A stretch of DNA of 64,000 nucleotides. It comes from a bacterium (GTDB lineage Bacteria > Myxococcota_A > UBA9160 > SZUA-336). Every line of letters starts with the position of its first letter. Within the stretch, counting starts at the first letter, position 1. Location of the stretch: the NCBI GenBank assembly GCA_041498295.1, contig JBGQIB010000004.1, positions 8 through 64,007 of the forward strand. Direction: 5' to 3'. Below are positions 1-64,000 of this stretch, in pieces. The notes under the pieces were generated by a model, which was not told where the DNA came from, ran no database searches, and saw only the letters and a program-made list of their open reading frames with translations. The translations under genes were made by a program, and so were the position numbers.

Positions 1-67
1 TCGCAGCGTCGAGGCGGTCCTCGCGCCGCCGAGCGCCCAAGCCAGCGCGACTCACTGAGTCAGCGAC

Positions 68-550
68 TCACTGATAGGTCGCGTAGAGTTCGACGACGAT
101 CGTCTTGTCGCCGGGCGCTTGGACGACGGCGACTCCGGCGGTGTTGAACGCGGGGTTCAGCACGTTCTCGCGGTGGTCGTGCGAGCGCATCCACTCCGTC
201 ACGATCGCCTCGACGCGGTCGCCCGACACCGTGGACGAACCGATGTTTTCCGCGAGCAAGCGAAAGCCGGAGAGCCCGGCCGCGGTCGCGCGCTGGAGCG
301 GATTCAGCCCTTCGGGGCTCTCGTGCGCCATGTATCCCCGGCGCGCCATGTCCTCGGCGTGCGCGCGAGCGATCTGCGCGAGCTGTGCGGACGCCTTGAG
401 CGGAATGAGCTGGTGCTCGGCACGCACCTGGTTCACGCGCGCGAACAGCTCCGCTTCCGGCCCCGCGAGCGCCTCGAGCGGCGCGGTCGCGAGCCAGACG
501 ACCGCGGCGAAGCCCGCGCCGAACCAGAGCCCCGCGCGGACCCCTCTCAC
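68..550 (-). CDS. Secreted CAP/SCP/PR-1 (cysteine-rich secretory protein family) domain protein. The GTG start overlaps the upstream stop in a GTGA.
   Basis: The C-terminal about 130 aa of ORF 68..1072 match the SCP/CAP domain pattern (HESPEGLNPLQRA..GENIG..). The N-terminus 'VRGVRAGLWFGAGFAAVVWLATAPLEALA' looks like a signal peptide. The upstream part of the ORF is an R-rich shadow of the lipoprotein gene. GTG at 550..548 overlaps the lipoprotein TGA at 549..547. Confidence 0.6.
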   Translation of the reverse strand: MRGVRAGLWFGAGFAAVVWLATAPLEALAGPEAELFARVNQVRAEHQLIPLKASAQLAQIARAHAEDMARRGYMAHESPEGLNPLQRATAAGLSGFRLLAENIGSSTVSGDRVEAIVTEWMRSHDHRENVLNPAFNTAGVAVVQAPGDKTIVVELYATYQ

Positions 551-1869
551 TTCGCGGCCCCGTTCTCCCACTTCTCGAAGGCCTCCGCCGAGCTCGCCTC
601 GCGACTCGTGAGCTTGCCGTTCTCGTAGTGCGAGACCACGTCGGGAGTGCCATCGAAGTCGAGGTCTTCGCGCTTCTCCACGAGCTGGCCGTCGAGGTAG
701 ATCGACACGGTGTCTGGGCGGCCGTCGCCGTTCCGATCCTCTTCCTCGCGCGCGATCTTGCCGTGCTCGTAGATCGTAATCTCGTCGCGGAAGCCGTCGC
801 CGTTCTTGTCGATCTCGGTGCGCAGCAGCTGATCGCCGTCGTAGAAGCTCCAGGTGTCGGCCTGGCCGTCGCCGTTCGAGTCGGTGCGGCGCCGAGCGAG
901 CTTGCCGTCTTCGTAGAGGCTGGTCGTCTCCATCACGCCGTCGCCGTTCAGGTCCTCGTCGCTGGAGACGAGACGCCCCTTGGCGTCGTAGTGGCGGATG
1001 CGATCGACGCGGCCGTCGAAGTCGTCGTCGAGCGCGTCGGTGACCGGCCGCCCGTTCGCGCTGTAGATCCACTCGTCGGGGCGGCCATCGCCGTTGCGGT
1101 CACTCGCCTCGGGCGTGCCGAGGTTGGGGTCCTTCGGGAGAAGCGGCCGCCCTGCGGTCGGTGCAGCCTCGACGGGCGGCGTCCCGCCGCCGCGGTGGTT
1201 GAGCGAGCGCTCCAGCGCCGCGAGCTCGTCGCCGATCGCCGCATGCGGAGCGGCGCGAGGCGCGGCGGCAGGCGCGGCCTGCGCGCGCTGCTCGAGCTCT
1301 TTGCGCAGCGCTTCGTTCTCGTGCACCAGGCGATCGCGCTCCGCGTCGTCAGCGGTGTGAACCGTCGGCAGCGGCGCGGAGGCCTTCGGCTGGGACTGTT
1401 CTCTCTTCGCTTCGTCCGTCTTCTCGGCGAGTGTCTGACCAAGGAACCAGAACGGGTATCCGAACAAGGGGCCGATCGGCAGGAATTGCTTCTTCTCGCT
1501 GCTGTTGGAGGACTCCTCGGTGGTCTGGCCGATCATCGTCATGTTCGAGCCCGCCGGGGCCGGCGCCGGGGCGCCGCTGTTCGAGCTGGAGCCTCCGCTC
1601 GTCGAGCCGTCGGGGACGCCTTGCCCTGTGGAGTTCGACGATCCGCTGGTCGTGCCCGGCGCGCTGGATCCGGCGCTGGACGACGTCGAGCCCGCTGGGC
1701 CGATTGCGCTGCCGGGCATCGCGGGTCCGGGCTCGCCCGGATACATCACGGTCGCGCCCATGCCGGTGATGATCTCGGGGCGCTGCTCCTGAGCCCCTTT
1801 CCGGTAACCGATGCCGCACGCGCACAGGAACAGTAGGGCAATCGGGAGAAATGGGAGTCTGCGCAACAT
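547..1869 (-). CDS. Lipoprotein with about 8 tandem Dx[DN]xDG calcium-binding-loop repeats (TSP3/EF-hand-like) and an Ala/Ser/Pro-rich linker
   Basis: Internal ATG at 1869 (M33 of ORF 547..1965) gives 'MLRRLPFLPIALLFLCAC', a lipobox L-C-A-C. A coiled-coil segment follows, then repeats DLNGDGVME / DSNGDGQAD / DKNGDGFRD / DRNGDGRPD / DLDFDGTPD. Confidence 0.55.
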   Translation of the reverse strand: MLRRLPFLPIALLFLCACGIGYRKGAQEQRPEIITGMGATVMYPGEPGPAMPGSAIGPAGSTSSSAGSSAPGTTSGSSNSTGQGVPDGSTSGGSSSNSGAPAPAPAGSNMTMIGQTTEESSNSSEKKQFLPIGPLFGYPFWFLGQTLAEKTDEAKREQSQPKASAPLPTVHTADDAERDRLVHENEALRKELEQRAQAAPAAAPRAAPHAAIGDELAALERSLNHRGGGTPPVEAAPTAGRPLLPKDPNLGTPEASDRNGDGRPDEWIYSANGRPVTDALDDDFDGRVDRIRHYDAKGRLVSSDEDLNGDGVMETTSLYEDGKLARRRTDSNGDGQADTWSFYDGDQLLRTEIDKNGDGFRDEITIYEHGKIAREEEDRNGDGRPDTVSIYLDGQLVEKREDLDFDGTPDVVSHYENGKLTSREASSAEAFEKWENGAAK

Positions 1870-2281
1870 GATCCGCACCTTCCGCTGCAAGTTCAGCGCC
1901 TCGAGCCGCCGGTCGGCGGAGTCCGCGGCCTTTCGGGCGTTGCTGCGCTCGAGCTGCCGACGCACTGCGCGACCGCTGTGAAAAAGTCTTCTCAGTCGGT
2001 GGAAGCGTGCGCCCGTCGGCAGCCACAGAGCCGCGTAACCGAAGGGATTTTACCACGATCTCCCGAAGTCGGGAGGTGCGCTGCGCTGCGTCAGCGGAAA
2101 GCGGAGCGCTTAACCGGGACACGGCAGCGACGTATCGCTGCCGTGCCGAGCCAGCATCCCCCGGGTGCATCACGCCCAAGGGCGCCCATCTCAGGGCCTT
2201 TGACTGCTTCTCTTGGAGGGAATGCAGCGAAAGTAGATGACGAACGCGGGTACTGCAACAGATCGTGGACGCCAGCGCCGC

Positions 2282-3220
2282 TCAAGCGGAAGTTGCGATT
2301 GCTTCGCGAAGCCATGCGCGCAGATCGTCGCTCACCTGTTCGCGATCGATCTCGTTCAGCAGCTCGTGGCGATCGCCCGGGTAGATGCGGACGTCGACGC
2401 GCTCGAGGCCGGCGGCGCGCAGCTCTTCGGCGAGCCGCGTCACGCCGGCGCGGCCCGCGACAGGGTCGACCTCGCCCGCCATGAGATACAGCGGAAGCGC
2501 GTGCGGAATTCGCGCGAGCAGCGCGCGCCGATAAATGCGGCCGAGCGCAGCCGCGAGGTCCGTGAAGCCGCCCGCCGTGAGCACGAAGCCGCAGAGCGGG
2601 TCGGCAACGTAGCGCGCAACCTCGGCTCGATCGCGCGAGAGCCAGTCAAACGGCGTCTCCGCGGGCTCGAACGCCGTATTGAAGCGGCCGAACAGCGCCC
2701 ATCGAAGCAGCGCGCTGTGGCCGCGCGCGCCGAGCCGAAGGCGCTCCGCGTTCGCGACGGCGCGCAACACCCAGCCGAGCGGACCGGCGCTCGGCGCCGA
2801 GCCCGACAGCACGGCGGCGCGCAGGCCATCACCAAACTGTGTCAGGCAGTCGAGCGCGATGAACGATCCCATGCTGTGTCCGAAGAGTACGTGCGGACGG
2901 CCCGGGTGACTCGCCGAGATGCGCGCGGACAGGCTCTGCACGTCCGCGACGATCTTCTGCCAGCCATCTCGATCGGCGAAGTGACCGAGCTCGGCGTGGC
3001 TCTCCGCGCTGAGACCGTGACCGCGGCAGTCCGCCGCATACACGGCGAACCCGTCGGCGCAGAGATCGCGCGCGAGCCGCTCGTAGCGCGCGCCGTGCTC
3101 GCCCATGCCGTGCAGGATCTGAAGCACGCCGCGCACGTCGCTCGGGGAGTCGGGTGCGAAGTGGTGGACGTAGAGTTCGACACCATCGTCGGCGCGCAGT
3201 CGAAATGGCGCCGACTTCAC
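2282..3220 (-). CDS. Alpha/beta hydrolase, lysophospholipase / monoacylglycerol-lipase family
   Basis: 312 aa with HG oxyanion motif 'LHGMGEH', nucleophile elbow 'GHSMG' and an acid/His pair near the C-terminus. The overall pattern matches PldB-like lysophospholipases. Confidence 0.75.
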
Positions 3221-4131
3221 CGCGCCGCGTCCGCCCAGTCGCGCGGCCGGAGATACTCGTCGACGAGGCGCGCCTCGGGGCTTCCCGGCTCAGCCACGAA
3301 GTCGTAGCGCCAGGCGGCGAGCGGCGGCATCGAGGCGAGCACCGACTCGATGCGCCGCCCCGACTGCAGGCCGTAGCGCGTGCCGCGATCGTAGACGAGG
3401 TTGAACTCCACGTAGCGCCCGCGCCGGTACAGTTGGAACGCGCGCTCGCGCTCGCCGTGCGCGGTGTGCTTGCGGCGCTCGACGATCGGAAGGTACGCGC
3501 GCAGGTAGTGATCGCCGATGCTGCGCACGAGCGCGAACGCGGCCTCGAACCCGCCCTCCGCGAAGTCGTCGAAGAAAAGTCCGCCGACGCCGCGGGCCTC
3601 GCCGCGATGGGGCAAGAAGAAATACTCGTCGCACGCCTTCTTGAAGCGCGCGTACAAGCCGTCACCGAACGGTGTACAGGCGGCGCGCGCCTCGCGGTGC
3701 CAGTGCACGCAGTCCTCGTCGAAGCCGTAGTAGGGCGTCAGGTCGAAGCCGCCGCCGAACCACCAGGTCGGAACGTCGCTCTCCGCGCGGAAGAAGCGCA
3801 GGTTCGCGTGCGAGGTGGGGACGTATGGATTGCGCGGGTGCACGATCAGCGAGAGAGACACGGCCTCGAAGCGCTTGCCCGCGAGCTCCGGTCGCCGCGT
3901 CGTGGCGGCGGGCGGGAGCGCGGCCCCGTGGGCGTGCGAGAACAGAACCGCCGCGCGCTCGAAGACCGCGCCGCCGGAGAGCACGCGCGGCCGCGCCTCC
4001 ACGCCGTCGGCGCCCTCGGTCGTGCGCAGGTCGAAGCGCGCGCCGCCCTCCGCGGACTCGAGCGCGCCGCAGATCCGCTCTTGGAGCGACGAGAGGTACG
4101 TGCTGACTGCCGCGCTCGCGTTCTCCGACAT
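3217..4131 (-). CDS. hemF: Oxygen-dependent coproporphyrinogen III oxidase
   Basis: Strong family signature from '[21 protein letters not shown]...' through '[13 protein letters not shown]...[35 protein letters not shown]'. ATG at 4131 (M39 of ORF 3217..4245). The 4-bp overlap with the hydrolase start suggests an operon. Confidence 0.85.
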
Positions 4132-4166
4132 GCACCCCTCCAAAAGGCTCGAGCGCCAAAGATGGA

Positions 4167-4925
4167 TTGCGAGGCCCGACCCGTCCAGCCAGAATCGTCG
4201 GGATGCTCGCTGAGCTCGTCGTCGCCGCGCGCTTCTGCGGGCCACCGGGAATTGCGAACGGTGGCTATGTCGCCGGGTTGCTCGCGCGCGGCATCGGCGG
4301 CTCCGTAGAAGTCACCCTGCGCGCGCCGACGCCGCTCGACACGCAGCTGAAGATCGAGGCGAGCGCGGACGGCTCCCGCTCGCTGCAGCTCGCGGGGACC
4401 GAGCTCGCGCGCGCCGCGCCGGCCAGCTTCGACCTCGAGCTGCGCGCGCCGCCCGATCCGCGCGAGACCGCGGCGCACGCGGGCGGTTGCCGAGCGATGC
4501 GCACGCATCCCTTCCCCGAGTGCTTCGTGTGCGGCCCCGCGCGCGCCGAAGGCGACGGGCTGCGCGTGTTCCCGGGCGTCGTGTCGGGCAGCGATGCGGT
4601 CGCGGCGCTGTGGACGCCGGACGCCTCGCTCTGCGATGCGAGCGGCTGCGTCGCGCCGGAGTTTCTGTGGGCCGTGCTCGACTGCCCGACGGCGTTTCCG
4701 CTGCTGGAGTCGGAGGCGTCTCGGGCGCTCGAGCCGATGGTGCTCGCGAAGCTCTGCGTCGCGCTCGACGGCGAGCTGCGCGCGGGCGATGCCGCGTGCG
4801 TCGTCGCGTGGCCGATCGCGCAGGAGGGGAAACGCGGCACGGCGGGCGCCGCGATCTTCACCGGATCGGGTCGGGTCGTCGGTCGCGCGCGCGCGACCTG
4901 GGTGTCACTCGCGGGTCGCCGTTAA
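4167..4925 (+). CDS. Hotdog-fold thioesterase-like protein. The start is uncertain; M13 at 4203 is an alternative.
   Basis: '[14 protein letters not shown]' and the length/pattern resemble PaaI/DUF4442-type hotdog proteins. This is only weak recognition. Confidence 0.4.
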
Positions 4926-5353
4926 CCGGCGACGCGCCAGCCTTCTTCGACCAATTCCTGGCGCGTCGAGCGCACCGAGAGTGGGCGCGCGACACCGCGC
5001 TCGCCATTCAGGCGAGTCAGTAGCTGGCGGGCGAGCAGCTCGGCTGCAGAGCGATCGCGCACGAGCGGACTGAAGAACGCGTACGCGCTGTGCTGGCCGA
5101 CCAAGGTCGTATCTTCCGCGCGCACCGAGTCGGTGTAGGTCCGCGTCGTGGCGTCGAACCCGAAGTACACGCGCACTTCGTTGTAGATCTTCGAGGCGCC
5201 GAGGCCCGTGCCGTACTCCGGGTCGATCGCAGTCGGGCGACCGCAGCCCGGGCAGGCAAAGTCGAGAGAGATGGGAACGAGCGGCACGAGTTTCTCGCGC
5301 TCGCGGCAGTCGCGGGTGCGGCAGTGCGCCGCCCCGCGTCGAATCTTGATCAT
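4922..5353 (-). CDS. Hypothetical Cys-containing small protein (C-x2-C...C-x2-C)
   Basis: 143-aa ORF convergent with the previous gene, sharing the palindromic TTAA stop. I recognise no domain. Codon usage is GC3-rich like its neighbours. Confidence 0.3.
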   Translation of the reverse strand: MIKIRRGAAHCRTRDCREREKLVPLVPISLDFACPGCGRPTAIDPEYGTGLGASKIYNEVRVYFGFDATTRTYTDSVRAEDTTLVGQHSAYAFFSPLVRDRSAAELLARQLLTRLNGERGVARPLSVRSTRQELVEEGWRVAG

Positions 5354-5572
5354 GACGAGCCCTCCGTAGGATGCGATCGGTCACATCCAAAATCCGTGCC
5401 AGTGAAGCGGCGGGCGCCGATGCGCCGCGACGAGCGCCGGGGGCGCTTTCTCCCGTCCGTTCCTCAAAATGAGAAGCGCGCGTCTCTGCGCGAAAAAATC
5501 TCGACGTGTGCCCTAGACTGAGTGACCCTGCGCGGGCTGTTACCGCGCAAGGAACGGGAGTACAGGGAAGGG

Positions 5573-6655
5573 ATGCCGACACTTCGACTCGCGGTCGCTG
5601 GAGTGGGGAACTGCGCCAGCGCGCTCTTGCAGGGACTCGAGTACTACCGGACGCACGATCTCGCGCACACGAGCGGCCTCTTACATGCGCAGATCGGCGG
5701 CTATCGGCTCGAGGATCTGCGCGTGGTCGCGGCGTTCGACGTCGACGAGCGCAAGGTCGGGAGACCGCTCGAGGAGGCGGCCTTCGCGGCGCCGAACTGC
5801 ACGAAGCGCTTCGCCGAGAAACTGCCCGCGTCGGGAGTCACCGTTCAGATGGGCCCGGTGCTCGACGGGGTCGCGGAGCACATGGCGCGCTATCCCGCGG
5901 AGCGCGCGTTCCGCGTCGCGCACGCCGCACCCATAGACGTCACGCAGGCGCTGCGCGAGAGCGGCGCCGAGGTGCTCGTCTGCTATTTGCCGGTCGGCTC
6001 GGAGCGCGCGGTTCGCCACTACGCCGAAGCCTGCCTCGCCGCGCGCGTCGCGCTGGTGAACTGCGTGCCCGTGTTACTCGCCTCCGACCCCGCGTGGGCC
6101 GAGCGCTTCCGCGCGGCAGGGCTCCCGATCGTCGGCGACGACATCAAGAGCCAGGTCGGTGCGACGATCGTGCACCGGACGTTGGCGCGCCTGCTATCCG
6201 ACCGGGGGGTCACCCTCGACGCCACGTATCAGCTCAATACGGGCGGCAACACCGACTTCCTCAACATGCTCGAGCACGAGAGACTCGCGAGCAAGCGCGT
6301 GTCGAAGACGGAGTCGGTGCAGTCACAACTGGACGAGAGACTCGCGCCCGAGAACATCCACATCGGCCCCTCCGACTACGTCGCATGGCAGAAGGACAAC
6401 AAGGTCTGCTTCGTGCGCATGGAGTGGCGCGGCTTCGGCGACGTGCCGATGAACCTCGAGCTACGCCTCTCCGTCGAGGATTCGCCGAACAGCGCCGGGG
6501 TCGCGATCGACGCGATCCGCTGCGCAAAGGTCGCGCTGGAGCGCGGCGAAGCCGGTCCGCTCGAGGCGATCTCCGCGTTCGCGATGAAGCGCCCTCCGAA
6601 GCAGATGCGCGACGTCGACGCGGCGCGCGCTCTCGACGCCTGGATCAGCGCTTAG
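5573..6655 (+). CDS. ino1: myo-Inositol-1-phosphate (inositol-3-phosphate) synthase
   Basis: Rossmann 'RLAVAGVGNCASALLQG', 'CYLPVGSE', 'NCVP' and 'LNTGGNTDFLNMLE', ending in the conserved C-terminal MIPS block. Start chosen at M18 (MPTLRLAV) of ORF 5522..6655. Confidence 0.8.
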   Translation: MPTLRLAVAGVGNCASALLQGLEYYRTHDLAHTSGLLHAQIGGYRLEDLRVVAAFDVDERKVGRPLEEAAFAAPNCTKRFAEKLPASGVTVQMGPVLDGVAEHMARYPAERAFRVAHAAPIDVTQALRESGAEVLVCYLPVGSERAVRHYAEACLAARVALVNCVPVLLASDPAWAERFRAAGLPIVGDDIKSQVGATIVHRTLARLLSDRGVTLDATYQLNTGGNTDFLNMLEHERLASKRVSKTESVQSQLDERLAPENIHIGPSDYVAWQKDNKVCFVRMEWRGFGDVPMNLELRLSVEDSPNSAGVAIDAIRCAKVALERGEAGPLEAISAFAMKRPPKQMRDVDAARALDAWISA

Positions 6656-7193
6656 CGGCGGACAGGTGCAGCGGCTCGCGCATCGCCTTGTGGAACTTCT
6701 GACTCTTCGGCGACACGGGCTCGGGTGACTTCGCGGTGAGCAGCTCGCGCGCCTTGCGCCGATCGGCCGCATCGAACTCCGCCGTCGTCGTGCAGAACTC
6801 GACGAGCGTTCCATTCGGGTCGGTCGTGTAGATCGAAGTGCACCAGTGGTGGTCGATCTCCATCACGTCGTAGCCGTTCTCGAGCCAGCGCTGCCTGCGC
6901 ACTTCGATGTCGGCGAGATCGCGCGCGGCGAACGCGATGTGATTCACCCAGATCGGCAGCCCGACGCCTTCGGAGAGAGCGGTCGGGTAGTCGTTCCCGA
7001 TCGCGTCGTCGTGCAGCTCCCAGAACGCGATCATCCCGTCGCTGCCGGTGTCGTAGAAGAGATGCTTCGCCCAGCCGCCGGCCGGGGTCGCGCCCACCTC
7101 GACCTTCGCCAGCGTGAAGCCCATCACTCGCTCGTAGAACACGTCGTTCGCGACCGCGTCCTTCGTCGCCACAGCCAGATGATGGAAGCCCAT
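6645..7193 (-). CDS. VOC (glyoxalase/bleomycin-resistance/dioxygenase) family protein
   Basis: C-terminal 182 aa of ORF 6645..7727 starting 'MGFHHLAVATKD...' with a second 'VNHIAFAARD' half-domain. The upstream part of the ORF is an R-rich shadow. ATG at 7193. Confidence 0.65.
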   Translation of the reverse strand: MGFHHLAVATKDAVANDVFYERVMGFTLAKVEVGATPAGGWAKHLFYDTGSDGMIAFWELHDDAIGNDYPTALSEGVGLPIWVNHIAFAARDLADIEVRRQRWLENGYDVMEIDHHWCTSIYTTDPNGTLVEFCTTTAEFDAADRRKARELLTAKSPEPVSPKSQKFHKAMREPLHLSAAKR

Positions 7194-7236
7194 CGCGATC
7201 CCTCCCAAGCGTACGCGCAGTATATCCCGCCGCGCT

Positions 7237-8733
7237 TCAGGGCTCGACTTCGACACGGCGAGCGCGGATGCGCCAACACAGATTGGTGCAGCGCGCGGCC
7301 AGTCGCGCGTCGTGGGTCGCGAGCACGAGCGCACCGGGGTACTCCGCGAGCGCCTCCTCGAGCCGCTCGATCGACGGCAGATCGAGGTGATTCGTCGGCT
7401 CGTCGAGCACGAGCAGCCACGCGCGCTTCGCCAGGCCGAGCGCGAGCGCGAGCTTGCGCGCCTCGCCGGGTGACGGGCGCCGCGACTCGAGCAGCCGCCG
7501 AGGCTCGACGCCGAGCGCGGCGACCAGCGCGAAGAGACGCCCGCGCGTGTCCGAGTCGAGCGTCCGCGCCGCGTCGAGGAGCGCCAGCTCCTCGTCGGCG
7601 CCGAGCTCCTGCGGCAGCACGAGCAGACGCTCGCTCGGCACGCGCGCGCCGCGCAGTAGCGCGCGCAGCAAGGTCGTCTTGCCTGCGCCGTTCGGACCCG
7701 CGAGCCAGACGCGCGAGGCACGGCCAAGCGCGAGGTCGACTTCCTCGAGCACGAGGCGGGCGCCGGCGCAGATGCGCCGCTCCTGAACCAGCGCCAGGGT
7801 GGGGACGCGCGCCGGCTCCCAGTCGACGAAGAGGGCGCTGCCGACTTCCTTCGCGAGCTCCAGCTCCGACAATTCCGTGTGTAGGCGGTCGAGCGCGGTG
7901 TGAGTGCGCGCGATTTCGTGCCCGAGCTGCGTCACGGCGGAGCGCCGGCGCGTCTGCTTGAAGCGTCCGCGCGCGTCGCTGTCGTGGATGTTCTTCATGC
8001 GTTTGCTCGTGCGCATGCGCGCCCCGGCGTGCGCCTGCTCGGTACGGCGCTCGCCGATGCGCCGTTCGAGCGCGCGCGCGGCGTCTCGCAAGTTCGCGTG
8101 TCGCTCGCGCAGCTCCGCGTCCGCGCGTCGCCAGGTCTCGCGCGCGGCCGCGTACGCGCCGCGATAGGCCCGCGCGGATTCCCCCGCGACGCGCACTGTC
8201 TCGGCGCAGAGTGAGTCGAGCAGCTCGCGATCGTGCGAGACCAGAATTCCGATGCCCTCGAAGCGGCGCAGCGCCGCGACCAAGAGCGCGCGCGCCTCGT
8301 GGTCGAGGTGGTTCGTCGGCTCGTCTAGGACCAGAGCGCGCGGCGCGCTCGCGAGCGCCGCGCCGATCTGCCAGCGCTTCCGCTCGCCGGGCGAGAGCGT
8401 CGGCCAGCGCGCGAGCTCCTCGGGCACGAGCGCGAGCACCTCGCGCGTGCGCCGTGCGACACCGTCCTGTGTCGTCGCGAACGCCGCGATCTCCGTACCG
8501 AGCGCCTCGATCCGCTGCGGCACGAGCTGGAGCGCGAGCCAGCGCGGCTCGTGCACGACGCGCCCTGACTCGGGCTCGAGCTCGCGGGTCGCCAGCCGAA
8601 GCAAAGTCGTCTTGCCCGAGCCGTTCGCCCCGACGACGCCGGTCCAGCCGGGACCGAAGCGCAGCGACACGTCGCACAAGAGCGGCACGGAGTCACGAAA
8701 CGAAAACGAGACGCGGTCGAAGGATACGTACAT
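7237..8733 (-). CDS. ABC-F family ATPase with two ABC domains and no transmembrane domain
   Basis: Two Walker A motifs (GANGSGKTT, GPNGAGKTT), two signature motifs (LSPGERKR, PSPGEARK), two Walker B/H-loops and an inter-domain linker. Confidence 0.85.
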   Translation of the reverse strand: MYVSFDRVSFSFRDSVPLLCDVSLRFGPGWTGVVGANGSGKTTLLRLATRELEPESGRVVHEPRWLALQLVPQRIEALGTEIAAFATTQDGVARRTREVLALVPEELARWPTLSPGERKRWQIGAALASAPRALVLDEPTNHLDHEARALLVAALRRFEGIGILVSHDRELLDSLCAETVRVAGESARAYRGAYAAARETWRRADAELRERHANLRDAARALERRIGERRTEQAHAGARMRTSKRMKNIHDSDARGRFKQTRRRSAVTQLGHEIARTHTALDRLHTELSELELAKEVGSALFVDWEPARVPTLALVQERRICAGARLVLEEVDLALGRASRVWLAGPNGAGKTTLLRALLRGARVPSERLLVLPQELGADEELALLDAARTLDSDTRGRLFALVAALGVEPRRLLESRRPSPGEARKLALALGLAKRAWLLVLDEPTNHLDLPSIERLEEALAEYPGALVLATHDARLAARCTNLCWRIRARRVEVEP

Positions 8734-8893
8734 GGAGCGAGCCTCGGGTCCCGCCGCGCGCGGGCGACGTGCGCCCGGCGACGGGGCCGGAAAGGGTTCG
8801 AGTCGAACGACTCAAGACCTCGGCTCTCAGCTCTTCAACGGATCCTCTCCTCGGAACGGATGGCCGGCACGCTACCGAGCGACCCGGCGCGCG

Positions 8894-9247
8894 TCAATGC
8901 GCGGGCTTGTCGACCTCGATCTTCAGGCGTCGCTCGAGCTCGAGATCGTCGCTCGGGCCGGGCGACAGCCTCCTCACCACGTCCGCGGGCGTGAGAAAGT
9001 CGATGCCATCGTTCGCTGCGTGCTTCTCGAGCACGACCAACTCGGGCTTGTAGCCCTGGCGCTTCAGGTAAACCGTGTGGTCCTTGTCGCGCCCGATCTC
9101 GAGCTTCGCGGGAGTTTGTCCCGCGAGCTTTCCGTCGAGGTAGATCTGCGCGCCCGGCGGATCGCTCTCTACGCCGACGTTCTGATACGCCGCGCATGCG
9201 AGACCCCCGGACGCGAGCACGAGAGACGCGAGAAGCTTCGCCTTCAC
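8894..9247 (-). CDS. PEGA-domain lipoprotein
   Basis: GTG at 9247 gives 'VKAKLLASLVLASGGLAC', a signal peptide with lipobox. 'PPGAQIYLDGKLAGQTP' is the PEGA motif. The rest of ORF 8894..10048 is antisense shadow of efp. Confidence 0.5.
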   Translation of the reverse strand: MKAKLLASLVLASGGLACAAYQNVGVESDPPGAQIYLDGKLAGQTPAKLEIGRDKDHTVYLKRQGYKPELVVLEKHAANDGIDFLTPADVVRRLSPGPSDDLELERRLKIEVDKPAH

Positions 9248-9295
9248 GCGCGGCAGTTTACAGCTCCCGTGCCGGCGGGCTAAGGTCGGCACCCC

Positions 9296-9844
9296 TTGGC
9301 ACTGATCGACACCACGCAAATGCGGCAGGGAACCTTCGTCGAGATCAGCGGTGACCCCCACGTGATCGTCACGTATCAGCACGTGAAACCCGGCAAGGGC
9401 AGCGCATTCGTGCGCATGCGCTTGAAGAGCTTGACCACGGGAGCGGTGCTCGACAAGACGATCAAGAGCGGTGAGACCTTGCCCGCCGCCGAGATCGCCA
9501 AGCGCCAGATGCAGTATCTCTACGATTCCGGTGACAGCCTCGTGCTCATGGACCAGGAAAATTACGAACAGCTCGAGGTTCCGCGCGCGAACATCGAGAA
9601 CGTCGATCTCATGACCGAGAACTGCCTGGTCGAGGTGCTGCTGCACGCCGAGCGACCGATCATGGTGGAGCTGCCGAACTTCGTGATCCTCGAAGTCGCC
9701 CAGACCGATCCTCCGGATCGCCAGGGCAAGATGAAGGCGGCGACACTCTCGACCGGCGCGGTCGTGCAGGTACCTGCCTTCATCTCGCGCGGCGAGAAGC
9801 TGAAGATCGACACGCGCGAGCGGAAGTACGTCGAGCGCGCCTGA
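9296..9844 (+). CDS. efp: Translation elongation factor P
   Basis: Collinear with E. coli EF-P: 'VKPGKGSAFVRMRLKSL' contains the modified-Lys loop, and 'ATLSTGAVVQVPAFI' matches. The TTG start is as called by the track; ATG at 9320 is an alternative. Confidence 0.85.
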   Translation: MALIDTTQMRQGTFVEISGDPHVIVTYQHVKPGKGSAFVRMRLKSLTTGAVLDKTIKSGETLPAAEIAKRQMQYLYDSGDSLVLMDQENYEQLEVPRANIENVDLMTENCLVEVLLHAERPIMVELPNFVILEVAQTDPPDRQGKMKAATLSTGAVVQVPAFISRGEKLKIDTRERKYVERA

Positions 9845-10051
9845 GCTAGCTCGGCAGGGCGTCGAAGACGACGCGCAGCTCCGGCGGTGAGCGGAAGCCT
9901 CGCGGAGCCGCGCGAAGAGCTCGTGCAGTGACTGGGACGCCGCCAGACCGCGCGCCGGCGGTGGAGCGGGCCCTCCCCCCGCCACACTGCGTAGCGGGGT
10001 ACGGATCGCCCTACTGCGAGCGCATGTCGAACGTCGTCGACGGGGCATCGC

Positions 10052-10477
10052 TCATCGCAATGCTCTCCCGACGCCGAGCCGAAACACCGGCAGCGGCGTT
10101 CCGTCGCTCGCCGTCTCGAACGCGACGCTGACTCGGTCGCCGGAGCGCACCGCCCCGGACTCACCCGCGGCGAGCCGCGCGGGAATGCGCACGCCTTCGT
10201 CGAGGTCTACCAACAGCAGTGTGAGCGGCAGTTTCCCCTCCAGCTCGGGCGCGCTCGAGCGTGTGAGTCGGCCGTGTCCGAAGATGCGTCCCATGCCCGC
10301 GGCCTCGCGCCACTCGAGCGCCGTCGAGCCGCACGCGCCGCAGCGCGCGCGCAGTGGGAACACGCTCGCGCCGCAGCTCGCGCAGCGCTGCAGCGCCCGC
10401 ACGCCGCGCGCGGCGGCCTCGAAGTAGGGCCGCGCGCGCTCCGCGGGATCGATCGGCTTCGCGGCGTCGCTCGCCAT
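10052..10477 (-). CDS. DUF35-type Zn-ribbon/OB-fold protein, partner of SCP-x-type thiolases
   Basis: A C-x2-C...C-x2-C zinc ribbon (CASCG...CGACG) is followed by an OB-fold. It lies immediately downstream of the thiolase-like gene. Confidence 0.7.
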   Translation of the reverse strand: MASDAAKPIDPAERARPYFEAAARGVRALQRCASCGASVFPLRARCGACGSTALEWREAAGMGRIFGHGRLTRSSAPELEGKLPLTLLLVDLDEGVRIPARLAAGESGAVRSGDRVSVAFETASDGTPLPVFRLGVGRALR

Positions 10478-10482
10478 CGCCG

Positions 10483-11655
10483 CTAGCCGAGCGTGTGCGG
10501 CGACAGCACCAGCGTCGCGTGGTGGTTGAAGATGCCGCCGTTGCCGGAGACGGCGATGCGCGCGTTACGCGCGGCCTGGCGCTCGGCGCCGTCGCCGCGC
10601 GCCTGTATCACGGCTTCGGAGATCGGCGTCATGCCCCACATGTAGTACGAGGAGAGCATCCCTCCACCCGTGTTCATGGGCAGCGCGCCGCCGGGCGCAA
10701 GCGCGCCGCTCGCCGCGAACGGTCCGCCCTCACCGCGCTTGCAGAAGCCGTAGTCCTCGAGCGTGGTCAGCACCGTGAACGTGTAGCAGTCGTAGATCTG
10801 ACACTGTTCGATGTCGGCCGGCGCGCAGCCCGCCATCGCGAACGCGGCGCTCGAGCTGCGCTGCGCGAGGCTCGGGCTCGCGTCGTTCCACTCGAGCTGA
10901 TGCGCCTGGCCGACGCCGTGCACGTACACCGGCGGCCGCGGTCGTGTGCGCGCGCGCTCGGCGCTGGTCACGATCACGCAGATGGCGCCGTTCGAGACGA
11001 GACAGCAGTCGAGCACGTGAAAGGGTGCCACGACCCAGGGGGACGCGTGATACTCCGCGAGCGAAAGCGGCTCGCGCATCGTCGCGCGCGGATTCCTCGC
11101 CGCCCACGCGCGCGCCGTAAGCGCGATCGCGCCGAGCTGGTCCTGGGTCGTGCCGTACACGTCCATGTGTCGCTGCGCGTGCAGCGCGTAGAACGGAATC
11201 GGACCGGCGAAGCCGAGCGACGGAACGACGGAGCCGAGCCCCGGTCGGCGCGCCCGCGCAGCGCCGTACGCCTGCCCCGCGCGCTGTCCGCGCACGAGCG
11301 GCGCATCGGCGAACACACAGGCGACGTTGCGCGCGAGCCCGTGGTGCACGGCCATGGCGGCGTACTGCACCATCTGCCCCGCGCTCGAGCCGTAGGCGTT
11401 CATCTGCGTGAGCAACGAGAGATCGCGTAGCCCGAGCGTCTGCACGAGCGACAGATCGATGCCCTGGCTGATGCCCGCGTTCAGCAGCAAGCCGTCGAGC
11501 TCGCTCTTCGCGAGGCCGGCATCCGCGAGCGCGGCGAGCACGGCCTCCGCGGCGAAATCCGACGCGCTGCGCTCGTAGACGCGCCCGAGCTCGGTCATCC
11601 CCAGACCGCAGATTGCGGTCGCACCCGCTAGTGAGTCGCGCGAAGTCAGCGTCAC
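10483..11655 (-). CDS. Thiolase-like (SCP-x / lipid-transfer-protein type) acetyl-CoA C-acyltransferase family protein
   Basis: C-terminal 390 aa of the 1159-aa ORF: 'AICGLGMTELGR' matches a thiolase N-terminus, with 'NMNAYGSS', 'GVGQA' and 'NTGGG' blocks. GTG at 11655 overlaps the upstream MFS stop in a GTGA. Confidence 0.75.
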   Translation of the reverse strand: MTLTSRDSLAGATAICGLGMTELGRVYERSASDFAAEAVLAALADAGLAKSELDGLLLNAGISQGIDLSLVQTLGLRDLSLLTQMNAYGSSAGQMVQYAAMAVHHGLARNVACVFADAPLVRGQRAGQAYGAARARRPGLGSVVPSLGFAGPIPFYALHAQRHMDVYGTTQDQLGAIALTARAWAARNPRATMREPLSLAEYHASPWVVAPFHVLDCCLVSNGAICVIVTSAERARTRPRPPVYVHGVGQAHQLEWNDASPSLAQRSSSAAFAMAGCAPADIEQCQIYDCYTFTVLTTLEDYGFCKRGEGGPFAASGALAPGGALPMNTGGGMLSSYYMWGMTPISEAVIQARGDGAERQAARNARIAVSGNGGIFNHHATLVLSPHTLG

Positions 11656-12878
11656 TCGAGCTCCCGAATGCGCGTGAACGCCAAGAACCCGGCGATCACC
11701 GCGAGCATCGCTACGCCCGCGAGCCCGCAGGCGACGAGCGGCCCGAAGTGCGCCACCAAGAGACCCGAGACCGGCGCACCGAGGAGGCCCGACGCGCCCA
11801 TCGTCGAGAGACTGTAGACCGAGAGCACGCGCCCGCGGTGCGCGGGCGGCGCCTTCTCCTGGAACAGCGTGCGACTCGCGTTCATGAACATCGCTCCGCC
11901 GAGCCCGAACAGGAACACGACCACGAGCGCCAGCCAAAACGGCAGACCCAAGCCGAGTGCGATCATGCACAGCGCGCCGATCGCGAGTGAGCCGAGCTGA
12001 GCCATGCCTTTCCGGCGCAGGCCGCCGCGCGCCAGGATCCACGCGGAGCTCGCGATGATGCCGAGCGGGAAGCAGCCGAATAGAAGCGACAGATCCGCGA
12101 GATCTCCGCCGTAGTAGTCGCGCACGAGCAGCGGAAACACGACCAGGAACGGGCCAATGAAGAATACGCCGAGGGCGATCGCGAGCAGCGCGACCGGTCC
12201 CAGCACCGGCGAGCGCGCGACTTCGCCCACGCCCTCGAGGAACTCTCGGACCGAGAGCGTGGCGCGCTTCGGCCGGTCGCTGCGCGCGCGGCGCGGCAGG
12301 CGCGCGATCGCCGGCGCGCCCGCGAGCAAGATCGTGGCCTGGATCGCAATCAGCGCCACGATGCCCACGCTCGCGCCGATGCGCGCGGAGAACGAGCCGA
12401 GCGCCTGCATGCTCCACTGAGTCATCGTCAGCACGCTCACCGCGCGCATCAGGTTCCCGCCCGAGACATCGGACAGAAGCGCGTCGCGCGCCGGCATCAG
12501 GAACGCGCTCACGGTTCCCATTCCGATTCCGTAGGCGACGACGAGCGGCATCGAGAGCGCGCCCGCGTGCACGCCGAAGGCGAGCGCCGCAGTGAGTGCA
12601 GATGCGACTCCGTGCAGGGCGATCAAGAGCCGACGCCGATCCGCGCGGTCCGCGACCGCGCCGCCGATCAGGATCAACGCCACCGTCGGCAGTTGGCTCG
12701 ACGACTGCGCGAGCGCCAGCGCGCCGCCGCCCCCGCGCAGCTGTTGAGTCACGAGCGCGGGCACGATCACCCCGTTCAAACCGAACGACAGGAACCATGT
12801 CCCGGCGCCGACGACGTACCAAAGCCACGCGCTCGAGGCCGCGGGCAGGCTTTCGACCCGCATCACCACGGCGGGCAT
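11652..12878 (-). CDS. MFS transporter
   Basis: 408 aa with about 12 hydrophobic helices and the MFS loop motif 'GAVADRADRRRLL'. Confidence 0.75.
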   Translation of the reverse strand: MPAVVMRVESLPAASSAWLWYVVGAGTWFLSFGLNGVIVPALVTQQLRGGGGALALAQSSSQLPTVALILIGGAVADRADRRRLLIALHGVASALTAALAFGVHAGALSMPLVVAYGIGMGTVSAFLMPARDALLSDVSGGNLMRAVSVLTMTQWSMQALGSFSARIGASVGIVALIAIQATILLAGAPAIARLPRRARSDRPKRATLSVREFLEGVGEVARSPVLGPVALLAIALGVFFIGPFLVVFPLLVRDYYGGDLADLSLLFGCFPLGIIASSAWILARGGLRRKGMAQLGSLAIGALCMIALGLGLPFWLALVVVFLFGLGGAMFMNASRTLFQEKAPPAHRGRVLSVYSLSTMGASGLLGAPVSGLLVAHFGPLVACGLAGVAMLAVIAGFLAFTRIRELE

Positions 12879-12933
12879 TGTCGCACACGCCCGCTCCTCG
12901 ACAGACCCGGCGCGGCAGGCGACGTTTCGCCGC

Positions 12934-13710
12934 GTGATCCCCGACGTCTCCGATCTCGACGAAGCCTACGGCCGCACGACCGCGCGCTTCTACGACGCCG
13001 CGTACGAGCGCAGCCCACAGGTGGCCGGCGACTTCGACTTCTACTGCTCGCTCGCTCGCGAAGGCGCGGGTCCCGTGCTCGAGCTCGGCTGTGGCACGGG
13101 TCGCGTGCTGCTGCGCATCGCGGAGGACGGCTTTCCGTGTACCGGTCTCGACGCCTCGCGCCACATGCTCGACGCGCTGCGCGCGAAGTCGCGTTTCCCG
13201 AACCTGCGCCTCGTGCACGCGCCGATGCAGCGCTTCGACCTCGGTCACGATCGTTTCACGCTGATCTTCTCGGCGTTCCGCGTGTTCCAGCACCTCTACA
13301 CCGTCGAGGATCAGCTCGCGTGTCTCGCCTGCGTCCGGCGCCATCTCGCGCCCGGCGGCCGCTTCGCGTTCGACGTGTTCGCGCCACGGCTCGCGCGCAT
13401 GGCGGAGCCCGAGCAAGCGGAGCAGGTCGACGCGCGCTTCGAGCTCGCCGGCGAGTCCGTCGTCCGCTACGCGACGCTGTCTCGGGACCCCGTCGCCCAG
13501 CTGCTCGACGTGCGCTTCCGCTACGAGCGAAGCCGCGCCGGCGAGATCGTTGGCAACGAAGAGGCGCGCTTCCGCATGCGCTGGTTCTGGCGCTTCGAGC
13601 TCGAGCACCTGCTCGCGCGCGCGGGCTTCGGCGAGGTCGTGCTGTACGGTGACTTCGACCGGCGGCCGATTGGCGCCGACACACCGGCGTTCATCGTGAG
13701 TGCGCGCTAG
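12934..13710 (+). CDS. Class I SAM-dependent methyltransferase
   Basis: Motif I 'VLELGCGTGR' followed by an acidic loop 'GLDAS' and motif post-I. 258 aa. Confidence 0.75.
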   Translation: MIPDVSDLDEAYGRTTARFYDAAYERSPQVAGDFDFYCSLAREGAGPVLELGCGTGRVLLRIAEDGFPCTGLDASRHMLDALRAKSRFPNLRLVHAPMQRFDLGHDRFTLIFSAFRVFQHLYTVEDQLACLACVRRHLAPGGRFAFDVFAPRLARMAEPEQAEQVDARFELAGESVVRYATLSRDPVAQLLDVRFRYERSRAGEIVGNEEARFRMRWFWRFELEHLLARAGFGEVVLYGDFDRRPIGADTPAFIVSAR

Positions 13711-13769
13711 CTGTGGGTTCTCAGGAGGTTGTTCAGGATCATGAGCACCTCCGGAGGCAAGTGAGCGGG

Positions 13770-13910
13770 GCGAGATTGCGAGCGCTCGGTGGGGTCGTTC
13801 GGTGTTGTAGTACCGCAGCCACTCCGGCAGCGCTGCGATGCGGCGGAGCGAGCTGCGATAGGCGCGAGCGTAGGCCCAGCCGCAGCGAGCCGCGTTGATC
13901 GGCAGGTCAC
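13770..13910 (-). pseudogene. Relic of the C-terminus of a DDE (rve-type, IS481/IS3-like) transposase
   Basis: The minus-strand frame reads '...AYARAYRSSLRRIAALPEWLRYYNTERPHRALAISP', the conserved 'W-L-x-x-Y-N-x-x-R-P-H-x-x-L' end block of rve integrase domains. No upstream catalytic domain or in-frame start is present. Coordinates are approximate. Confidence 0.45.
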
Positions 13911-14037
13911 GCCGCCGTTGAGCGTCAGCCTCCGCCCCGCCAGAGCCTGACAACATGCCCAAAGCTCTCTTGCCATGCGCGGCGGATCCGCGGAGAATGC
14001 GAGATAGAGCCCATTCTGAACGGCGGAAGGACTGATC

Positions 14038-14730
14038 ATGAGGAAGTTTTTCGCCTTGGCCGTCATCGCGACGGCACTCACAGTCGGCAGCGTCGCGAAG
14101 GCGACGGTATTCATCGATGTGACTCTACAGAGTCCTGGATCCCAGTTGTTCGACATCACGGTGAGCGTCACCGACGCGACCCGAGTGGGCGGCATCGCCC
14201 TCCTCGCGAATCCGAACGTGACTGCGCTCACCCTGAACGCTGCGAACACGGGAATCGATCCCCTGTTGAGCGGGATGATGATCGACGTCCTCGGTGATGG
14301 CACCACGAACGCGATCGGCATCAAAAATACGGCCGCGGGCGTCGCGATCGCCTTCGGGCCGGCGCCGGTGCTCATCGGCACGCTGACGATCGTGAACACG
14401 ACCTGCAACACGCCGTTTCCGTCTTGCGCGAACCCAGACATTCGCCCGGGTGATGAGCTGTACGGCTACACGGCTTCGCGTGACGACGCGACCGCTTCGC
14501 CGATCATCGACACCGTCGTGCGTGAGCATACGGCGTTCCCGGAGCCGGCGTCCGTTGTGCTGCTCGGCCTCGCCCTCGCCTTCAAGCTCGTCCAGTATGT
14601 CGTTGGGCGCGCGCTAGCTAGCGCACCTTCACGACGATCGAGCCGAACACCGCGTGACCCTCGATGCGCAGCACCGGCGGCTCCTCGTCGGGGTCCGACG
14701 CGTAGCCGGGCGCGCGCTCCTGCCCGGTGA
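14038..14730 (+). CDS. PEP-CTERM-like secreted protein in a low-GC, atypical-codon patch. The 3' end is uncertain.
   Basis: Signal peptide 'MRKFFALAVIATALTVGSVAKA'. Near the end, 'FPEPASVVLLGLALAF' is a PEP motif plus transmembrane helix. The ORF then reads on in an R-rich tail overlapping the convergent gene, so the real stop may be earlier or a frameshift may be present. The N-terminal region uses AT-rich codons (aag ttt ttc, gta ttc atc gat). Confidence 0.45.
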   Translation: MRKFFALAVIATALTVGSVAKATVFIDVTLQSPGSQLFDITVSVTDATRVGGIALLANPNVTALTLNAANTGIDPLLSGMMIDVLGDGTTNAIGIKNTAAGVAIAFGPAPVLIGTLTIVNTTCNTPFPSCANPDIRPGDELYGYTASRDDATASPIIDTVVREHTAFPEPASVVLLGLALAFKLVQYVVGRALASAPSRRSSRTPRDPRCAAPAAPRRGPTRSRARAPAR

Positions 14731-15067
14731 CTCTGCGGATCTGATCGGCGAGGAAGCGGCGTACGCGTCCGCCCGTATCGCGCTGCTCCACGCTGCCGAG
14801 CACCGCGGATGCGGCGAGCTCCACCTCGAGGTCGGCGGGCACGACGATCTCGATCGAGCCGAACAGCGCAAGCGTCTCGAGCACGGTGACTCCGGGCGCG
14901 AGCAAGGCCTGCGTGAAGTCGAGATTCACGTTGCCGAAGCACGCGCGTACGCGGGTCTCCTCTGCGGGCAGCCACTCGCCGCGGCGCGCGGTCGACGAAA
15001 ACACGGCCGAGATCGTCTCGGGCTCCAGCGGATCGTCGAGCTCGCTGCCGCGCGCGCGTTCGTTCAT
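14618..15067 (-). CDS. Hypothetical protein (149 aa)
   Basis: Clean ORF with genome-typical codon usage ending 'VFGSIVVKVR*'. I recognise no domain with confidence. Confidence 0.4.
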   Translation of the reverse strand: MNERARGSELDDPLEPETISAVFSSTARRGEWLPAEETRVRACFGNVNLDFTQALLAPGVTVLETLALFGSIEIVVPADLEVELAASAVLGSVEQRDTGGRVRRFLADQIRRVTGQERAPGYASDPDEEPPVLRIEGHAVFGSIVVKVR

Positions 15068-15167
15068 CTCGATCCGCGATCATGACACAGGCGTGCGCGC
15101 TTGCGGGCGGCGGATGCGCAGCGCAAGATCCCGGCGCCCCGGACCTGAGCCGGGAGATGGGAGACCC

Positions 15168-15899
15168 ATGACTCCGCGCCTCGCGATCCTCTCTCTCCTG
15201 GTCTGCGCGCTCGCCGCGCCGCTCCGCGTGAGCGCGCAGCAACTCGAGACCGACGACCAGAAGACGATCTACGCGCTCGGCTTCGCCGTAGCGCGGAATC
15301 TGAAGAGCTTCGACCTGACGGCGGACGAGGTGAAGATCCTCGAGGCCGGATTGACCGCGGGACTCACCGGCGGAAAGCCGGCCATCGATCTCGCGGCCTT
15401 CGAGTCGAAGCTCGACCCGCTGGCGCAAGCGCGAAATGGGGTGCGCACGAAGCGCGAGCGCGACGCGTCCGCGGCCTTCCTGAAGTCGGCGGCCGCGCAG
15501 AGCGGCGCGAAGACGACGCCGAGCGGGCTCGTGTACCGCGAGCTCAAAGCCGGTTCGGGAGACAAGCCGACACCGAAGGACAAGGTGAAGGTGCACTACA
15601 CCGGAAAGCTGCGGGACGGGAGTGTCTTCGACAGCTCGGTCGAGCGCGGTCAGCCCGCTGACTTTCCGTTGTCGCGCATGATCCCGTGCTGGCTCGAGGG
15701 ACTGCAGCTCATGAAGCAGGGCGGGAAGGCCGAGATCACCTGTCCCGCGGACCTCGCCTACGGAGACAAGGGCATGCCGCCGGGCAGCGGCGATCGCATC
15801 CCGCCCGGGGCGGCGCTGCAATTCGAGGTCGAGCTACTCGGCATCGAGAAGAACGGCGCGCTGACGGAGAAAATGCCGGAGAAGCCGCCGCTCGAGTGA
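15168..15899 (+). CDS. FKBP-type peptidyl-prolyl cis-trans isomerase (FkpA-like), periplasmic
   Basis: ATG at 15168 is preceded by GGGAGA. Signal peptide 'MTPRLAILSLLVCALAAPLRVSA'. An N-terminal dimerisation domain is followed by the FKBP block 'VKVHYTGKLRDGSVFDSS...ITCPADLAYGDKG...LQFEVELL'. Confidence 0.8.
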   Translation: MTPRLAILSLLVCALAAPLRVSAQQLETDDQKTIYALGFAVARNLKSFDLTADEVKILEAGLTAGLTGGKPAIDLAAFESKLDPLAQARNGVRTKRERDASAAFLKSAAAQSGAKTTPSGLVYRELKAGSGDKPTPKDKVKVHYTGKLRDGSVFDSSVERGQPADFPLSRMIPCWLEGLQLMKQGGKAEITCPADLAYGDKGMPPGSGDRIPPGAALQFEVELLGIEKNGALTEKMPEKPPLE

Positions 15900-15918
15900 C
15901 TCGCGCCCGACTCCGCCG

Positions 15919-16920
15919 TCAGCCGGGCGGCAGTCGACGCGACCGCCCGCGGCGGCGCGCGCCGAGGCCCTGCAGGGCGACGATCGCGCCGCCCAGCACG
16001 AACATGAGATTCGTGACCGGGCTCCAATGCGTGAAGCGTCCGCCCAGCGCGATCCCGATGCCGAGGCCGATCAGCATGAGGCCGGGGCGCCCGCGTGCCT
16101 GACCGAGCGCGCGCCCGAGAGACAGTCCCACGAGAATCCCGCCCGCGGTCGGAAACACGCCGCCGGTTCCGATGCCGAGCGTGGGGCTGGTGAGCAGGAA
16201 CACGCCGATCGCGAGGGGGATCGCCACGTCCGGGCGCAGCAACGTGTCGACGAGGCTGCGCGGGCGCGACTCGGGCAGCGGAGCGGGGCCGCGCGGCGCC
16301 GCGCGCGAGCGGCGCGCGAGTCGCTCCTCGCGCCGCGTCGGCGGGCGGATGCTGGCCGGCGCGCCGCGCGCGCCCAAGGTCGCGAGCGCGGACGGAAGCA
16401 GCGAGTAGACGCGCACCGGGTGCTCGATGTTCTTCAGCGTGCGCACGCCTTCGTCGCGGAACTCGGCGGAAATCTTGTTGTGCACCTGCTGGTACACGGC
16501 CTCCGACACCAGGATGTGTCCAGGCTGCGCGAGCGACTCGAGCCGCGCGGCGATGTTCACGCCGTCGCCGTAGACCTTGTACTCCTCGACGATCACGTCG
16601 CCGACGTGCACACCGATGCGCGTGTCGATGCGGCGCTCCGGAGGAAGTGACTCGTTCTGACGCGCCTGCTCGGCCTGGATCGCCTGCGCGCAGCGCGTGG
16701 CGTTCACCACCGAGTCGAACTCGGCGAACACCGAGTCACCCGCGGTGTCGACTACCCGGCCCTCGTGCTCCTGCACGCTCGCCTCGACGCGCTGGTGGAA
16801 AGCGCGGATCTCGCGCGTGGTCCACTCCTCGTCGCTGCCCATCAGCCGGCTGAAGCCGGAGACGTCGACCATCACGATGGCGGCCAGCTTGCGGCGCGAG
16901 CGCGGAGCCTCAGCTTCCAA
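15919..16920 (-). CDS. Class III adenylate/guanylate cyclase with a C-terminal membrane-anchor region
   Basis: CHD block 'AAIVMVDVSGFSRLM...FHQRVEASVQEHEGRVVDTAGDSVFAEF...RIGVHVGDVIVEE...YGDGVNIAARLES', followed by Gly-rich hydrophobic segments. Confidence 0.75.
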   Translation of the reverse strand: MEAEAPRSRRKLAAIVMVDVSGFSRLMGSDEEWTTREIRAFHQRVEASVQEHEGRVVDTAGDSVFAEFDSVVNATRCAQAIQAEQARQNESLPPERRIDTRIGVHVGDVIVEEYKVYGDGVNIAARLESLAQPGHILVSEAVYQQVHNKISAEFRDEGVRTLKNIEHPVRVYSLLPSALATLGARGAPASIRPPTRREERLARRSRAAPRGPAPLPESRPRSLVDTLLRPDVAIPLAIGVFLLTSPTLGIGTGGVFPTAGGILVGLSLGRALGQARGRPGLMLIGLGIGIALGGRFTHWSPVTNLMFVLGGAIVALQGLGARRRGRSRRLPPG

Positions 16921-17878
16921 CCCGCGCCCCCGCGCGCGCGAGCTCGCCCATGAGGCCGAACAGCTCGAGCCCGTTCGCCACGCCCTGCTTCCCGCCGCTC
17001 CACTCGCGGTAGAGCGTGTGCACGTTCACGGCGATCCGCTCCGCGTCACCCCAGCTCGCGAACTCGCCGAGCGGCAGCTTGCGCGCCGCGTCGGCCGGCG
17101 AGAGTCCCGCGTCGAAACACTCGTGCGCGCGGTCGCGGACGTACACGAGATAGTCGCGCACCGCGAGCGCGCCCTTCGCATCGGTGAGCGGGCCGTGGCC
17201 TGGCACGATCACCTCGGCGCCGAGCGCCGCGATGCGCTCACACGCCGCGATCCAGTTCGCGATCGGCCCCTGCCACGCGATCGGCGTGCCGCCGATGAAC
17301 AGAATGTCGCCGGTGTACACGACGCGTTCCTGGGGAAGCCAGACGAGGGTGTCGCCGCGCGTGTGGGCGGGACCGACCTCGATCAGCACGACCTCCTTCG
17401 CACCGACGCGCAGGCGCAGCTCGCCGTCGAAGGTCTCGGTCGGCGGCGTGTGCCGGATGCCGCGGAACTCGAACGGCGCGAATACCTTCGCGAGATACTC
17501 ACCGCCGGGGCCGAGCGCCGCGGCGTTCTCGATCACGCGCACCATCGCCTGGGGCGGGAGCTCGTCCATCTCGGCCGCGCTCGCGCGCGAGGCCACGATG
17601 CGCGCGCCGGCAACAAGCTGGTTCCCGTAACAGTGGTCGCCGTTCGCGTGGGTGTTCACGAGCACGCCGATGCGCGCCGCGGCCGGCACGCAGGCGCGCA
17701 TCGCTGCGAGCATCTCCGCCGTGAGGCGCAGATCGAAGAGCGTGTCGACCAGGAGTGACTCGCCCGCGTCATGGACCAGCCCGGCGTTGCTCCAGCCCCA
17801 GCCGCCGTCGGGCTGCAGCCAGGCGAGGCAGCCCCGCCCGAGGTCTTGCAGGCCCTTCGTATAGCGCCAATCGGGCAT
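16910..17878 (-). CDS. MBL-fold metallo-hydrolase
   Basis: ATG at 17878 (MPDWRYTKG). 'NTHANGDHCYGN' is an HxHxDH-type metal motif, and 'IVPGHGP' is present. The rest of ORF 16910..18448 is R-rich shadow. Confidence 0.7.
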   Translation of the reverse strand: MPDWRYTKGLQDLGRGCLAWLQPDGGWGWSNAGLVHDAGESLLVDTLFDLRLTAEMLAAMRACVPAAARIGVLVNTHANGDHCYGNQLVAGARIVASRASAAEMDELPPQAMVRVIENAAALGPGGEYLAKVFAPFEFRGIRHTPPTETFDGELRLRVGAKEVVLIEVGPAHTRGDTLVWLPQERVVYTGDILFIGGTPIAWQGPIANWIAACERIAALGAEVIVPGHGPLTDAKGALAVRDYLVYVRDRAHECFDAGLSPADAARKLPLGEFASWGDAERIAVNVHTLYREWSGGKQGVANGLELFGLMGELARAGARVGS

Positions 17879-17914
17879 GCGCCAAGCGTACCACGCGTGT
17901 GATAGAACCCGTGG

Positions 17915-18718
17915 ATGCTGCGCGTATTGACCTTGAACGTGTGGAACGACTCGGGCCCGTGGCCGCTGCGCGCCGCGCGCATCCACGCGTGGCTCGATCG
18001 ACTGTCTCCCGACCTGATCGCGTTCCAGGAGGTGCTGCAATCGCCCGAACGCGACCTCGCACGCGAGCTCATCGGCGGCCGCGGCTACGAGCTCTCGTTC
18101 GGGAAGGCGAGCAATTTCTGGAAGTCGCCGAGTGACGCGTTCGGGAACGCGATCGCGTCGTGCTGGCCGATCGCGAAGAGCGACGTCCTGCCGCTGCCAG
18201 ACCGCGGCGATGGCGAGACGCGCTCCGCACTTCTGTGTCACGTCGACTCGCCTCACGGCCCGCTGCGCTTCGCGTGCACGCACCTCAACTGGAAGTTCCA
18301 TCACGGCGCCGTCCGCGAGCGACAGGTGGTGGCGCTCGCGGACTTCGCGCGCGCGCAGCGCGTGCACCGGGGCTATCCGACGATCGTCGCCGGCGACTTC
18401 AACGCGGAGCCGGACTCCGACGAGATTCGCTACATGACCGGGCGCCACTCGATCGACGGGCGCAGCGTGTACTGGAACGACGCCTGGCTCGTCGCCGGGC
18501 GGGATGGCGATGGAGTCACTTGGTCCAATCGCAACGCGTACGCGCGCACCGCGCTCGAGCCAGAGCGGCGCATTGACTACATCTTCGTCGACTATCCGCT
18601 GCGCGACGGGCGCGGCCTGGTGGAGTCATGCCGCGTGGTCTGCAACGACGAGCGCGCGGGAGTCTGGCCGAGCGATCACTTCGGTGTGTATGCCGAGCTG
18701 CGAACGGAGCCGCTCTAG
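17915..18718 (+). CDS. Endonuclease/exonuclease/phosphatase (EEP) family protein
   Basis: 'LRVLTLNVWN', 'IAFQEV', 'CTHL', 'AGDFNAEPDS' and 'SDHFGV' are the EEP catalytic blocks. Confidence 0.75.
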   Translation: MLRVLTLNVWNDSGPWPLRAARIHAWLDRLSPDLIAFQEVLQSPERDLARELIGGRGYELSFGKASNFWKSPSDAFGNAIASCWPIAKSDVLPLPDRGDGETRSALLCHVDSPHGPLRFACTHLNWKFHHGAVRERQVVALADFARAQRVHRGYPTIVAGDFNAEPDSDEIRYMTGRHSIDGRSVYWNDAWLVAGRDGDGVTWSNRNAYARTALEPERRIDYIFVDYPLRDGRGLVESCRVVCNDERAGVWPSDHFGVYAELRTEPL

Positions 18719-19356
18719 CGCGCGCTGCGCTCCGCGACGACCACCCACAAGGGGTCCGCGCCGGCGGGCGAACGGTCCACGACGCGCACGCCGCGAAAGC
18801 CTCCGGCCTGCGCGAGATAGGCGCCGACCAGACGCAGTCGGTCTTCCGCGGGCAGCGTGCGCCACGCGGCGATCGCCTTGGTCGGGAACAAGCGGTGTGA
18901 CGTCGCGACGAGGACTTTGCCTGCGTCGCGCAGCACGCGCGCGACCTCGGCGAAGACCTCGACCGGCCGCACCAAGTACTGCACCGAGACCGCACACAGA
19001 ACTGCGTCGAGCGACGCGTCGGGCCAGGGCAGGGCGGGCTCGCAGTTCAGGTCCTGAACCCGGCGTTCGTCGAGCCGCGGGTTCGCGGCCAGCTCCGCCG
19101 CATTCATGCCCAGCCCAGCGACGTGCGCGTAGCGGACCTCGCCGGGCAGATGCGAGACCCACGAGGACATCAGGTCGAGCACACGGCAGCCCGGCGGCAA
19201 CTCCTCGCGGTAGAGCTGCGTGAGCGCGGCGATGGACGCGTCGTCGACGTGCAGTGCGAAGCGCGGCTCGGCGTAGAAGTGCGCGTCGGGCGACTCGTCC
19301 ACGCGCGCGAAGAGCTCCGTGGGGAATGCCCGGTCGGCTCGCGTGCGCTCCGTCAT
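18715..19356 (-). CDS. Class I SAM-dependent methyltransferase (type-11-like)
   Basis: 'RVLDLMSSW' motif I region, 'DAVLCAVSVQYL' and 'VLRDAGKVLV'. Start set at M13 (MTERTRAD); ATG at 19392 is an alternative. Confidence 0.65.
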   Translation of the reverse strand: MTERTRADRAFPTELFARVDESPDAHFYAEPRFALHVDDASIAALTQLYREELPPGCRVLDLMSSWVSHLPGEVRYAHVAGLGMNAAELAANPRLDERRVQDLNCEPALPWPDASLDAVLCAVSVQYLVRPVEVFAEVARVLRDAGKVLVATSHRLFPTKAIAAWRTLPAEDRLRLVGAYLAQAGGFRGVRVVDRSPAGADPLWVVVAERSAR

Positions 19357-19445
19357 GCGGAATTGTCTCTCACGCGCGGCCCGTGCGCGCAAGCGAGGCT
19401 TCCGGCCTTGGACGCGCTCTGTCCGCTTCTACTACCCTTCCGCGC

Positions 19446-20738
19446 ATGAAGGTCCGCCTCTTCGCGCTGCTCGATCCGCCGCTCTCGCAGCTCGGCGACA
19501 GCAATGCGGCGAAACTCGCCTGGCTGGTGCGACTCCGCTGGATCGCGCTCTGTGCGCAGGGTCTTTCGATCCTGCCCGCGCTCCGATTCGACCTGCTCGA
19601 GCGCCCGCGCGTGCCGCTGTTTCTCGGGGTCGTTGCCGCGCTCGCGCTGCTGAACGCGCTGACGTGGGCGCGCCTCCTGCGCAAGCGTGACGTGTCACAG
19701 CCCGAGCTCGGCGCGCAGCTCTTCGTCGACATCGCGGCACTGTCCGCGCTGCTCGGCCTCTCGGGCGGCGCGTGGAATCCCCTGGTGCCCCTCTTGTTCT
19801 TCCATGCGGCCCTCGGGGCGCTGCTGCTCGAAGGCCGTGTCTCGCTCGGCTTCTTCTGGAGCCTGGTCGCATGTCTCGCGTTCGTGCAGGCGTTCGGTCA
19901 CGTGCCGCCCGGCTTGGTCGAGACACGCGTCTCGCCCGCGGTCCTGTTTCCCGCGCAGTTTCTCGTCGCCGGTGTCTTCTGGCTGTTCACGACCTGGCTC
20001 TCGCACACGCTCGCCGCCCTCCAGGCGCACGTCCACGCGCGGCGCCAGGAGCAGGGGCGCATCGATCGCCTGCGCGCGGTCGGCGCGCTCGCGGCCGGTC
20101 TCTCGCACGAGTTCGCGACGCCGCTGAACACGGCGATGCTCAAGCTCGAGAGACTCGCACGAAAGCTCGATCTCGCGGGCGATCCCGCGCTCGAGGAAGC
20201 GAGCGAAGCGCTGGCGCGCTGCGAGGACGTGCTGCGCCAGATGGCTGGCTCGCAGCTGCGGCCCGACACGCTGCGACTCGAGGTCGAGGACGTCGGCGAC
20301 CTGGTCGAGAAGGTCTGCGCGGGCCTGCGCGCCGAGGACCCCGACGTTCCGCTGCGCTTCCGGCGCGAGCGCGGGCCTGCGCTCGTGCAGGTGCCCGCGG
20401 TCGCTTTCACGCAGGCGGTGCTGAACCTCGTCGACAACGCGCTCGAGGAGAGCAGCCCCGAGGCGCCGGTCGAGGTCGAAGTGCGCTCGACACCGGAGCG
20501 TGTCAGCGTCGAAATCCGCGACCGGGGTCCGGGCTGGCCGGAGCTCGTGCGCGCGCACTTGGGCGAGCCCTTCGTGACGACCCGCCCCGGCGGCGTCGGC
20601 CTCGGACTCTACTTCGCCTACACGCTGGCCGAGACGATCGGCGGCACGCTCGAGCTGGACTCGGTGGCGAGCGGAGGCGCGATCGCGCGGCTGGTGTTGC
20701 CGGTCGCGCGGAACGCCGCCGCGGAGGCGCGCTCGTGA
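19446..20738 (+). CDS. Membrane sensor histidine kinase, RegB/PrrB-like
   Basis: ATG at 19446 (MKVRLFALL). About 6 N-terminal hydrophobic helices. H-box 'LAAGLSHEFATPLN'. HATPase blocks 'LVDNALE', 'DRGPGW' and 'GLGLY'. Confidence 0.7.
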   Translation: MKVRLFALLDPPLSQLGDSNAAKLAWLVRLRWIALCAQGLSILPALRFDLLERPRVPLFLGVVAALALLNALTWARLLRKRDVSQPELGAQLFVDIAALSALLGLSGGAWNPLVPLLFFHAALGALLLEGRVSLGFFWSLVACLAFVQAFGHVPPGLVETRVSPAVLFPAQFLVAGVFWLFTTWLSHTLAALQAHVHARRQEQGRIDRLRAVGALAAGLSHEFATPLNTAMLKLERLARKLDLAGDPALEEASEALARCEDVLRQMAGSQLRPDTLRLEVEDVGDLVEKVCAGLRAEDPDVPLRFRRERGPALVQVPAVAFTQAVLNLVDNALEESSPEAPVEVEVRSTPERVSVEIRDRGPGWPELVRAHLGEPFVTTRPGGVGLGLYFAYTLAETIGGTLELDSVASGGAIARLVLPVARNAAAEARS

Positions 20739-21274
20739 ATCAGATGCAGTCACTCCTGATCCTGGACGATGACGAGCGCTTCGCCGAGACGCTCGCGCTC
20801 GAGTTCGCGGACCGGGACTGGCGCGTCGACTGCGTCGCGGATCTCGACGAGCTGCGCGCGCTGCCGCCGTTCGCGCACCGCTTCGCGAGCGTCGACCTGC
20901 GCCTGCGCCACCAGAGCGGTCTCGACGCGATCCCGCTGATCCTCGAACGCTCGCCGCGCGCGCGCATCGTCGTGTTGACCGGCTACGGGAGCATCGCGAC
21001 CGCTGTACAGGCGGTGAAGCAGGGCGCGTTCAACTATCTCACCAAGCCCGTGCAGGTCGAGGATCTGCTCGCGGCATTCCGCGGCGAGCCGCTCCAGTCA
21101 CAAGCCGCGATCGCGTCGGGTGCCGCGGGTCAGACGCTCGCGCGCCGTGAGCGCGAGTACATCGAGTGGGTGCTGGCCGAGTGCGGCGGGAACATCAGCC
21201 GCGCTGCGCGCCAACTCGGGCTGCACCGCCAGAGCCTGCAGCGCAAGCTGCGGAAATTCACGCCGCGCGCCTAA
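20735..21274 (+). CDS. Response regulator, REC + Fis-type HTH (RegA/PrrA/ActR-like)
   Basis: 'LLILDDDERF...D(phospho-acceptor)LRL...TGYGSI..K' is a REC domain. The C-terminal 'GNISRAARQLGLHRQSLQRKLRKF' is close to the RegA HTH. GTG at 20735 overlaps the kinase stop in a GTGA, with GGAGG 9 nt upstream; ATG at 20744 is an alternative. Confidence 0.7.
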   Translation: MNQMQSLLILDDDERFAETLALEFADRDWRVDCVADLDELRALPPFAHRFASVDLRLRHQSGLDAIPLILERSPRARIVVLTGYGSIATAVQAVKQGAFNYLTKPVQVEDLLAAFRGEPLQSQAAIASGAAGQTLARREREYIEWVLAECGGNISRAARQLGLHRQSLQRKLRKFTPRA

Positions 21275-21283
21275 GCCGTATGC

Positions 21284-21303
21284 GGGCGCGGGCGGCCGCG
21301 CCC
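21284..21303 (+). terminator. GC-rich hairpin (8-bp perfect stem GGGCGCGG / CCGCGCCC, 4-nt loop) 10 nt after the response-regulator stop, between convergent genes
   Basis: An inverted repeat is seen directly. There is no U-tract, which is common in high-GC genomes, so intrinsic termination is only suggested. Confidence 0.3.
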
Positions 21304-21378
21304 TACGGCCTACGCTCACGCTGCTCTCTGCGCGCGCGTTCCGCGCTTGCTCGGACCTGGACTCGTGGAACCGTGACC

Positions 21379-23409
21379 TCAGAGGCCGTCGATCTTCCAG
21401 GTCGGGCCGTCGCGCAGGATGATCGCCTTGCGCGTCTCCTTCGAGACAGTGTGCCAGATGAAGAAGCTCTTCTCCTCGCGCGTGACCACGACCTGCGCAT
21501 CGATGCGGCCCGTGTCGAAGCCCGCGATGAAGTCGATCGCGATCTCCTGGCGCACGCCGCTCTTGGCGAAGTCCGCCTGATAGCGCTCGAGTTGTAGAGG
21601 ACGGAGCTTCTGCAGACCCGACAGGGCGCCCCAGTCGCGCGCGTTCAACGCGCGGTTCCACGCCTCGAACACCTGTTCGATCGCTCGCTTCTGCTCGCGT
21701 GAGTCGCGCACCTGCGGCCGCGACGGCGGCTCGCGCGGCGTCGGCGGGGTGCGCGGCGCCTGCGCCGTGGCCGGAGCCGCGGCGACCGGCGCGAGCGCCG
21801 CCTCGGCTGACTTCACTGCCGTCGCCGGAGCTGCTTGCGCGACGACCTCGGCCGCGTGTGCAGGCGCAGTCACGGGCGCGGACGGGGCCGCGGCTGTGGG
21901 CGGCGGCGCTGCGACGGCGCGCCCCGGCGTGCTCGCGGGCAGCTTCAGCGCGTCGCCGCGGAGTGACTCGGCCGCGAAGAGTCGCGCACGTTCGGTCTCG
22001 GCCGCAGCGCAGCCCGCGTCGCTGGCGGCGTCGCCGAGCGCCTTCGCCCGCTCGCCGAGCCCCGCCGCCGCCGGCAGCGCCGCGACCGCGGCGCGCGCGC
22101 CCTCGACCTCGGTCGCCGCCGCGGCGCGCAACCAGCGATCGAGCAGGCTTTGACACGCGCGTGTGTAACCGTCGGTGGCGCGCGTGAAGCGCTCGTCCGC
22201 GCCAGCGTAGTTCGTCGCCTGCAGCGCTTGCTCCGCCTCGCCCTGCTCCTCGCCGGCGTACTCGATGCGCCGACGCGCGTCTTCGATCGCCTCCCCGAGA
22301 CCCGCGCCGTCGCGGCTCGAGAGTCCGCCGACGAGCGCCGTCGCTTGCGCGTGCGCTGCCTCGGCGCCGCTGCGCGCGCTGCGCGCCGCGGAACGCTTGC
22401 CGTAGGAGCCCAGCCCGATCCAGAAGCCCAGCGCGAGCACGACCACACCGAGCGCCGCCAGCGCGGCGACGCCGAAGCGGCGCGGCTCGCGCGGCTCCCT
22501 CGGCTGGTCGGGGCGCCGGCTCGCGGCGAGCGCCTCCGCCATCGCGTCGGCGCTCGGGTAGCGCTCCTCGGGATTCATGCGACACGCCCGGCGCACGACG
22601 CCGCGCAGCGCCTCGGGCACCTGCGCGGGGAAGTCGAACTCGAATTCCTGCGCCGCGCCCTGCAGGCTCCAGAGGTGGCGCAGCACCGCCATGCTGTTGG
22701 TCGAGTCGGCGCCTAGCGCCGCGTCGTACACCGTGCGTCCGGTCAACACGCGATACAGGGCGAGCCCGAGCGAGAAGAGGTCGCTGCGCGTCGAGACCTC
22801 GAAGCGCAGGGACTGCTCGGGAGCCATGTAGAGCGGCGTCCCCGGCACGACACCTTTCTGTGTCTCTCCGGCGGCCGAGGAGAGCTTCGCCACCCCGAGA
22901 TCGCCGAGCACCGCGCGCCCATGCGCGTCGACGAAGACGTTCTGCGGCTTGATGTCGCGGTGCACGATGCTGGTCGCATGAAGGCGCGCGAGCGCGGAGA
23001 GCACTTCGAGGAAGTAACGGCAGATCTGCTCCAGGCTGCGCGCGTCCGCGGGGGTGCCGCCTTCAGGGGCCCTCTCGAGCCAGTCGGGATGGATCTGCGC
23101 GAGCGTGCGGCCCTCGATGAAATCCATCGTGTAGTACTGACAGCCGGTGCCGGGGTCCTCGCCGAACTCGTAGATGTGCACCAGATTCGGGTGCTCGAGG
23201 CGCGAGAGCAGCTCGGCCTCGCGCCGGAAGCGGCGCAGGGTCTCGGCGTCGGTCTCTCCGGGCTTCAGGAGCTTCAGCGCGCGGCGCGCGTCGAAGAGTC
23301 CCGGGTCCTCGACCTCGAACACCCACGCCATGCCACCGCCCGCGATGTAGCGGCGCACCTTGAAGCGGCCGATCCGCTCGAGTGACTCGGGGTGTAGGGG
23401 TTCGGGCAT
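21379..23409 (-). CDS. Ser/Thr protein kinase with one transmembrane segment, an Ala/Pro-rich linker and a C-terminal NTF2/SnoaL-like domain
   Basis: ATG at 23409 (MPEPLHPESLERIGRF). Hanks motifs 'ALKLLK', 'HRDIKPQNVF', 'DLGVAK' and 'GTPLYMAPEQ'. Transmembrane segment 'FGVAALAALGVVVLALGFWIGL'. The last about 110 aa ('AIEQVFEAWNRALNARDW...') are NTF2-like. Confidence 0.8.
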   Translation of the reverse strand: MPEPLHPESLERIGRFKVRRYIAGGGMAWVFEVEDPGLFDARRALKLLKPGETDAETLRRFRREAELLSRLEHPNLVHIYEFGEDPGTGCQYYTMDFIEGRTLAQIHPDWLERAPEGGTPADARSLEQICRYFLEVLSALARLHATSIVHRDIKPQNVFVDAHGRAVLGDLGVAKLSSAAGETQKGVVPGTPLYMAPEQSLRFEVSTRSDLFSLGLALYRVLTGRTVYDAALGADSTNSMAVLRHLWSLQGAAQEFEFDFPAQVPEALRGVVRRACRMNPEERYPSADAMAEALAASRRPDQPREPREPRRFGVAALAALGVVVLALGFWIGLGSYGKRSAARSARSGAEAAHAQATALVGGLSSRDGAGLGEAIEDARRRIEYAGEEQGEAEQALQATNYAGADERFTRATDGYTRACQSLLDRWLRAAAATEVEGARAAVAALPAAAGLGERAKALGDAASDAGCAAAETERARLFAAESLRGDALKLPASTPGRAVAAPPPTAAAPSAPVTAPAHAAEVVAQAAPATAVKSAEAALAPVAAAPATAQAPRTPPTPREPPSRPQVRDSREQKRAIEQVFEAWNRALNARDWGALSGLQKLRPLQLERYQADFAKSGVRQEIAIDFIAGFDTGRIDAQVVVTREEKSFFIWHTVSKETRKAIILRDGPTWKIDGL

Positions 23410-23423
23410 GCGCGCGGCCTCGT

Positions 23424-24620
23424 TCAGTGCTCGCGCAGCTCGAGCTTGGCGATCTGATTGCGGTGCACCTCGTCCGGGCCGTCGGCGAGCCGCAACGTGC
23501 GGGTCATGGCGAACATGCGCGCGAGCCCGAAGTCGTCGCAGACGCCGGCTGCTCCGTGCGCCTGGATCGCCCAGTCGATCACCTGCTGCGCCATGTTCGG
23601 CGCGATCACCTTGATCATGCCGATGTCCTTGCGCGCGACCTTGTTGCCGACCGTGTCCATCATCCACGCGGCGCGCAGCACGAGCAGCCGCGTCTGGTCG
23701 ATCATGATGCGCGACTCGGCGACCCGCTCCATCGTGACCGTCTGCTCCGCCACGGTCTTCCCGAAGGCGACGCGCGTCTTCACGCGCTTGCACATCGCGT
23801 CGAGCGCGCGCTCGGCGACGCCGATCACGCGCGTGCAGTGGTGGATGCGCCCGGGGCCGAGTCGCCCCTGAGCGATCTCGAAGCCGCGGCCCTCGCCGAG
23901 CAGCAGATTCTCCGCGGGCACGGTCACGTTCTCGAAGAGCACCTCGCCGTGACCGTGCGGCGCGTCGTCGTAGCCGAACACCGGAAGGTGTCGCACGACC
24001 TGAACGCCGGGCGTGTTGCGCGGCACCAGGATCTGTGACTGGGCGTCGTGCGGCGGCGCCGACGGGTTCGACTTACCCATCACGATCAGGATCTCGCAGT
24101 GCGGGTGAAGGATGCCGGACGTCCACCACTTGCGGCCGTTCAGCACGTACGTGTCACCCACGCGCTCGATCTTGCAGCGGATGTTCGTGGCGTCCGACGA
24201 GGCGACGTCCGGCTCGGTCATCGCGAACGCGGAGCGGATCTTCCCGTCGAGCAACGGCGTGAGCCAGCGCTTCTTCTGCCGATCGTTTCCGTAGCGCGCG
24301 ATCACCTCCATGTTGCCGGTGTCGGGCGCGGCGCAGTTGAAGACCTCGGGCGCGATCGCCGAGCGGCCCATGATTTCGCACAGCGGCGCGTACTCGAGGT
24401 TGGTGAGTCCCGCGCCGTGGTCTGACTCGGGCAGGAAGAGATTCCAGAGACCTTCCTTGCGCGCCTTCTCCTTCAGCTCCTCCATGACTCGCGGCTGCGC
24501 CCAGCGGCTTTCTTGGACCTGCTCTTCGTACACGGGCTCGGCCGGGTACACGTTCGCGTCCATGAACGCCTGCAGCTGTCGCTGAAGCGTCTTCACTTTG
24601 TCGGAGTGCTCGAAGTCCAA
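23424..24620 (-). CDS. Acyl-CoA dehydrogenase
   Basis: 398 aa with ACAD N, middle ('[16 protein letters not shown]') and C-terminal ('[15 protein letters not shown]') blocks. It ends 14 bp before the kinase start. Confidence 0.85.
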
Positions 24621-24694
24621 AGGCTTCTCCTCGGGGTGGGCGGCGAGCGCATTATACTGGCGCGGCGCGTCAAATTCGGGATGATGCCCGCCCC

Positions 24695-25789
24695 ATGGCG
24701 CTCCGCTGCGGCATCGTCGGTCTACCCAACGTCGGCAAGAGCACCCTGTTCAACGCGCTCACCGACTCACGAATCGCGGCGGAGAACTACCCGTTTTGCA
24801 CGATCGAGCCGAACTCCGGCACCGTGCCGGTGCCGGACCCGCGGCTGGCCGCCCTGGATGCGCTCGTACACTCCGCCCGCATCGTGCCCGCGACGGTCGA
24901 GTTCGTGGACATCGCCGGCCTGGTGCGCGGCGCGTCCCAGGGCGAGGGGCTCGGGAACAAGTTCCTCGCGCACATCCGCGAGACCCACGCGGTGCTGCAC
25001 GTGGTGCGCTGCTTCGATGACACGGATGTGGTTCACGTGGAGGGCGCGCCCGACCCGCTGCGCGACGTCGAGACGATCGAGACCGAGCTCGCGCTCGCTG
25101 ACCTCGAGACCGCGGAGCGCCGCGCCGATCGCGCGCGCAAAGTCGCGAAGTCCGGCGACAAGGAAGCGCAGGCCGAGGCCGCGTTCTTTGGCTCGCTCGT
25201 CGAGCATCTCTCGGCGGGCAAGCCCGCGCGCACCGTCGCGCTGCCCGAGTCACTCGCCAAGGCTTACCGCGAGGCGAATCTCTTGACCGCGAAGCCCGTG
25301 CTGTACGTCGCCAACGTCGACGAGGCGGGTCTGGCGGAAGGCAACGCGTACTCGCGCGCGCTCGAGGCTCTGGCCGAGCGACAGGGCGGTGGCACGGTGC
25401 GCATCTGCGCGAAGGTCGAAGCGGAGCTGGTCGAGCTCGAGCCGGAGGAGAGGCGCGCGTTCCTGGCGGACCTCGGCGTGGATGCCGCGGGCATCGAGCG
25501 ACTGATTCGCGAGACCTACCGCCTGCTCGCGCTGATCTCGTACTTCACCGCCGGCCCGAAGGAAGTGCGCGCCTGGACGATCCGCCGCGGGACGAAGGCG
25601 CCCCAGGCCGCCGCCGAGATCCACACCGACTTCGAGCGCGGCTTCGTGCGCGCCGAGGTGATCTCGTTCCCGGACTACGTCGCGTGCAAGGGCGAGGTCA
25701 GCGCCAAGGAAAAGGGCCTGATGCGCGTCGAGGGCAAGGAGTACGTCGTGCAGGACGGGGACGTCGTCTTGTTCCGCATCGCCACCTAG
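24695..25789 (+). CDS. ychF: Redox-regulated ribosome-binding ATPase YchF (Obg-family)
   Basis: '[18 protein letters not shown]' is the G1 motif, and '[10 protein letters not shown]' and '[14 protein letters not shown]' match. A TGS domain sits at the C-terminus. Confidence 0.9.
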
Positions 25790-27030
25790 CGCCGAAACAC
25801 GCGCAGCGGCAGGAACGAGAACGTCTGCAGCAGCGCGGCGATCGCGAAGAACCCGTGATACACGGGCAGGGGGTCGGCGCCGCGCGCGAGCAGCGGGTCG
25901 AGCGCTGCGCCCGCGAGCATCGGCGCGATGCCGGAGATCACGCCGGCGATCACGCTCACGACGACCAGCACGCGCGCCGGCGCTTCGGGCGGCGCCAGGT
26001 CGAAGAGCAGCCGAGTGTCTGCGACGCCGTAGCCCGACGCGAGGAGAGATTGGAGGAAGAACAGGACGATCACGATCGCTCGAGTCGCGGCGCCCGGTGA
26101 CTCGAGCTGAGTGAACGCGACTAGTAGCGCCGCCTGCCCGAGCGCGCTGAAGCGGAACACGACGTACGATCCCAGCCGATCGACGAGGGCGCCCCACAAG
26201 TAGAGCGACACGAGCCCGCCGACGAACTGCGCGATCGTCGCGAGCACCACGTCGGCGTTCGAGAAGCCGAGCGCGCGGCGCAACATGACGACCGCGAAGG
26301 GCAGCGATGCGAAGCGGACGGCGTAGCTCCAGCAGATGCCCATCAGATAGCGGCGCAGCTTCTCGTCCGTGCGCACGAGCGCGAGCGCCTCGCGCGCGCG
26401 GATGCGTTCGCCCGTTCGTTCGCTCCGCTCGGGCAACCGCGCGATCAACGCGATGCGGAGCGCGCCGAGCACCCAGGCCACGCCGAACAGGAGCCCGAAG
26501 CCGTCGTCATGGCGCGCGAGCCACAGCTGCCCAGCAACGAAGAACACGATCACCCCGGCGTGCCAGGTCGTGCGGACCGTCCCGAAGAAGCGGCCGATCC
26601 GGTCCGGCTCCACGTACGCGCGCAGCAGCGGGAACCAGACGAGGTCGGAAAGGTCGAGCCCGATCACCGTGCCGACTAGAGCGGCGAACACCAGCGCCTG
26701 TGCGCTCCCGTGGTCGAGCGCCGCGATCGCGGTGAAGAAGACGAGCGGCAGGCTCGAGACCTGCGCGATCACCTGACCCGCGATCAGGATCTGGCGCTTC
26801 GGAAACCAAGACACCAGGCGCAGCGCCGGGAGCTGCAGGCTCTGAAAGCCGAGCTGCAGCCCGCTCTGTACACCGATCAGTGTCGCGCTCGCGCCGAGCG
26901 ATACGAGCGCCAGGGTCGGCAGCTGCCCCGTGAACGCGGTCCAGAAGGTCAACGAGGGGACGTTGCTCGCGATCGCGAGCCGTCGTCCCCTCGCGCGCTC
27001 CGCCTCGTCGAGGGGCGGGGCGGGAGTCAC
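25786..27030 (-). CDS. MFS transporter
   Basis: 414 aa with 12 predicted helices. Typical MFS organisation. Confidence 0.7.
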   Translation of the reverse strand: MTPAPPLDEAERARGRRLAIASNVPSLTFWTAFTGQLPTLALVSLGASATLIGVQSGLQLGFQSLQLPALRLVSWFPKRQILIAGQVIAQVSSLPLVFFTAIAALDHGSAQALVFAALVGTVIGLDLSDLVWFPLLRAYVEPDRIGRFFGTVRTTWHAGVIVFFVAGQLWLARHDDGFGLLFGVAWVLGALRIALIARLPERSERTGERIRAREALALVRTDEKLRRYLMGICWSYAVRFASLPFAVVMLRRALGFSNADVVLATIAQFVGGLVSLYLWGALVDRLGSYVVFRFSALGQAALLVAFTQLESPGAATRAIVIVLFFLQSLLASGYGVADTRLLFDLAPPEAPARVLVVVSVIAGVISGIAPMLAGAALDPLLARGADPLPVYHGFFAIAALLQTFSFLPLRVFRR

Positions 27031-27111
27031 CGGCTAGCGGCGTTTGGCAAGCGAAGCGCGCAGCGAGCCAGAGGCGAGCGGAGGCGCCAGGGCGCGTGGC
27101 CGCCCACGCGC

Positions 27112-29208
<2,097 letters not shown>

Positions 29209-29416
29209 GGGCTCCTCGAGTCCCGGATTCGGTTCACGGTGTTCGCCGCTGAAAAATGGTCGCGCAGCATAGCTTGAAAGCGTTGCCCGCGCTCGGACTT
29301 TGCCCGCTTCGGCTCGCGCTTTCGGGCGCTTGATCGCGGAGCTGCAGCTCCGCGAAGGCCGCAAGTTCTATTGCCTTTCCGCCGCAAAGCAAGGCTCGCG
29401 GCCCCAGCCCCGAGCG

Positions 29417-31705
29417 TCAGCGCTCTTGGCGGCCGCGCTGTTGTCGCTCGCCACTCTCAGGCTCGGCTAGCTGCAGCTGGGGATCCGCCGAGCGGCTCAG
29501 CCAAGCCGGCGCCCACCAGTTCCACTCGCCGAGGAGCTGCATCGTGGCCGGCACGAGCAGCGCGCGGACCAGGGTGACGTCGAGCGCGATCGCGGCCACC
29601 ATGCCCACGCCGATCTGCTTCACGTAGACGAGGTCGCCGGCGGCGAACGCGCCGATCACCACCAACAGGATCAGCGCCGCGCTCGTGATGATCCGACCCG
29701 TATGCGCGAGGCCGAAGATCACGCTCGCCTGGTTGTCCTGCGTGCGCAGCCACTCTTCGCGGATGCGGGAAAGCAGAAACACCTCGTAGTCCATCGAGAG
29801 GCCGAAGACGACCGCGAACATCACGAGCGGGATGCTCGGGTCGATCCCATCGAGCGGCTCGAAGCCCAATAGCTTCGAGAAGTGGCCGTCCTGGAACACC
29901 CAGACGAGCAGCCCGTAACTCGCGCCGAGTGAGAGCACGTTCATGAGCACGGCCTTGATCGGCACGAGGATCGACCGAAAGGCGAAGAGCAGCATCGCGA
30001 GGTTCCAGCCGATCACGAGCACGGCCGCTATGCGACCGTACTCGCGCAGCGTGACTTTCAGGTCGACCATCTGCGCCGTCGCACCCCCGATCTTCACGTC
30101 GAGGCCCGAGTGCGGAACGTCGCGCACCGCCTCCAGCACCTCGGCCGCAGCCGCCGAGCGCCAAGAGTGCGCGCCCGTCGCGACCAGCAGCGAGCGGTCC
30201 TGGTGAGTCATGCGCGCGAGGCGCGTTGCGACCGGTTCGGTCGTGGCGGCGCGCGCCAGCTCTTCCGGGGTCAGTGCATCGGGGTCGAGCGCGTCGAACG
30301 GCGTGCGCACGCTTCTCACGCCGTCGAGCGCGGCGACGCGGGCCGCATAGGCGCGCAGCAGCCGCAGATTGTGTGGCTCGAGCGGCGCGCCGGCGGTCGC
30401 CACGATGACTTGCATCGCGGAGGCGCCGCCTGGATCGAAACGCTCCGCGTCGCCGAGCGCCTCGTCGACGCGCCTCACCTCGGAGCCGCGCGGGAAGATG
30501 CGCGCGTCGGGCAACACGCTGCGCATGCGCAGCACGGGGCTCGCCGTCGCCAAGAGCAGCGCGACCGAGACCAACGCCGTCGCGACCGGATGGCGCATCG
30601 ACAGCTCGCCAATTCGCACCCAGAAGGGACTCGACCCGCCCGCTTCCGGCACACTTCCGAGCGACCAGCGATTGACGTTGGGCCCGAGCCACGCGAGCAG
30701 GGCGGGCAGCAGCAGGAGCGCCCCCGCGAGCGCAGTCGCCGACGCGAGCACGCCTCCGAGGGCGACGCTGCGCAGGATCGCGACGGGCACCCCGAGCAGC
30801 ACGATCAAGCTGACCATGACCGCGAGCCCCGACACGAAGATCGCGCGGCCTGCCGTATCGAGCGCGGTGACCACGGCCGCGCGCGTCGAGACGCCGCGCG
30901 CGAGCTCCTCGCGGAAGCGCTGCACCAGCAGCAGCGAGTAGTCGATCGAGAGCCCCAGCCCGAGAAAGGCGGCTACGTTCAGCGCGAAGAGCGCGATCTC
31001 GATGAAGTTCGAGCCGAGTCGCACGATCGCGGCGGAGCTGGCGAGCGCGAACGCGCCGATCGCGATCGGGAGTAGCGCCGCCACGACGCCGCGGAAGAAC
31101 AGCAGCGTGAGCATGGCCGCGATCGGCAGGGCGATTTCCTCGGCGTAGGCGATGTCGGCCGCGGCGATTTCTTGCGCGGCGAGCGAGGCCGCCACGTGCC
31201 CACCGATCGCTACCTCGATCGGCGGCTGGACGTGCCGGAGCTGTGACTCGATGCGCGGCAGGGTGCGCAGCTTGTCGGCGTTGCTGCCCGCGAGCGAGAC
31301 GATCACGAGCGCTTCGTGGCCATCGCGCGAGACGAGGCTCGCGTCCGCCGTGTCGAAGTACGACGAGGTGCCGACGACGCCCGAGCTCGCGAGCAGTCCG
31401 TCGGTGAGATCGAGGACCCAGGATCCGAAGTGCACGTTGCGCACGTCGGCGCGGGGATCGCGATACAGCGCGAGCACGTCGGCGGAGCCGATCCCGAAGT
31501 GTCTCTCCGCTTCCTTTACCGCGAGATCGGACTCGCTGCCGGGAACCTCGAAGCCGCCGGCTGGAAGGTGCTCCGCGGCGGACGCGCCATAGAGCGCGGC
31601 GATCGCGAGCAGCAGCGCGAACGCCGCCAACACCGAACCCGGCCGATCCGCGATCCAGGCCCCGAGCCGGGCGAGGGGAGAGTCGAGCGAAGCGTCGGCG
31701 CGCAT
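29417..31705 (-). CDS. MMPL/RND-superfamily exporter
   Basis: 762 aa with two 6-helix bundles separated by periplasmic loops. 'MMPL' pattern. Confidence 0.8.
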   Translation of the reverse strand: MRADASLDSPLARLGAWIADRPGSVLAAFALLLAIAALYGASAAEHLPAGGFEVPGSESDLAVKEAERHFGIGSADVLALYRDPRADVRNVHFGSWVLDLTDGLLASSGVVGTSSYFDTADASLVSRDGHEALVIVSLAGSNADKLRTLPRIESQLRHVQPPIEVAIGGHVAASLAAQEIAAADIAYAEEIALPIAAMLTLLFFRGVVAALLPIAIGAFALASSAAIVRLGSNFIEIALFALNVAAFLGLGLSIDYSLLLVQRFREELARGVSTRAAVVTALDTAGRAIFVSGLAVMVSLIVLLGVPVAILRSVALGGVLASATALAGALLLLPALLAWLGPNVNRWSLGSVPEAGGSSPFWVRIGELSMRHPVATALVSVALLLATASPVLRMRSVLPDARIFPRGSEVRRVDEALGDAERFDPGGASAMQVIVATAGAPLEPHNLRLLRAYAARVAALDGVRSVRTPFDALDPDALTPEELARAATTEPVATRLARMTHQDRSLLVATGAHSWRSAAAAEVLEAVRDVPHSGLDVKIGGATAQMVDLKVTLREYGRIAAVLVIGWNLAMLLFAFRSILVPIKAVLMNVLSLGASYGLLVWVFQDGHFSKLLGFEPLDGIDPSIPLVMFAVVFGLSMDYEVFLLSRIREEWLRTQDNQASVIFGLAHTGRIITSAALILLVVIGAFAAGDLVYVKQIGVGMVAAIALDVTLVRALLVPATMQLLGEWNWWAPAWLSRSADPQLQLAEPESGERQQRGRQER

Positions 31706-31891
31706 TCAGATCTCCTGCCCTTCTTGCGCCCGTCGGCGCGCGGACGCTCGAGGTGGTCGGGAAGCGCCTCGTCGTCGGGACAAGTTCTACAAAATTCCCG
31801 GCCGGAGTCGCGCCCGAGCGCGCGCGAAGGGTCGGCGCTGGCTCCATTCTTGCTCTGAGATGGGAGTCACAACTCCGCAAGGGAACCCGGT

Positions 31892-32083
31892 ATGCCCCTG
31901 GTGCACATCATTCTCGTCCTGATCGTCGTCGGCGTGCTGCTCTGGCTCGTCAACAACTACATCCCGATGGACGGCAAGATCAAGAACATCCTCAACGGCG
32001 TGGTCGTGATCGTCGTGGTGCTGTGGCTGCTGAACGTCTTCGGGCTGCTCTCCGGACTCTCCGGCATCCGCGTCGGGAGCTGA
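31892..32083 (+). CDS. Small (63 aa) two-helix membrane protein
   Basis: 'MPLVHIILVLIVVGVLLWLVNNYIPMDGKIKNILNGVVVIVVVLWLLNVFGLL'. Lower GC than its neighbours. Confidence 0.5.
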   Translation: MPLVHIILVLIVVGVLLWLVNNYIPMDGKIKNILNGVVVIVVVLWLLNVFGLLSGLSGIRVGS

Positions 32084-32103
32084 GCTCCGAGCGGATCGAG
32101 TCA

Positions 32104-32133
32104 GCGCCCGCGGCCGCACTCGGCGCGTTTGCG
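32104..32133 (+). terminator. Hairpin (GCGCC..GGCGC enclosing the GCGGCCGC palindrome) followed by GTTTGCGATT, downstream of the small membrane-protein gene and between convergent genes
   Basis: An inverted repeat plus a short T-run is seen directly. This is a weak prediction. Confidence 0.3.
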
Positions 32134-32147
32134 ATTCCGGTGTCGCT

Positions 32148-32933
32148 CTAGCCGCCCGCCGCCGGGCGCGAGCCGCCTTCGATCCGGCCGAGCAAGCGCA
32201 GTAGCCCGTCCAGAATCGTGATCGGGTGGGGCGGACAGCCGGGGATGTAGAGATCGACCGGCACGACTGCGCTCGCGCCGTTCAGCACCTCGGGATGATC
32301 GATGTACGGGCCCCCCGAGATCGCGCACGCGCCCACGGCGATGACGAGCTTCGGCGCCGGCACCGCGGCCCAGGTCTTTTCCAGCGCGAGCCGCATGTTC
32401 TGACTCACCGCGCCCGTGATGAGCAGGCCGTCGGCGTGGCGCGGCGAAGCGACGAACGAGATGCCGAAACGCCCGAGGTCGAAGACCACGGTGCTCAGCA
32501 CGTTCACGTCGGCCTCGCACGCGTTGCAGCCGCCCGCGGAGACCTGGCGGAGCTTCAGAGAGCGGCCGAACAGGCGACGCATCTTAGTGTCGAGCGCGTC
32601 GGCGAGGCGCAAGGTCTCGTCGCGCAAGACCAGCGCTTCGCGTGTGCGCGTCGCGACCCGCCAGTCGCGCGTGAACTCGATCGCGCCTTCAGGGCACGCC
32701 TCGACGCAGTCCGTGCAGAAGAGACATTTGCCGAGATCCAGCTTCGGCCCCGCCTCGTCCGTGCTGAGCGCACCTGTCGGGCAGGCGTCGATGCAGGCGC
32801 GGCAGCCGTCGCGGCAGCGCGCGAAGTCGAGGGCCGGCGCGCCGCGCAGCCGGTCGGGAAGCCCCGGCTCGGCGTCGGGAAACGCGATCGTGCGCATTCC
32901 CTGAGCCCAGCGTGTGCGAAGGATCCTCCACAT
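32148..32933 (-). CDS. Fusion protein of a NuoI/HycF-like 2x[4Fe-4S] ferredoxin with a NuoB/HycG-like small subunit (Ehr/Hyf-type complex)
   Basis: ATG at 32933 with GGAGAA upstream. 'CRDGCRACIDACP' and 'CLFCTDCVEACP' are two ferredoxin motifs. 'GGCNACEADV', 'GACAISGGP' and 'IPGCPP' are the NuoB-type cluster ligands. Confidence 0.75.
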   Translation of the reverse strand: MWRILRTRWAQGMRTIAFPDAEPGLPDRLRGAPALDFARCRDGCRACIDACPTGALSTDEAGPKLDLGKCLFCTDCVEACPEGAIEFTRDWRVATRTREALVLRDETLRLADALDTKMRRLFGRSLKLRQVSAGGCNACEADVNVLSTVVFDLGRFGISFVASPRHADGLLITGAVSQNMRLALEKTWAAVPAPKLVIAVGACAISGGPYIDHPEVLNGASAVVPVDLYIPGCPPHPITILDGLLRLLGRIEGGSRPAAGG

Positions 32934-32950
32934 GACCGTTCTCCGACGAC

Positions 32951-34444
32951 CTAGAGGTCGAACCCGCAGTAGGAGAGGTTGAAGCTCTTGTTGCAGAGCG
33001 GGAAGTCCGAGATCTGCTGACCGCGCATGGCGAGCGCGACGCCCATCCAGTTGTGAAACGACGGGTCGACGACCTTGTAGCCGGCGAGGCGCCCCGTCGC
33101 GTCCGTCCAGCCCACGTGACAGATCTCGCCACGCCAACCCTCGACGAGCGAGACACAGAGCTGATCGGGCGCGAGTGACTCGCAGCTCGCGCGCGGCTCG
33201 CCCGCCGGCAAGCTCGCGAGCTGCTCGAGCGCGAACTCGGCCGAGCGGCGGATCTCGAGCCAACGCACGTAGGCGCGCGCGAACACGTCGCCGGAGTGCC
33301 ACGTCGCCGTCGGGATTTGCGCGACCCGGAACATGCCGGTCGGGTGGGTCGTGCGGATGTCGAGCGGCACACCGCAGGCGCGTGCGGCCGGGCCGACGAG
33401 ACCGATCTCCTCGGCCTGCTCGCGCGATAGGCGTCCTGTATCCTCGAAGCGCGACATCACCGACGGCGTGTCCCAGAGCAGGTCCGCGGCGGCGCCGACT
33501 TCGGCGACCGCAGTTCGGACGGCCTCGACCATGCGCTGCGCGCGCTTCGCGTCGACATCGAAGCCCACGCCGCCGGGGCGCACGAGGCTGCGCCCGAAAC
33601 GGTTCCCGCACAGCTCCGCCGAGAGGTTCAGCCAGTCGCCGCGCAACCGACCGCAGAATGCCGCGGTCGGCAGGAAGCCGACGTCGCCGGCGAGCGCACC
33701 CAGATCGCCGGTGTGATTCGCCACGCGCTCGAGCTCGAGTGCGACGGCGCGAAGCGCGTGCGCGCGCGCGGAGACCGGGCAATCGGACAACGCCTCGAGG
33801 ATCTGAACGTAGGCGGTGGCGTGACCAATCGTCGTGTCGCCCGCGAGTGTCTCGAAGTAGTGCAGCCGCCGCCGCTCCGCGCCTTCGAGAATCGCGCGCT
33901 CCACGCCGCGGTGCTGATAGCCGAGGGAGATCTCGAGATGCAGCACGCTCTCGCCGTGACACTGGAAGCGGAAGTGACCCGGCTCGATGACGCCCGCGTG
34001 CACCGGCCCGACGGCGACCTCGTGCACTTCCTCGCCCTCGACTCGATAGAAGTCCGCAATGCCGATCGGCGCAGGCGTTCCCGCTCGCGGCGGATAGCGC
34101 ACGGGCTTTCGCCACGGGTGCCCGTCGGGCTCGAGGCCGTACTGCTCGAAGATCTCGCGCTCGAACAGGTGGACACTCGGCAGGGATGGAGTCAGTGAGG
34201 GAAACGAGTGAGTCAGCGGCAGGCTCCGGCCGAGGCGGATCGAGCCGTCGCGGTCGGACGCGAGCGCGGCGACGAGTGAGACGCCGCCCGGTTCGCGCGT
34301 CCCGAAGAGCGCCGCCACGCGCTCGCCGCGTCGAACGCCTGCGAGCGTCGCGGCCTGAAGATCCGCGAGCTCTACGCACGGGACGTTGGCGATAGGAACC
34401 GCGCTGCCGCTCTGCGCGCGAAGAAAGGCGGTGGCTGCACTCAC
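32951..34444 (-). CDS. NuoC-NuoD / HycE-like fused 'large subunit' that lacks both Ni-Fe-binding CxxC motifs (hydrogenase-related, non-hydrogenase)
   Basis: GTG at 34444 overlaps the upstream TGA (GTGA). N-terminal 30-kDa-subunit-like block 'LFEREIFEQYGLEP'. The 49-kDa-like body carries 'ETLAGDTTIGHATAY' where [NiFe] large subunits have RxCGxCxxxH, and 'VDPSFHNWMG' where they have DPCxxCxxH/R. Confidence 0.75.
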   Translation of the reverse strand: MSAATAFLRAQSGSAVPIANVPCVELADLQAATLAGVRRGERVAALFGTREPGGVSLVAALASDRDGSIRLGRSLPLTHSFPSLTPSLPSVHLFEREIFEQYGLEPDGHPWRKPVRYPPRAGTPAPIGIADFYRVEGEEVHEVAVGPVHAGVIEPGHFRFQCHGESVLHLEISLGYQHRGVERAILEGAERRRLHYFETLAGDTTIGHATAYVQILEALSDCPVSARAHALRAVALELERVANHTGDLGALAGDVGFLPTAAFCGRLRGDWLNLSAELCGNRFGRSLVRPGGVGFDVDAKRAQRMVEAVRTAVAEVGAAADLLWDTPSVMSRFEDTGRLSREQAEEIGLVGPAARACGVPLDIRTTHPTGMFRVAQIPTATWHSGDVFARAYVRWLEIRRSAEFALEQLASLPAGEPRASCESLAPDQLCVSLVEGWRGEICHVGWTDATGRLAGYKVVDPSFHNWMGVALAMRGQQISDFPLCNKSFNLSYCGFDL

Positions 34445-35880
34445 CTCTGCCCCTCCACGGCCGAGGCGGCAGCGCGGAACAGCGCGAGCACCGGCTCCGG
34501 AATCCAGACGCCGAGCGCGAGCACCAACACCAAGAGCACCGCGATCGGCGCCACGGCCAGCCACCGGTCGCGATGCGGTTTCGCCGCGACGAGTTCGGGC
34601 GGCTCGCCTTGAACGACCGCGAGCACCGTCTGGCCCATGCCAACGAAGACGACGAGCAGAAGGCCGAGGAACAGCGCGGCCACCCCATAGCGCTCCGCGT
34701 GCATCATCGCGGAGAGGATCGTGAACTCACTCACGAACGTGCCGAACGGCGGGGTGCCGGTGGCTGCAAAGAAGCCCGCGAGAAACAGCGCCGCCGATGC
34801 GGGCAATACGCGCAGCGCGCCGCTTACGTCTGCGGTGCGCTTGCTGCCGAAGGCGCGGTGGAGGTTTCCCGCCGAGAGGAACAGCACGCCTTTCGAGAGT
34901 CCGTTGCTCACGAGGTGAAGCAAAGCGCCGAGGGTTCCGGCGCCGCCGATCGCGATGCCGAGCACGAGGATACCCATGTGCTCCACGCTCGAGTACGCGA
35001 GCATCCGCTTGTAGTCACCCTGTCTCACCATGAATGCGCCGGCGACGGCCATCGAGAACAAGCCGAGAAAGAGCAACGGGCCGCGCGCAAAGTCCGCCTC
35101 GCCGGCGGCCGCGCAGATTTGGAAGAATCGCAGGACCGCCGTGAACGCGCAGCTCGTAAGACCGCCCGCCAGGAGCGCACCGACCAGACCCGGCGCCTCG
35201 CCGTACGCGTCTGGCTTCCAGGTGTGCATGGGCGCGAGCCCCATCTTCGTGCCGTAGCCAACGAGAGCGAGCACGAAGCCCGAGTGGAGCCACGGGCGCG
35301 AGAGCTGGGGCGCGCTCGCGATCATGTCCGGCAGGAGCATCGACGGAGTGACTCCAGCCAGCAGCGCCGAGTACGCCGTGAAGAACGTACCGAGCAGCGC
35401 GAGCGCAATTCCGACCGATCCGATCAGGAGATACTTCCAGGTTGCCTCGATCGAGCGCGCGTTGCGGTTGAAATAGAGCAGCGGGCCGGAGGCGAGCGTG
35501 GTCGCCTCGACGGCGACCCAGAGCAGCCCGAGGTGCTGGGCGCCCGCGATCAGGTTCATCATCGCGAAGAACACCAGCATCACCGAGCAGAAGATCCGGT
35601 TCGGGCGCTCCACGCGCTGCGCCAGATAGCCGGGTGCGTAGGCGGCGCACAGGAAGAACAGCACGGCGAGATAGGTGGCGACGAGGCGGCCGAGCGCGTC
35701 GAGCGCGAGCCACGGGGCGCCGAACCCGCTGCCACGCCCGAGCAACTCGAGTGCGACGAGACCGAGCTGTGTCGCGCCCGCAGCGGGCAACAGCCACGGA
35801 CGCACCCGCTCCGACGGCGTGGCAAAGGCGAGCGCCGCGAAGGCGAGCGGCACGAGCACCAGCCAGGGCGCCACACTCAC
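34441..35880 (-). CDS. NuoN/NuoM/HyfF-like proton-pumping antiporter subunit
   Basis: 479 aa with about 14 helices. The MrpD/NuoN family blocks 'GLAPMHTWKPDAYGEAP' and 'YSSVEHMG' are conserved. Confidence 0.75.
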   Translation of the reverse strand: MSVAPWLVLVPLAFAALAFATPSERVRPWLLPAAGATQLGLVALELLGRGSGFGAPWLALDALGRLVATYLAVLFFLCAAYAPGYLAQRVERPNRIFCSVMLVFFAMMNLIAGAQHLGLLWVAVEATTLASGPLLYFNRNARSIEATWKYLLIGSVGIALALLGTFFTAYSALLAGVTPSMLLPDMIASAPQLSRPWLHSGFVLALVGYGTKMGLAPMHTWKPDAYGEAPGLVGALLAGGLTSCAFTAVLRFFQICAAAGEADFARGPLLFLGLFSMAVAGAFMVRQGDYKRMLAYSSVEHMGILVLGIAIGGAGTLGALLHLVSNGLSKGVLFLSAGNLHRAFGSKRTADVSGALRVLPASAALFLAGFFAATGTPPFGTFVSEFTILSAMMHAERYGVAALFLGLLLVVFVGMGQTVLAVVQGEPPELVAAKPHRDRWLAVAPIAVLLVLVLALGVWIPEPVLALFRAAASAVEGQR

Positions 35881-36518
35881 TCCCGCAGCGAGGTCAAGTG
35901 CTCCGTACTGAGCGACGAGAACTCGCGTTGAATGTGATCCATGATGATGCCCATCACGAAGACGGCGACGAAGAGGTCGAGCAGCACGCCGATCTCGACC
36001 AGGAACGGAATCGCTTCGACGAGGGTAAGCCCGAATACGAAGATTCCGTTCTCGAGCGTCAGATAGCCGATGACCTGCGTGATCGCCTTGCGCCGCGTCG
36101 TCAGCACCAGGAAGCCGGTCAGTACGGTGGCGAACGATGCTGGAACGATCAGGCTCCCTGCATGTTCGTCGAGCAGCGGTAGCGACCGAGAGAACACGAG
36201 CGACAAGCCCGTCGCGAGCGCCCCGAGCACGAGCGACGCGGTAAAGCCGACGAACGGCTCGATCTCACGCCGGATCGAGACGTTGCGCGTCGCACGTCGA
36301 AGGATCGCAGGGATCGCCACCCCCTTCAGCGCCGCGGTCGCGATCGACAACACGAGCACACGCGAGTTGGTCTGTCCGTGCGCCACGAACAGCGCCATGC
36401 CGAGCAAAATGCCCTGCATCCCCGCGAAATGAATCGCCGCGATCAAGCGGCTGGTTCCGAGCATCAAGAAATTCAGCAGCAACACGCCGACGAGCGCGAG
36501 ATCGAGAGTTTCTCCCAA
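35877..36518 (-). CDS. HyfE/hydrogenase-4 component E-like small membrane subunit
   Basis: 213 aa with 6-7 helices. Its size and position between the NuoH-like and NuoN-like genes match hyfE. Confidence 0.6.
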   Translation of the reverse strand: MGETLDLALVGVLLLNFLMLGTSRLIAAIHFAGMQGILLGMALFVAHGQTNSRVLVLSIATAALKGVAIPAILRRATRNVSIRREIEPFVGFTASLVLGALATGLSLVFSRSLPLLDEHAGSLIVPASFATVLTGFLVLTTRRKAITQVIGYLTLENGIFVFGLTLVEAIPFLVEIGVLLDLFVAVFVMGIIMDHIQREFSSLSTEHLTSLRE

Positions 36519-36522
36519 AGCC

Positions 36523-37437
36523 TCACCCCACCAAGAGCATCACGCCGAACGCGCTCAAGAGACTCGCGCCGACGAGCAAACTCGGAATGCGGAGCAGCGG
36601 CAAGCGCGCCATCAGCGACTCGATCAGGCCGACGAGAACCGAGAGCGCGATCAGCTCTGCGAGCGCGACGCCGATCCCGAGCGCTGCGCCGTCGACGTGG
36701 AAAGGCGTCGCGACGCGCACCAGCAAGAGCCCATACGCGAAGAGCTTCAGCGCCGCGCCGTACAAGATGAGTCCGAACGGCGGGCCGCTGTGATCCAGCG
36801 CCATCACTTCGTGAATCATCGTGAGCTCGAGGTGCGTGCTGGGGTCGTCGAACGGAATGCGGCTGTTCTCGGCGAGCAGCACGATCAAGAGCGATAGGGT
36901 GGCTAGACCGAGCGACGGCGCGGCGCGCGCCCAGAGCTCGGGAACCTCAGGCCCGAGCATCGCCCCGAGTGAGTAAGAGCCCGACAGCTTCACGAGCACG
37001 AGCAACGCGAAGAACGCCGCGGGCTCAGCCAGACACGAGAACGTCGCCTCGCGCGAGGCGCCCATGCCCTCGAACGCGGAGCCGGTGTCGAGCGCCGCAG
37101 CGATCGTGAAGAAGCGCCCGAGTCCCAGGAGATACGCGAAGGCGACGAGATCGCCGGGGAACGCGAACAGCGCGCCCCGCGCTCCGATCGGCACGAGCGA
37201 CGCAGCGAGAAGCGCCGTCGCGAGCGAGACGACCGGTCCCGCAAGAAAGACCCAGCTGGTCGTGCGGCTCCGCACCACCCCCTTCTGCAAGAGCCGCGCG
37301 AGGTCGAAGTAGGGCTGAAGGAGCGGCGGTCCGCGTCGACCCGCCATGCGCGCCTTGGTCCGGGCGATCACGCCGAGCATGAGTGGCGGGAAGAAGACGG
37401 GAAGCAGGAGCGCCGCCGCGACGTCTACGAGCGTCAT
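36523..37437 (-). CDS. NuoH/HyfC/HycD-like membrane subunit
   Basis: ATG at 37437 overlaps the upstream TGA (ATGA). 304 aa with NuoH family blocks 'QPYFDLARL' and 'ENSRIPFD'. Confidence 0.75.
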   Translation of the reverse strand: MTLVDVAAALLLPVFFPPLMLGVIARTKARMAGRRGPPLLQPYFDLARLLQKGVVRSRTTSWVFLAGPVVSLATALLAASLVPIGARGALFAFPGDLVAFAYLLGLGRFFTIAAALDTGSAFEGMGASREATFSCLAEPAAFFALLVLVKLSGSYSLGAMLGPEVPELWARAAPSLGLATLSLLIVLLAENSRIPFDDPSTHLELTMIHEVMALDHSGPPFGLILYGAALKLFAYGLLLVRVATPFHVDGAALGIGVALAELIALSVLVGLIESLMARLPLLRIPSLLVGASLLSAFGVMLLVG

Positions 37438-39440
37438 CGAGTCACTCCCGTCACGGCGAGCAGAGCGACGAGCGCGAGCCACACATACAGGAGGTACGCG
37501 TGGACGCTTCCCTGCTGCAGCACGCGAAGTCGGCCTGCGAGCTCCGCTAGCCCGCGCGCCGCGGGCACCACGAGCCGGTCGAGGACAGCATCGAGGACCT
37601 CGCTGTGGAACGTCGCGGGCCCGGGAAAGGTCGCCGCCAACCCCGGAGCGTGGACCCGTGGCCACAGCGCGAACGAGAACACGCGCACGAGCGGCGCGGC
37701 GAACGAGGAGGCCGAGTACTGCATTCGCGCGCTCGGAGCGCCGTAGCCGCAGTCCCAAGTTCCGGCGGCCGCGTGCTCCGCGCGCGCGAGGCGCGCGCGC
37801 AGCGCGAGGCCGATGCCCGCGCAGAGCGCGAGCACTGTGAGTGCGACGAGTGAGAAGGCGGCGAAGGGCGCGGAAAGGCCCGCGAGCGGAGTCCCGAGCG
37901 CGCTCGCCGCAGCCGCCGCGAGCGCGGGCGCGATCGCGAACGGCACGAGTCCGATCGCCGCGCACAGCGACGCGAGCAGCGCCATCGGCACAAGCATCAC
38001 GCCCGGAGCCTCATTCGTTCCGGTCAGCGCCCGCTGTCGCGGAGCGCCGAGAAACACGCTCCCGACGACCTTCGCGAAGCATGCGAGCGCGAGGCCGCCC
38101 GTCAGCGCGAGCGCCGGCGCCCCGAGGGCTGCGAGCACCCACACTGCGCCTCGCCCCGCGGCGACGACGCGCAGCAGTCCGGAGTAGACCAGGACCTCGC
38201 TCACGAAGCCGTTCAGCGGAGGCAGACCGACGATCGCGACGGCGCCGACGAGGAAGAAGCTCGCCGTCGCGGGCATCTCCTTCGCGATCCCGCCGAGCGC
38301 GTCGAGCGAGCGCGTGCCGGTGCGCTGGATGACGGCGCCTGCGCCCAGGAACAAGAGTCCCTTGAAGAGCGCGTGATTCACGACGTGCAGAAGGGCTCCA
38401 CTCATTGCGAGCGCCGCGGTGTCGAGGTCGCCGGCGGAGCGAGCCAGGAGCGCAACGCCGAGCCCGATCGCGATGATTCCGATGTTCTCGACGCTGTGAT
38501 ACGCGAGCAGCCGCTTCAAGTCGTGCTGCGCGAGCGCGTACGCGACTCCAAACACCGCGGATGCGATGCCCGCGACGAGCAGCGTCTCGCCCCACCAGAG
38601 CTGCGCGTCCGGTAGGAGGGAGACGACCCGCGCGATCCCGTAGATCCCCGACTTGATCAGCACGCCGGACAAGAGCGCCGAGACGTGCGTCGGGGCGGCC
38701 GCGTGCGCGGGCGGCAACCAGACGTGCAAAGGCACCAGGCCGGCCTTCAGCCCGAAGCCGACGAGCGCGAGCACGAAGAGCGCCGATTGGATCCCCGGCG
38801 CGATGCCCCCTACACGAACCGGTGTCCACTCGAACGATCCGGTCGCTGCAAAGAACAGCGCGAACAGCGCGAGCAGACAGAGCGTGCTGGCGCGCGTGCT
38901 CACGAGATAGAGAAAACCCGCGTCGCGTACGCCCGCGTCGTGCTCCTCGGCCGTGACGGCGAAGAAGGCGGCGATCGCCATGAGCTCCCAGCCGGCGAGG
39001 AACACCAGAGAGTGTCGCGCGACCAGCACGGAGACGAGGCCGGCGCTCGCGAGCCCGAACGAGACCCGAAGCCGCTCCGCGTTGCGCGGGTGGTCTTTGG
39101 CCGGAAAGTACGCAAGCGAGTAGAGCGCACACGCGGCGCTGAGCACCGCTACGGGAACGAGAAATAGCCCGGACAGCGCGTCGACCCCGACGACGAGCGC
39201 GCCGCCCGGAAAGCCGGCCGCGAACCTGAGTTCGTCGCCGCCGCCGGTGAGCGCAAGGATCGCCGCCGCGAGATCGATGGCGGCGCCCGAGACGAGCACG
39301 GCCACGCCGATTCGATCCGCTCGCCTCGGCCCGGCTCGGCGCGCGCAGAGCGCGGCGAAGCCGCTGGCTCCGATCCCCACGGCGCCGACCAGCGCGAGCA
39401 GCGTCGTCAACGACCGATCACCTCGCGCAGCGAAGCCCAT
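37434..39440 (-). CDS. NuoL/HyfB-like antiporter subunit (paralogue 2)
   Basis: 668 aa, NuoL/MrpA family, with 'LVPLHVWLPPAHAAAPTHVSALL' and 'YHSVENIG'. The ATG at 39440 overlaps the upstream gene by 34 bp. A TTG at 39410 would instead give a TTGA overlap. Confidence 0.75.
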   Translation of the reverse strand: MGFAARGDRSLTTLLALVGAVGIGASGFAALCARRAGPRRADRIGVAVLVSGAAIDLAAAILALTGGGDELRFAAGFPGGALVVGVDALSGLFLVPVAVLSAACALYSLAYFPAKDHPRNAERLRVSFGLASAGLVSVLVARHSLVFLAGWELMAIAAFFAVTAEEHDAGVRDAGFLYLVSTRASTLCLLALFALFFAATGSFEWTPVRVGGIAPGIQSALFVLALVGFGLKAGLVPLHVWLPPAHAAAPTHVSALLSGVLIKSGIYGIARVVSLLPDAQLWWGETLLVAGIASAVFGVAYALAQHDLKRLLAYHSVENIGIIAIGLGVALLARSAGDLDTAALAMSGALLHVVNHALFKGLLFLGAGAVIQRTGTRSLDALGGIAKEMPATASFFLVGAVAIVGLPPLNGFVSEVLVYSGLLRVVAAGRGAVWVLAALGAPALALTGGLALACFAKVVGSVFLGAPRQRALTGTNEAPGVMLVPMALLASLCAAIGLVPFAIAPALAAAAASALGTPLAGLSAPFAAFSLVALTVLALCAGIGLALRARLARAEHAAAGTWDCGYGAPSARMQYSASSFAAPLVRVFSFALWPRVHAPGLAATFPGPATFHSEVLDAVLDRLVVPAARGLAELAGRLRVLQQGSVHAYLLYVWLALVALLAVTGVTR

Positions 39441-41398
39441 GCCAGCGCCGCGACGACGGCCACCATGATGTAGGCGACGTACAGGTGTGCGTTCCCCTGC
39501 TGCAGCAAGCGCAGGCGCGTGAGGTAACTCGCGGCCGCCGCAAGAAGCGGCTCGTAGATGCGCGCGACGATGGGCTCCTCGTATCCCGCACGGAGCGACG
39601 CCGGCCCAGGGGTGACTCCGCGCAATGCGGGTTCGATGGTCCGCGGCGCCAAGACTCGGGGCAGTACGCCGCTCGCGAACAGCTGCGAGAATGAGTGGGC
39701 GGTGTACTGCATGCGCGAGCTAGGCGCTGTGTAGCCGCACGCCCAGGTTTCATCCTCTGCGCGCGCGCCGCTGCGAACCCGCGCGACGAGCAGCGTCGCG
39801 ACGACGGCGACGGCGAGCCAGAGCGCGAGCGACAGCGTGGCGAGAGGCCTGAGTGCGAGCGAGGCGTTCGTCAGCCCGCTCGCTCCGCTCTGGCTGCCCA
39901 GCAGCTCGCCGAGGGGCGCGCCGACGCCGCGAAGCGCGAGTGAGGGCGCGAGGCCGATCGCGACGCAGAGCAGAGCGAGTCCCGCCATGACGGCGAACAT
40001 CGATCCGCCGACGTCGTGCGCGCGCTTCGCGGCCTCGCTTCGCGCCTGGCCGAGAAACACCATCCCGAACAAACGAACGAAAGCCGCCGCGCCGAGCGCA
40101 CCGACCAGCGCGAGCAGCCCGAGCGCGAGCGACGCGACGACGGATCCGAGCGAACTCCCGTCCGTCACCGCGTGAAGGAAACCGAGATACAGGAGCCACT
40201 CACTCGCGAATCCGTTGAGCGGCGGGAGCGCGCCGAGCGCGACGGCTCCGAGCGCGAAGACCACGGCGAGGCGCGGCATCTGGCGCGCCAAGCCCCCGAG
40301 GCGCTCGAGGTCGCGCGTTCCGGCGCCGTGTTGAACCCCGCCCGCCGCGAAGAACAACAGGCCCTTCATCGCCGCGTGATTCCAGATGTGGAAGAGTCCC
40401 GCGGACAGCCCGAGCACCGCGAGCACGCCGTCGCCGCGTGCGAGCGCGGCGAGCCCGACGCCGAGGCCGAGACCGATCAGCCCGAGATTCTCGACGCTGG
40501 AGTGCGCGAGCGCTCGCTTCAGATCGCGCTGCGCAAGCGAGAGAGCGATCCCGAGCAACGCACCGACGAGCCCGAGGGCCGCGAGCGACAGACCGAACGC
40601 CGCGGGCGCGCCTCCAAGCAGCCACACGACGCGCAGCAGCCCGTAGTAGCCGAGCTTCACCATCGCGCCCGACATCAGCGCAGATACATGAGACGGCGCC
40701 GCGGCGTGCGCTTCGGGCAGCCAGACGTGCAGCGGGACGATGCCAGCCTTCACACCGAAGCCGACGAGCGCCAGCGCGAGAAGCGTGCCCGGGCTCGCCG
40801 CCGCGGACGTGAGCGCGGTGCCGGACGCTCCGCCGAGTGAGTCGCCGAGAAGCACGAAGAGCGCGAGCAGCGCGGCAGTGCCCATGTGCGATGCGACCAG
40901 ATAGATCCAACCCGCCCGCCGCGCTTCGGCGCGCTCGTGTTCGAAGGTCACGAGCAGATACGCGCAGAGCGACATGGTCTCCCAGGCGACGAGAAACAGA
41001 ATGCCGTTGCGCGCCAGGGTCACCGCGATCATGGCGGCGCAGAGCCCGTTGAAGAAGAGCCAGCTCACTCCGGCCCGACGCGGGTTGCCGTAGCTCGCGA
41101 GATAGGCGCGGCCGTAGAGCGCCGCGAGCGCCGAGAGCCCGAGCACCGGAACCAGAAAGAACGCCGACAGCGGATCGAGCCCGAATGACAGCGCGCCGCC
41201 GGGCAGGCTCCAGGGAAGCTCTGCGCGCAGCTCCACTCCTCCAGACAGCACGCGGACGACCGGCAGCAATCCGAGCAGCGCGGCGAGCGGCGCGCCGGCG
41301 CAGCCGAGTGCGGCGGACCAACGGGGCGAGCGCGCACTCGCGACCGCTGCGAGCCCCGAGGCGAGCAGAAGGGCGCACGCCGCGAGGAGCGCCGTCAT
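39407..41398 (-). CDS. NuoL/HyfB-like antiporter subunit (paralogue 1)
   Basis: 663 aa with 'IVPLHVWLPEAHAAAPSHVSALM' and 'HSSVENLG'. The ATG overlaps the upstream HTH-EIIA gene stop (ATGA). Confidence 0.75.
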   Translation of the reverse strand: MTALLAACALLLASGLAAVASARSPRWSAALGCAGAPLAALLGLLPVVRVLSGGVELRAELPWSLPGGALSFGLDPLSAFFLVPVLGLSALAALYGRAYLASYGNPRRAGVSWLFFNGLCAAMIAVTLARNGILFLVAWETMSLCAYLLVTFEHERAEARRAGWIYLVASHMGTAALLALFVLLGDSLGGASGTALTSAAASPGTLLALALVGFGVKAGIVPLHVWLPEAHAAAPSHVSALMSGAMVKLGYYGLLRVVWLLGGAPAAFGLSLAALGLVGALLGIALSLAQRDLKRALAHSSVENLGLIGLGLGVGLAALARGDGVLAVLGLSAGLFHIWNHAAMKGLLFFAAGGVQHGAGTRDLERLGGLARQMPRLAVVFALGAVALGALPPLNGFASEWLLYLGFLHAVTDGSSLGSVVASLALGLLALVGALGAAAFVRLFGMVFLGQARSEAAKRAHDVGGSMFAVMAGLALLCVAIGLAPSLALRGVGAPLGELLGSQSGASGLTNASLALRPLATLSLALWLAVAVVATLLVARVRSGARAEDETWACGYTAPSSRMQYTAHSFSQLFASGVLPRVLAPRTIEPALRGVTPGPASLRAGYEEPIVARIYEPLLAAAASYLTRLRLLQQGNAHLYVAYIMVAVVAALAWASLREVIGR

Positions 41399-42096
41399 GC
41401 GGTCGGCGAATTCGTTTCAGTGGCGAAGCCGGACTCTACTCGGCGCAGCACCGCCGCAATCTCATCTGGCGGTGCGCGCCGCTCGAGGACGCGGCGGAAG
41501 GCGGGGTCGTGCAGCGCTGCAGACAACCGCGAAAGCAGCCGCAGATGTGTACGACTGGTCGGAGTCACGATCACGAACAGGATCCCGACCGGCTTCCCGT
41601 CGAGCGCGCCGAACGGGATCGGCTCCTCGAGAAAGCAGAGCGCGACCGCGGGTCGCACGTGCAGCAGCACCGGGTTGCGAACATGCGGGATCGCGATGCC
41701 ATCGCCGATCGCCGTAGACCCGAGGTTCTCGCGCGCGAGCAGCACCTCGTAGAGAAACTCGCGGTCTACTTCCTCGGGGAGCTCGAGCACGCGCACGACG
41801 TCGCGCAGCACCGTCTCGCGATCGGCGCCGCCCTTCATGAAGTGGATGCCTCCGGCCTCGAGCGCGTCCTCCAATGTCGGAAGCGGCGCCTCCTCTCGGG
41901 AGGGTTCCGAGAAGAGCTCCGCGGATACGCGCACCCCTTGAGCCGTCGCCCATTCCAGCAGCTCTGCGCGATTGAAACGGTGCTGCCCGTGCGCGCGGTG
42001 GACGGGGAGACCTCGATCGTCGATCCAACGGTAGATCGTCTTATCGGGAACACCGAGCAGACGCGCGGCGTCCCGCACCGTGATCTTGACCCCCAC
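41395..42096 (-). CDS. Regulatory protein with an N-terminal MerR/excisionase-type HTH and a C-terminal PTS EIIA(Fru/Ntr)-like domain
   Basis: 'ITVRDAARLLGVPDKTIYRWIDDRGLPVHR' is an HTH. The C-terminal 150 aa contain 'AIGDGIAIPH', the EIIA type-2 phosphorylatable-His motif. It is the first gene of the membrane-complex operon. Confidence 0.65.
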   Translation of the reverse strand: MGVKITVRDAARLLGVPDKTIYRWIDDRGLPVHRAHGQHRFNRAELLEWATAQGVRVSAELFSEPSREEAPLPTLEDALEAGGIHFMKGGADRETVLRDVVRVLELPEEVDREFLYEVLLARENLGSTAIGDGIAIPHVRNPVLLHVRPAVALCFLEEPIPFGALDGKPVGILFVIVTPTSRTHLRLLSRLSAALHDPAFRRVLERRAPPDEIAAVLRRVESGFATETNSPTA

Positions 42097-42409
42097 CGGC
42101 AGCTCTCCGCCCGCGAGATCCGCAGGCGCGTCGGTTGTTTAGAGCGGGTCGCCGTTGCTGTCAACCGACCGCGATCGAGGTGTGAGCGGGGCCGCGGGCT
42201 GCCGCGCGCTGATTCCCTCGCCCAGCGTGATCCCGACCTTCGGCTCGAGCTGGCATTCGTGGGCGCCGCGGTCACCAAAACCATCCGGACCGACTCACTC
42301 CGGACCGCCCTCCGAATCCGTGCACAGAAATACTCTCGCGCGAGTCCGGGGTGCCGTAACCCCGTCTACGAGATTTCTCTTTTCCATTGCCGGGGCCAAG
42401 GCTGAGAAT

Positions 42410-43096
42410 GTGGCGGTGAGTCACGTGTGGCGGCCGTGGGCGTTCGGTCTGTTGGAACTCGGGTTTGCGTTTTCGTTCGCGGCGACTCCGGATGCGGCGA
42501 CCACCACTTGGTACTTCGAGGGCGTGGTTCGCGAGGTGGTCGAGGCGCCGGAGCTGACTCCGCTCGGTGTGACTCCGGGCACGGCATTCTCCGCGACGAT
42601 CTCGCTCGAGTCATCGATCGCCAACGACTCGGCGGACCCGGACTCCACCGACTACCCAGGCGCCATCCTCGCGGCTGACTTCAACGCCGGCACGTATCAC
42701 CTCTCGATCCAACCGAACCCGGGGTTGTCTCTCCTCCAGGTGTTCGCGCCGATCCCATTGCTCATCGCGCAGGGCGTGCGACTCGAGCCTGTCGGCTCTC
42801 CGCTAGAGAACCTTCTGGTCGAGCTGAGGGCCTTCGGAATCGCCCCCGGGGTCTTCGCGTTGGATGCAATGCCGATCGATCCGCCGTCGCTGGACGACCT
42901 GGCCCCATACCCGGAGTTGCCATCCGGCGTAGGCACGGCTCTTACGATCTCCGGCCATCACGACGGCATCGGTCACTACATGCAAGCCGAGATCACTCGC
43001 TGGGAGCGCGTGCCTGAGCCCGCCACGGGCGCGCTCGTGGGTCTCGTTCTTCTTGCGCCGCACGCGCTGCGACTCAGGAGGCGCCGGGCAGCTTGA
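42410..43096 (+). CDS. PEP-CTERM sorting-signal protein (secreted/exosortase substrate)
   Basis: The C-terminus 'VPEPATGALVGLVLLAPHALRLRRRRAA*' is a textbook PEP motif plus transmembrane helix plus Arg cluster. GTG at 42410 gives signal peptide 'VAVSHVWRPWAFGLLELGFAFSFAATP'. AAGG lies 9 nt upstream and the 5' region is low in GC. Confidence 0.6.
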   Translation: MAVSHVWRPWAFGLLELGFAFSFAATPDAATTTWYFEGVVREVVEAPELTPLGVTPGTAFSATISLESSIANDSADPDSTDYPGAILAADFNAGTYHLSIQPNPGLSLLQVFAPIPLLIAQGVRLEPVGSPLENLLVELRAFGIAPGVFALDAMPIDPPSLDDLAPYPELPSGVGTALTISGHHDGIGHYMQAEITRWERVPEPATGALVGLVLLAPHALRLRRRRAA

Positions 43097-44234
43097 TGCC
43101 CTGTTTCTCGAACTCCTTGGCGATCGCGCCGCCGTACTCGGCCAAGAGATCGCCGCGCGCCTTCTGCGTCGCCTCGATCGTCGCGATGCGGCCGGCGTTG
43201 CGGTCCTGGAAGCGCGGCATCACGTAGCGCGAGAAGAGCTCGTAACTCTTCTTTGTGTTGTCCCACGACGCCCAGTTATGCGCGAGCTGCAGGAACGTGC
43301 CGAAGCCGCCCGACTCGTTCTGCAGCCGCTCGAGCTGCTCGATCGCGTCGTCCGGCGTGCCGATCACCGCGAACCTCTGCGCGATCATGCTCTCGATCAC
43401 TTCGTCGACCGAGCCCGGCATGCCGAGCGGCAGCGACGCGACTTCGCGGAAGTAGAACAGCCAGTCACCGAGGCCGAAGCGCACGTTCGCGCGGGCTTGC
43501 TCGCGCGTCTCCGCGATGTGCATCGGTCCGACCAGGCGCCAGCGCGAGCGGTCTGCCTCGAACCCGTTCGCCTTGCTCGAATCCGTGTAGACCTGCCAGT
43601 TCATGCCGAGCATGCTGAAGCCCTCGAAGCTCGTCGCCCCGAGCGACAGGAGACCCGCGCCGTGCTTGCCCGCGATGCGTGCGCCGGCGGGCGAGATCTG
43701 CGACGCGACCGCGTATTCGAGGTTCTGACTGAACGGACGGAGCTGCAGCCGCGCGTCGACCAGCCGGAACCAGCTTCCGTCGTGAGTCACGGTCTCGCCG
43801 CGGAGCAGGCGCAGAATCACGCCGAGCCCCTCGTCGAGCATGTCGCGCTGCTTCGACGCTTCGAGCCCGAGCATGCGTGCGTCGGACTGGAGCGCGCCCG
43901 GGCCGGAGCCGAACATGACCCGGCCGCGAGTCATGTGGTCCAGCTGCACGATCCGCTCCGCGATCATGAACGGGTGATGGTACGGAACCGAGATGACACC
44001 CGTGCCGAGCCGGATGTGCCTCGTGTGCTGTGAGGCGATCGCGAGGAAGATCTCGGGCGACGCGATCAGCTCGAAGCCGGCGGAGTGGTGCTCTCCCACC
44101 CAGGCCTCGTCATAGCGCAGCTGATCGAGCCACTTCAGCAGCTCGAGGTCGCGGTCGAGACACGCCGTCGGGTCCTCGCGGACGGGATGGAACGGCGCGA
44201 GAAAGATCCCGAAGCGCAGCGGCGGATGGCTCAT
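43074..44234 (-). CDS. LLM-class (luciferase-like) flavin-dependent oxidoreductase
   Basis: 386 aa. 'MSHPPLRFGIFLAPFHP' matches an LLM N-terminus, and a TIM-barrel pattern runs throughout. Confidence 0.8.
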   Translation of the reverse strand: MSHPPLRFGIFLAPFHPVREDPTACLDRDLELLKWLDQLRYDEAWVGEHHSAGFELIASPEIFLAIASQHTRHIRLGTGVISVPYHHPFMIAERIVQLDHMTRGRVMFGSGPGALQSDARMLGLEASKQRDMLDEGLGVILRLLRGETVTHDGSWFRLVDARLQLRPFSQNLEYAVASQISPAGARIAGKHGAGLLSLGATSFEGFSMLGMNWQVYTDSSKANGFEADRSRWRLVGPMHIAETREQARANVRFGLGDWLFYFREVASLPLGMPGSVDEVIESMIAQRFAVIGTPDDAIEQLERLQNESGGFGTFLQLAHNWASWDNTKKSYELFSRYVMPRFQDRNAGRIATIEATQKARGDLLAEYGGAIAKEFEKQGIKLPGAS

Positions 44235-44329
44235 CGCTCGACTCTCCTAGAGCGCCGGCAGGGCGCGGCGCCATCGTGCCACAGCCGAGCGGCGACCGTC
44301 CGACTCGGCTTCTGACGTATGCTGTCGCG

Positions 44330-45010
44330 GTGAAGCTCGCGAAGCCGTGCATCGACGTCGGTCTGTACACGAATCGCCGCGACGAGATGCTCGCGTTCTG
44401 GCGCGACGAGGTCGGGCTGCCGTACGAGGAGCTGCTGCCGATGGGCGGCGGCGTGCAGCAGCACCGGCTCGGGCTGAACGGCTCGGTGCTGAAGATCAAT
44501 CACTCGCGCGAGCCGCTGCCGGACGAGCCACGCGCCGGCTATCGCGAGCTCGCGATCGCGCGCCCGGGCCTCGGCGCGCCCCGCGCGCTCGTCGACCCGG
44601 ACGGGAATCGGGTCGTGCTCGTGCCAGAGCGACACACATCGGTGTCGCGCATCGGACTCACTCTGGGCGTGCGCGACCCGGCCGCATTCCGCGCCTTCTA
44701 CGGACGCGCACTGGAGCTCGAGCCCGCCGGCGACGACGCGTTCCTCTGCGGCGACTCACTCCTGCGTTTCGCGGCCGCCGCCGACGCCAAGCCCGTCGGC
44801 CGCATGACCGGCCCAGGTTACCGCTACTTCACGATCCAAGTTTTCGACGTGAACCGAGAGCACGCGGGCATCGTCGCGCGCGGAGGCTCCGAGGGCAGGG
44901 CGCCGCTCACGCTCGGCTCGGTCGCGCGCATCTCGTTCGTGCGCGACCCCGACGGCAATTGGATCGAGATCTCGCAGCGTGCGTCACTGACCGGGCCCTT
45001 GCCGCGTTGA
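44330..45010 (+). CDS. VOC/glyoxalase-family protein
   Basis: GTG at 44330 (V101 of ORF 44030..45010) is the first start after the end of the convergent LLM gene. Two betaalphabetabetabeta modules are present. The earlier part of the ORF is R-rich shadow. Confidence 0.55.
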   Translation: MKLAKPCIDVGLYTNRRDEMLAFWRDEVGLPYEELLPMGGGVQQHRLGLNGSVLKINHSREPLPDEPRAGYRELAIARPGLGAPRALVDPDGNRVVLVPERHTSVSRIGLTLGVRDPAAFRAFYGRALELEPAGDDAFLCGDSLLRFAAAADAKPVGRMTGPGYRYFTIQVFDVNREHAGIVARGGSEGRAPLTLGSVARISFVRDPDGNWIEISQRASLTGPLPR

Positions 45011-45903
45011 ACGCCAGGCTCGACTGGTTCGGCTGCGCGACTTTCCGACTCACGATCGGAGAGCTCGTGATCTTCCTCGACGCCTACCTCGACCGGGTGC
45101 CGGCCGCGCCGCAAGTCGGGCTGCGCCCCGAAGAGGTCGAGCGTGCGGACTGGATCGTCGTGGGGCACTCGCACTTCGACCATCTCTACGGCGCGGAGCG
45201 GATCGCGAAGCGCACCGGCGCGAAGATCCTCGGCTCGCACGAGACGGTGAGGATCATGGAGGCGCAGGGCGTTCCGATCGAGCAGATGATCGCCGTGGCG
45301 GGAGGCGAGCGCGTGCGGCTCTCCGACGACGTGGTCGTCGACGTCTATCCGAGCCAACACTCCTGTGTTTGGTCACAGGGCGCCATGAGTCCGAGCGACG
45401 AGGTCTGCATCGGCGACCTCGGACTGACTTGGCAAGAACAGCAAGTGCGCTTCCGCGGCCTCGCCGCGCACTTCGGAACGCTCGGCCCGGAGGTGCTCGC
45501 CCATCTCTTGGCCAGCGCGCAGGGCCCGCGCGGAGATGGCGGCGCGCTGGTGTACCACTTCCGCACCGCGCAGGGATCCCTCTTCTACCAGGATACGTCG
45601 GGTCACTGGAGCGGAATCCTGCGCGACCTGCGGCCCGACGTCGCGATCCTGGCCGCCGCGGGCCGGGGCAACGTCGACGGCGAGCCGATCCAGGGCTCCC
45701 TCGCACAGTTCGTCGCGCGCCAGGTCGACTTACTCCGCCCCCGCCGCGTGTTTCTCGGACACCACGACGACTGGCTGCCCGGCTTCTCGCGCGCCATCGA
45801 TGTGAAGCCAATCCGCGAAGAGATCGCGCGCCTGCGGCCTGCCACCGAGCTCGTCGAAACGGGCTACGGTGCTGCATTCCCGCTCTTCAAGGGGAGAACA
45901 TGA
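45007..45903 (+). CDS. MBL-fold metallo-hydrolase
   Basis: 'IVVGHSHFDHLYGAERIA' is the HxHxDH motif. The C-terminal 'HHDDW' is a metal ligand. A TTG at 45007 overlaps the upstream stop (TTGA). There is no in-frame ATG nearby. Confidence 0.6.
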   Translation: MNARLDWFGCATFRLTIGELVIFLDAYLDRVPAAPQVGLRPEEVERADWIVVGHSHFDHLYGAERIAKRTGAKILGSHETVRIMEAQGVPIEQMIAVAGGERVRLSDDVVVDVYPSQHSCVWSQGAMSPSDEVCIGDLGLTWQEQQVRFRGLAAHFGTLGPEVLAHLLASAQGPRGDGGALVYHFRTAQGSLFYQDTSGHWSGILRDLRPDVAILAAAGRGNVDGEPIQGSLAQFVARQVDLLRPRRVFLGHHDDWLPGFSRAIDVKPIREEIARLRPATELVETGYGAAFPLFKGRT

Positions 45904-46577
45904 AGCGCTCGGCGGCGGCTCTGGCCGTGGTTCTCTCGGCTCTGGCATCGGTCGCGGGCGCTCAGGCCCAAGTCCAGACTCAGGAGTCACAGGCCGCGAT
46001 GACTCCGGCGCTGGCGCTCGAGCGGCTGCGCGACGGCAACGCGCGCTTCAGCGCGAATGCGACCAAGGCGCGCGACTGGTCGGCGAAGGTCGCGGCCACC
46101 GCGTCGGGTCAGTTCCCGTTCGCGGCGGTGCTCGCGTGCATGGACTCGCGCGCGCCGGTCGAGATCGTCTTCGACCAGGGCCTCGGCGACGTGTTCGGCG
46201 TGCGCGTCGCGGGAAACGTCGTGAACGACGACGAGCTCGGGAGCCTCGAATACGCCGCCAAGGTGGGCGCGAAGCTGATCGTGGTGCTCGGCCACACGCG
46301 CTGCGGCGCGGTGAGGGGCGCCATCGAGGGCGTCGAGCTCGGCAACTTGACCGGGTTACTCGCGAAGATCCACCCGGCCGTGGAAGCGGCGAAGTGCAGC
46401 GACGCCAAGAGCGACGCCTGTGTCACTTCGGTCGCCGAGCAGAACGTGCGCCAGTCGATGCGCGAGATCCGCGCGCGCAGCCCCTATCTCAGAAAGTATC
46501 TGGACGAGGGGAAGATCCAGCTGGTCGGCGCCATGTACGAGGTCGAGACGGGCCGGGTGACGTTTCTGAATCCCTAG
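45900..46577 (+). CDS. Beta-class carbonic anhydrase with an N-terminal signal peptide
   Basis: ATG at 45900 is preceded by GGGGAGA and overlaps the MBL stop (ATGA). 'MKRSAAALAVVLSALASVAGAQA' is a signal peptide. 'CMDSRAPVE' and 'GHTRCGAV' are the beta-CA zinc-ligand blocks. Confidence 0.8.
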   Translation: MKRSAAALAVVLSALASVAGAQAQVQTQESQAAMTPALALERLRDGNARFSANATKARDWSAKVAATASGQFPFAAVLACMDSRAPVEIVFDQGLGDVFGVRVAGNVVNDDELGSLEYAAKVGAKLIVVLGHTRCGAVRGAIEGVELGNLTGLLAKIHPAVEAAKCSDAKSDACVTSVAEQNVRQSMREIRARSPYLRKYLDEGKIQLVGAMYEVETGRVTFLNP

Positions 46578-47779
46578 TTGTCTGGCTTGATTTCCAGCTG
46601 TTTCTTCAAGCGTTCCTCGCGCTTCGCGCTGGCCCGCTCGGCGAGCTCCGTCTCGATCGCGCGCACTTCGAGCATCTTGCGGAAGCGCGCCAGCTTCTCG
46701 GGGTCGGGGATCGTCTTGTCGAAGCTCACCCAACAGGTGGCGCTCGCCTCGGTTCCCTGTTGCGACGTGGCGGTGAGGCGCAGCTCGTTGCGACCCTGCT
46801 GCAGGGGCGCGAAGCCGTCGAAGCTGCCGTCGGGGAAGAGGCGCACGGCGCGACCGGCTTCGCCGTTCGTCGTGTTCTCGAGCCGTACCTTCGCGATGCT
46901 CGTCCACGACAAGTACGGGACGAACTCGACGATGTCGCCGGGCTGGTCGAGCACGAGCAGCTCGCCGCCGTTCGCGCGCACGATCTCGTCGAAGCGGTCG
47001 CGCGCGACCGCGGCGGTGGGCCCGAGCGCATAGGCGTAGATGCGCGCGTGTGCGCGCGCGGCGTTCCGCGCGGCGTGAACCGAGATGCGCTGCGCGGCGC
47101 CTGGAGGCACGGGCGGCGACGTCGGCACCCCGTCCGAGAGGAGCAAGATCTCGCGCTGTCGAGTCACTCCGGGCTCGGCGGGCGCGGTCTCGAACGCGTC
47201 GATTGCCGTCTCGAGCGCGCCGTAGATGTTCGTGCCGTTCTCGTTCGGCCAGGGCGGGAGGGCGTCGAGCGCCGCGAGCAGCTGCGCGCGCGAGCTCCCG
47301 AGCGGCGCTTCGACCTTGGTGTTGCCGCCGAACGTGAGGATCGCCATGCGCGTGGTCTCGGGATCGAGGCGCTCGACCAGACGGCGCGCGGCCAGCGTCT
47401 CGGCGGAGACGATCGTGTCGCCGAAGTCGGAGGTCCAGAGCATGATCTCCTCAGGGGGCTCGCCGGGATATTGGCGCCCGACGACTCCGTCGCCGTCGAC
47501 GTCGACGCCGCTCGCGCGGAAGGTGCTGCCCGAGCGATCCAGCACGATCACCACGTCGTGCTTGCCGCGCAGACCCGTGCCCGCCCAGCCGCGCACTTCG
47601 ACGAGGTTGATCGGCTCGTGCACCGCATCGCCCGAGCGCGGCACGTCGACCTCGAGGTACACGCGCTCCGCGCGCGCCGAGGAGGCGAGCGCGGCCCCCA
47701 GCACTGCGAGTAGTATCCCAAGAGCGAGGCGCGGCACGCCCCGGAGGATCCCCGTGAAATTCACCTGGTTCAACCTCAT
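46574..47779 (-). CDS. Secreted von Willebrand factor A (VWA) domain protein
   Basis: 'VVIVLDRSGS' is the MIDAS DxSxS motif, with 'LLSDGVPT' further on. Signal peptide '..LALGILLAVLGAALASSARA'. The start is uncertain: ATG 47779, GTG 47737 or ATG 47839. Confidence 0.6.
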   Translation of the reverse strand: MRLNQVNFTGILRGVPRLALGILLAVLGAALASSARAERVYLEVDVPRSGDAVHEPINLVEVRGWAGTGLRGKHDVVIVLDRSGSTFRASGVDVDGDGVVGRQYPGEPPEEIMLWTSDFGDTIVSAETLAARRLVERLDPETTRMAILTFGGNTKVEAPLGSSRAQLLAALDALPPWPNENGTNIYGALETAIDAFETAPAEPGVTRQREILLLSDGVPTSPPVPPGAAQRISVHAARNAARAHARIYAYALGPTAAVARDRFDEIVRANGGELLVLDQPGDIVEFVPYLSWTSIAKVRLENTTNGEAGRAVRLFPDGSFDGFAPLQQGRNELRLTATSQQGTEASATCWVSFDKTIPDPEKLARFRKMLEVRAIETELAERASAKREERLKKQLEIKPDN

Positions 47780-48992
47780 GCCCTGGCCGCATCTGCCCGA
47801 GGACTTTCGGCAGAAGCATCGCTCCGTCTGGGTCGACATCGACAGTGCGCTCTATGACCCCGTCGTAGGCAACCGCGTCTACCACGAATACATGGATCAG
47901 CTCGAGTATGCCGACAGCCTGGGCTTCGACGGCATCGGCGTGAACGAGCATCACCAAAATGCGTATGGGCTCATGCCGTCGCCCAATATCATCGCCGCGG
48001 GGCTCGCGCGCCGGACGTCCCGCGCCGCGATCGCCGTGATCGGGAATTCGATCGCGCTCTACAACCCGCCGATCCGCGTCGCGGAGGAGTTCGCGATGCT
48101 CGACGTGATCTCCGGTGGCCGGCTGGTCGCCGGCTTCCCGGTCGGTACGCCGATGGACACGAACTTCTGCTACGGCCAGATCCCGGCGCTGACGCGCGAC
48201 AAGTACTACGAGGCGCACGAGCTGATCATGCGCGCGTGGGCGGAGCGCGAGCCGTTCGCGTTCGACGGGAAGTACAACCAGCTGCGCTACGTGAACTGCT
48301 GGCCGCGCCCGATCCAGAAGCCGCACCCGCCGATCTACATCCCGGGCGGCGGCTCGATCGAGACCTGGGACTTCTGCATCGAGCACGACTACAACTACTC
48401 GTATCTCTCCTACTCGGGTTACAAGGCGGGGAAGGCGCTGCTCGACGGCTACTGGGAGCGGGTCGCGGCACTGGGCAAGGACGAGTCACCGTATCGCGCC
48501 GCGTTCGCACAGGTCATCTGCGTGGCCGACACCGACGCGGACGCCGAGAAGCTCTACGCTGAGCACGTGCTCTACTTCTACAACCGCTGTCTGCACGTGT
48601 ATCTCGGCTTCGCGGATCCGCCGGGCTATCGCACCATCAAGACGATCCAGTCGGGCAAGCTGAATCAGTTCCGCGCCGAGAATCAGCAGCTATACACGTC
48701 GCTCAGTTGGAAGGATCTGGTCGATGGAGGCTACGTGATCGCCGGCTCGCCCGACACGGTGCGCGAGCGCATGGAGCACATGATCAAGGACCTGCGCCTC
48801 GGAGCGCTCTTCCTGTTGTTCCAGATCGGCAACATGCCCGACGACAAGGTGCGCCATTCGACGAAGCTGTTCGCCGAGCGCGTGATGCCGCAGCTGCGCG
48901 ACATCTGGCCCGAGTGGAAGCACGACGACCGCTTCTGGGTGAAGCCGCTCGAGTCACGCGTGCGCCCGGAGCTGCCCAGGAACGGCCGGTGA
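47754..48992 (+). CDS. LLM-class (luciferase-like) flavin/F420-dependent oxidoreductase
   Basis: GTG at 47754 has GGAGGA 6 nt upstream and gives 'VKFTWFNLMPWP', matching the MKFG.F LLM N-terminus. 412 aa. Confidence 0.75.
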   Translation: MKFTWFNLMPWPHLPEDFRQKHRSVWVDIDSALYDPVVGNRVYHEYMDQLEYADSLGFDGIGVNEHHQNAYGLMPSPNIIAAGLARRTSRAAIAVIGNSIALYNPPIRVAEEFAMLDVISGGRLVAGFPVGTPMDTNFCYGQIPALTRDKYYEAHELIMRAWAEREPFAFDGKYNQLRYVNCWPRPIQKPHPPIYIPGGGSIETWDFCIEHDYNYSYLSYSGYKAGKALLDGYWERVAALGKDESPYRAAFAQVICVADTDADAEKLYAEHVLYFYNRCLHVYLGFADPPGYRTIKTIQSGKLNQFRAENQQLYTSLSWKDLVDGGYVIAGSPDTVRERMEHMIKDLRLGALFLLFQIGNMPDDKVRHSTKLFAERVMPQLRDIWPEWKHDDRFWVKPLESRVRPELPRNGR

Positions 48993-49780
48993 TGCAAGAG
49001 CGGCGGATCGAGACGAAGCGCGGCTTGAAGTCGCGCGTCTTCGAAGCGGGGCAGGGCGCGCCGCTCGTGTTCTTCCACGGCGCGGGGGGACTCTTCAAGG
49101 AAGAGCCGCTGCTGGAGCGCTTGTCGGCGCGCTTCCACGTGTTCGCGCCCGAGTGGCCGGGCTACGGCGCCGACGCCGGCGAGGAGAAGCTCGAGGACAT
49201 GCTCGACTTCGCGCTGCACGGCTGGGACGTCGTCGATGCGCTGGGGCTCGAGCGGCCGAACGTGATCGGTCATTCGATGGGCGGAATGATCGCGGCCGAG
49301 ATGGCGTGCATCGCCAACCGCGCGCTCGCGAAGCTGGTGCTGATCGCGCCCGCGGGCGTGTGGATCGACTCACTCCCGGTCCCGGACATCTTCTCGATGC
49401 TGCCCTTCGAGCTCGTCGGCGCGCTGTTCGCCGACGCGAAGAACGGCGAGAAGTTCCTGACGGGCGGGATCGACTTCTCGAATCCGGACGCTCTGCAGCA
49501 GTTCCTGGTCCAGAACTCCCGGCGGCTCGGAACGGCGGGGAAGATCCTGTTTCCGATCCCGAACCGGCGCGTCTCGAAACGTCTGTATCGACTCACTGCG
49601 CCGACCTTGATCGTCTGGGGCAAGGCGGACAGGCTGATGCCGCCGCCTTACGCGGATCGCTGGCAGCAGCTCATTCCGCACGCGCGGCTCGCGCTCGTCG
49701 ACGGCGGCGGTCACATGGTGCCGCACGAGCAACCGGACGCGGTTGCCAGCGAGATCGAGCGCTTTCTCGGCAGTCCGTGA
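48992..49780 (+). CDS. Alpha/beta hydrolase
   Basis: The ATG overlaps the LLM stop (TGATG). 'VFFHGAGG' is the HG motif, 'GHSMGG' the nucleophile elbow, and 'GGGHMVPHEQP' the His region. Confidence 0.75.
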   Translation: MQERRIETKRGLKSRVFEAGQGAPLVFFHGAGGLFKEEPLLERLSARFHVFAPEWPGYGADAGEEKLEDMLDFALHGWDVVDALGLERPNVIGHSMGGMIAAEMACIANRALAKLVLIAPAGVWIDSLPVPDIFSMLPFELVGALFADAKNGEKFLTGGIDFSNPDALQQFLVQNSRRLGTAGKILFPIPNRRVSKRLYRLTAPTLIVWGKADRLMPPPYADRWQQLIPHARLALVDGGGHMVPHEQPDAVASEIERFLGSP

Positions 49781-51309
49781 GCGAAGTCGCGCACGCGCGC
49801 AGCGGCCGCCTCGAGGGCGCGCGCTCGCGCGGCGGCCTCGTGTTTCGCGGGATTCCGTACGCGGCGCCGCCGGTGGGCGGATTGCGTTTTCGCGCGCCGC
49901 AGCCCGTCGCCCCCTGGCGCGACGTGCGCAGCGCGACTCACTTCGGCGCCAGCGCGCCGCAGATGGGCGCGATGAACTGGCTGGTGGCCCGCGTGCTCGG
50001 CGCCACGGCGGGCCGCCAGAGCGAGGACTGTCTCACCCTGAACGTGTGGACCCCCGCGCTCGACGGCCGACGCCGAGCGGTGTTGGTCTTCGTGCACGGC
50101 GGCGCGTTCATCTTGGGCTCGGGCAGCACGCCGCTGTACAGCGGATCGCGCCTCTCGGCGCGCGGCGACGTCGTCGTGGTGACGCTCAACTACCGACTCG
50201 GGGCGCTCGGCTCGCTCGACCTGCGCGACGTCCTGCCCGACGGGCGCGACTCGGAGACGAACCTCGGACTGCGCGACCAACTCGCCGCGCTCGAGTGGGT
50301 GCGCGCGAACATCGACGCGTTCGGCGGCGATCCTGCGTCCGTCACGGTCTTCGGTGAGTCGGCCGGCGCGATGAGCTTGGGCGCGCTGCTCGCAAGCCCG
50401 CGCGCCCGCGGCCTGTTCCGGCGCGCGATCCTGCAGAGCGGCGCGGCACACAACGTATCGTCGCCCGCGCAGGCGCGGCGCGTCGCCGAGGAGTTCGTCT
50501 CGCGCCTCGGCCCCGCGGGCAAGAGCCTCGCTGGGCTGCGCGCCGCGGCGCCGGTCGAGCTCCTGCGTGCGCAGGCAGATACGGGCGCCGCGCTCGCGCT
50601 CGAGCTCGGCGGCCTCGCGTTCCAACCCAGCGTGGACGGCGACGTCCTGCCTGAGCCACCCCTCGACGCGCTGGCGCGCGGGGCGGCCTCCGACGTCGCG
50701 CTGCTCGCGGGCACGAACGCCGCTGAGTGGAAGCTCTTCATGCTCGGCGATCTGCGCGCGCGGCGCATGGACGACGAGATGCTGCGCCGCCGCTTCGCGC
50801 GCGCGCTCGGCGACGCGCACGTCGAGCGCGCCTTCACGGCGTACGCGCGCGCGCCGCTCGCGCGTGCTCCCGAGGCGCCCCACGAGCGCTGGTCGGCGTT
50901 CCAGTCCGACCGCGTCTTCACTTGGCCGGCGACTCGGCTGCTCGATCTGCACGCGTCTCAGTCGCGCGAGACCTACGCGTACCGCTTCGACTGGGCGCCG
51001 CCGCTCGCCGGCGCGCGCATCGGCGCGTGTCACGGCATCGAGCTCCCGTTCGTGTTCGGCGCGATCCTCGAGCCGTGGCTGCGGCCGGTGGTCGGCGCGG
51101 CGCCGGGCGCGCGCAAGCTCGCCCACCGCGTACAGGAGGCGTGGCTCGCGTTCGCAAAGACCGGTCACCCGGGTCACTCGGGATTGCCGTATTGGCCGTC
51201 CTATGACACCGACAAACGTCACGCGATGCAGCTCGGGCGGCGCTGCAGCGCCTTCCTCGACTACGGCCGCGACGCGCTGCACTTCTGGCAGTCATGCGAG
51301 AGCCCGTGA
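49777..51309 (+). CDS. Carboxylesterase type B (PnbA-like)
   Basis: The GTG overlaps the upstream stop (GTGA). 'EDCLTLNVWTP', 'VFVHGGAF', 'GGDPASVTVFGESAGA' and the C-terminal acyl-pocket blocks are present. Confidence 0.8.
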   Translation: MSEVAHARSGRLEGARSRGGLVFRGIPYAAPPVGGLRFRAPQPVAPWRDVRSATHFGASAPQMGAMNWLVARVLGATAGRQSEDCLTLNVWTPALDGRRRAVLVFVHGGAFILGSGSTPLYSGSRLSARGDVVVVTLNYRLGALGSLDLRDVLPDGRDSETNLGLRDQLAALEWVRANIDAFGGDPASVTVFGESAGAMSLGALLASPRARGLFRRAILQSGAAHNVSSPAQARRVAEEFVSRLGPAGKSLAGLRAAAPVELLRAQADTGAALALELGGLAFQPSVDGDVLPEPPLDALARGAASDVALLAGTNAAEWKLFMLGDLRARRMDDEMLRRRFARALGDAHVERAFTAYARAPLARAPEAPHERWSAFQSDRVFTWPATRLLDLHASQSRETYAYRFDWAPPLAGARIGACHGIELPFVFGAILEPWLRPVVGAAPGARKLAHRVQEAWLAFAKTGHPGHSGLPYWPSYDTDKRHAMQLGRRCSAFLDYGRDALHFWQSCESP

Positions 51310-52760
51310 AGTCGCCGGAACACCTCGAGTCACGGCGCGCGTTCGAGGCGGCCGCCGGCGTTCTGCTCGACGCGATCGACACGATCGCCCTCGTGCTCGA
51401 CCCCGCCGGACGGATCGTGCTCGCGAACCGCGCGTGCGAGGCGCTGCTCGGCATCCCCGTCGAGAAGATGCTCGGGCGCTCGCCGCTCGAGCTGGCCTTC
51501 GGGCCCGCGGAAGCGTGCGCCGAGCAAGCGATCGGTGACGCGCAGGTTCGCACGCCCGCCGGAGAGATCCGACTGGTGGCCTGGTCGAGCCGCGTCTTGT
51601 TCGAGCCCGACGGCACGGTGCGCTGCGTCGTGGCCACCGGCAGCGACGTCACGGACGCACGCGCGACGGAGCGCCGCCTGCGCGAGAGTGAGCGGCGCTT
51701 CCGCGAGCTGGCCGAGAACGTGAACGATCTGGTCGCCGAGCTGACGGCCGAAGGCACCTTCGCCTACGTGAACCCGCGCTTCGAAGCGGTGCTCGGCTTC
51801 ACTTCGGAGGAGTTACTCGGTCACTCCGTCTTCGAGTACGTACACCCCGGAGATCACGACGAGACGCGCTCCGTCATGCGCGAGTTCGATCGGCCGGGCA
51901 TGTCGCGGCAAACCACGATGCGCGTGCAGCACCGTGCGGGCGGGCATCGCTCGCTCGAGTCGGTCGCGCGCACCTTCGTCGCGCCCGACGGACAGCTCCG
52001 CTTCGCCGTGATCTCGCGCGACGTCTCGGAGCGCGCCGCGGCGGAGAACGAGCTGCGCCGCGTGGATCGCCTGGTCGCCATGGGCACGTTCGCAGCGGGC
52101 GTCGCGCACGAAATCAACAATCCGGTGGCCGCGATCCTGCTCGCCGCCGAGGTCGCGCTCGAGCGGCCACCTCTCGAGCTCGGCGACGCGCGAGACACGC
52201 GCGCCCTCGAGTCCATCGCGAATCATGCGCGTCGCTGCGCGGCGATCGTGCGCTCGATGCTCGGCTTCGCGGCACAGGGTCGCGGCGAACGGCGGCTGCA
52301 CGACGTGAACGAGCTCGTGGCGCACGCGATCGCGCTGTCCGATCCCTACGCCCGTGAGCACGGCGCATGCTTGCGGCTCGACGCGGAGGCGAGCCTGCCG
52401 CGCATCCGCTGCAACGGAATCGAGATCGAACAGGTGTTCGTCAACCTGTTGCGCAACGCGCTCGAGTCACGGCGCTCCGGCGTGTCGGTCGATGTCGAGA
52501 CACGCGCGCTGGATGACTCCGTCCGCGTCTCGGTCAGCGACGACGGCGAAGGCACTCCCGACACGCTGGGCGCACAGATCTTCGAGCCGTTCTACTCGAC
52601 GAAACACGCGAGCGGCGGGACGGGCCTCGGGCTCGCGATCTGCCTGCGGATCGTGGCGGACCACGGCGGCGAAATCCGCCTGGAGCATCGGCCGGTCGCC
52701 GGCACGCGCTTCATCGTCGAGCTGCCGACCGCGCGAGCGAGCTCGTGGCGAGCGTTCTGA
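51306..52760 (+). CDS. Cytoplasmic sensor histidine kinase with two PAS domains
   Basis: The GTG at 51306 overlaps the esterase stop (GTGA); ATG at 51294 is an alternative. Two PAS blocks are followed by H-box 'AAGVAHEINNPVAAI', N-box 'NLLRNALES', 'DDGEG' and 'GTGLGLAI'. Confidence 0.75.
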   Translation: MKSPEHLESRRAFEAAAGVLLDAIDTIALVLDPAGRIVLANRACEALLGIPVEKMLGRSPLELAFGPAEACAEQAIGDAQVRTPAGEIRLVAWSSRVLFEPDGTVRCVVATGSDVTDARATERRLRESERRFRELAENVNDLVAELTAEGTFAYVNPRFEAVLGFTSEELLGHSVFEYVHPGDHDETRSVMREFDRPGMSRQTTMRVQHRAGGHRSLESVARTFVAPDGQLRFAVISRDVSERAAAENELRRVDRLVAMGTFAAGVAHEINNPVAAILLAAEVALERPPLELGDARDTRALESIANHARRCAAIVRSMLGFAAQGRGERRLHDVNELVAHAIALSDPYAREHGACLRLDAEASLPRIRCNGIEIEQVFVNLLRNALESRRSGVSVDVETRALDDSVRVSVSDDGEGTPDTLGAQIFEPFYSTKHASGGTGLGLAICLRIVADHGGEIRLEHRPVAGTRFIVELPTARASSWRAF

Positions 52761-53119
52761 TCGCGGAGGACGAGCGCCAGCTCGCCGACACCCTGGCCGA
52801 GGTGTTGCGCGGCGCGGGTCACGCGGTGCGTATCGCGGAGGGCGGGAGTCAGGCGCTCTCGCTCGCAAGTGAATTTCCCCCGGACCTCCTGATCTCGGAC
52901 TGGGCGCTGGGGGGCACGCCTGACGGCATGGAGCTGATCGTGCGTCTGCGCGTGACTCGACCGGGCCTGCGCGCGATTCTGATGACCGGCTATCCGTCCG
53001 CGCGCCTGCGCGCCTTCGCGGGAGCCGATCCAGCGCTGGGCATGCTCGAGAAGCCGTTCTCGCTCGCCGAGCTCCGCGCGGTGCTCGCGCGTGTGCTCGC
53101 GGTCAAGGCACCGGCTTGA
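52745..53119 (+). CDS. Stand-alone response-regulator receiver (REC) domain protein
   Basis: 'VLIAEDERQ...DLLISDWAL...LMTGY...EKPF' carries the DD, D and K landmarks. The GTG start overlaps the kinase 3' end by 16 bp. Confidence 0.65.
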   Translation: MASVLIAEDERQLADTLAEVLRGAGHAVRIAEGGSQALSLASEFPPDLLISDWALGGTPDGMELIVRLRVTRPGLRAILMTGYPSARLRAFAGADPALGMLEKPFSLAELRAVLARVLAVKAPA

Positions 53120-55544
53120 GATTCCAGATCGCGGTCGCGTACTCGCGCACCGCCCGGTCGCTCGAGAAGTAACCCATGCGCGCGACGTTCAGGATCGCGC
53201 GCCGATCCCACTCGTCGCACAAGAGCCAGTCCCGCGCGACCTGCTCCTGCGCTTCGCCATACGAGAGGAAGTCCGCGAGCGCCAGCCAGCGGTCCTCGCG
53301 TTCGAGCCCGTCGACCAGGTGCGCGAAGCGCTGCGGCTCGTCCGGTGAGAAGCGGCCGGAGCGCAGCGCGTCGAGCACGCGCGCGATGCGCGGCGTGCGC
53401 GCGGCCAGCGCGGCCGGGTCGTAAGTGCCGCTCGCGCGCAGCGCGGCGACCTCGTCGGCGCGCAGCCCGAAGATGTACACGTTCTCGGCGCCCACGCGCT
53501 CGCGCATCTCGATCGTCGCGCCGTCGAGCGTGCCGATCGTGAGCGCGCCGTTCAGCGCGAGCTTCATGTTTCCCGTGCCCGACGCCTCTTGGCCCGCGGT
53601 CGAGATCTGTTCCGAGAGATCCGCCGCCGGAATGATCTTCTCGGCGAGTGATACTCGATAGTCCGGCACGAACACGGCGCGCAGCTTGCCGCGCGTGCGC
53701 GGGTCCTTGTTCACCACCGCCGCGACGTCGTTGATCAGCCGGATCACGAGCTTCGCCGCGAAATACTCGGGCGCTGCCTTGCCCGCGAAGATACACGCGC
53801 GCGGCGCGACGGGATCGCGGCCATCGTCGGAGATCTCGAGATAAGACTCGATGATGCGCAGCGCGGCGAGCAGCTGCCGCTTGTACTCGTGGATGCGCTT
53901 CACCTGCACGTCGAACATCGTGTCTGGGTCGAGGCGCACGCCGGTCGCCTGCGCGATCACGCCGCTTGCGCGCGCCTTGTTGCTGCGCTTCACGTCGCGG
54001 AACGCGCGCCTGAACTCCGGGTCCTCTGCGTGCGGCTCGAGCTCGCGCAGCGCCTCGAGGTCCGTCTTCCAGTCGTTGCCGATGCGCGAGGTGATCAAGT
54101 CCGAGAGACCGCGGTTCGCCTTCATCAACCAGCGGCGCGGCGAGACACCGTTCGTCTTGTTCTGGAAGCGACCCGGCCAGAGCTCCGCGAAGTCGGGCAC
54201 GAGCGAGCTCTTCACGAGCTCGGAGTGGAGCTTCGAGACACCGTTGACCGCATGACTGCCGACGATCGCGAGGTGGGCCATCCGCACCTGCTGTGGGTGG
54301 CCCTCCTCGATGATCGACATGCGCCGCCGGCGCTCGACGTCGCCCGGCCAACGCACCTCGACCTCGCCGAGAAAGCGCGCGTTGATCAGCTCGATGATCT
54401 GGAGGTGGCGCGGCGCGAGGTGCGCGAGCAGCGGTTTCGACCAGCGCTCCAGCGCCTCGGGCAGGAGCGTGTGATTCGTGTACGCGAAGCTGCGCTGCGC
54501 GAGCTCGAACGCGCGCTCGAACGGCATTCCGTGGTCGTCGACGAAGATGCGAATCAGCTCCGCCACGGCGAGCGCCGGATGCGTGTCGTTCAGCTGGATC
54601 GCGACCTTCTCGGGGAAGCTGTCGAAGCCGCGCCGCGTGGTGAGGTAGCGCGCGACGAGGTCGCGCAGCGAGCACGCGACGAAGAAGTACTCCTGCAGGA
54701 GCCGCAGCTCCTTGCCTTCGCTGGTCGAGTCGGGCGGATAGAGCACCTTCGAGACGCGCTCCGACTGCAGCTTCTGCTCGAACGCGCGCTGATAGTCGCC
54801 CTTGTGGAAGATGCCGATGTCGAATTCGTCCGAGGCCAGCGCCGAGTAGAGCCGCAGCACGTTCACCGTGCGCCCGCCGAAGCTGACGATGGGCAGATCG
54901 TCCGGCGCGCCGAGCAGAACGCGTTGGTGCGTCCAGCGCGTGTGTCGCAGGTCGTCGCCCGACGCAATCTTCTCGATCGTGCCGTACACCGGAATGCGTA
55001 GCGTCTCGTCGCGCTTCGCGATCATCCACGGCGAGCCCTGCGCGCGCCAGCTGTCGGGATACTCGCGCTGCTCGCCGTTCTCGATCGCCTGCCGGAAGAG
55101 GCCGTGCTCGTAGTTGATCCCGTAGCCGAAGCCGGGCATGTCGAGGCTGGCGAGTGAGTCGAGGTAGCAGGCCGCGAGCCGCCCGAGGCCTCCGTTGCCC
55201 AGCGCCGCGTCGGATTCGAGCTCGCGCAGCGCCTCGAGGTCGACGCCGAGCGACGCGAGTGTGCTGCGCACCGGCTCGAGCATGCCGAGGTTCAACAGGT
55301 TGTTGCCGAGAGAGCGCCCCATCAGGAACTCGACCGAGAAGTAGTAGAGGCGCTTCGCGTCCGCGGCGCGGTAGCGCTCCTCCGTGGCGAGCATCTGCTC
55401 GACGAGCGGCTCGCGCACCGACAGCGACACCGCCGTGAACAAGTCGCGCGGCGAAGCGTCCTGCCAGCGCTTTCCCAGCGCGTAGCGCAGGTTGCGCTGC
55501 ACCGACACGGCGAAGTCGGGCAGGGCGGCGGGGCTCTCGGTCAT
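53103..55544 (-). CDS. glgP: Glycogen/maltodextrin phosphorylase
   Basis: 813 aa. 'YFSVEFLMGRSLGNNLLNLG' and the PLP-site block 'EASGTGNMKLALNGALTIGTLDGA' are present. Confidence 0.9.
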   Translation of the reverse strand: MTESPAALPDFAVSVQRNLRYALGKRWQDASPRDLFTAVSLSVREPLVEQMLATEERYRAADAKRLYYFSVEFLMGRSLGNNLLNLGMLEPVRSTLASLGVDLEALRELESDAALGNGGLGRLAACYLDSLASLDMPGFGYGINYEHGLFRQAIENGEQREYPDSWRAQGSPWMIAKRDETLRIPVYGTIEKIASGDDLRHTRWTHQRVLLGAPDDLPIVSFGGRTVNVLRLYSALASDEFDIGIFHKGDYQRAFEQKLQSERVSKVLYPPDSTSEGKELRLLQEYFFVACSLRDLVARYLTTRRGFDSFPEKVAIQLNDTHPALAVAELIRIFVDDHGMPFERAFELAQRSFAYTNHTLLPEALERWSKPLLAHLAPRHLQIIELINARFLGEVEVRWPGDVERRRRMSIIEEGHPQQVRMAHLAIVGSHAVNGVSKLHSELVKSSLVPDFAELWPGRFQNKTNGVSPRRWLMKANRGLSDLITSRIGNDWKTDLEALRELEPHAEDPEFRRAFRDVKRSNKARASGVIAQATGVRLDPDTMFDVQVKRIHEYKRQLLAALRIIESYLEISDDGRDPVAPRACIFAGKAAPEYFAAKLVIRLINDVAAVVNKDPRTRGKLRAVFVPDYRVSLAEKIIPAADLSEQISTAGQEASGTGNMKLALNGALTIGTLDGATIEMRERVGAENVYIFGLRADEVAALRASGTYDPAALAARTPRIARVLDALRSGRFSPDEPQRFAHLVDGLEREDRWLALADFLSYGEAQEQVARDWLLCDEWDRRAILNVARMGYFSSDRAVREYATAIWNLKPVP

Positions 55545-57653
55545 CTCGAAGCTCCTTCGGGTTCGGCGCGCGGCGGCTTGACGCGGGCGGCGGCGCTCTC
55601 CACCAGAGTGCAGAGCGCGGAATCAGCGGCGAGCTCGTCGACGTCGCGCCGCATGCGCCGCGACCAGCTCCGGTGCACCTCGACGGGGATGCCCGGGAGG
55701 TTCAGCGGCTCGCGCTCGCCCGCGAGGTCGTCGAGCCCGAAGGCGACGAGGCGCGAGGGCGTGCGCGCGAGGAATAGCTGCGCGGCGCGCGTGAGTGAGT
55801 CCGTATCACTCGACGCGTCGAGCTCACCCTCGGCGCGGAGTCTTTCGGCGAGCGACTCGCGATCTGCGCCGCGCTCGCGCTGCGCGCGTTCGAGCGGCTC
55901 GCCGCGCGGCAGTGCGCCGATCTCGGCGCGCAGCTCGAGATCGCGGCCCTCGAGCCAGCCGGCGAGCGGCGGGAGGTCGTGAGTCACGACGAGCGAGAAC
56001 GCGCGCTCGGGGTAACTCGAGCTCGGTCGAAACGTCGCGCCGTCGCGCTCGAAGCAGAGCACGCGCATCGACAGGACGCCCCACGATTCGAGCTCCGGCG
56101 GCAGCTCCGCGGGCACCGTGCCGAGATCCTCGCCGATGACCAGCGAGCGCGCGTACCGGCTCTCGAGCGCGAGCACGCCGAACAGATCCGCCGCGGGCTG
56201 CGCGACGTACGTGCCCTCGCTGCCGGGGCGACCGGCGGGAATCCAGAACTGCCGCTGCAGACCCATGACGTGGTCGATGCGCAGCGCCCCCGAGGCGCGG
56301 AACGCGCCGCGCAGCAGGCGGCGCAGGAAGCGGTAGCCGTCGGCGCGCAGTCTGTGCGGCACCAGCGGCGGCAGGCCCCAGTTCTGTCCGGAGGCCGCGT
56401 ATGCATCGGGGGGTGCGCCGAGCGCCGCGCCCTCGGCGAAGAGCGTGCGACACATCCAAGTGTCGGCCGAGTCGGGTGCGCTGCCGATTGCGAGGTCCTT
56501 GCACACCCCGATGCGCATCCCGGCGGCGCGCGCCGCGTCGGCGGCGGAGCCGAGCTGCAGCGCGAGCTCGGCCTGCAGCCAGCAGCGGAAGTCGATCTCC
56601 TCGGCATGCGCCAGCGTGAACTCGCGCAGCTCGGCCGAGCGGGGATCGCGCAGCTCCGCGGGCCAGCGGCGCCAGTCCGGCTCGCGCAGCTCGGCTTGCG
56701 CCACTTCGAAAGTGGCGAAGTCGACGAGCTCGGGTCCGGCCTCGCTGCGCGCGCGCGCCTGCGCGCGGCCCCGCGCCGTCTCGCCGTCGCGCTCGCCCGC
56801 CTGGAAGGCGCGGTAGAGCTCGCGCAGCACGGAGAGCTTCGCGGCGAGAATCGCCGCGTGGTCGAGCTCGTGCGCGGCGCGCAGGCGCTCGAGCGGCAGC
56901 TGCGTCGCCACGGCGCGCGCGCGTGTCGCGTGCGCGAACTCAGGTACCGCCTCGACGTCGAGATACAGCGGGTTCATGAAGATCCGCGAGAGGGGGCTGT
57001 AGGGCGCGATCGCGTCACCGCGGTTCGCGAGCGCGTGCAGCGGATTCACCGCCACGAAGTCCGCGCCCAGTGGCGCAAGCCACTCCGCCAGCCGCGCCAG
57101 ATCCGAAAAATCGCCGAAGCCCCAGTTCTCCCGACTCCGAACGGTGTAGAGGTTCGTCCAGACGCCGAGCGCGCGCGCGCCGCCGAGCGCTTCGTCCGCG
57201 CGCCAGGCCGTGCGCGGCGCGACGATCAAGAGCTGGCTCGCGGCTCGTCCCGCGAGCTCGACCCGGAGCTCGTATGCGCCGGGCTCGAGCTCGGCGGGCA
57301 ATGCGAGCTCGCCCGCGGCAACGCGCGCAGTCACGCTCGAGCGCTCGCCCGACTCGAGCGCGATCTCGACCTGCGCCTCGCCATCCGCCGCCCCGCGCAC
57401 GCGCAGGCTCGGAGGCGCGCCCGGTGTCTGGCGGAAGACGCGCACCGGCTCGAGCCACTGCTCCGCGTCCGTGGCCACCCCCTCCGCGAGCCGCACCTCG
57501 GCCTCCGCCTCGCTGCCGCAAGCGAACCCCATCGCCGTACACAGCGCTTCGCGCGTCGCATCGCTCGTCGGGCGGTGCACGCCCGCGATGTCGTGATAGC
57601 TCGAGAACACGCCGAGCCGCTCCGCGAGCCTGCCGAGCGCGGGCCGCGCCGAC

Positions 57654-57661
<8 letters not shown>
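55541..57661 (-). CDS. malQ: 4-alpha-glucanotransferase (amylomaltase)
   Basis: 706 aa with the GH77 blocks 'RIDHVMGL', 'IGEDLGTVP' and 'HDLPPLAGW'. Confidence 0.85.
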
Positions 57662-59657
<1,996 letters not shown>

Positions 59658-59661
59658 TCGC

Positions 59662-61098
59662 TCAGATTCGCAGGCGCGCTTCGCGCGCGACGTCTTCCAG
59701 CATCGCCTCCCACTGCACGGCGGGCCGGCTCCAGGAGACGTCGAGGCGCAGCAGCTCGCGCACCACGCGATCGAGACCGCGTTCCGCGACCAGCTTCGCG
59801 GCGCGATCCGCCGCGGCAACCAGCGCGTCGGGGGTGAGTGGCGAGAAAAGCACGCCCGTCTCGCCGTCGCGGATCGTGTCGACGAGCCCGCCGGTGCGAT
59901 GCGCGATCGGCAGCGCGCCGTAGCGCTGCGCGGTGAGCTGCACGAGGCCGCACGGCTCGAAGCGCGACGGAACCAGCACCGCGTCGGCCGCCCCGTAGAG
60001 GCGTCGCGCCGCCCGCTCGTCCCAGGAGACGGTCGCGTGCACGCGCCCGGGAAACTTGCGCGCCGCCGCGACGAGTGACTCCGCGATCGCGCGATCGCCG
60101 TCGCCGAGCAATGCGAGCGACGCGCCGGACGCGACCAGCGCGGGCACCGCGGCGGCCAACACGTCCCAGCCCTTCTGCGCGCTGAGTCGCCCGACGCCGA
60201 CCAGGAAGCGGCCTGGCTCGGTCTTCCCGAGTCCCAGCTCCGTCATCACGCGCGCGCGGCAGGTGCGCTTGCCCCCGGGCGCGGCGGCGTGGAAGCGCTC
60301 CGGCAGCGCCTTGTCGGTCGCCGGGTCGAAGCGCTCGACGTCGAGCCCGTTCGCGATCCCGAGCAGGCGCGCGCGGCGCAGCCGATACACGCCCTCGAGG
60401 CCGAGGCCGAACTCCGCCGTCTGGATCTCGCGCGCGTAGCCCGGTGAGACCGCGACGATGCGATCCGCCCAGACGATTCCGCCCTTCAGCAGCGACAGGT
60501 CGCCGAAGAACTCCAGGCCGTCCGGCGCGAACAGCTCGCCGGGCAAGTGAGTCCACGCCATGGCGCTCGCAGGCTGGCGCCCCTGGTACGCATTGTTGTG
60601 TAGGACTTGGACCGTGCCGATGCCGCGCGCGCCGCCGCGGTCGAACAATGTGCGCAGTACGCAAATCGACAGCGCCGTATGCCAGTCGTGCGCGACGAGC
60701 AGCGCGGGCCGCTCCTCGTACGCGCGCAGTGCGACCGCGCGCGCGAAGCTGATGAAGCGCGCGGCCTCGTCGCCATACGGCCCCGGCGCTTCGCCGTACA
60801 GGCCGGCGCGATCGAAGAACGGCGGCACGTCGAGCAGCCGCAGCTCGTGGCGCGTCGAGAGCTCGCCCGAGAGCCAGCGGCCGCGCACGTCGCCGAACGG
60901 GCCCGGCAGGCGAACGCTGCCCGCGTCGGCGAGCTTCGGGCAGCTCGGGTGCGCGAGCGCGCTGCGGTACGCCGGCAGGAGTGACACCAGCTCGTGTCCG
61001 CGCGCGGCGAGCGCGCGCGCGAGGCCCGCGACCGCGTCGCCCAGCCCGCCGCTTTGCGCCAAGGGCGCGAGCTCGCTCGTCGCAAAGAAGACGCGCAA
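59662..61098 (-). CDS. glgA: Glycogen synthase (ADP-glucose type)
   Basis: 'MRVFFATSELAPLAQSGGLGDV' (KxGGL motif), 'HDWHTA' and 'PSRFEPCGL' are present. Confidence 0.9.
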   Translation of the reverse strand: MRVFFATSELAPLAQSGGLGDAVAGLARALAARGHELVSLLPAYRSALAHPSCPKLADAGSVRLPGPFGDVRGRWLSGELSTRHELRLLDVPPFFDRAGLYGEAPGPYGDEAARFISFARAVALRAYEERPALLVAHDWHTALSICVLRTLFDRGGARGIGTVQVLHNNAYQGRQPASAMAWTHLPGELFAPDGLEFFGDLSLLKGGIVWADRIVAVSPGYAREIQTAEFGLGLEGVYRLRRARLLGIANGLDVERFDPATDKALPERFHAAAPGGKRTCRARVMTELGLGKTEPGRFLVGVGRLSAQKGWDVLAAAVPALVASGASLALLGDGDRAIAESLVAAARKFPGRVHATVSWDERAARRLYGAADAVLVPSRFEPCGLVQLTAQRYGALPIAHRTGGLVDTIRDGETGVLFSPLTPDALVAAADRAAKLVAERGLDRVVRELLRLDVSWSRPAVQWEAMLEDVAREARLRI

Positions 61099-61106
61099 CC
61101 GGCCCC

Positions 61107-62363
61107 CTAGACGTCGAATTCGTCGCGCTGACCCAGGTCGGCGCGCGAGACCACGACCACGCCGCCCTCGGAGACGGTGAAGCGCTTGCGGTCGGCCTCG
61201 AGGTCGTAGCCGATCGTCTCACCCGCGGGGATGCGCACGCCCTTGTCGACGATGCAACGCCGCAGCTTCGCGCCCCGGCCCACGTCGACCAGCGGAAAGA
61301 GCACGCACTCGTCGACCTGACTGAAGCTGTTCACGCGCACGCGGTAGAAGCAGACGGTGCGCTCGAGCGAGCCGCCCGAGATGATCGAGCCCGAGCCGAC
61401 GATCGAGTCGATCGCCTTGCCGACGCGGCCTTCCGCTTCGTCGCCGAACACGAACTTGCACGGGCCCGAGGGCGGCTGCGTGCCGCGGATCGGCCAAGAG
61501 TCGTTGTACAGGTTGAGCCGCGGATCGACGGCGACCAGATCGAGGTTCGCCTCGAAGAATGCGTCGAGCGTGCCGACGTCGCGCCAGTAGCCGCGCGAGC
61601 CCTCGCCCTCGCCGGGACACAGCTGCGAGGCGAAGTCGTAGGCCAGCATGCGCATGCGCTTGTGCGCGGTGGTGAGCACGTCGCGGCCGAAGTCGTGCGT
61701 GGTAGAGGTCTCGTCCGCGTCGCGGCGCAGCTCGTCGAGCAACACAGAAGTGCGGAACAAGTAGTTGCCCATCGAGACGAGCGTCGCGTCGGGATTGCCC
61801 GGCATCGGCGGCGGGTCGGCTGGCTTCTCCAAGAAATCGACCACCCAGCCATTCTCGTCGACCTTCACGCAGCCGAAATTCCGCGCCTCGCTGCGCGGCA
61901 CCGGGAGCGTGGCCACGGTCAGATCCGCGTCGCGCGCGCGGTGCGCGTCGAGCATCAGCGAGACGTCCATCTTGTACACGTGGTCGGACCCGAAGATCGC
62001 GACGTCGCGCGGCCGCATCTCGCGCAACAGGTCGAGGTTCTGCCAGATCGCGTCCGCGGTGCCGCGGAACCAGAACGGCCCGATGTTCTGACCCGCGGGC
62101 ACGGGGTCGATCGACGCGTCGAGCACGCCGCCCAGTGACCACGCGCGCGAGAGATGTCGGATCAGCGACGTCGCCCGGTACTGAGTGAGCACGCGGATCT
62201 GCTGGTAGCCGCTGTTCACGAGGTTCGAGAGCACGAGGTCGACCAGGCGGTAGCGGCCGCCGAAGTACATGGCCGGCTTGCTGCGCTCTTGCGTCAGGGG
62301 CGCGAGCCGCCGTCCTTCGCCGCCGGCGAGCACGAGCGCAAGGCTGTCGCGCACGGGGACCAC
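61107..62363 (-). CDS. glgC: Glucose-1-phosphate adenylyltransferase
   Basis: 'LVLAGGEGRRLAPLTQERSKPA', 'FGGRYRLVD' and 'FRGTADA' are present, with a left-handed beta-helix C-terminus. Confidence 0.9.
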   Translation of the reverse strand: MVPVRDSLALVLAGGEGRRLAPLTQERSKPAMYFGGRYRLVDLVLSNLVNSGYQQIRVLTQYRATSLIRHLSRAWSLGGVLDASIDPVPAGQNIGPFWFRGTADAIWQNLDLLREMRPRDVAIFGSDHVYKMDVSLMLDAHRARDADLTVATLPVPRSEARNFGCVKVDENGWVVDFLEKPADPPPMPGNPDATLVSMGNYLFRTSVLLDELRRDADETSTTHDFGRDVLTTAHKRMRMLAYDFASQLCPGEGEGSRGYWRDVGTLDAFFEANLDLVAVDPRLNLYNDSWPIRGTQPPSGPCKFVFGDEAEGRVGKAIDSIVGSGSIISGGSLERTVCFYRVRVNSFSQVDECVLFPLVDVGRGAKLRRCIVDKGVRIPAGETIGYDLEADRKRFTVSEGGVVVVSRADLGQRDEFDV

Positions 62364-62451
62364 TCCGTTCCGTTTCTAACCCGCGGCCGAGGCGCGGGCA
62401 AGCGGCGTTGGGTAGGATGGCCGCGCAGCAACCGACGGAGGGAGAACGCCC

Positions 62452-62754
62452 GTGCTGATCATCGCTGGCTCGTTCCAGATCGACCCGAAGACGCGCGACG
62501 CGACCTTCGCGGCCGCCAAGGAGATGATGGCCGAGACGCTGAAGGAGAAGGGTTGCCACGCGTACTGCTTCAGCCCCGACCTTTCCGACCCCGCGCTGAT
62601 GCATTTGTTCGAGCGCTGGGAGTCCGAGAACGACCTGCGAGCCCACTTCGCGACCCCGCACATGGCGCGCTTCCAGGCCGCGCTCGCGAAGCTCGCGCCC
62701 AAGCTGCTCGAGATCCAGAAGTACGAGATCTCCGGCGTTGGGCCGGTGCGCTGA
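62452..62754 (+). CDS. ABM (antibiotic-biosynthesis monooxygenase / YgiN-like) family protein
   Basis: 100 aa. 'CHAYCFS..DPALMHLFERWES' is a typical ferredoxin-like ABM fold signature. GTG start. Confidence 0.6.
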   Translation: MLIIAGSFQIDPKTRDATFAAAKEMMAETLKEKGCHAYCFSPDLSDPALMHLFERWESENDLRAHFATPHMARFQAALAKLAPKLLEIQKYEISGVGPVR

Positions 62755-63137
62755 TGCGCGCGCTGATCGCCGCGCTCGCGCTCTTCGTCGCCGCGCCCGC
62801 ACTCGCGCAGACGCCGAAAGGCGACGCGACCGGGCCGTGCGCGGCCGACGCCAAGCGACTCTGCCCCGACACCGATCCGGGTCACGGCGCGATCATGCAG
62901 TGTCTCCACGCGCACGATGCGGACCTGTCGAAGGAGTGCAAAGACAAGATCGCCGCCGTGCGCGACCAGATGCGCGAGCGGGCCGCGGCACTGCACACGG
63001 CCTGCGGCAGCGACGCGGAGCGTTTGTGCCCCGGGCTCGAGGCGGGCACCGGTCTGGTGCGCTGTCTGTACGAGCACGAGCCCGACATCTCGCAGCCGTG
63101 CCGCGACGCGATGCGCGCGCGCGGCCCCGAGCCCTGA
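62754..63137 (+). CDS. Secreted cysteine-rich-repeat protein
   Basis: The ATG overlaps the ABM stop (TGATG). Signal peptide 'MRALIAALALFVAAPALA'. Three repeats of about 30 aa each carry C-x-x-D/E..LCP..G...C patterns. Confidence 0.55.
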   Translation: MRALIAALALFVAAPALAQTPKGDATGPCAADAKRLCPDTDPGHGAIMQCLHAHDADLSKECKDKIAAVRDQMRERAAALHTACGSDAERLCPGLEAGTGLVRCLYEHEPDISQPCRDAMRARGPEP

Positions 63138-63144
63138 GCCGCGC

Positions 63145-63585
63145 GTGGCGCAGTCGTTCGCCGAGCGCTTCGACGCGGAAGTCGCGCAGGGCTTCATCCG
63201 CGCGAACGAGCGCCTCACTGGGCTCCCGAAGTATCTCGGCCTGCGCATCGTCGACGTCGGGCCCGGCACCTTGCGCGCCGAGATGGAGGTGCGCGAGGAG
63301 CTACTCACCCCGTTCAAGACGATGCACGGCGGCGTGATCTCGGCCGTTTGCGACCACGTGCTCGGCTGCGTCTGCTACCCGCTCATGGCGCGCGGCCAGT
63401 GGGCGGCGACGACGGAGTTCAAGCTGAATCTGCTGGCGCCCGTGACTCGCGGCGTACTGGCCGCGAATGCGACCGTGGTGTCGCTGTCGAAGTCACTCGC
63501 CGTGGTGCGCATCGAGGTCTCGAACGAGGAGCGCCTCGTCGCGCTGGCTCAGGGGACGGTGACGATACGGGACCCAAAGGTCTGA
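63145..63585 (+). CDS. PaaI-family hotdog thioesterase
   Basis: GTG start (V77 of ORF 62917..63585). 'TMHGGVISAVCDHVLG' is the PaaI/4HBT active-site region. Confidence 0.65.
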   Translation: MAQSFAERFDAEVAQGFIRANERLTGLPKYLGLRIVDVGPGTLRAEMEVREELLTPFKTMHGGVISAVCDHVLGCVCYPLMARGQWAATTEFKLNLLAPVTRGVLAANATVVSLSKSLAVVRIEVSNEERLVALAQGTVTIRDPKV

Positions 63586-63670
63586 GCAAGCGGAGCGCAA
63601 AGCGCGAAGCGCGCAGCGAGCCGAAGGCGAGCGAAGAGCGGGTGGCGCGGATTCGCCGCGCCGGGCCCCG

Positions 63671-64000
63671 CTAAGGCAAGTGACGTGCGCGGAAGCGCTG
63701 AGTCATCCAGAGACAGACTTCCCAGATGTCGGCGAGCGGCGCGCCCGTGCTCGGGTCGACCGGCTGGTAGGCGGGCGGGCCGAACTCGGGGTTGATGGTG
63801 AGCCAGGGTCGGCCGTCGCTCTCGGCGCGCTGGATGATTCGATCCCACCAGCGCTCGAAGCGCTCGGTCCACTGGAGTCCCTTGCCGACGCGCGGATCGG
63901 GCACCTGCGGGCCGTGCTCGTAGCCCACGCGCGCGTGGATGTGATCGGCGCGCGAAATCGCGAGGTCCATGAATTCGCGGTAGCCGGTCGCCGAGAGACT
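63671..64000 (-). CDS. C-terminal part of a xylose-isomerase-like TIM-barrel (sugar-phosphate isomerase/epimerase family) protein. The gene runs off the window end.
   Basis: 'DHIHARVGYEHGPQVPDPR' resembles the C-terminal metal-binding strand of the AP-endonuclease-2/XI TIM-barrel family. The ORF is open beyond 63970. This is weak recognition. Confidence 0.35.
   Translation of the reverse strand, partial: SLSATGYREFMDLAISRADHIHARVGYEHGPQVPDPRVGKGLQWTERFERWWDRIIQRAESDGRPWLTINPEFGPPAYQPVDPSTGAPLADIWEVCLWMTQRFRARHLP

Follow-up and report, generated by a model that had tools for sequence, protein, structure and literature searches.

A membrane-bound operon that resembles those of group 4 [NiFe] hydrogenases, with a large subunit devoid of the cysteines that would hold the metals, raises the question of which complex it encodes and what that complex may do. 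The window, meaning the whole stretch of 64,000 nucleotides that was analysed (contig JBGQIB010000004.1), belongs to an uncultured, probably aerobic Myxococcota-like MAG, and the host genome encodes the O2-dependent HemF. The operon almost certainly specifies a complete Ehr-type complex with a dedicated regulator, and not a hydrogenase. This assignment, also made by the first-pass annotation, is supported by FHL/Hyf-like subunits, by the residues A/T/S/G at the metal-ligand positions and by a subunit list matching that of Geobacter Ehr.

Operon organization and relation to known complexes

Gene calling on the window placed eight co-directional genes at 32148-42096 on the minus strand, which also carries all the features below, and the genes called independently on publicly available copies of this contig agreed, in line with the minus-strand operon first proposed. 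The earlier count of seven holds for the structural genes, the total being eight once the regulator is included, and the proposed gene order and domain content were recovered by Pfam and NCBIfam matches. All eight reading frames were intact and, for the most part, translationally coupled. However, not every junction is a 4-bp ATGA/GTGA overlap, as had been claimed, since only five out of seven overlap by 4 bp. These are regulator/first HyfB-like (ATGA), first/second HyfB-like (TTGA, with a TTG start), second HyfB-like/HycD-like (ATGA), HyfE-like/HyfF-like (GTGA, or a 2-nt gap using the start of the public gene calls) and HyfF-like/large subunit (GTGA). The HycD-like and HyfE-like genes are separated by 4 nt, and the large and small subunit genes by 17 nt containing a GGAG ribosome-binding site.

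Ehr was named as the 'Ech-hydrogenase-related' cluster GSU0739-0745 of Geobacter sulfurreducens (Coppi 2005) and as the 'energy-converting hydrogenase-related' class (Marreiros et al. 2013), with group 4f as its neighbour in the literature. The class, with which the locus shares the defining trait of group 4 relatedness without CxxC motifs, is already known to be widespread, appearing in thousands of genomes (>8000 clusters; 5771 representatives), and the locus adds one intact, strongly conserved copy. Compared by published subunit description, Geobacter Ehr (EhrA-1, A-2, B, C (HyfE-like), D, L and S; PMC7894505) has an equal subunit list and order, and its function is equally unknown. As the first-pass annotation had stated, the role of Ehr is still called unknown in the literature through 2023-2026. 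What is added here is the occurrence of one unit in many phyla without further conserved partner genes, the regulator linkage, the conserved Fe-S cysteines and pump residues with low dN/dS, the rebuilt pocket and the missing quinone ligands.

The closest solved relatives overall were FHL/Hyf subunits (HycC 3e-69, HycE 4e-37, HycG 9e-33 and HycD 7e-28). In particular, E. coli Hyf/FHL-1 (7Z0S) provided the best ones for the HycE-, HycG-, HycF-, HycD- and HycC-like subunits, while HyfB-, HyfE- and HyfF-type membrane subunits are common to Hyf and the locus. In contrast to Hyf/FHL, the locus has no Ni-Fe ligands, its HycF-like and HycG-like parts are fused into one protein, and an HTH-EIIA protein stands in the place of HyfR/FhlA. 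HyfA/HycB, HyfD and formate dehydrogenase are missing from the window; a check for hyp maturation genes, suggested at first reading, found none within it, and neither hydrogenase-protease nor fdh genes were found there.

Large subunit and the former Ni-Fe site

The large subunit (EhrL-like, 497 aa; 32951..34444) is a NuoC+NuoD or HycE-like fusion matching the Pfam families Complex1_49kDa (5e-34) and Complex1_30kDa (1e-6), and HycE was its best relative by sequence as well as the top Foldseek match of its AF2 model. At the L1 position, ETLAGDTTIGH (residues 198-208; codons 33821..33853) aligns to L1 of E. coli HycE and to ERICGVCAASH of P0238, the homologue in a true [NiFe] sister, so that AGDTTIGH does stand in place of RxCGxCxxxH as first read. 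For L2, the CxxC pair is indeed absent, but the motif had been misplaced. The segment DPSFHNWMG, rejected as the L2 equivalent, aligns to AATYANW of HycE and APSFVNL of Nqo4, whereas the true L2 (DPCxxCxx[HR]; DPCYSCTDR in HycE, LCYSCTDL in P0238) aligns to the extreme C-terminus, NLSYCGFDL-stop, within residues 482-497 (PLCNKSFNLSYCGFDL; 32954..33001), and this terminus coincides with the end of mature HycE. The Ni-Fe ligand columns hold A201, T204, S491 and G494, versus C/C/C/C in HycE and P0238, with the single L2-site cysteine, C493, one residue off register. No missed CxxC pair was found in the alignment, and all four ligand positions were non-cysteine; by this comparison, the large subunit is incapable of ligating Ni-Fe.

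The residues in these positions follow strict family patterns. The L1-site consensus was ET.AGDT[TS].GH, and all positions but one of the C-terminal segment (482-497) were at least 95% conserved among 81 sequences from many phyla, position -3 being F in this lineage and H elsewhere. Judged by this conservation, the old Ni-Fe pocket appears rebuilt with near-invariant residues; the AF2 model is unreliable precisely there, with a pLDDT <50 for residues 142-151 and 482-497. Furthermore, the complex I quinone ligands His38 and Tyr87 of T. thermophilus Nqo4 align to Ile153 and Gly202, in columns that stay Ile/Gly throughout the family, and Nqo4 Asp139 is kept as D254.

The true group 4 [NiFe] sister was found in Ca. 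Wujingus californicus, Planctomycetota (P0238/P0291, L092), 36% identical to the large subunit over 433 residues. It has an equal six-gene layout, likewise a fused Fer4-NuoB small subunit, no formate dehydrogenase and the same C-terminal context, DFPL.NKSF.L.Y...DL. Unlike the locus, it keeps the four cysteines in ERICGVCAASH and LCYSCTDL, matches Pfam NiFeSe_Hases and has no HTH-EIIA gene.

Fused small subunit and membrane arm

The small subunit (EhrS-like, 261 aa; 32148..32933; Pfam Oxidored_q6 7e-28, Fer4_7 1e-9) joins a HycF/NuoI-like 2x[4Fe-4S] domain (approximately residues 1-110) to a HycG/NuoB-like proximal-cluster domain (approximately 117-255), its closest solved structures being HycG and HycF (1e-11). 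It contains exactly 12 cysteines, at 40/44/47/51, 70/73/76/80 and 136/139/203/233, which align with those of HycG/MbhJ and HycF and are all at least 95% conserved. Thus, the earlier description of a NuoB-like subunit with its cluster ligands kept and a two-cluster ferredoxin fused to it agrees with these three groups of four, the retained ligands for three [4Fe-4S] clusters.

Among the membrane subunits, the first HyfB/NuoL-like antiporter-type protein (EhrA-1-like, 663 aa; 39407..41398) matched NF005086, 'hydrogenase 4 subunit B', with 545 bits, and the second (EhrA-2-like, 658 aa, TTG start; 37434..39410), assigned by Proton_antipo_M, NCBIfam and HycC, had HycC (7z0s_C) as its top solved match. 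Both matched Proton_antipo_M (1.7e-46 and 1e-51) and were 44% identical to each other. The third antiporter-type protein, HyfF/NuoN-like (EhrD-like, 479 aa, or 477 aa if started at GTG 35874; 34441..35880), matched Proton_antipo_M (1e-42) and NF005044, 'hydrogenase 4 subunit F' (325 bits). The HycD/NuoH-like subunit (EhrB-like, 304 aa; 36523..37437; NADHdh 9e-32) matched HycD (7z0s_D), followed by MbhM (2e-19) and NuoH with just 6e-6. Finally, the HyfE-like subunit (EhrC-like, 213 aa, TTG start; 35877..36518) matched NF008556, 'hydrogenase 4 membrane subunit', at 1.8e-21, under the family cutoff, with a weak Oxidored_q2 match and no relative in a PDB sequence search.

Pump residues were invariant across 57-69 homologues. 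In the second HyfB-like subunit these were E142, K222, K253, H342, H346, K350 and E405 (57 homologues), in the HyfF-like subunit E125, K212 and K330, and in the HycD-like subunit the acidic residues E123, E130, E138, E190, D197, D198, E204, E210 and E273. By these alignments, the three antiporter-like and the HycD-like subunits keep the conserved Glu/Lys/His ion-translocation residues. With complex I, NDH-1 and Fpo, the locus shares the L-shaped module logic, NuoB/C/D/H/I equivalents and three antiporter-like subunits. It differs in lacking NuoEFG or any other input module as well as stand-alone NuoA, NuoJ and NuoK genes, and in having Ile/Gly in place of the quinone ligands, a proximal cluster with a hydrogenase-type CxxC instead of a tandem CC, and a membrane anchor only weakly NuoH-like.

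Regulator and promoter region

The first gene encodes a 233-aa regulator (41395..42096) with an N-terminal excisionase/MerR-type HTH_17 (Pfam, 3e-14) and a C-terminal PTS EIIA(Ntr)-type domain (PTS_EIIA_2, 4e-26). Its phospho-acceptor motif GDGIAIPH, at least 95% conserved, places the histidine at His138 (codon 41683-41685), aligned with the active His of its nearest solved relatives, the PtsN structures 3urr, 2a0j and 1a6j. In 50 of 53 related loci, the regulator gene immediately preceded the operon, and every regulator homologue sampled was at an Ehr operon; the coupled regulator proposed earlier, joined here by its ATGA overlap, accompanies the complex in many bacterial phyla. No mention of an HTH-EIIA regulator was found in the Ehr literature searched. 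The protein shares the EIIA_2 fold and the G.GIAIPH phospho-histidine motif with PtsN (EIIA-Ntr), MtlR and LicR. However, it differs in its minimal HTH_17 + EIIA architecture, without PRD, EIIB or Mga domains, and in being dedicated to a respiratory-type operon and not to sugar uptake. In MtlR-type regulators, control of a transcription factor by EIIA-domain phosphorylation is an established principle.

Upstream of this gene, a putative promoter was read from the sequence at 42136..42164 (TTGACA at 42159-42164, a 17-nt spacer and TAAACA at 42136-42141). Both hexamers were conserved in three relatives with approximately 80% protein identity, while the flanking sequence was not; a consensus promoter scanner missed it, owing to the final A of its second hexamer. 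The 5′ leader (42097..42135), conserved in the alignment, contains the near-palindrome GCGGATC(T)CGC and a ribosome-binding site, GGAGAG, before the GTG start. Of 48 related loci, moreover, 19 have two TGTCY motifs in tandem (TGTCY-N5-TGTCY) that overlap the -10 region preceding the regulator gene, compared with 3 matches in 1.75 Mb of background; these repeats of other phyla were not found in the window's own promoter. The HTH-EIIA protein is the probable transcriptional controller of the operon, with PTS-Ntr phosphorylation as the likely switch.

Distribution and selection

Eighty loci, spread over at least 12 phyla, contain the unit of seven or eight Ehr genes, with large subunits 54-64% identical. 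No other conserved partner gene was detected, any further gene family recurring in at most 4 of these 80 loci. The locus belongs to a short-branched crown Ehr subfamily that carries the HTH-EIIA gene first, while the more distant Ehr of Rhodoferax ferrireducens has no such gene. All eight genes are under purifying selection (dN/dS 0.08-0.30), the small subunit having the lowest values (0.08-0.12), and conservation within the complex was among the highest at the Fe-S cysteines and in the former active-site pocket.

Proposed function and alternatives

A ferredoxin-fed, ion-translocating oxidoreductase with a quinone acceptor and PTS-Ntr-controlled expression is proposed as the full mechanism, with a little less than an even chance of being right. 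The exposed HycF/NuoI-like dicluster domain would receive electrons from a soluble carrier of low potential, ferredoxin being the likeliest, as happens in Ech, Mbh and NDH-1; no dedicated donor-module gene was conserved adjoining the operon. The equal layout of the Ca. Wujingus sister, with its likewise fused small subunit and no formate dehydrogenase, suggests that the donor side was inherited from an Ech-like, ferredoxin-type enzyme. Electrons would then move to the proximal cluster and on to an acceptor in the rebuilt pocket, which occupies the former Ni-Fe site and is formed by ET.AGDT[TS].GH and the C-terminal PLCNKSFNLSYCG[F/H]DL. This reaction would power the movement of H+/Na+ across the membrane by way of the two HyfB-like, the HyfF-like and the HycD-like subunits, or in reverse be powered by it. 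Phosphorylation of His138 in the EIIA(Ntr) domain by NPr/HPr would tie expression to the PEP/pyruvate ratio or C/N status. We infer both the donor and the acceptor, neither of which is named by the sequence; the membrane quinone pool, with a non-canonical mode of binding, is tentatively preferred as the acceptor in view of the size of the membrane arm and of the probably aerobic host. Against this proposal, the canonical quinone ligands are replaced, the anchor is HycD-like rather than NuoH-like, and Ehr occurs in Riflemargulisbacteria (PMC6349859) and CPR bacteria (PMC7304191), both reported without quinone synthesis. Further points against it are the missing TGTCY repeats in the window's promoter, the low reliability of the AF2 model at the pocket and the tie between Ehr abundance and growth on formate seen in Geobacter proteomics (PMC7894505), a link that could point to a donor other than ferredoxin.

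The same complex could run in reverse, the membrane potential pushing electrons from quinol to ferredoxin or flavodoxin as a low-potential reductant for aerobes. A complex-I-sized membrane arm with three antiporter-like subunits and an intact E-channel-type subunit would suit this, as would an anabolic role under a PTS-Ntr-type C/N sensor and the presence of Ehr in aerobes that depend on ferredoxin in its reduced form (for example comammox Nitrospira; PMC10284858), the present host being apparently aerobic too. However, this reading, considered unlikely, also depends on the unproven quinone assumption with canonical Q ligands missing, the operon is not accompanied by any pathway that consumes ferredoxin, and the sequence gives no direction. 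Given the loss of both Ni-Fe and complex I quinone ligands and the occurrence of relatives in quinone-less lineages, an enzyme that uses ferredoxin to reduce a sulfur compound or some other small soluble acceptor (polysulfide, persulfide or disulfide) was also weighed, with Pyrococcus MBS (formerly MBX) as the model. MBS of P. furiosus (6U8Y) derives from group 4, has lost hydrogenase chemistry yet retains the coupling of ferredoxin oxidation with ion transport, and its homology is detectable (6u8y_L 2e-12, 6u8y_M 3e-10). Catalysis would occur at or beside the proximal [4Fe-4S] cluster through Cys484 and Cys493 of the large subunit, two cysteines, at least 95% conserved in the subfamily, of the C-terminal segment (PLC...SYCG) that extends to the old active site. 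In deeper Ehr branches, however, C493 becomes Ser or Ala (SYSG, SYAG), and therefore it is no class-wide catalytic residue. Moreover, the complex is much nearer FHL/Hyf than MBS (4e-37 for HycE vs. 2e-12) and lacks the Mrp-type module and the separate small and ferredoxin-like subunits of MBS, no sulfur-metabolism gene is conserved nearby, and the host appears aerobic (HemF); this reading is rated as equally unlikely.

A reading of the complex as essentially a regulated Mrp/Hyf-type cation/proton transporter, whose Fe-S arm serves as a sensor or survives as a structural remnant, is very unlikely. The Lys/Glu relays of the antiporter-like subunits are intact, no substrate site could be identified, and the EIIA(Ntr) link recalls how PtsN acts on K+ transport in E. 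coli, where EIIA(Ntr) regulates TrkA and KdpD. Nevertheless, the 12 Fe-S cysteines and the old pocket rank among the best-conserved parts, with the lowest dN/dS in the small subunit, and the fusion of EIIA to a DNA-binding domain, together with an operator conserved in relatives, indicates transcriptional rather than allosteric control. The loss of the Ni-Fe site could finally mark a decaying, non-functional hydrogenase relic, and a 2026 Geobacter paper calls Ehr 'nonfunctional' and accumulating mutations (PMC13194489). This hardly tenable reading is already contradicted by the conservation data, namely eight intact, mostly coupled frames, the dN/dS range given above and a large subunit of 54-64% identity over at least 12 phyla with near-invariant ligand-replacing residues, and the Geobacter proteome contains all Ehr subunits, in regulated amounts (PMC7894505).

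Operon layout and gene content

Eight genes, all co-directional on the minus strand, were found between 32148 and 42096 in a window of ~70% G+C. By Pfam and NCBIfam, these comprise a regulator with HTH_17 and PTS_EIIA_2 domains (41395-42096, 233 aa), a first HyfB-like antiporter-type subunit (39407-41398, 663 aa), a NuoH/HycD-like subunit (36523-37437, 304 aa), a HyfE-like subunit (35877-36518, 213 aa), a HyfF/NuoN-like subunit (34441-35880, 479 aa) and a NuoC+NuoD or HycE-like large subunit (32951-34444, 497 aa). The set is completed by a second HyfB-like subunit (37434-39410, 658 aa), 44% identical to the first, and by a small subunit in which a 2x[4Fe-4S] ferredoxin domain is fused to a NuoB/HycG-like domain (32148-32933, 261 aa). 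Public copies of the contig (NCBI MAGs GCA_041478195.1 and GCA_041490925.1) have gene calls that concur with those of the window, and the operon proposed in the first-pass annotation is real. Of its junctions, all of which had been described as 4-bp overlaps, five out of seven are of this kind, while the HycD-like and HyfE-like genes are separated by a 4-nt gap, and the large- and small-subunit genes by a 17-nt gap carrying a GGAG ribosome-binding site. Scans for consensus promoters and terminators at both operon ends detected no promoter, and the terminator-like hairpins that they did pick up were weak. Moreover, a 63-aa ORF with two predicted TM segments (31892-32083, plus strand; assigned to Pfam THIVI_2564 by the public gene call) faces the operon end in convergent orientation, in a patch of higher A+T than its surroundings.

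Loss of the Ni-Fe ligands and rebuilding of the pocket

The large subunit was aligned with E. coli HycE (7z0s_E, E = 4e-37) and with P0238, a true [NiFe] large subunit from Ca. Wujingus californicus (36% identity, E = 2e-92). The segment ETLAGDTTIGH lies opposite DRVCGICGFAH in the former and ERICGVCAASH in the latter, while the C-terminal NKSFNLSYCGFDL lies opposite NKSFELCYSCTDL of P0238. Based on these alignments, the four Ni-Fe ligand positions are Ala201, Thr204, Ser491 and Gly494, HycE and P0238 having Cys in all four of the same columns of the multiple alignment. The first two occupy the L1 motif and the last two the L2 motif of a group 4 [NiFe]-hydrogenase, the latter being represented by the terminal NLSYCGFDL-stop, in which Cys493 misses the position of the second L2 ligand by one residue. 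The first-pass annotation had correctly taken ETLAGDTTIGH as the replacement of L1, but it mislocated that of L2, since the DPSFHNWMG proposed for it lies upstream and is the counterpart of the complex-I PSFxN stretch. Despite this misplacement, its claim that the Ni-Fe CxxC pairs are lost holds, as the window subunit has no such pair in either alignment. A true group 4 hydrogenase was accordingly rejected for want of the L1 and L2 cysteine ligands. No hyp, hydrogenase-protease or fdh genes were found among the ~40 ORFs of the window.

The small subunit has exactly 12 Cys in three groups of four, namely C136, C139, C203 and C233 plus two Cx(2-3)CxxCxxxCP groups, within one protein and aligning with HycF and HycG/MbhJ, as in group 4 enzymes. 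Hence, the NuoB-like subunit has kept its cluster ligands and carries a fused two-cluster ferredoxin, just as had been read at first.

Among 81 large subunits from across phyla, the stretches VGPVHAG[VI]IEPGHFRF, ET.AGDT[TS].GH and DPSFHNW were near-invariant, together with the last 18 residues, DFPLCNKSFNLSYCG.DL. The sole variable position of this C-terminal segment was -3, which is Phe in the lineage of the window and His in most others, while C493 becomes Ser or Ala in deeper Ehr branches. Such near-invariance of the replacement residues argues that the pocket was rebuilt and selected rather than decayed. The AF2 model of the large subunit (pLDDT 74) has a HycE-like fold with 7z0s_E as top Foldseek match; as its pLDDT falls below 50 at the C-terminus and the beta1-beta2 loop, it supports the overall HycE-like fold only. 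In complex I, on the other hand, the quinone head-group is held by His38 and Tyr87 of Nqo4 (T. thermophilus), which lie opposite Ile153 and Gly202 of the window subunit; the His38 column is Ile in 86 of 93 family sequences, and the Tyr87 column is Gly in 92 of 96. Judged from these residues, the rebuilt pocket is not a complex-I quinone site. The old active site has been remade with neither the hydrogenase ligands nor the substrate ligands of complex I.

Membership of the Ehr class and evolutionary position

Ehr complexes are defined by a large subunit homologous to those of group 4 but devoid of the Ni-Fe-binding cysteines (PMC10284858, PMC6349859, PMC10432482), which is what was found here. 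The subunit set is likewise that of the class, with NuoL-like (one or two), NuoH-like, HyfE-like, NuoN-like, large and small subunits. In a rough NJ tree (distance-based and without support values), the window sequence fell in a short-branched crown group within a large CxxC-less clade, which is sister to HycE and MbhL; Ehr is expected in such a clade, next to the group 4 (4f) hydrogenases. The initial designation as an Ehr-type complex is therefore upheld by cysteine loss, subunit set and placement, and the operon belongs to this known yet uncharacterised class. In its present, later broadened sense, the name stands for "energy-converting hydrogenase-related complexes". It was first given, as "Ech-hydrogenase-related", to the Geobacter cluster GSU0739-0745, whose published subunit list (EhrA-1, EhrA-2, EhrB, EhrC, EhrD, EhrL and EhrS) corresponds to the seven subunits of the window, and proteomics in Geobacter found every Ehr subunit to be more abundant on formate (PMC7894505). 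A search for the orthologue of Geobacter EhrL via cluster names led to other taxa instead, namely Magnetoovum, Bacteroidota, Cloacimonadota, Rhodoferax, Rikenellaceae and Acidobacteriota. Papers from 2019-2026 place Ehr near group 4 (4a or 4f), without CxxC motifs and with unknown function (PMC6349859, PMC7304191, PMC10284858, PMC10432482), and the literature searched for a characterised function or a regulator link offered no more than "unknown" and the formate-condition proteomics.

P0238 was the single sequence with all four cysteines in the top 150 representatives, appearing among the basal branches. Its operon (locus L092) matches that of the window in its six structural genes, including the fused small subunit, but has neither a regulator nor a formate dehydrogenase. 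The regulator is absent too from the more distant Ehr of Rhodoferax ferrireducens, and its link to the operon is thus a trait of the crown subfamily. In the Ca. Wujingus operon, a PDDEXK_3 nuclease-family gene (L092, 11644-12036) was also observed between the large- and small-subunit genes.

Other members of the wider family were considered. Conventional complex I was rejected, given the eight genes against its 11-14 subunits and the replaced quinone ligands; neither its NADH-oxidising module NuoEFG nor NuoA, J or K was found in the operon or in the conserved flanks. An Mrp antiporter was rejected as well, with antiporter-like subunits scoring higher for HyfB/HyfF than for MrpA/MrpD, Fe-S subunits present and MrpB, C, E, F and G missing. 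Orthology to either operon, which the first-pass annotation had named as evidence against its reading, was consequently not observed. Finally, the MBS/MBX sulfane reductases, which are recognized by close MbsL/MbsJ/MbsM homology plus an Mrp module, differ from the window complex and were rejected, with 2e-12 for MbsL vs. 4e-37 for HycE and 3e-10 for MbsM vs. 7e-28 for HycD.

Spread, gene order and selection

The large subunit had more than 8000 cluster-level relatives in a set of 5.8 billion proteins, the top 120 all showing at least 61% identity, and 5771 matches among the 50%-identity representatives. A scan with one genome per species gave 567 relatives, the best 80 of which (54-64% identity) were taken for locus comparison. 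These 80 came from Myxococcota, Planctomycetota, Verrucomicrobiota, Kiritimatiellota, Acidobacteriota, Methylomirabilota, Zixibacteria, Latescibacterota, Eisenbacteria, Krumholzibacteriia, Elusimicrobia, Omnitrophota, Binatia and Desulfobacteraceae, and included the cultured Pontiella sulfatireligans F21 (Kiritimatiellota), whose locus L032 belongs to the subfamily of the window and carries the regulator. A gene order was common to all 80, consisting of the regulator, one or two HyfB-like genes, the HycD-, HyfE- and HyfF-like genes, the large subunit and the fused small subunit. When their flanking ORFs were clustered in search of a redox partner, no family appeared in more than four loci, and no formate dehydrogenase, ferredoxin or hyp gene was recurrent. 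The complex is without need of a dedicated partner enzyme. Moreover, dN/dS against relatives at ~80% identity ranged from 0.08 to 0.30 for all eight genes, being lowest for the small subunit.

The regulator and its putative operator

The EIIA domain of the regulator (PF00359, 92 bits vs. a cutoff of 27) has PtsN as its nearest structures, with His138 in GDGIAIPH aligned with the active-site His of PtsN, and both motif and residue are conserved among homologues. The regulator is therefore predicted to possess a phospho-acceptor domain of the PTS EIIA(Ntr) type, with its G.GIAIPH signature. The coupled regulator noticed at first proved to be a general feature, as its gene lies directly upstream of the operon in 50 of the 53 loci with enough upstream sequence, the only three exceptions being L070 and L078 (Kiritimatiellae) and L073 (Verrucomicrobia). 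The two-domain HTH-EIIA architecture occurs in more than 7000 clusters, and every sampled context was an Ehr operon. In L073, a divergent regulator copy (29% identity) was observed between the HyfB-like and HycD-like genes, while tandem duplicated HTH-EIIA genes precede the Ehr operon in three other loci (L038, 1491-2959; L049, 3352-4892; L089, 9001-10564).

Upstream of the regulator gene, no common palindromic operator was detected above shuffled controls. By k-mer enrichment, a tandem direct repeat with a 10-bp period, TGTCY-N5-TGTCY, was identified upstream of the start codon. Of 48 loci from other phyla, 19 carried it (L036, L080 around 3870-3885, L075, L060 and L019 among them), 16 of them at 23-43 nt upstream of the regulator start, against a background of 3 hits in 1.75 Mb. 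The repeat and the -10 region of a TTGACA promoter overlap, and it probably serves the HTH-EIIA protein as operator; direct repeats would fit an excisionase-type HTH, and the position over the -10 region suggests repression. A TTGACA-N4-5-TGGRCA element in the opposite orientation was often seen ahead of it. A search across the window found no TGTCY-N5-TGTCY. At 42097-42164 (minus strand), a promoter-like element (TTGACA-17-TAAACA) and a leader containing the near-palindrome GCGGATC(T)CGC were conserved in three relatives at ~80% protein identity, the adjoining intergenic sequence not being conserved in the same alignment, and this stretch may represent an operator specific to the lineage or a hairpin in the RNA.

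Membrane arm and proposed mechanism

In the membrane arm, homology to HycC was found at 3e-69, and the anchor was HycD-like (7e-28) and only distantly NuoH-like (6e-6). The second HyfB-like subunit retains E142, K222, K253, H342, H346, K350 and E405, and the HyfF-like subunit retains E125, K212 and K330, the TM5 Glu, TM7/TM8 Lys and TM12 Lys/His/Glu positions being kept in the HyfB-like and HyfF-like subunits. As the HycD-like subunit also has a chain of invariant acidic residues, the ion-translocation machinery looks intact.

The complex combines an intact three-cluster electron wire and an intact pump with a rebuilt pocket and no dedicated partner. Electrons would enter at the exposed dicluster domain from a ferredoxin-type donor, in the manner of Ech, Mbh, NDH-1 and the [NiFe] sister, and would pass to an acceptor in the rebuilt pocket, coupled to ion translocation, with expression gated by PTS-Ntr phosphorylation. 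The quinone pool is the tentatively favoured acceptor, in view of the large membrane arm and an aerobic host; the latter is probable, as the window encodes the oxygen-dependent coproporphyrinogen III oxidase HemF (3217-4311, minus strand, 8.5e-116), which indicates life with oxygen. This preference is a weak one, since the canonical quinone ligands are absent and other Ehr lineages have quinone-less carriers. Competing with the quinone pool are sulfur or another soluble compound as acceptor, an enzyme operating in reverse, and a role mainly in transport. Some authors regard Ehr as dead genes, one paper terming it non-functional (PMC13194489), and the operon would then be a relic; such a reading is contradicted by the conservation data, as a complex under such strong selection is not a relic.

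A broader proposal, to which we give a rather low probability, is that the regulator-linked crown subfamily constitutes a self-contained respiratory module of 7-8 genes moving horizontally between phyla. Its Ni-Fe pocket would have been turned into a novel catalytic site, near-invariant in sequence (ET.AGDT[TS].GH together with PLCNKSFNLSYCG[F/H]DL at the free C-terminus), for a redox reaction undescribed for the superfamily, involving neither H2 nor canonical quinone chemistry, and a PTS-Ntr phosphorelay would switch the module via the minimal HTH-EIIA repressor on tandem TGTCYA repeats.

Since 2005, Ehr has remained an unsolved part of the complex I and hydrogenase family; it spans thousands of genomes, among them those of nitrifiers, Geobacter and gut Bacteroidota and of many uncultured phyla. 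The locus leaves its function unsolved, and the comparative work narrows the problem. The main value lies in a pocket remodelled under selection and in a conserved regulator with its putative operator, one large subfamily being hard-wired to a PTS-Ntr-type regulator whose probable operator is recognizable in many lineages. Experimental handles are offered by phosphorylation of the regulator, by its binding to the operator and by cultured carriers, P. sulfatireligans F21 for one.

Neighbouring genes

The closest named relatives are Myxococcota MAGs, and the other genes of the window are ordinary housekeeping ones, among them an MMPL transporter, EF-G and YchF. A glycogen/maltodextrin cluster (53103-62375, minus strand) encodes glycogen phosphorylase, 4-alpha-glucanotransferase, a CBM48/alpha-amylase-family enzyme and glucose-1-phosphate adenylyltransferase. 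At 43074-44234 (minus strand), shortly upstream of the regulator gene, a luciferase-like (FMN/F420-type) oxidoreductase is encoded. Between the two, an ORF on the plus strand (42155-43096) is an uncertain gene, with a weak PEP-CTERM match of E = 6e-4 just below the Pfam cutoff. A luciferase-like gene just ahead of the regulator was also present in the Myxococcota-type loci L083-L087, in varying orientation, and not in other phyla.

Follow-up and report, generated by a model that had tools for sequence, protein, structure and literature searches.

The known PtsN proteins work by protein-protein contact and not by binding DNA, and KdpD, TrkA, and SpoT are partners that EIIA(Ntr) reaches in this way. 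Passages in two articles describe the same action of EIIA(Ntr) through protein binding (PMC9239096, PMC4848567). The protein examined here, referred to as HTH-EIIA, is encoded in a 64-kb stretch of DNA (the window) and shares PF00359 with PtsN; its EIIA domain is 27-31% identical to PtsN structures, with a TM score of at most 0.80, and keeps the active-site Arg, His, and His. It differs in carrying an N-terminal DNA-binding domain within 233 aa, whereas PtsN is a stand-alone protein of about 150-160 aa. In addition, its gene sits in an Ehr operon and not beside rpoN, and its scores fall short of the PtsN equivalog cutoffs (TIGR01419, 68.5 vs 138.7 bits; NF008145, 61.3 vs 221 bits).

MtlR, LicR, ManR, and LevR are DNA-binding regulators set by PTS-type phosphorylatable domains, including PTS_EIIA_2. 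HTH-EIIA follows the same principle of a DNA-binding domain joined to a PTS_EIIA_2 input, but it has no PRD, EIIB-like, or AAA+ domains (Pfam, E <= 0.01), has only 233 aa, uses an excisionase/MerR-like HTH, and has as its predicted target a respiratory-type complex instead of a sugar operon. Those regulators belong to Firmicutes, whereas HTH-EIIA is found in Myxococcota, the PVC group, Acidobacteriota, and others. Sugar PTSs are not known to be common in Planctomycetota, Verrucomicrobiota, Acidobacteriota, and Myxococcota.

For the DNA-binding half, the nearest counterpart is BldC, which we take to be a member of PF12728. On direct repeats, this MerR-like wHTH protein assembles into head-to-tail multimers (PMC5859096). 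HTH-EIIA likewise has a small, BldC/Xis-type wHTH without the MerR coiled coil, and its predicted multi-protomer target consists of phased direct repeats. In contrast, BldC has no sensor domain and reads an AATT-N4-C repeat, while the array described below is built of T(G/T)GACA and forms two opposed repeat pairs that bracket the promoter.

Among operons of the group-4-hydrogenase type, E. coli hyc and hyf have dedicated regulators in FhlA and HyfR, which are formate-responsive, sigma-54 enhancer-binding activators. HTH-EIIA resembles them in being dedicated to such an operon, but no sigma-54 activator gene lies within the HTH-EIIA/Ehr module. Widely distributed, Ehr complexes are related to both complex I and group-4 hydrogenases. 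With reference to Marreiros et al. 2013, PMC6349859 describes them as energy-converting hydrogenase-related complexes with group-4-like and antiporter-like subunits and no Ni/Fe ligands. The genes downstream of HTH-EIIA match that description, in which a PTS-type regulator gene is not mentioned. Our search of the searchable full-text literature found no description of an HTH-EIIA regulator of Ehr/Hyf-like operons.

Domain structure of HTH-EIIA and the operon downstream

The features of the locus are collected in Table 1. Profile searches bear out the original prediction of an HTH fused to an EIIA type-2 domain: the N-terminal part matches PF12728 HTH_17 (Pfam, 53.5 bits vs a cutoff of 27, 2.9e-14) and the TIGR01764 excisionase-type domain (NCBIfam, 51.3 bits vs 28.8, 1.1e-13), and the C-terminal part matches PF00359 PTS_EIIA_2 (Pfam, 92 bits vs 27, 4.3e-26). 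In the AF2 model, the HTH is arranged as helix-helix-hairpin-helix, and no long helix follows the wing, unlike the coiled-coil dimerization helix of MerR. The HTH sequence also gives weak matches to RacA and to a CarH-like HTH. Assignment as a classical MerR regulator was rejected (PF00376, 21.2 vs 28.2; PF13411, 18 vs 21.6).

The EIIA(Ntr/Mtl) fold is supported by the AF2 model (pLDDT 82) and by a Foldseek match to 3urr_A (E 4e-9, TM 0.80 on target); the top PDB matches of this domain, by sequence and by fold, are the PtsN structures 3urr, 4gqx, 2a0j, and 1a6j, and SLC4 cytoplasmic domains are also among the fold matches. The nearest database protein (P0001) is 97% identical. Names given to such proteins in databases, "PTS sugar transporter subunit IIA" or "nitrogen regulatory IIA component," are uninformative, and the two-domain reading corrects them.

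Table 1. Positions in the window of the HTH-EIIA gene, its upstream elements, and the genes of the Ehr operon
Feature	Position	Strand	Basis or remark
-35-like hexamer TTGACA, 68 nt before the GTG start	42159..42164	-	invariant in the window's subclade
-10-like hexamer TAAACA, 17 nt after TTGACA	42136..42141	-	TAA(A/T)CA in the subclade
Leader inverted repeat CGCGCCTGCG-N5-CGCGGGCG	42108..42130	-	conserved, directly upstream of the GGAG ribosome-binding site
HTH_17 + PTS_EIIA_2 fusion CDS	41395..42096	-	233 aa, GTG start; ORF list and profile matches
Excisionase-type/MerR-like winged HTH domain, residues 6-53	41938..42081	-	Pfam HTH_17, TIGR01764
EIIA(Ntr/Fru)-type domain, residues 83-218	41443..41850	-	Pfam PTS_EIIA_2; PtsN structure matches
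His138 codon, predicted phospho-acceptor in GIAIPH	41683..41685	-	aligned to the GVAIPH His of PtsN
ATGA stop/start overlap, HTH-EIIA gene/first HyfB-like gene	41395..41398	-	TGA stop over ATG
HyfB/NuoL-like antiporter-type subunit 1, 663 aa	39407..41398	-	Proton_antipo_M 1.7e-46
HyfB/NuoL-like subunit 2	37434..39440	-	profile matches; start ATG 39440 or TTG 39410
NuoH/HyfC-like subunit	36523..37437	-	PF00146 3.7e-31
HyfE-like small membrane subunit	35877..36518	-	weak PF00420 match; conserved in 70 loci
HyfF/NuoN-like subunit	34441..35880	-	PF00361 9.9e-43
NuoCD/HycE-like large subunit without NiFe-ligand cysteines	32951..34444	-	P0391 100% identical, 497 aa
Fused NuoI-like (2 x CxxCxxCxxxCP) and NuoB-like subunit, cluster cysteines kept	32148..32933	-	profiles

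The operon downstream encodes a group-4-hydrogenase-like subunit set with antiporter-like subunits. Its first member matches NF005086 (hydrogenase-4 subunit B) with 545 bits, below the cutoff, and for the second the TTG start at 39410, which overlaps the preceding stop, is more likely than the ATG at 39440. In an alignment of the large subunit with HycE (7z0s_E), "RVCGICGFAH" is replaced by "TLAGDTTIGH" and the C-terminal "DPC" by "NLS"; with CGIC changed to AGDT, the four Ni/Fe-binding cysteines are absent. With the NiFe cysteines of HycE missing from this subunit, the "Ehr" label is right. The proposed ATGA overlap between the HTH-EIIA stop and the first NuoL-like start is confirmed (TCAT on the + strand at 41395-41398), and a 4-nt stop/start overlap recurs in 58 of 140 evaluable orthologous loci, with a gap of at most 30 nt in 108 of 140.

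Occurrence of the gene with Ehr modules

The original prediction proposed co-occurrence of the fusion with Ehr operons as a check, and it is found in most of the sampled loci. In 78 of 80 genome loci, which span at least 12 bacterial phyla, the HTH-EIIA gene directly precedes HyfB-C-E-F-G-HI homologues encoded on its own strand. Similarly, it is the first gene of the Ehr operon in 56 of 58 evaluable loci of an independent metagenome set, which holds only one close relative of the window and was used as an independent replicate. A reciprocal search starting from the large subunit again found the gene at the head of the operon (3/3 loci), and a genome scan, with at least 593 hits, placed the regulator-carrying module in more than 500 species-level genomes. 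All-vs-all clustering of flanking ORFs detected no gene beyond the 7-8-gene module that is conserved across phyla.

The case that would have spoken against the original prediction, a widespread fusion with no link to such operons, holds only for a distant paralogous HTH-EIIA family, at about 26% identity, and for a few orphan orthologues: L070 and L161 lack Ehr genes, and L171 precedes a SulP transporter and retains the promoter box. It does not hold for the orthologue group as a whole. These comparisons support the view that, across many phyla, the Ehr operon includes the fusion as a dedicated and conserved component.

Identity across phyla is 53-64% for HTH-EIIA and 52-63% for the large subunit, a level unusually high for a plain repressor that counts against such a role, as does the coupling of the gene to the operon in the manner of a subunit gene. 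Two long calls that resembled regulator-subunit fusions, P0340 (836 aa) and a 717-aa call in L175, were rejected as frameshift/assembly artefacts, and no natural fusion of HTH-EIIA to an Ehr subunit was found among the orthologues.

A phased promoter element and the leader of the window

A conserved element of T(G/T)GACA half-sites in 10-bp phase lies upstream of most orthologues. Counted from a -35-like TTGACA hexamer, forward half-sites lie at 0 and +10 and reverse half-sites at +28 and +38, and the positions +10, +28, +38, and +61 are fixed; TTGACA-N22-TGTCCAAAGATGTCCAAAG is an example of the canonical box (L044/L078-type). The -35/-10 spacer measures 16-18 bp, and the center of the array falls near -10. 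Neither this length (19-20 bp in MerR) nor the placement of the array suits a MerR spacer-distortion mechanism, which was rejected. In sequence, the half-site is close to the sigma-70 -35 consensus, with which it overlaps, and to direct repeats of the Pho-box-like or OmpR/PhoB type.

The element is strongly enriched. TTGACA occurs in 95 of 163 orthologue upstream regions, mostly at -80 to -70, compared with 5.5 in shuffles, and TGGACA/TGTCCA occurs in 64 of 84 compared with at most 28. The density of the latter reaches 7.5/kb upstream vs 0.38/kb across the remaining 1.37 Mb of locus sequence, and 5.1/kb vs 0.36/kb in the metagenome replicate, so that the half-site hexamer is 14-20x enriched upstream of orthologues. 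Pairs in 10-bp phase were found upstream in 34 loci and only once elsewhere. The exact hexamer is absent in about 30-40% of loci outside the window's subclade.

A conserved operator-like element placed over the promoter argues for genuine DNA binding by the HTH and for regulation of the operon by its own product, and we predict that HTH-EIIA is the reader of T(G/T)GACA. Loss of the motif is accompanied by S17P, which replaces the N-cap residue of the recognition helix: 1 of 12 loci with proline has the motif, compared with 109 of 152 loci with other residues (Fisher p = 2e-5, a value without correction for phylogeny).

The window belongs to a high-GC subclade that carries S17P. TGGACA/TGTCCA half-sites are absent upstream in the window and in its closest relatives (L007, L087, L089, and L090), and a search for TGTCCA-N4-TGTCCA with at most 2 mismatches gave 0 matches in the window. 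The original prediction, which suggested that the complex is under a phosphorylation-dependent switch of the nitrogen-PTS type, is partly supported: it gains from an operator-like element that covers the promoter in most lineages, but the canonical operator is absent from the window's own subclade. What this subclade does keep is the pair of promoter-like hexamers and the leader inverted repeat listed in Table 1. Around 41900-42600, a simple scan for sigma-70 promoters and terminators gave no match, and TAAACA fails such a scan because its last base is A.

The inverted repeat is a candidate for a subclade-specific operator or an RNA hairpin. RNAalifold returned a weak stem for the leader (covariation term -0.08, one compensatory pair, from five sequences only), and Rfam gave zero matches in the whole 64-kb window. 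DNA binding by the window's copy is predicted from homology and the conserved leader.

Proposed control of the operon and competing readings

HTH-EIIA is probably a one-component, operon-specific, autoregulated repressor of the Ehr operon that is switched through its EIIA domain. As the product of the first cistron of the operon that it would regulate, it would bind the operon's own promoter through its N-terminal winged HTH, with the forward half-sites (0, +10) covering the -35 hexamer and spacer and the reverse ones (+28, +38) covering the -10 and start-site region. This two-fold symmetric layout over the whole core promoter fits the cooperative binding of about four protomers, repression, and negative autoregulation. 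The C-terminal EIIA(Ntr)-like domain would serve as the input module: phosphoryl transfer to His138 from an HPr/NPr-type carrier, itself fed by EI and PEP, may alter oligomerization or DNA affinity. With such an input, synthesis of a ferredoxin-type, ion-translocating complex would track the PEP/pyruvate (or nitrogen-PTS) state. Both the equation of binding with repression and the nature of the signal are what we infer from sequence.

If so, HTH-EIIA would be the first regulatory handle on Ehr, and the signal that it suggests would be the PEP/pyruvate or nitrogen-PTS state of the cell. A conserved regulator, an EIIA(Ntr)-type sensor, and an operator architecture together make the question of when and why Ehr is made testable, and PTS-domain control of transcription would be extended to a minimal two-domain form.

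The predicted phosphorylatable His in GIAIPH is indeed present, and GDGIAIPHVRNP in the EIIA domain aligns to GEGVAIPHGR of the PtsN structures 3urr and 4gqx, which sets His138 against the PtsN His. R122, His138, and W24 are invariant in 167 of 167 orthologues, and H184 is kept in 166. R122, H138, and H184 form the residue set expected for phosphotransfer, and the site is, by alignment, intact; phosphorylation of His138, with an HPr/NPr-type carrier as the donor, is predicted. An extended HVRNP motif and a second invariant His, His146, are atypical for PtsN.

Partner genes were sought in the window and about 170 loci by tblastn, the queries being the HPr, NPr, and EI proteins of E. coli and B. 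subtilis. No PTS gene was detected in the 64-kb window with these queries. HPr-family genes adjoin the operon in L057 and L058 (TIGR01003, 87 and 67.5 bits, cutoff 47.9), and an EI-like gene is divergent from it in L120, so partners are adjacent in 3 of about 170 loci only; the chance expectation for adjacent HPr/EI, by our own estimate, is roughly 0.3-0.5 loci. A link to sigma-54 was rejected, since only 5 of about 176 loci have a neighboring activator gene, about chance level, and the suggestion that control is not of the sigma-54/FhlA type holds for the operon.

HTH-EIIA could be a transcription factor whose EIIA fold senses a metabolite or protein independently of phosphorylation and of a PTS phosphorelay, a possibility that we consider unlikely. 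It would account for the lack of PTS components among the genes of the window, for HVRNP and His146, and for scores far under the PtsN equivalog cutoffs, and SLC4 cytoplasmic domains do reuse the EIIA fold without phosphotransfer; however, the near-complete conservation of R122, H138, and H184 speaks against it, as do HPr/EI neighbors in three unrelated loci, above our estimate for chance.

A broader and rather improbable proposal is that HTH_17-EIIA proteins form a previously unrecognized class of minimal PTS-coupled one-component regulators, and that the Ehr-linked orthologue is bifunctional, alternating between DNA-bound and docked states. In one phosphorylation state, a multimer on the T(G/T)GACA array would shut the promoter; in the other, the protein would be off the DNA and docked on the Ehr complex or on HPr/NPr. 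Through such a switch, the PEP/pyruvate state would determine how much of an ancient, complex-I-like ion pump is made and how active it is, which, if true, would be the first physiological clue to the purpose of Ehr complexes.

It is rather improbable that HTH-EIIA acts, mainly or additionally, within the Ehr complex as a regulatory or accessory subunit, with an HTH that is secondary or serves for sequestration on DNA and an EIIA domain that gates activity by docking on an antiporter-like subunit or the peripheral arm. The 4-nt overlaps chain its gene to the operon as they do structural genes, gene and module occur one-to-one across phyla, cross-phylum identity equals that of the large subunit, and EIIA(Ntr) offers a precedent for action by protein contact. 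Yet the winged HTH is intact, highly conserved, and accompanied by a matching promoter element, and HTH-EIIA has no membrane anchor. Orthologues also exist apart from Ehr genes (L070, L161, and L171, the last with its box before the transporter gene), and natural subunit fusions number zero once P0340 is set aside as a frameshift artefact.

Finally, it is highly improbable that another regulator (e.g., OmpR/PhoB-type) reads the T(G/T)GACA array, or that the array is mere promoter architecture and the target of HTH-EIIA is unrelated: the half-site does resemble the -35 consensus and Pho-box-like repeats, and the window's subclade carries the gene but lacks the array; against this, the HTH-EIIA gene is the sole constant partner of the array across at least 12 phyla, the spacing is 10 bp rather than 11, reverse sites lie downstream of -10, array loss tracks the recognition-helix substitution, and the array is kept before the orphan L171, which has a different downstream gene.

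The putative regulator gene and its operon

The product of the gene heading the operon matches HTH_17 at residues 6-53 (53.5 bits, cutoff 27) and PTS_EIIA_2 at residues 83-218 (92 bits, cutoff 27) in Pfam, so the HMM search suggested with the original prediction bears out its claim of a helix-turn-helix fused to a type-2 EIIA domain. Among NCBIfam models, the excisionase-type domain TIGR01764 exceeds its own cutoff, and the protein scores far under the equivalog cutoffs of the PtsN and FruA EIIA models. Its top solved-structure matches are the EIIA(Ntr) proteins 3urr, 4gqx, 2a0j and 1a6j, on whose GEGVAIPHGR the query's GDGIAIPHVR aligns; the GIAIPH histidine singled out earlier thus falls on the GVAIPH motif of PtsN structures. 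An AlphaFold2 model (62 input sequences, pLDDT 82) predicts a helix-helix-hairpin-helix N-domain, a low-confidence linker (residues 63-72) and an EIIA fold, and Foldseek again ranks these PtsN structures highest, at TM 0.76-0.80 on the target.

Downstream on this strand lie seven genes: two HyfB/NuoL-like, one NuoH/HyfC-like, one HyfE-like, one HyfF/NuoN-like, a NuoCD/HycE-like large subunit, and a fused NuoI-like/NuoB-like subunit in which two CxxCxxCxxxCP motifs and the NuoB-type cysteines are retained. When the large subunit is aligned with HycE (7z0s_E), AGDT replaces CGIC and NLS replaces the C-terminal DPC, so the complex cannot bind Ni-Fe yet retains an Fe-S chain, as an Ehr complex is defined in the literature (PMC6349859). 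The forward strand reads TCAT at 41395-41398; therefore, as anticipated, the regulator's TGA overlaps the ATG of the first HyfB/NuoL-like gene. Most operon junctions, this one included, are 4-nt overlaps: the regulator gene is coupled exactly as the structural genes are, and nearly the whole operon is chained in this way. An MMPL gene and an EF-G gene lie after the operon, and a PEP-CTERM gene lies divergently upstream.

Features of the window, and of loci holding relatives of the regulator (L numbers, genome or metagenome loci)
Feature	Position	Strand	Remark
HTH-EIIA regulator CDS	41395..42096	-	GTG start, 233 aa
First HyfB/NuoL-like gene	39407..41398	-	
4-nt start/stop overlaps (within 32148-41398)	41395-41398; 39407-39410; 37434-37437; 35877-35880; 34441-34444	-	ATGA; TTGA; ATGA; overlap; GTGA
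Inverted repeat CGCGCCTGCG-N5-CGCGGGCG	42108-42130	-	conserved in subclade leader
TAA(A/T)CA	42136-42141		17 nt after GTTGACAG
GTTGACAG	42159-42164		invariant in subclade upstream regions
ORF ending in PEP-CTERM sorting signal	42155-43096	+	divergent; TIGR02595 18.8 bits, cutoff 16; real start probably near 42440
Beta-class carbonic anhydrase	45369-46577	+	Pro_CA 2.3e-37; apparent signal peptide; ~3.3 kb upstream of operon
64-aa hydrophobic ORF	31897-32089	+	convergent with operon end; no family match
HPr-family gene	L057:20368-20640		directly after operon
HPr-family gene	L058:5795-6082		directly before regulator gene; GLHVLAA for GxHARPA; preceded by histidine kinase and sigma-54 response regulator
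EI-like gene	L120:56-1189		divergent from regulator gene
Orthologue with SulP/STAS transporter	L171:2794-5469		
Orphan orthologues without downstream Ehr genes	L070:2327-4029; L161:3000-3690		L070, divergent HTH-EIIA paralogue adjoins; L161, terminator-like hairpin follows
Duplicate HTH-EIIA genes before operon	L004:10001-11564; L079:9147-10687; L077:2084-5284		tandem or nearby; second copies 32-50% identical to query

Linkage to Ehr operons across bacteria

Relatives of the regulator number 7179 matches in 90% clusters at E <= 1e-5 and 352 clusters at 50% identity with E <= 1e-30, and are named only "PTS sugar transporter subunit IIA" or "nitrogen regulatory IIA component" in the databases. 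Three long contigs whose flanks are unrelated have the gene at the head of the same operon. With one genome scanned per species, at least 593 relatives were found, and in 78 of the best 80 the full HyfB-C-E-F-G-HI series lies directly downstream on the same strand; the exceptions are one contig end and one orphan copy (L070). The loci represent Myxococcota, Planctomycetota, Verrucomicrobiota, Acidobacteriota, Lentisphaerota, Spirochaetota, Latescibacterota, Zixibacteria, Desulfobacterota, Methylomirabilota, Binatia, Eisenbacteria and Omnitrophota. Linkage recurs in 56 of the 58 evaluable loci of an independent metagenome set (80 loci), and a reverse search from the large subunit found the HTH-EIIA gene in first position in 3/3 loci, so the suggested check of co-occurrence comes out positive in all three comparisons. 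Clustering of all flanking ORFs revealed no further gene conserved across phyla around the module, which is therefore a self-contained unit of 7-8 genes. The 4-nt regulator/HyfB overlap is present in 58 of 140 evaluable loci (gap <=30 nt in 108), and cross-phylum identity of the regulator (53-64%) matches the large subunit's (52-63%).

We favor, with moderate confidence, the explanation that the HTH-EIIA protein is an operon-specific PTS-type transcription factor of the Ehr operon. Its translational coupling to the operon, one-to-one occurrence with the module and high conservation also suggest a subunit-like role in the complex, a less likely reading that could coexist with DNA binding. Two apparent HTH-EIIA/HyfB fusion proteins, the database entry P0340 (836 aa) and L175:2333-4486 (717 aa), were rejected as frameshift or assembly artefacts rather than Rosetta-stone evidence.

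Paralogous HTH_17-PTS_EIIA_2 proteins, about 26% identical and mainly from Phycisphaerae, keep the histidine (GGVAIPH); their genes stand alone, in neighborhoods that vary and have no link to Ehr. The Ehr-linked proteins thus form one tightly conserved set of orthologues within a wider class of regulators built on this fusion. The original prediction would have been refuted by a fusion common and unlinked to such operons elsewhere; this is the situation of the paralogues and of a few orphan orthologues, not of the orthologue group. As a PTS-controlled transcription factor the regulator would resemble MtlR/LicR, but without their PRD and EIIB modules it falls outside that family. Although the sensor resembles EIIA(Ntr), the protein is not a PtsN orthologue, and its HTH is like that of BldC/Xis, unlike classical MerR. 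No description of this regulator or its operator was found in the searchable literature.

Two further neighbors may be functionally linked to the module or may reflect synteny within lineages. A small Zn_ribbon_9 (HP0958-like) gene lies directly after the operon in Verrucomicrobiota (L021, L023, L027, L044, L046, L048, L052, L073 and L078; about 8.1-8.4 kb after the regulator start), with a similar gene just upstream in L049 and L176, and 8 loci have a putative Rex-like repressor downstream, an ORF assigned by visual reading of its sequence.

The EIIA domain and its proposed PTS input

R122 and H138 are invariant in 167 aligned orthologues and H184 is present in 166; by sequence, these are the residues that a working EIIA phosphotransfer site has. 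HPr-family genes adjoin the module in L057 and L058 (TIGR01003, 87 and 67.5 bits, cutoff 47.9), and the EI-like gene of L120 is 40% identical to E. coli EI over 378 aa; by our estimate, chance alone would give fewer than one such adjacency. The 64-kb window itself contains no PTS gene. The conserved residues and the HPr/EI neighbors thus make phosphorylation by HPr/NPr the best-supported interpretation. The PEP/pyruvate ratio would make physiological sense as the signal for this ferredoxin-type complex because, we infer, pyruvate oxidation yields reduced ferredoxin. A less probable reading is that the EIIA domain acts as a phosphorylation-independent sensor.

The promoter array and its probable reader

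Upstream regions that are otherwise not alignable between phyla share a TGGACA/TGTCCA hexamer, present in 64 of 84 against at most 28 in shuffled sequences. Per kb, it occurs 7.5 times within the 160 bp upstream versus 0.38 times across the 1.37 Mb of locus sequence that remains (5.1 versus 0.36 in a metagenome replicate), and 10-bp-phased pairs occur upstream in 34 loci and elsewhere once. TTGACA is found in 95 of 163 upstream regions, versus a mean of 5.5 in shuffles; it mostly lies 70-80 nt ahead of the start codon, and is followed after 16-18 nt by TAnnn(T/A) in 52 of those 95. Measured from TTGACA, TGGACA sits at +10 (15 loci), TGTCCA at +28 (24) and +38 (30), and TGGACA at +61 (5). These fixed offsets therefore define two forward and two reverse half-sites, symmetric about +21.5; by its motifs, the array appears to place the forward pair over the -35 and spacer and the reverse pair over the -10/start region (typical examples are L044, L078, L056 and L074).

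This geometry would suit cooperative binding of several winged-helix protomers, as in the MerR-like protein BldC, which binds direct repeats cooperatively as several protomers (PMC5859096). It implies that bound regulator would occlude the core promoter, giving repression with autoregulation. The 16-18-nt spacer and the off-centre symmetry axis argue against a classical MerR spacer-twisting activator.

Three observations support reading of the array by the HTH. The HTH-EIIA gene is the only gene that always accompanies it. Most orthologues have Ser at residue 17, which caps the N-terminus of the recognition helix (S-E-K-T-I-Y-R-W-I); of the loci with Pro17, 1 of 12 has the hexamer, versus 109 of 152 otherwise (Fisher p 2e-5, a statistic that ignores kinship). 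The L171 orthologue, 51% identical, has a SulP/STAS anion transporter downstream in place of Ehr genes and retains the TTGACA...TGTCCA arrangement upstream; this regulator type appears to have been recruited there to another membrane transporter. Together they make it unlikely that a different factor reads the array.

The window copy belongs to a high-GC, Myxococcota-like subclade with L007 (75% identity), L087, L089 and L090; P0398 and P0399, its close relatives by large subunit, carry the name Myxococcota. The subclade regulator has Pro17 and altered wing residues (HRAHGQHRF for YRVNEQYRF), and canonical half-sites were not found in the upstream regions of the window and its subclade relatives. 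Besides the tabulated motifs, these regions have in common a GGAG ribosome-binding site. The leader repeat shows one compensatory change (in L087) among five sequences, a pattern compatible with an RNA hairpin as well as with a palindromic operator.

Follow-up and report, generated by a model that had tools for sequence, protein, structure and literature searches.

Five plus-strand genes, each overlapping the next, occupy positions 47754-53119 of the window, i.e., the whole 64-kb stretch of bacterial DNA that was analysed. The question raised by this locus is whether the five genes work together as one pathway. The preliminary description had read them as a self-contained ester- or lactone-processing module with a sensing arm of its own.

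Layout and boundaries of the gene chain

The chain encodes a luciferase-like (LLM) monooxygenase (A), an α/β-hydrolase (B), a type-B carboxylesterase (C), a histidine kinase with two PAS domains (D) and a bare receiver (E). The coordinates and identities given in the preliminary description are borne out by Pfam and by codon-position GC, which backs the frames of all five genes. The features are as follows.

46574..47737, minus strand: VWA-domain gene, divergent, 5′ boundary (Pfam VWA_2 and VWA; signal peptide)
47743..47747, plus strand: Shine–Dalgarno sequence of A, GGAGG, 6 nt 5′ of the GTG start (direct sequence reading)
47754..48992, plus strand: A, flavin-dependent monooxygenase of the luciferase-like type, 412 aa (Pfam Bac_luciferase PF00296, E=6e-36)
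48992..49780, plus strand: B, α/β-fold serine hydrolase, 262 aa (Pfam Abhydrolase_6 and Abhydrolase_1)
49777..51309, plus strand: C, type-B carboxylesterase, PnbA/Est50-like, 510 aa (Pfam COesterase, E=9e-109)
51306..52760, plus strand: D, cytoplasmic histidine kinase, PAS-PAS-HisKA-HATPase_c (Pfam)
52745..53119, plus strand: E, single-domain response regulator, 124 aa (Pfam Response_reg, E=1e-16)
53103..55544, minus strand: glycogen phosphorylase gene (GlgP), convergent, 3′ boundary (Pfam Phosphorylase, E=4e-300)

The predicted start of A, a GTG codon, is strongly supported: 78 of 80 homologous loci have a start codon that aligns with it, and most of the 80 also have a GGAGG-like site at the same distance. 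Along the chain, the overlaps described earlier are all present. The stop codon of A and the ATG of B have one base in common (TGATG), C overlaps the end of B by four (GTGA), and E overlaps D by 16 nt. The overlap between C and D depends on the start chosen for D, being 4 nt (GTGA) with GTG 51306 and 16 nt with ATG 51294. On the 5′ side, the VWA gene probably starts at GTG 47737, which lies 16 nt away from A's start codon and matches the start called in a close relative, locus L082. On the 3′ side, the glycogen phosphorylase gene, which exceeds the cut-off of TIGR02093, and E overlap by 17 nt at their 3′ ends.

Overlaps of this kind are the default in these genomes. Of 12 neighbouring same-strand pairs in L082, 8 overlap, sharing 1-8 nt, and some of these neighbours are unrelated, as with the glyoxalase, MBL-fold protein and carbonic anhydrase genes or with GlgP and MalQ; the overlap frequency in the chain is no higher than this background. 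L082 itself has gaps of 10 nt between C and D and 3 nt between D and E in place of the overlaps. The single transcript that had been deduced from the joins is plausible, with spacing as its one basis. It fits the signal scan, in which no promoter-like sites were found inside the chain and terminator-like sites were at chance level (4 seen, 2.9 expected from shuffles).

The oxygenase–hydrolase pair across phyla

Relatives of A with 69-93% identity are found in 80 genomes from at least eight phyla. In these loci, the best 80 of at least 592 confirmed matching loci, B lies directly downstream of A in approximately 77. They belong to Myxococcota, Actinomycetota, Chloroflexota, Dormibacterota, Binatota, Methylomirabilota, Alphaproteobacteria and Acidobacteriota, and include Chloroflexota and Binatia MAGs. 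Identities drop in parallel across the loci (69-93% for A, 47-80% for B), and no third conserved gene was found beside the pair in the 80 loci. The commonest further neighbours are genes for an SDR (19 loci), acyl-CoA dehydrogenase (11), AMP-ligase (10) and enoyl-CoA hydratase (7). To judge from this survey, A-B is a very conserved, uncharacterised core pair that is inherited together across many phyla. The pairing of an oxygenase with an ester hydrolase, as proposed in the preliminary description, is thus reasonable for A-B.

A does not reach any curated NCBIfam LLM subfamily: it scores 85 bits at best, the cut-off being 462, and it stays below the cut-offs for RutA, SsuD, NtaA and every other curated family. 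Its AF2 model is a TIM barrel (pTM 0.84), of which the top fold matches are FMN-dependent LLMs, i.e., RslO1, Atu2307, luciferases, 3,6-diketocamphane monooxygenase and MsuD. Every characterised LLM is only approximately 20% identical to A, which is as near to epoxidases, luciferases and sulfonate monooxygenases as to Baeyer–Villiger enzymes. We infer its cofactor and reaction type, as we do what C, D and E contribute. A is most likely an FMNH2-dependent two-component oxygenase, because flavin reductase genes adjoin its relatives. Distant relatives retain the hydrolase pairing and gain such a reductase: a Neorhizobium plasmid has the order FMN_red, LLM, abhydrolase; a Bryobacteraceae locus (L068) the order A, B, FMN_red; and a Mycobacterium branderi plasmid the order LLM (48% identical), abhydrolase, Abhydrolase_3 esterase, Flavin_Reduct, RibBA. 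The window itself yielded no homologue of a flavin reductase.

B is a predicted Ser-Asp-His hydrolase with a conserved triad: at least 95% of 70 homologues keep its HGxxG and GHS95xGG motifs, D213 and H241. In the PDB its sequence is matched best by esterases and by hydrolases of meta-cleavage products (E=8e-15).

For an enzyme of xenobiotic catabolism, the identity of A between phyla, approximately 70%, is unusually high. This may point to a substrate that is common, whether endogenous or ubiquitous, and whose nature a Baeyer–Villiger model leaves unspecified.

Distribution of the esterase, kinase and receiver genes

C matches Bacillus PnbA and Geobacillus Est50 over its full length (E=1e-97 to 1e-108; PDB matches 8wdm at 1e-107, Est50 and PnbA). 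Like these enzymes it carries a GESAG nucleophile motif and is apparently cytoplasmic, no signal peptide being evident in its translation; it differs from them in lying here in an operon behind an LLM–hydrolase pair. C is found at A-B loci in one Myxococcota clade only, and its nearest homologues outside that clade are 55-56% identical, solitary genes in unrelated contexts. It is a putative broad-specificity PnbA-like esterase that appears to have been gained downstream of A-B in this clade, where it probably widens or backs up ester cleavage. Outside the clade, a comparable association is seen in one analogous case: on the M. branderi plasmid, a second esterase of another family seems to have been recruited independently behind the same kind of pair.

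D and E are, to judge from their residues, an intact phosphotransfer pair. The H-box histidine (AHEINNP) and the N, G1 and G2 boxes of D are invariant in three aligned copies (the one in the window and two orthologues), and E has D9/E10, D52, T81 and K103. The D orthologue group is 53-99% identical, the next matches being at most 46% identical. The architecture, in which a PAS-PAS-HisKA-HATPase_c kinase precedes a protein that consists of a receiver alone and has every phospho-acceptor residue, is shared with orphan pairs of a PAS histidine kinase and a CheY-like single-domain regulator, many of which occur in Myxococcota. Both proteins fall below the cut-offs of all named kinase and regulator families (AtoS, EspC, FixL, CpdR), the last being the best NCBIfam match of E. 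As E has no Pfam domain other than Response_reg, and therefore neither a DNA-binding nor an enzymatic output domain, it cannot by itself regulate transcription; any link to the enzymes needs protein–protein interaction or a further partner.

In an NJ tree built on A and B, all C-bearing loci form one clade, in which the loci with all five genes and those with A, B and C, contiguous or interrupted, are sister subclades. D and E are limited to the first. In the other they are absent, and B is separated from C by genes for a PPIase and a HupE/UreJ protein. C, D and E are all missing from more than 70 other A-B loci.

Against this pattern it is improbable that all five genes are a dedicated module for an ester, lactone or signal molecule, in which the PAS kinase would sense the substrate or the product and the module would be under the control of the receiver. 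The genes are indeed co-oriented and overlapping, the catalytic and phospho-acceptor residues of D and E are intact, and in every context examined the D orthologues (59-99% identical) lie in this one syntenic A-B-C-D-E arrangement. However, that order is limited to one subclade, where the unrelated VWA and GlgP-MalQ flanks are equally syntenic, so synteny there is uninformative on function. With C confined to one clade and D and E to one subclade, the gene-neighbourhood comparison, which the preliminary description had named as a refuting test, does not uphold a conserved self-contained module of five genes. A dedicated sensing arm is unproven, as the receiver has no DNA-binding domain. The PAS domains, for which FAD and heme had been suggested for a check, showed no LOV, heme or FAD/flavin signature. 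A doubtful alternative is that, beyond A-B, the chain is mere tight packing in a compact high-GC genome, in which C, D and E share no function and just happen to have one orientation and to overlap. The overlaps between unrelated neighbours in L082, the solitary state of C-type esterases elsewhere and the insertion or loss of D-E together with the insertion of the PPIase and HupE genes, by which the site tolerates unrelated genes, all agree with this. It fits less well with locus L002, where C still adjoins A-B despite a different downstream context, with the second esterase of M. branderi, and with the scan for promoter and terminator signals inside the chain. We lean instead, by a modest preference, towards an ordinary operon that grew stepwise from an old cassette of two genes, rather than a new five-part pathway. 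C would have been added behind A-B in one Myxococcota clade, and D and E would have been inserted between C and the glycogen genes in one subclade.

Candidate chemistry of the pair

The explanation that we consider best, and on balance somewhat probable, is that A-B combines a Baeyer–Villiger-type oxygenase with an ester hydrolase, C, D and E being later additions. A and B would be translationally coupled at this locus, with FMNH2 supplied by a free flavin reductase encoded elsewhere. The flavin peroxide of A would insert oxygen beside the carbonyl of a hydrophobic substrate, giving an ester or lactone, which B would cleave to an alcohol and an acid that may enter ordinary lipid or β-oxidation metabolism.

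By analogy, the pair probably works like the Baeyer–Villiger monooxygenases (BVMOs) of type II combined with esterases. A was compared with the type II enzymes 2,5- and 3,6-diketocamphane monooxygenase (CAM plasmid) and, by description, with the LLM EGO55_13860 of Caenibius tardaugens, which performs a Baeyer–Villiger reaction on progesterone (PMC12239570). It has the same LLM TIM-barrel fold, the separate flavin reductase adjoining its relatives agrees with their two-component logic, and the ester or lactone produced by type II enzymes requires hydrolysis, which matches the order A then B. However, A is only approximately 20% identical to the 3,6-enzyme (sequence E-value 2.8e-7), no nearer than to LLMs with other chemistries, and the window holds no reductase. 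In the CAM system the camphor lactones undergo spontaneous ring opening, and a neighbouring hydrolase is missing from the progesterone cluster, whereas here B adjoins A. The pair also resembles the BVMO and esterase cassettes for ketone degradation (sub-terminal alkane or methyl-ketone), in which oxygen insertion is followed by ester hydrolysis. In the classical cassettes these are type I (FAD/NADPH) BVMOs.

That A-B is a functional pair with chemistry other than Baeyer–Villiger is a tentative possibility and rather unlikely. A could hydroxylate, epoxidise or cleave C-N or C-S bonds, like RutA, SsuD, MsnO8 or RslO1, and B would act on a labile intermediate or supply substrate as LuxD does for luciferase. 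The nearest solved relatives of A in sequence and fold are the epoxidase-type RslO1 (7bip), Atu2307 and luciferases, and sulfonate monooxygenases score about equally to the Baeyer–Villiger enzyme. Moreover, B weakly matches the RutD, PcaD, perhydrolase (BpoC) and meta-cleavage-product hydrolase families, and its conserved arginines R177, R192, R197 and R200 suggest an anionic substrate. Weighing against such chemistry are the scores of A below every curated cut-off, the serine nucleophile of B in contrast to the Asp of epoxide hydrolases, and neighbours in other phyla (SDR, P450, acyl-CoA enzymes) that fit ketone or lipid oxidation.

Published pairs point the same way as the Baeyer–Villiger reading. 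On plasmid pANTQ-1 of Sphingobium sp. AntQ-1, the LLM gene sphantq_4473 and the α/β-hydrolase_6 gene sphantq_4474 are induced on 9,10-anthraquinone and are proposed to encode a type II BVMO and a lactone hydrolase (PMC9836352). The likeness to A-B, an LLM contiguous with an Abhydrolase_6 protein, is one of architecture; the Sphingobium pair is plasmid-borne and substrate-specific, whereas the A-B family is chromosomal, present in many phyla and far more conserved. A scheme for SAR202, itself a genomic hypothesis, combines a P450, an SDR, an LLM-type (FMN-monooxygenase) BVMO and an esterase (PMC5395668). The statement that the enzyme combination is not a named pathway is fair, although LLM and α/β-hydrolase pairs had already been proposed as type II BVMO with lactone or ester hydrolase (PMC9836352; PMC5395668). 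Locus L088, with the order SDR, P450, A, B, resembles the SAR202 scheme, and its gene set is, by predicted function, that expected for sub-terminal oxidation.

Arrangement of the gene block

Five successive genes occupy the plus strand, as the preliminary description had it, and the GC content by codon position agrees with their coordinates. They are referred to here as genes A to E.

Genes of the block (window coordinates)
47754-48992, plus strand: A, luciferase-like monooxygenase (LLM); GTG start; Pfam Bac_luciferase, E=6e-36
48992-49780, plus strand: B, α/β-hydrolase; ATG start; TGATG junction with A; Pfam Abhydrolase_6/1
49777-51309, plus strand: C, carboxylesterase; GTGA junction with B; Pfam COesterase, E=9e-109
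51306 (GTGA, 4 nt) or 51294 (ATG, 16 nt) to 52760, plus strand: D, histidine kinase; two PAS domains, HisKA, HATPase_c
52745-53119, plus strand: E, receiver; 16-nt overlap with D; Pfam Response_reg only

The predicted start codon of A is secure. When 80 homologous loci are aligned, 78 have a start codon at this position (MKFTWFNLMPWP...), and in most of the 80 a GGAGG-like site precedes it.

The block is delimited by two minus-strand genes, a divergent VWA gene upstream and a convergent glycogen phosphorylase gene downstream. The VWA gene probably starts at GTG 47737, approximately 16 nt from the start of A; a start at ATG 47779 would instead give a 26-nt overlap with A (window 47737-47779). 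Therefore, both promoters would have to lie inside the coding sequence of the neighboring gene. At the other end, E and the glycogen phosphorylase gene share 17 nt at their 3′ ends (window 53103-53119), which leaves no space for an intervening terminator. A scan of 46500-53600 returned no promoter-like sites inside the block and terminator-like sites at chance level, such a scan being uninformative at the GC content of this window, i.e., approximately 70%. An Rfam search of window 40-60 kb gave no matches.

The overlaps between the genes had been taken to imply a single transcript. Co-transcription is plausible, but the overlaps themselves add little information, since 8 of the 12 same-strand neighbor pairs in a close relative (L082) overlap by 1-8 nt, clearly unrelated genes included. 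In this relative, C and D are separated by a gap of 10 nt and D and E by one of 3 nt.

Conservation of the neighborhood

To place the block in a wider context, one genome per species was scanned for relatives of A, which yielded at least 592 loci, and the best 80 were inspected. The A relatives in these 80 loci are 69-93% identical and originate from Myxococcota, Actinomycetota, Chloroflexota, Dormibacterota, Binatota, Methylomirabilota, Alphaproteobacteria, and Acidobacteriota. When the five proteins were used as tblastn queries, B was found immediately 3′ of A in approximately 77 of these 80 loci, C in three and D-E in one. The five-gene combination, which had been described as a self-contained ester/lactone module with its own sensing arm, is hence not a conserved system. 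Clustering of all ORFs in the 80 loci did not reveal a third conserved partner of A-B; the next commonest neighbors, at variable positions, encode SDRs (19 loci), acyl-CoA dehydrogenases (11), AMP-ligases (10), and enoyl-CoA hydratases (7).

Further contexts, obtained by exact-protein look-ups, vary with the identity of A. Where A is 92-97% identical, the order is VWA, A, B, C, D, E, GlgP (glycogen phosphorylase), and MalQ. The same order occurs in a fragmented contig (L091), in which D and E are intact and each of VWA, A, B, C, and GlgP is broken into pieces (3200-12300); this reflects either frameshift errors in the contig or a decaying locus. Where A is 87-88% identical, the VWA gene is followed by A, B, a PPIase gene, HupE/UreJ, C, and GlgP, without D and E. 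Another locus (L002) has VWA, A, B, and C, followed by different genes, and at 82% identity only SDR, P450, A, and B are found. In two loci, a pair of PPIase (SurA_N/Rotamase_2) and HupE_UreJ_2 genes is present in two copies, one upstream beside a DUF3604 gene and the other between B and C (L086, 4531-6407 and 12021-14122; L003, 12037-14123 likewise), which suggests local duplication or insertion.

In a neighbor-joining tree of A and B, every locus that carries C falls in one clade, in which the ABCDE loci form a subclade that is sister to the loci with ABC or with C apart from AB. A-B is thus the old unit, and C, followed by D-E, are later lineage-specific additions. Outside the Myxococcota clade, the closest homologs of C, at 55-56% identity, stand alone in unrelated surroundings. 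The orthologs of D form a narrow group, with identities of 53-99% that then fall to 46% or less, and are always present in one syntenic locus. Within the clade, the VWA and GlgP-MalQ flanks are as syntenic as the five genes. Because these unrelated flanking genes are conserved to the same degree, the co-occurrence of D-E with the other genes is inseparable from shared ancestry of the region. The idea of a dedicated module is further weakened by the sister subclade, in which D and E are missing and B is separated from C. A-E is an ordinary catabolic-looking operon, and that it comprises five genes is an accident of local evolution. D-E may be responsive to one of the pathway's metabolites, or may be nothing more than an insertion at this site.

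Proteins encoded by the block

Protein A belongs to the LLM superfamily of class C flavin monooxygenases (Pfam PF00296), with a score of 124.8 bits against a gathering cut-off of 27.9 (E=6e-36). Its AF2 model (pLDDT 78.5, pTM 0.84) is a (β/α)8 TIM barrel, for which Foldseek reports a probability of 1.00 to 7bip, 2i7g, 8cbb, 4uwm, and 1luc, with target-length normalized TM scores of 0.66-0.79. The model is about equally similar (approximately 20% identity) to RslO1, Atu2307, luciferases, 3,6-diketocamphane monooxygenase, and MsuD, which are all FMN-dependent LLMs; the fold search confirms the LLM fold and does not tell reaction types apart. By sequence, the best solved relative is RslO1, an epoxidase-type enzyme (E=1e-17, partial coverage). 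Protein A has no specific sequence relationship to characterized Baeyer-Villiger monooxygenases (BVMOs) of type II, as the 3,6-diketocamphane monooxygenase 4uwm is matched at E=2.8e-7 by sequence and approximately 20% identity by structure, and ranks under the epoxidase-type LLM and the luciferases. Neither its sequence nor its fold brings A closer to Baeyer-Villiger LLMs than to the rest of the LLMs. In all 20 matches to curated NCBIfam LLM subfamilies the score is far below the cut-off, the best being TIGR03858 with 85 versus 462 bits; the families compared include Atu2307/2I7G, F420 families, MupA, MsnO8, SsuD, NtaA/DmoA, and SfnG. On these profiles, A fits no characterized LLM subfamily. 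There are more than 7,800 database homologs, the best 120 of which are named generically or not at all.

Several known systems, the lux system among them, were considered and rejected, with scores below the family cut-offs. For the Rut pyrimidine pathway, RutA is absent among the matches of A, the RutD score of B is 53.8 bits where 238.5 are required, and no rutB, rutC, rutE, or rutF-like neighbors were seen. For the LadA-type alkane hydroxylase, LadA is missing from the PDB matches of A. An epoxide hydrolase identity of B was discarded, its nucleophile being a serine.

No homolog of flavin reductase was detected by tblastn in the 64-kb window for two reductase types. A may depend on FMN, reduced by a separate NAD(P)H:flavin reductase, rather than on F420; FMN dependence is suggested by the flavin reductase genes that adjoin its relatives. 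In a Bryobacteraceae locus (L068), an FMN_red gene follows A-B, and on a plasmid of Neorhizobium petrolearium (L089) the order is FMN_red, LLM, abhydrolase. On plasmid pJCM12687 of Mycobacterium branderi (L090), the LLM, abhydrolase, and an Abhydrolase_3 esterase are followed by Flavin_Reduct and RibBA; this locus is an A-B cassette that was elaborated independently and has a flavin supply of its own. The LLM of the M. branderi locus (8001-12793) is 48% identical to A and has Mce transporter genes nearby. The N. petrolearium locus (7222-12683) contains two LLM/α/β-hydrolase pairs side by side with a GntR regulator between them, in opposite gene order, i.e., hydrolase-LLM and FMN reductase-LLM-hydrolase.

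Protein B has the features of an α/β-hydrolase fold serine hydrolase, namely a nucleophile elbow, a Ser95-Asp213-His241 triad, and an HG oxyanion motif. The HGxxG motif (H29-G..G33), GHS95MGG, D213, and H241 are kept in at least 95% of 70 homologs, which have four conserved arginines as well. Its likeness to esterases and meta-cleavage-product hydrolases is generic only. Protein C is a PnbA/Est50-like carboxylesterase of apparently cytoplasmic location. It scores 365 bits against PF00135, above the gathering score, and covers profile positions 3-501 of 515; its translation contains FGESAGAMS with the GESAG active-site serine motif, and PnbA and Est50 are matched at 1e-97 to 1e-104.

As a two-component system, D and E carry every residue required for phosphotransfer. 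In D, the phospho-acceptor His of HisKA (H272) and the N/G1/G2 boxes of HATPase_c (N384-N388, DDGxG, G442-G446) do not vary among three aligned copies, from the window and two orthologs. In the translation of E, the acidic pocket (D9/E10) and the D, T, and K residues of a receiver (D52, T81, and K103) are all present. A role for E as transcriptional regulator of its own operon is not borne out, as Pfam finds only Response_reg in its 124 residues and no DNA-binding output domain. The PAS domains of D, for which FAD or heme binding had been considered, have no LOV cysteine motif, no clear FixL-type match, and no cofactor signature; the sequence does not decide on a cofactor. The closest solved domains are HIF/ARNT-type and uncharacterized sensor PAS domains.

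Predicted chemistry of the A-B pair

The reading with the best support is that A and then B catalyze a reaction in two steps, of which we infer the type and predict the activity. A, as an FMNH2-dependent oxygenase, would insert oxygen beside a carbonyl to form an ester or lactone, which B would then hydrolyze; C would act as an accessory esterase. Support is indirect and comes from gene context: the A-B pairing is fixed across phyla, SDR, P450, and acyl-CoA-metabolism genes recur nearby in relatives, and M. branderi independently recruited a second esterase. In its working, the A-B locus would resemble known or proposed pairs of an LLM-BVMO and an esterase. One LLM turns progesterone into testosterone acetate (PMC12239570). 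An anthraquinone-induced LLM with a contiguous α/β-hydrolase has been proposed to be a type II BVMO with a lactone hydrolase (PMC9836352), and a scheme for SAR202 connects P450 and SDR with FMN-monooxygenase and esterase (PMC5395668).

The unusually high conservation of A suggests a specific, common substrate. A bolder proposal, which we regard as possible but rather unlikely, is that A-B forms the core of an undescribed, widespread aerobic pathway that acts on a single, specific, ubiquitous compound, such as a common ketone derived from a lipid, terpenoid, or quinone, and not on assorted xenobiotics. Its basis is the presence of A-B in at least 592 species-level genomes and at least eight phyla, with A approximately 70% identical between phyla and assigned to no curated family. 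If true, its extra esterase, PAS kinase, and receiver would make the Myxococcota version an elaborated form of that pathway that is under regulation.

The more interesting part of the block is this uncharacterized cross-phylum A-B cassette, not the five-gene combination. The pair points to an LLM family that is large, strongly conserved, and unannotated, and whose hydrolase partner is fixed. Once the substrate is identified, thousands of proteins of soil and aquatic bacteria that are annotated as ‘LLM class flavin-dependent oxidoreductase’ or ‘alpha/beta hydrolase’ would gain a function, and A-B could yield a new flavin-dependent oxygen-insertion biocatalyst with a matching esterase.

Two other features of the window were observed. 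A second LLM gene (PF00296, E=5.5e-42) is located on the opposite strand, 3.5 kb upstream (43074-44234, minus strand), without similarity to A detectable by tblastn, and is followed by glyoxalase, MBL-fold, and β-carbonic anhydrase genes; its position is kept in relatives (L082, 4550-5707; L086, 1-1080). At 33000-41400, the AT skew is strongly positive (0.25-0.33) over approximately 8 kb. This stretch coincides with minus-strand genes for complex-I/Mrp-like membrane subunits (a 30kDa/49kDa fusion, one NADHdh, and three Proton_antipo_M), and a skew of this kind is ordinary for the composition of genes that encode membrane proteins.
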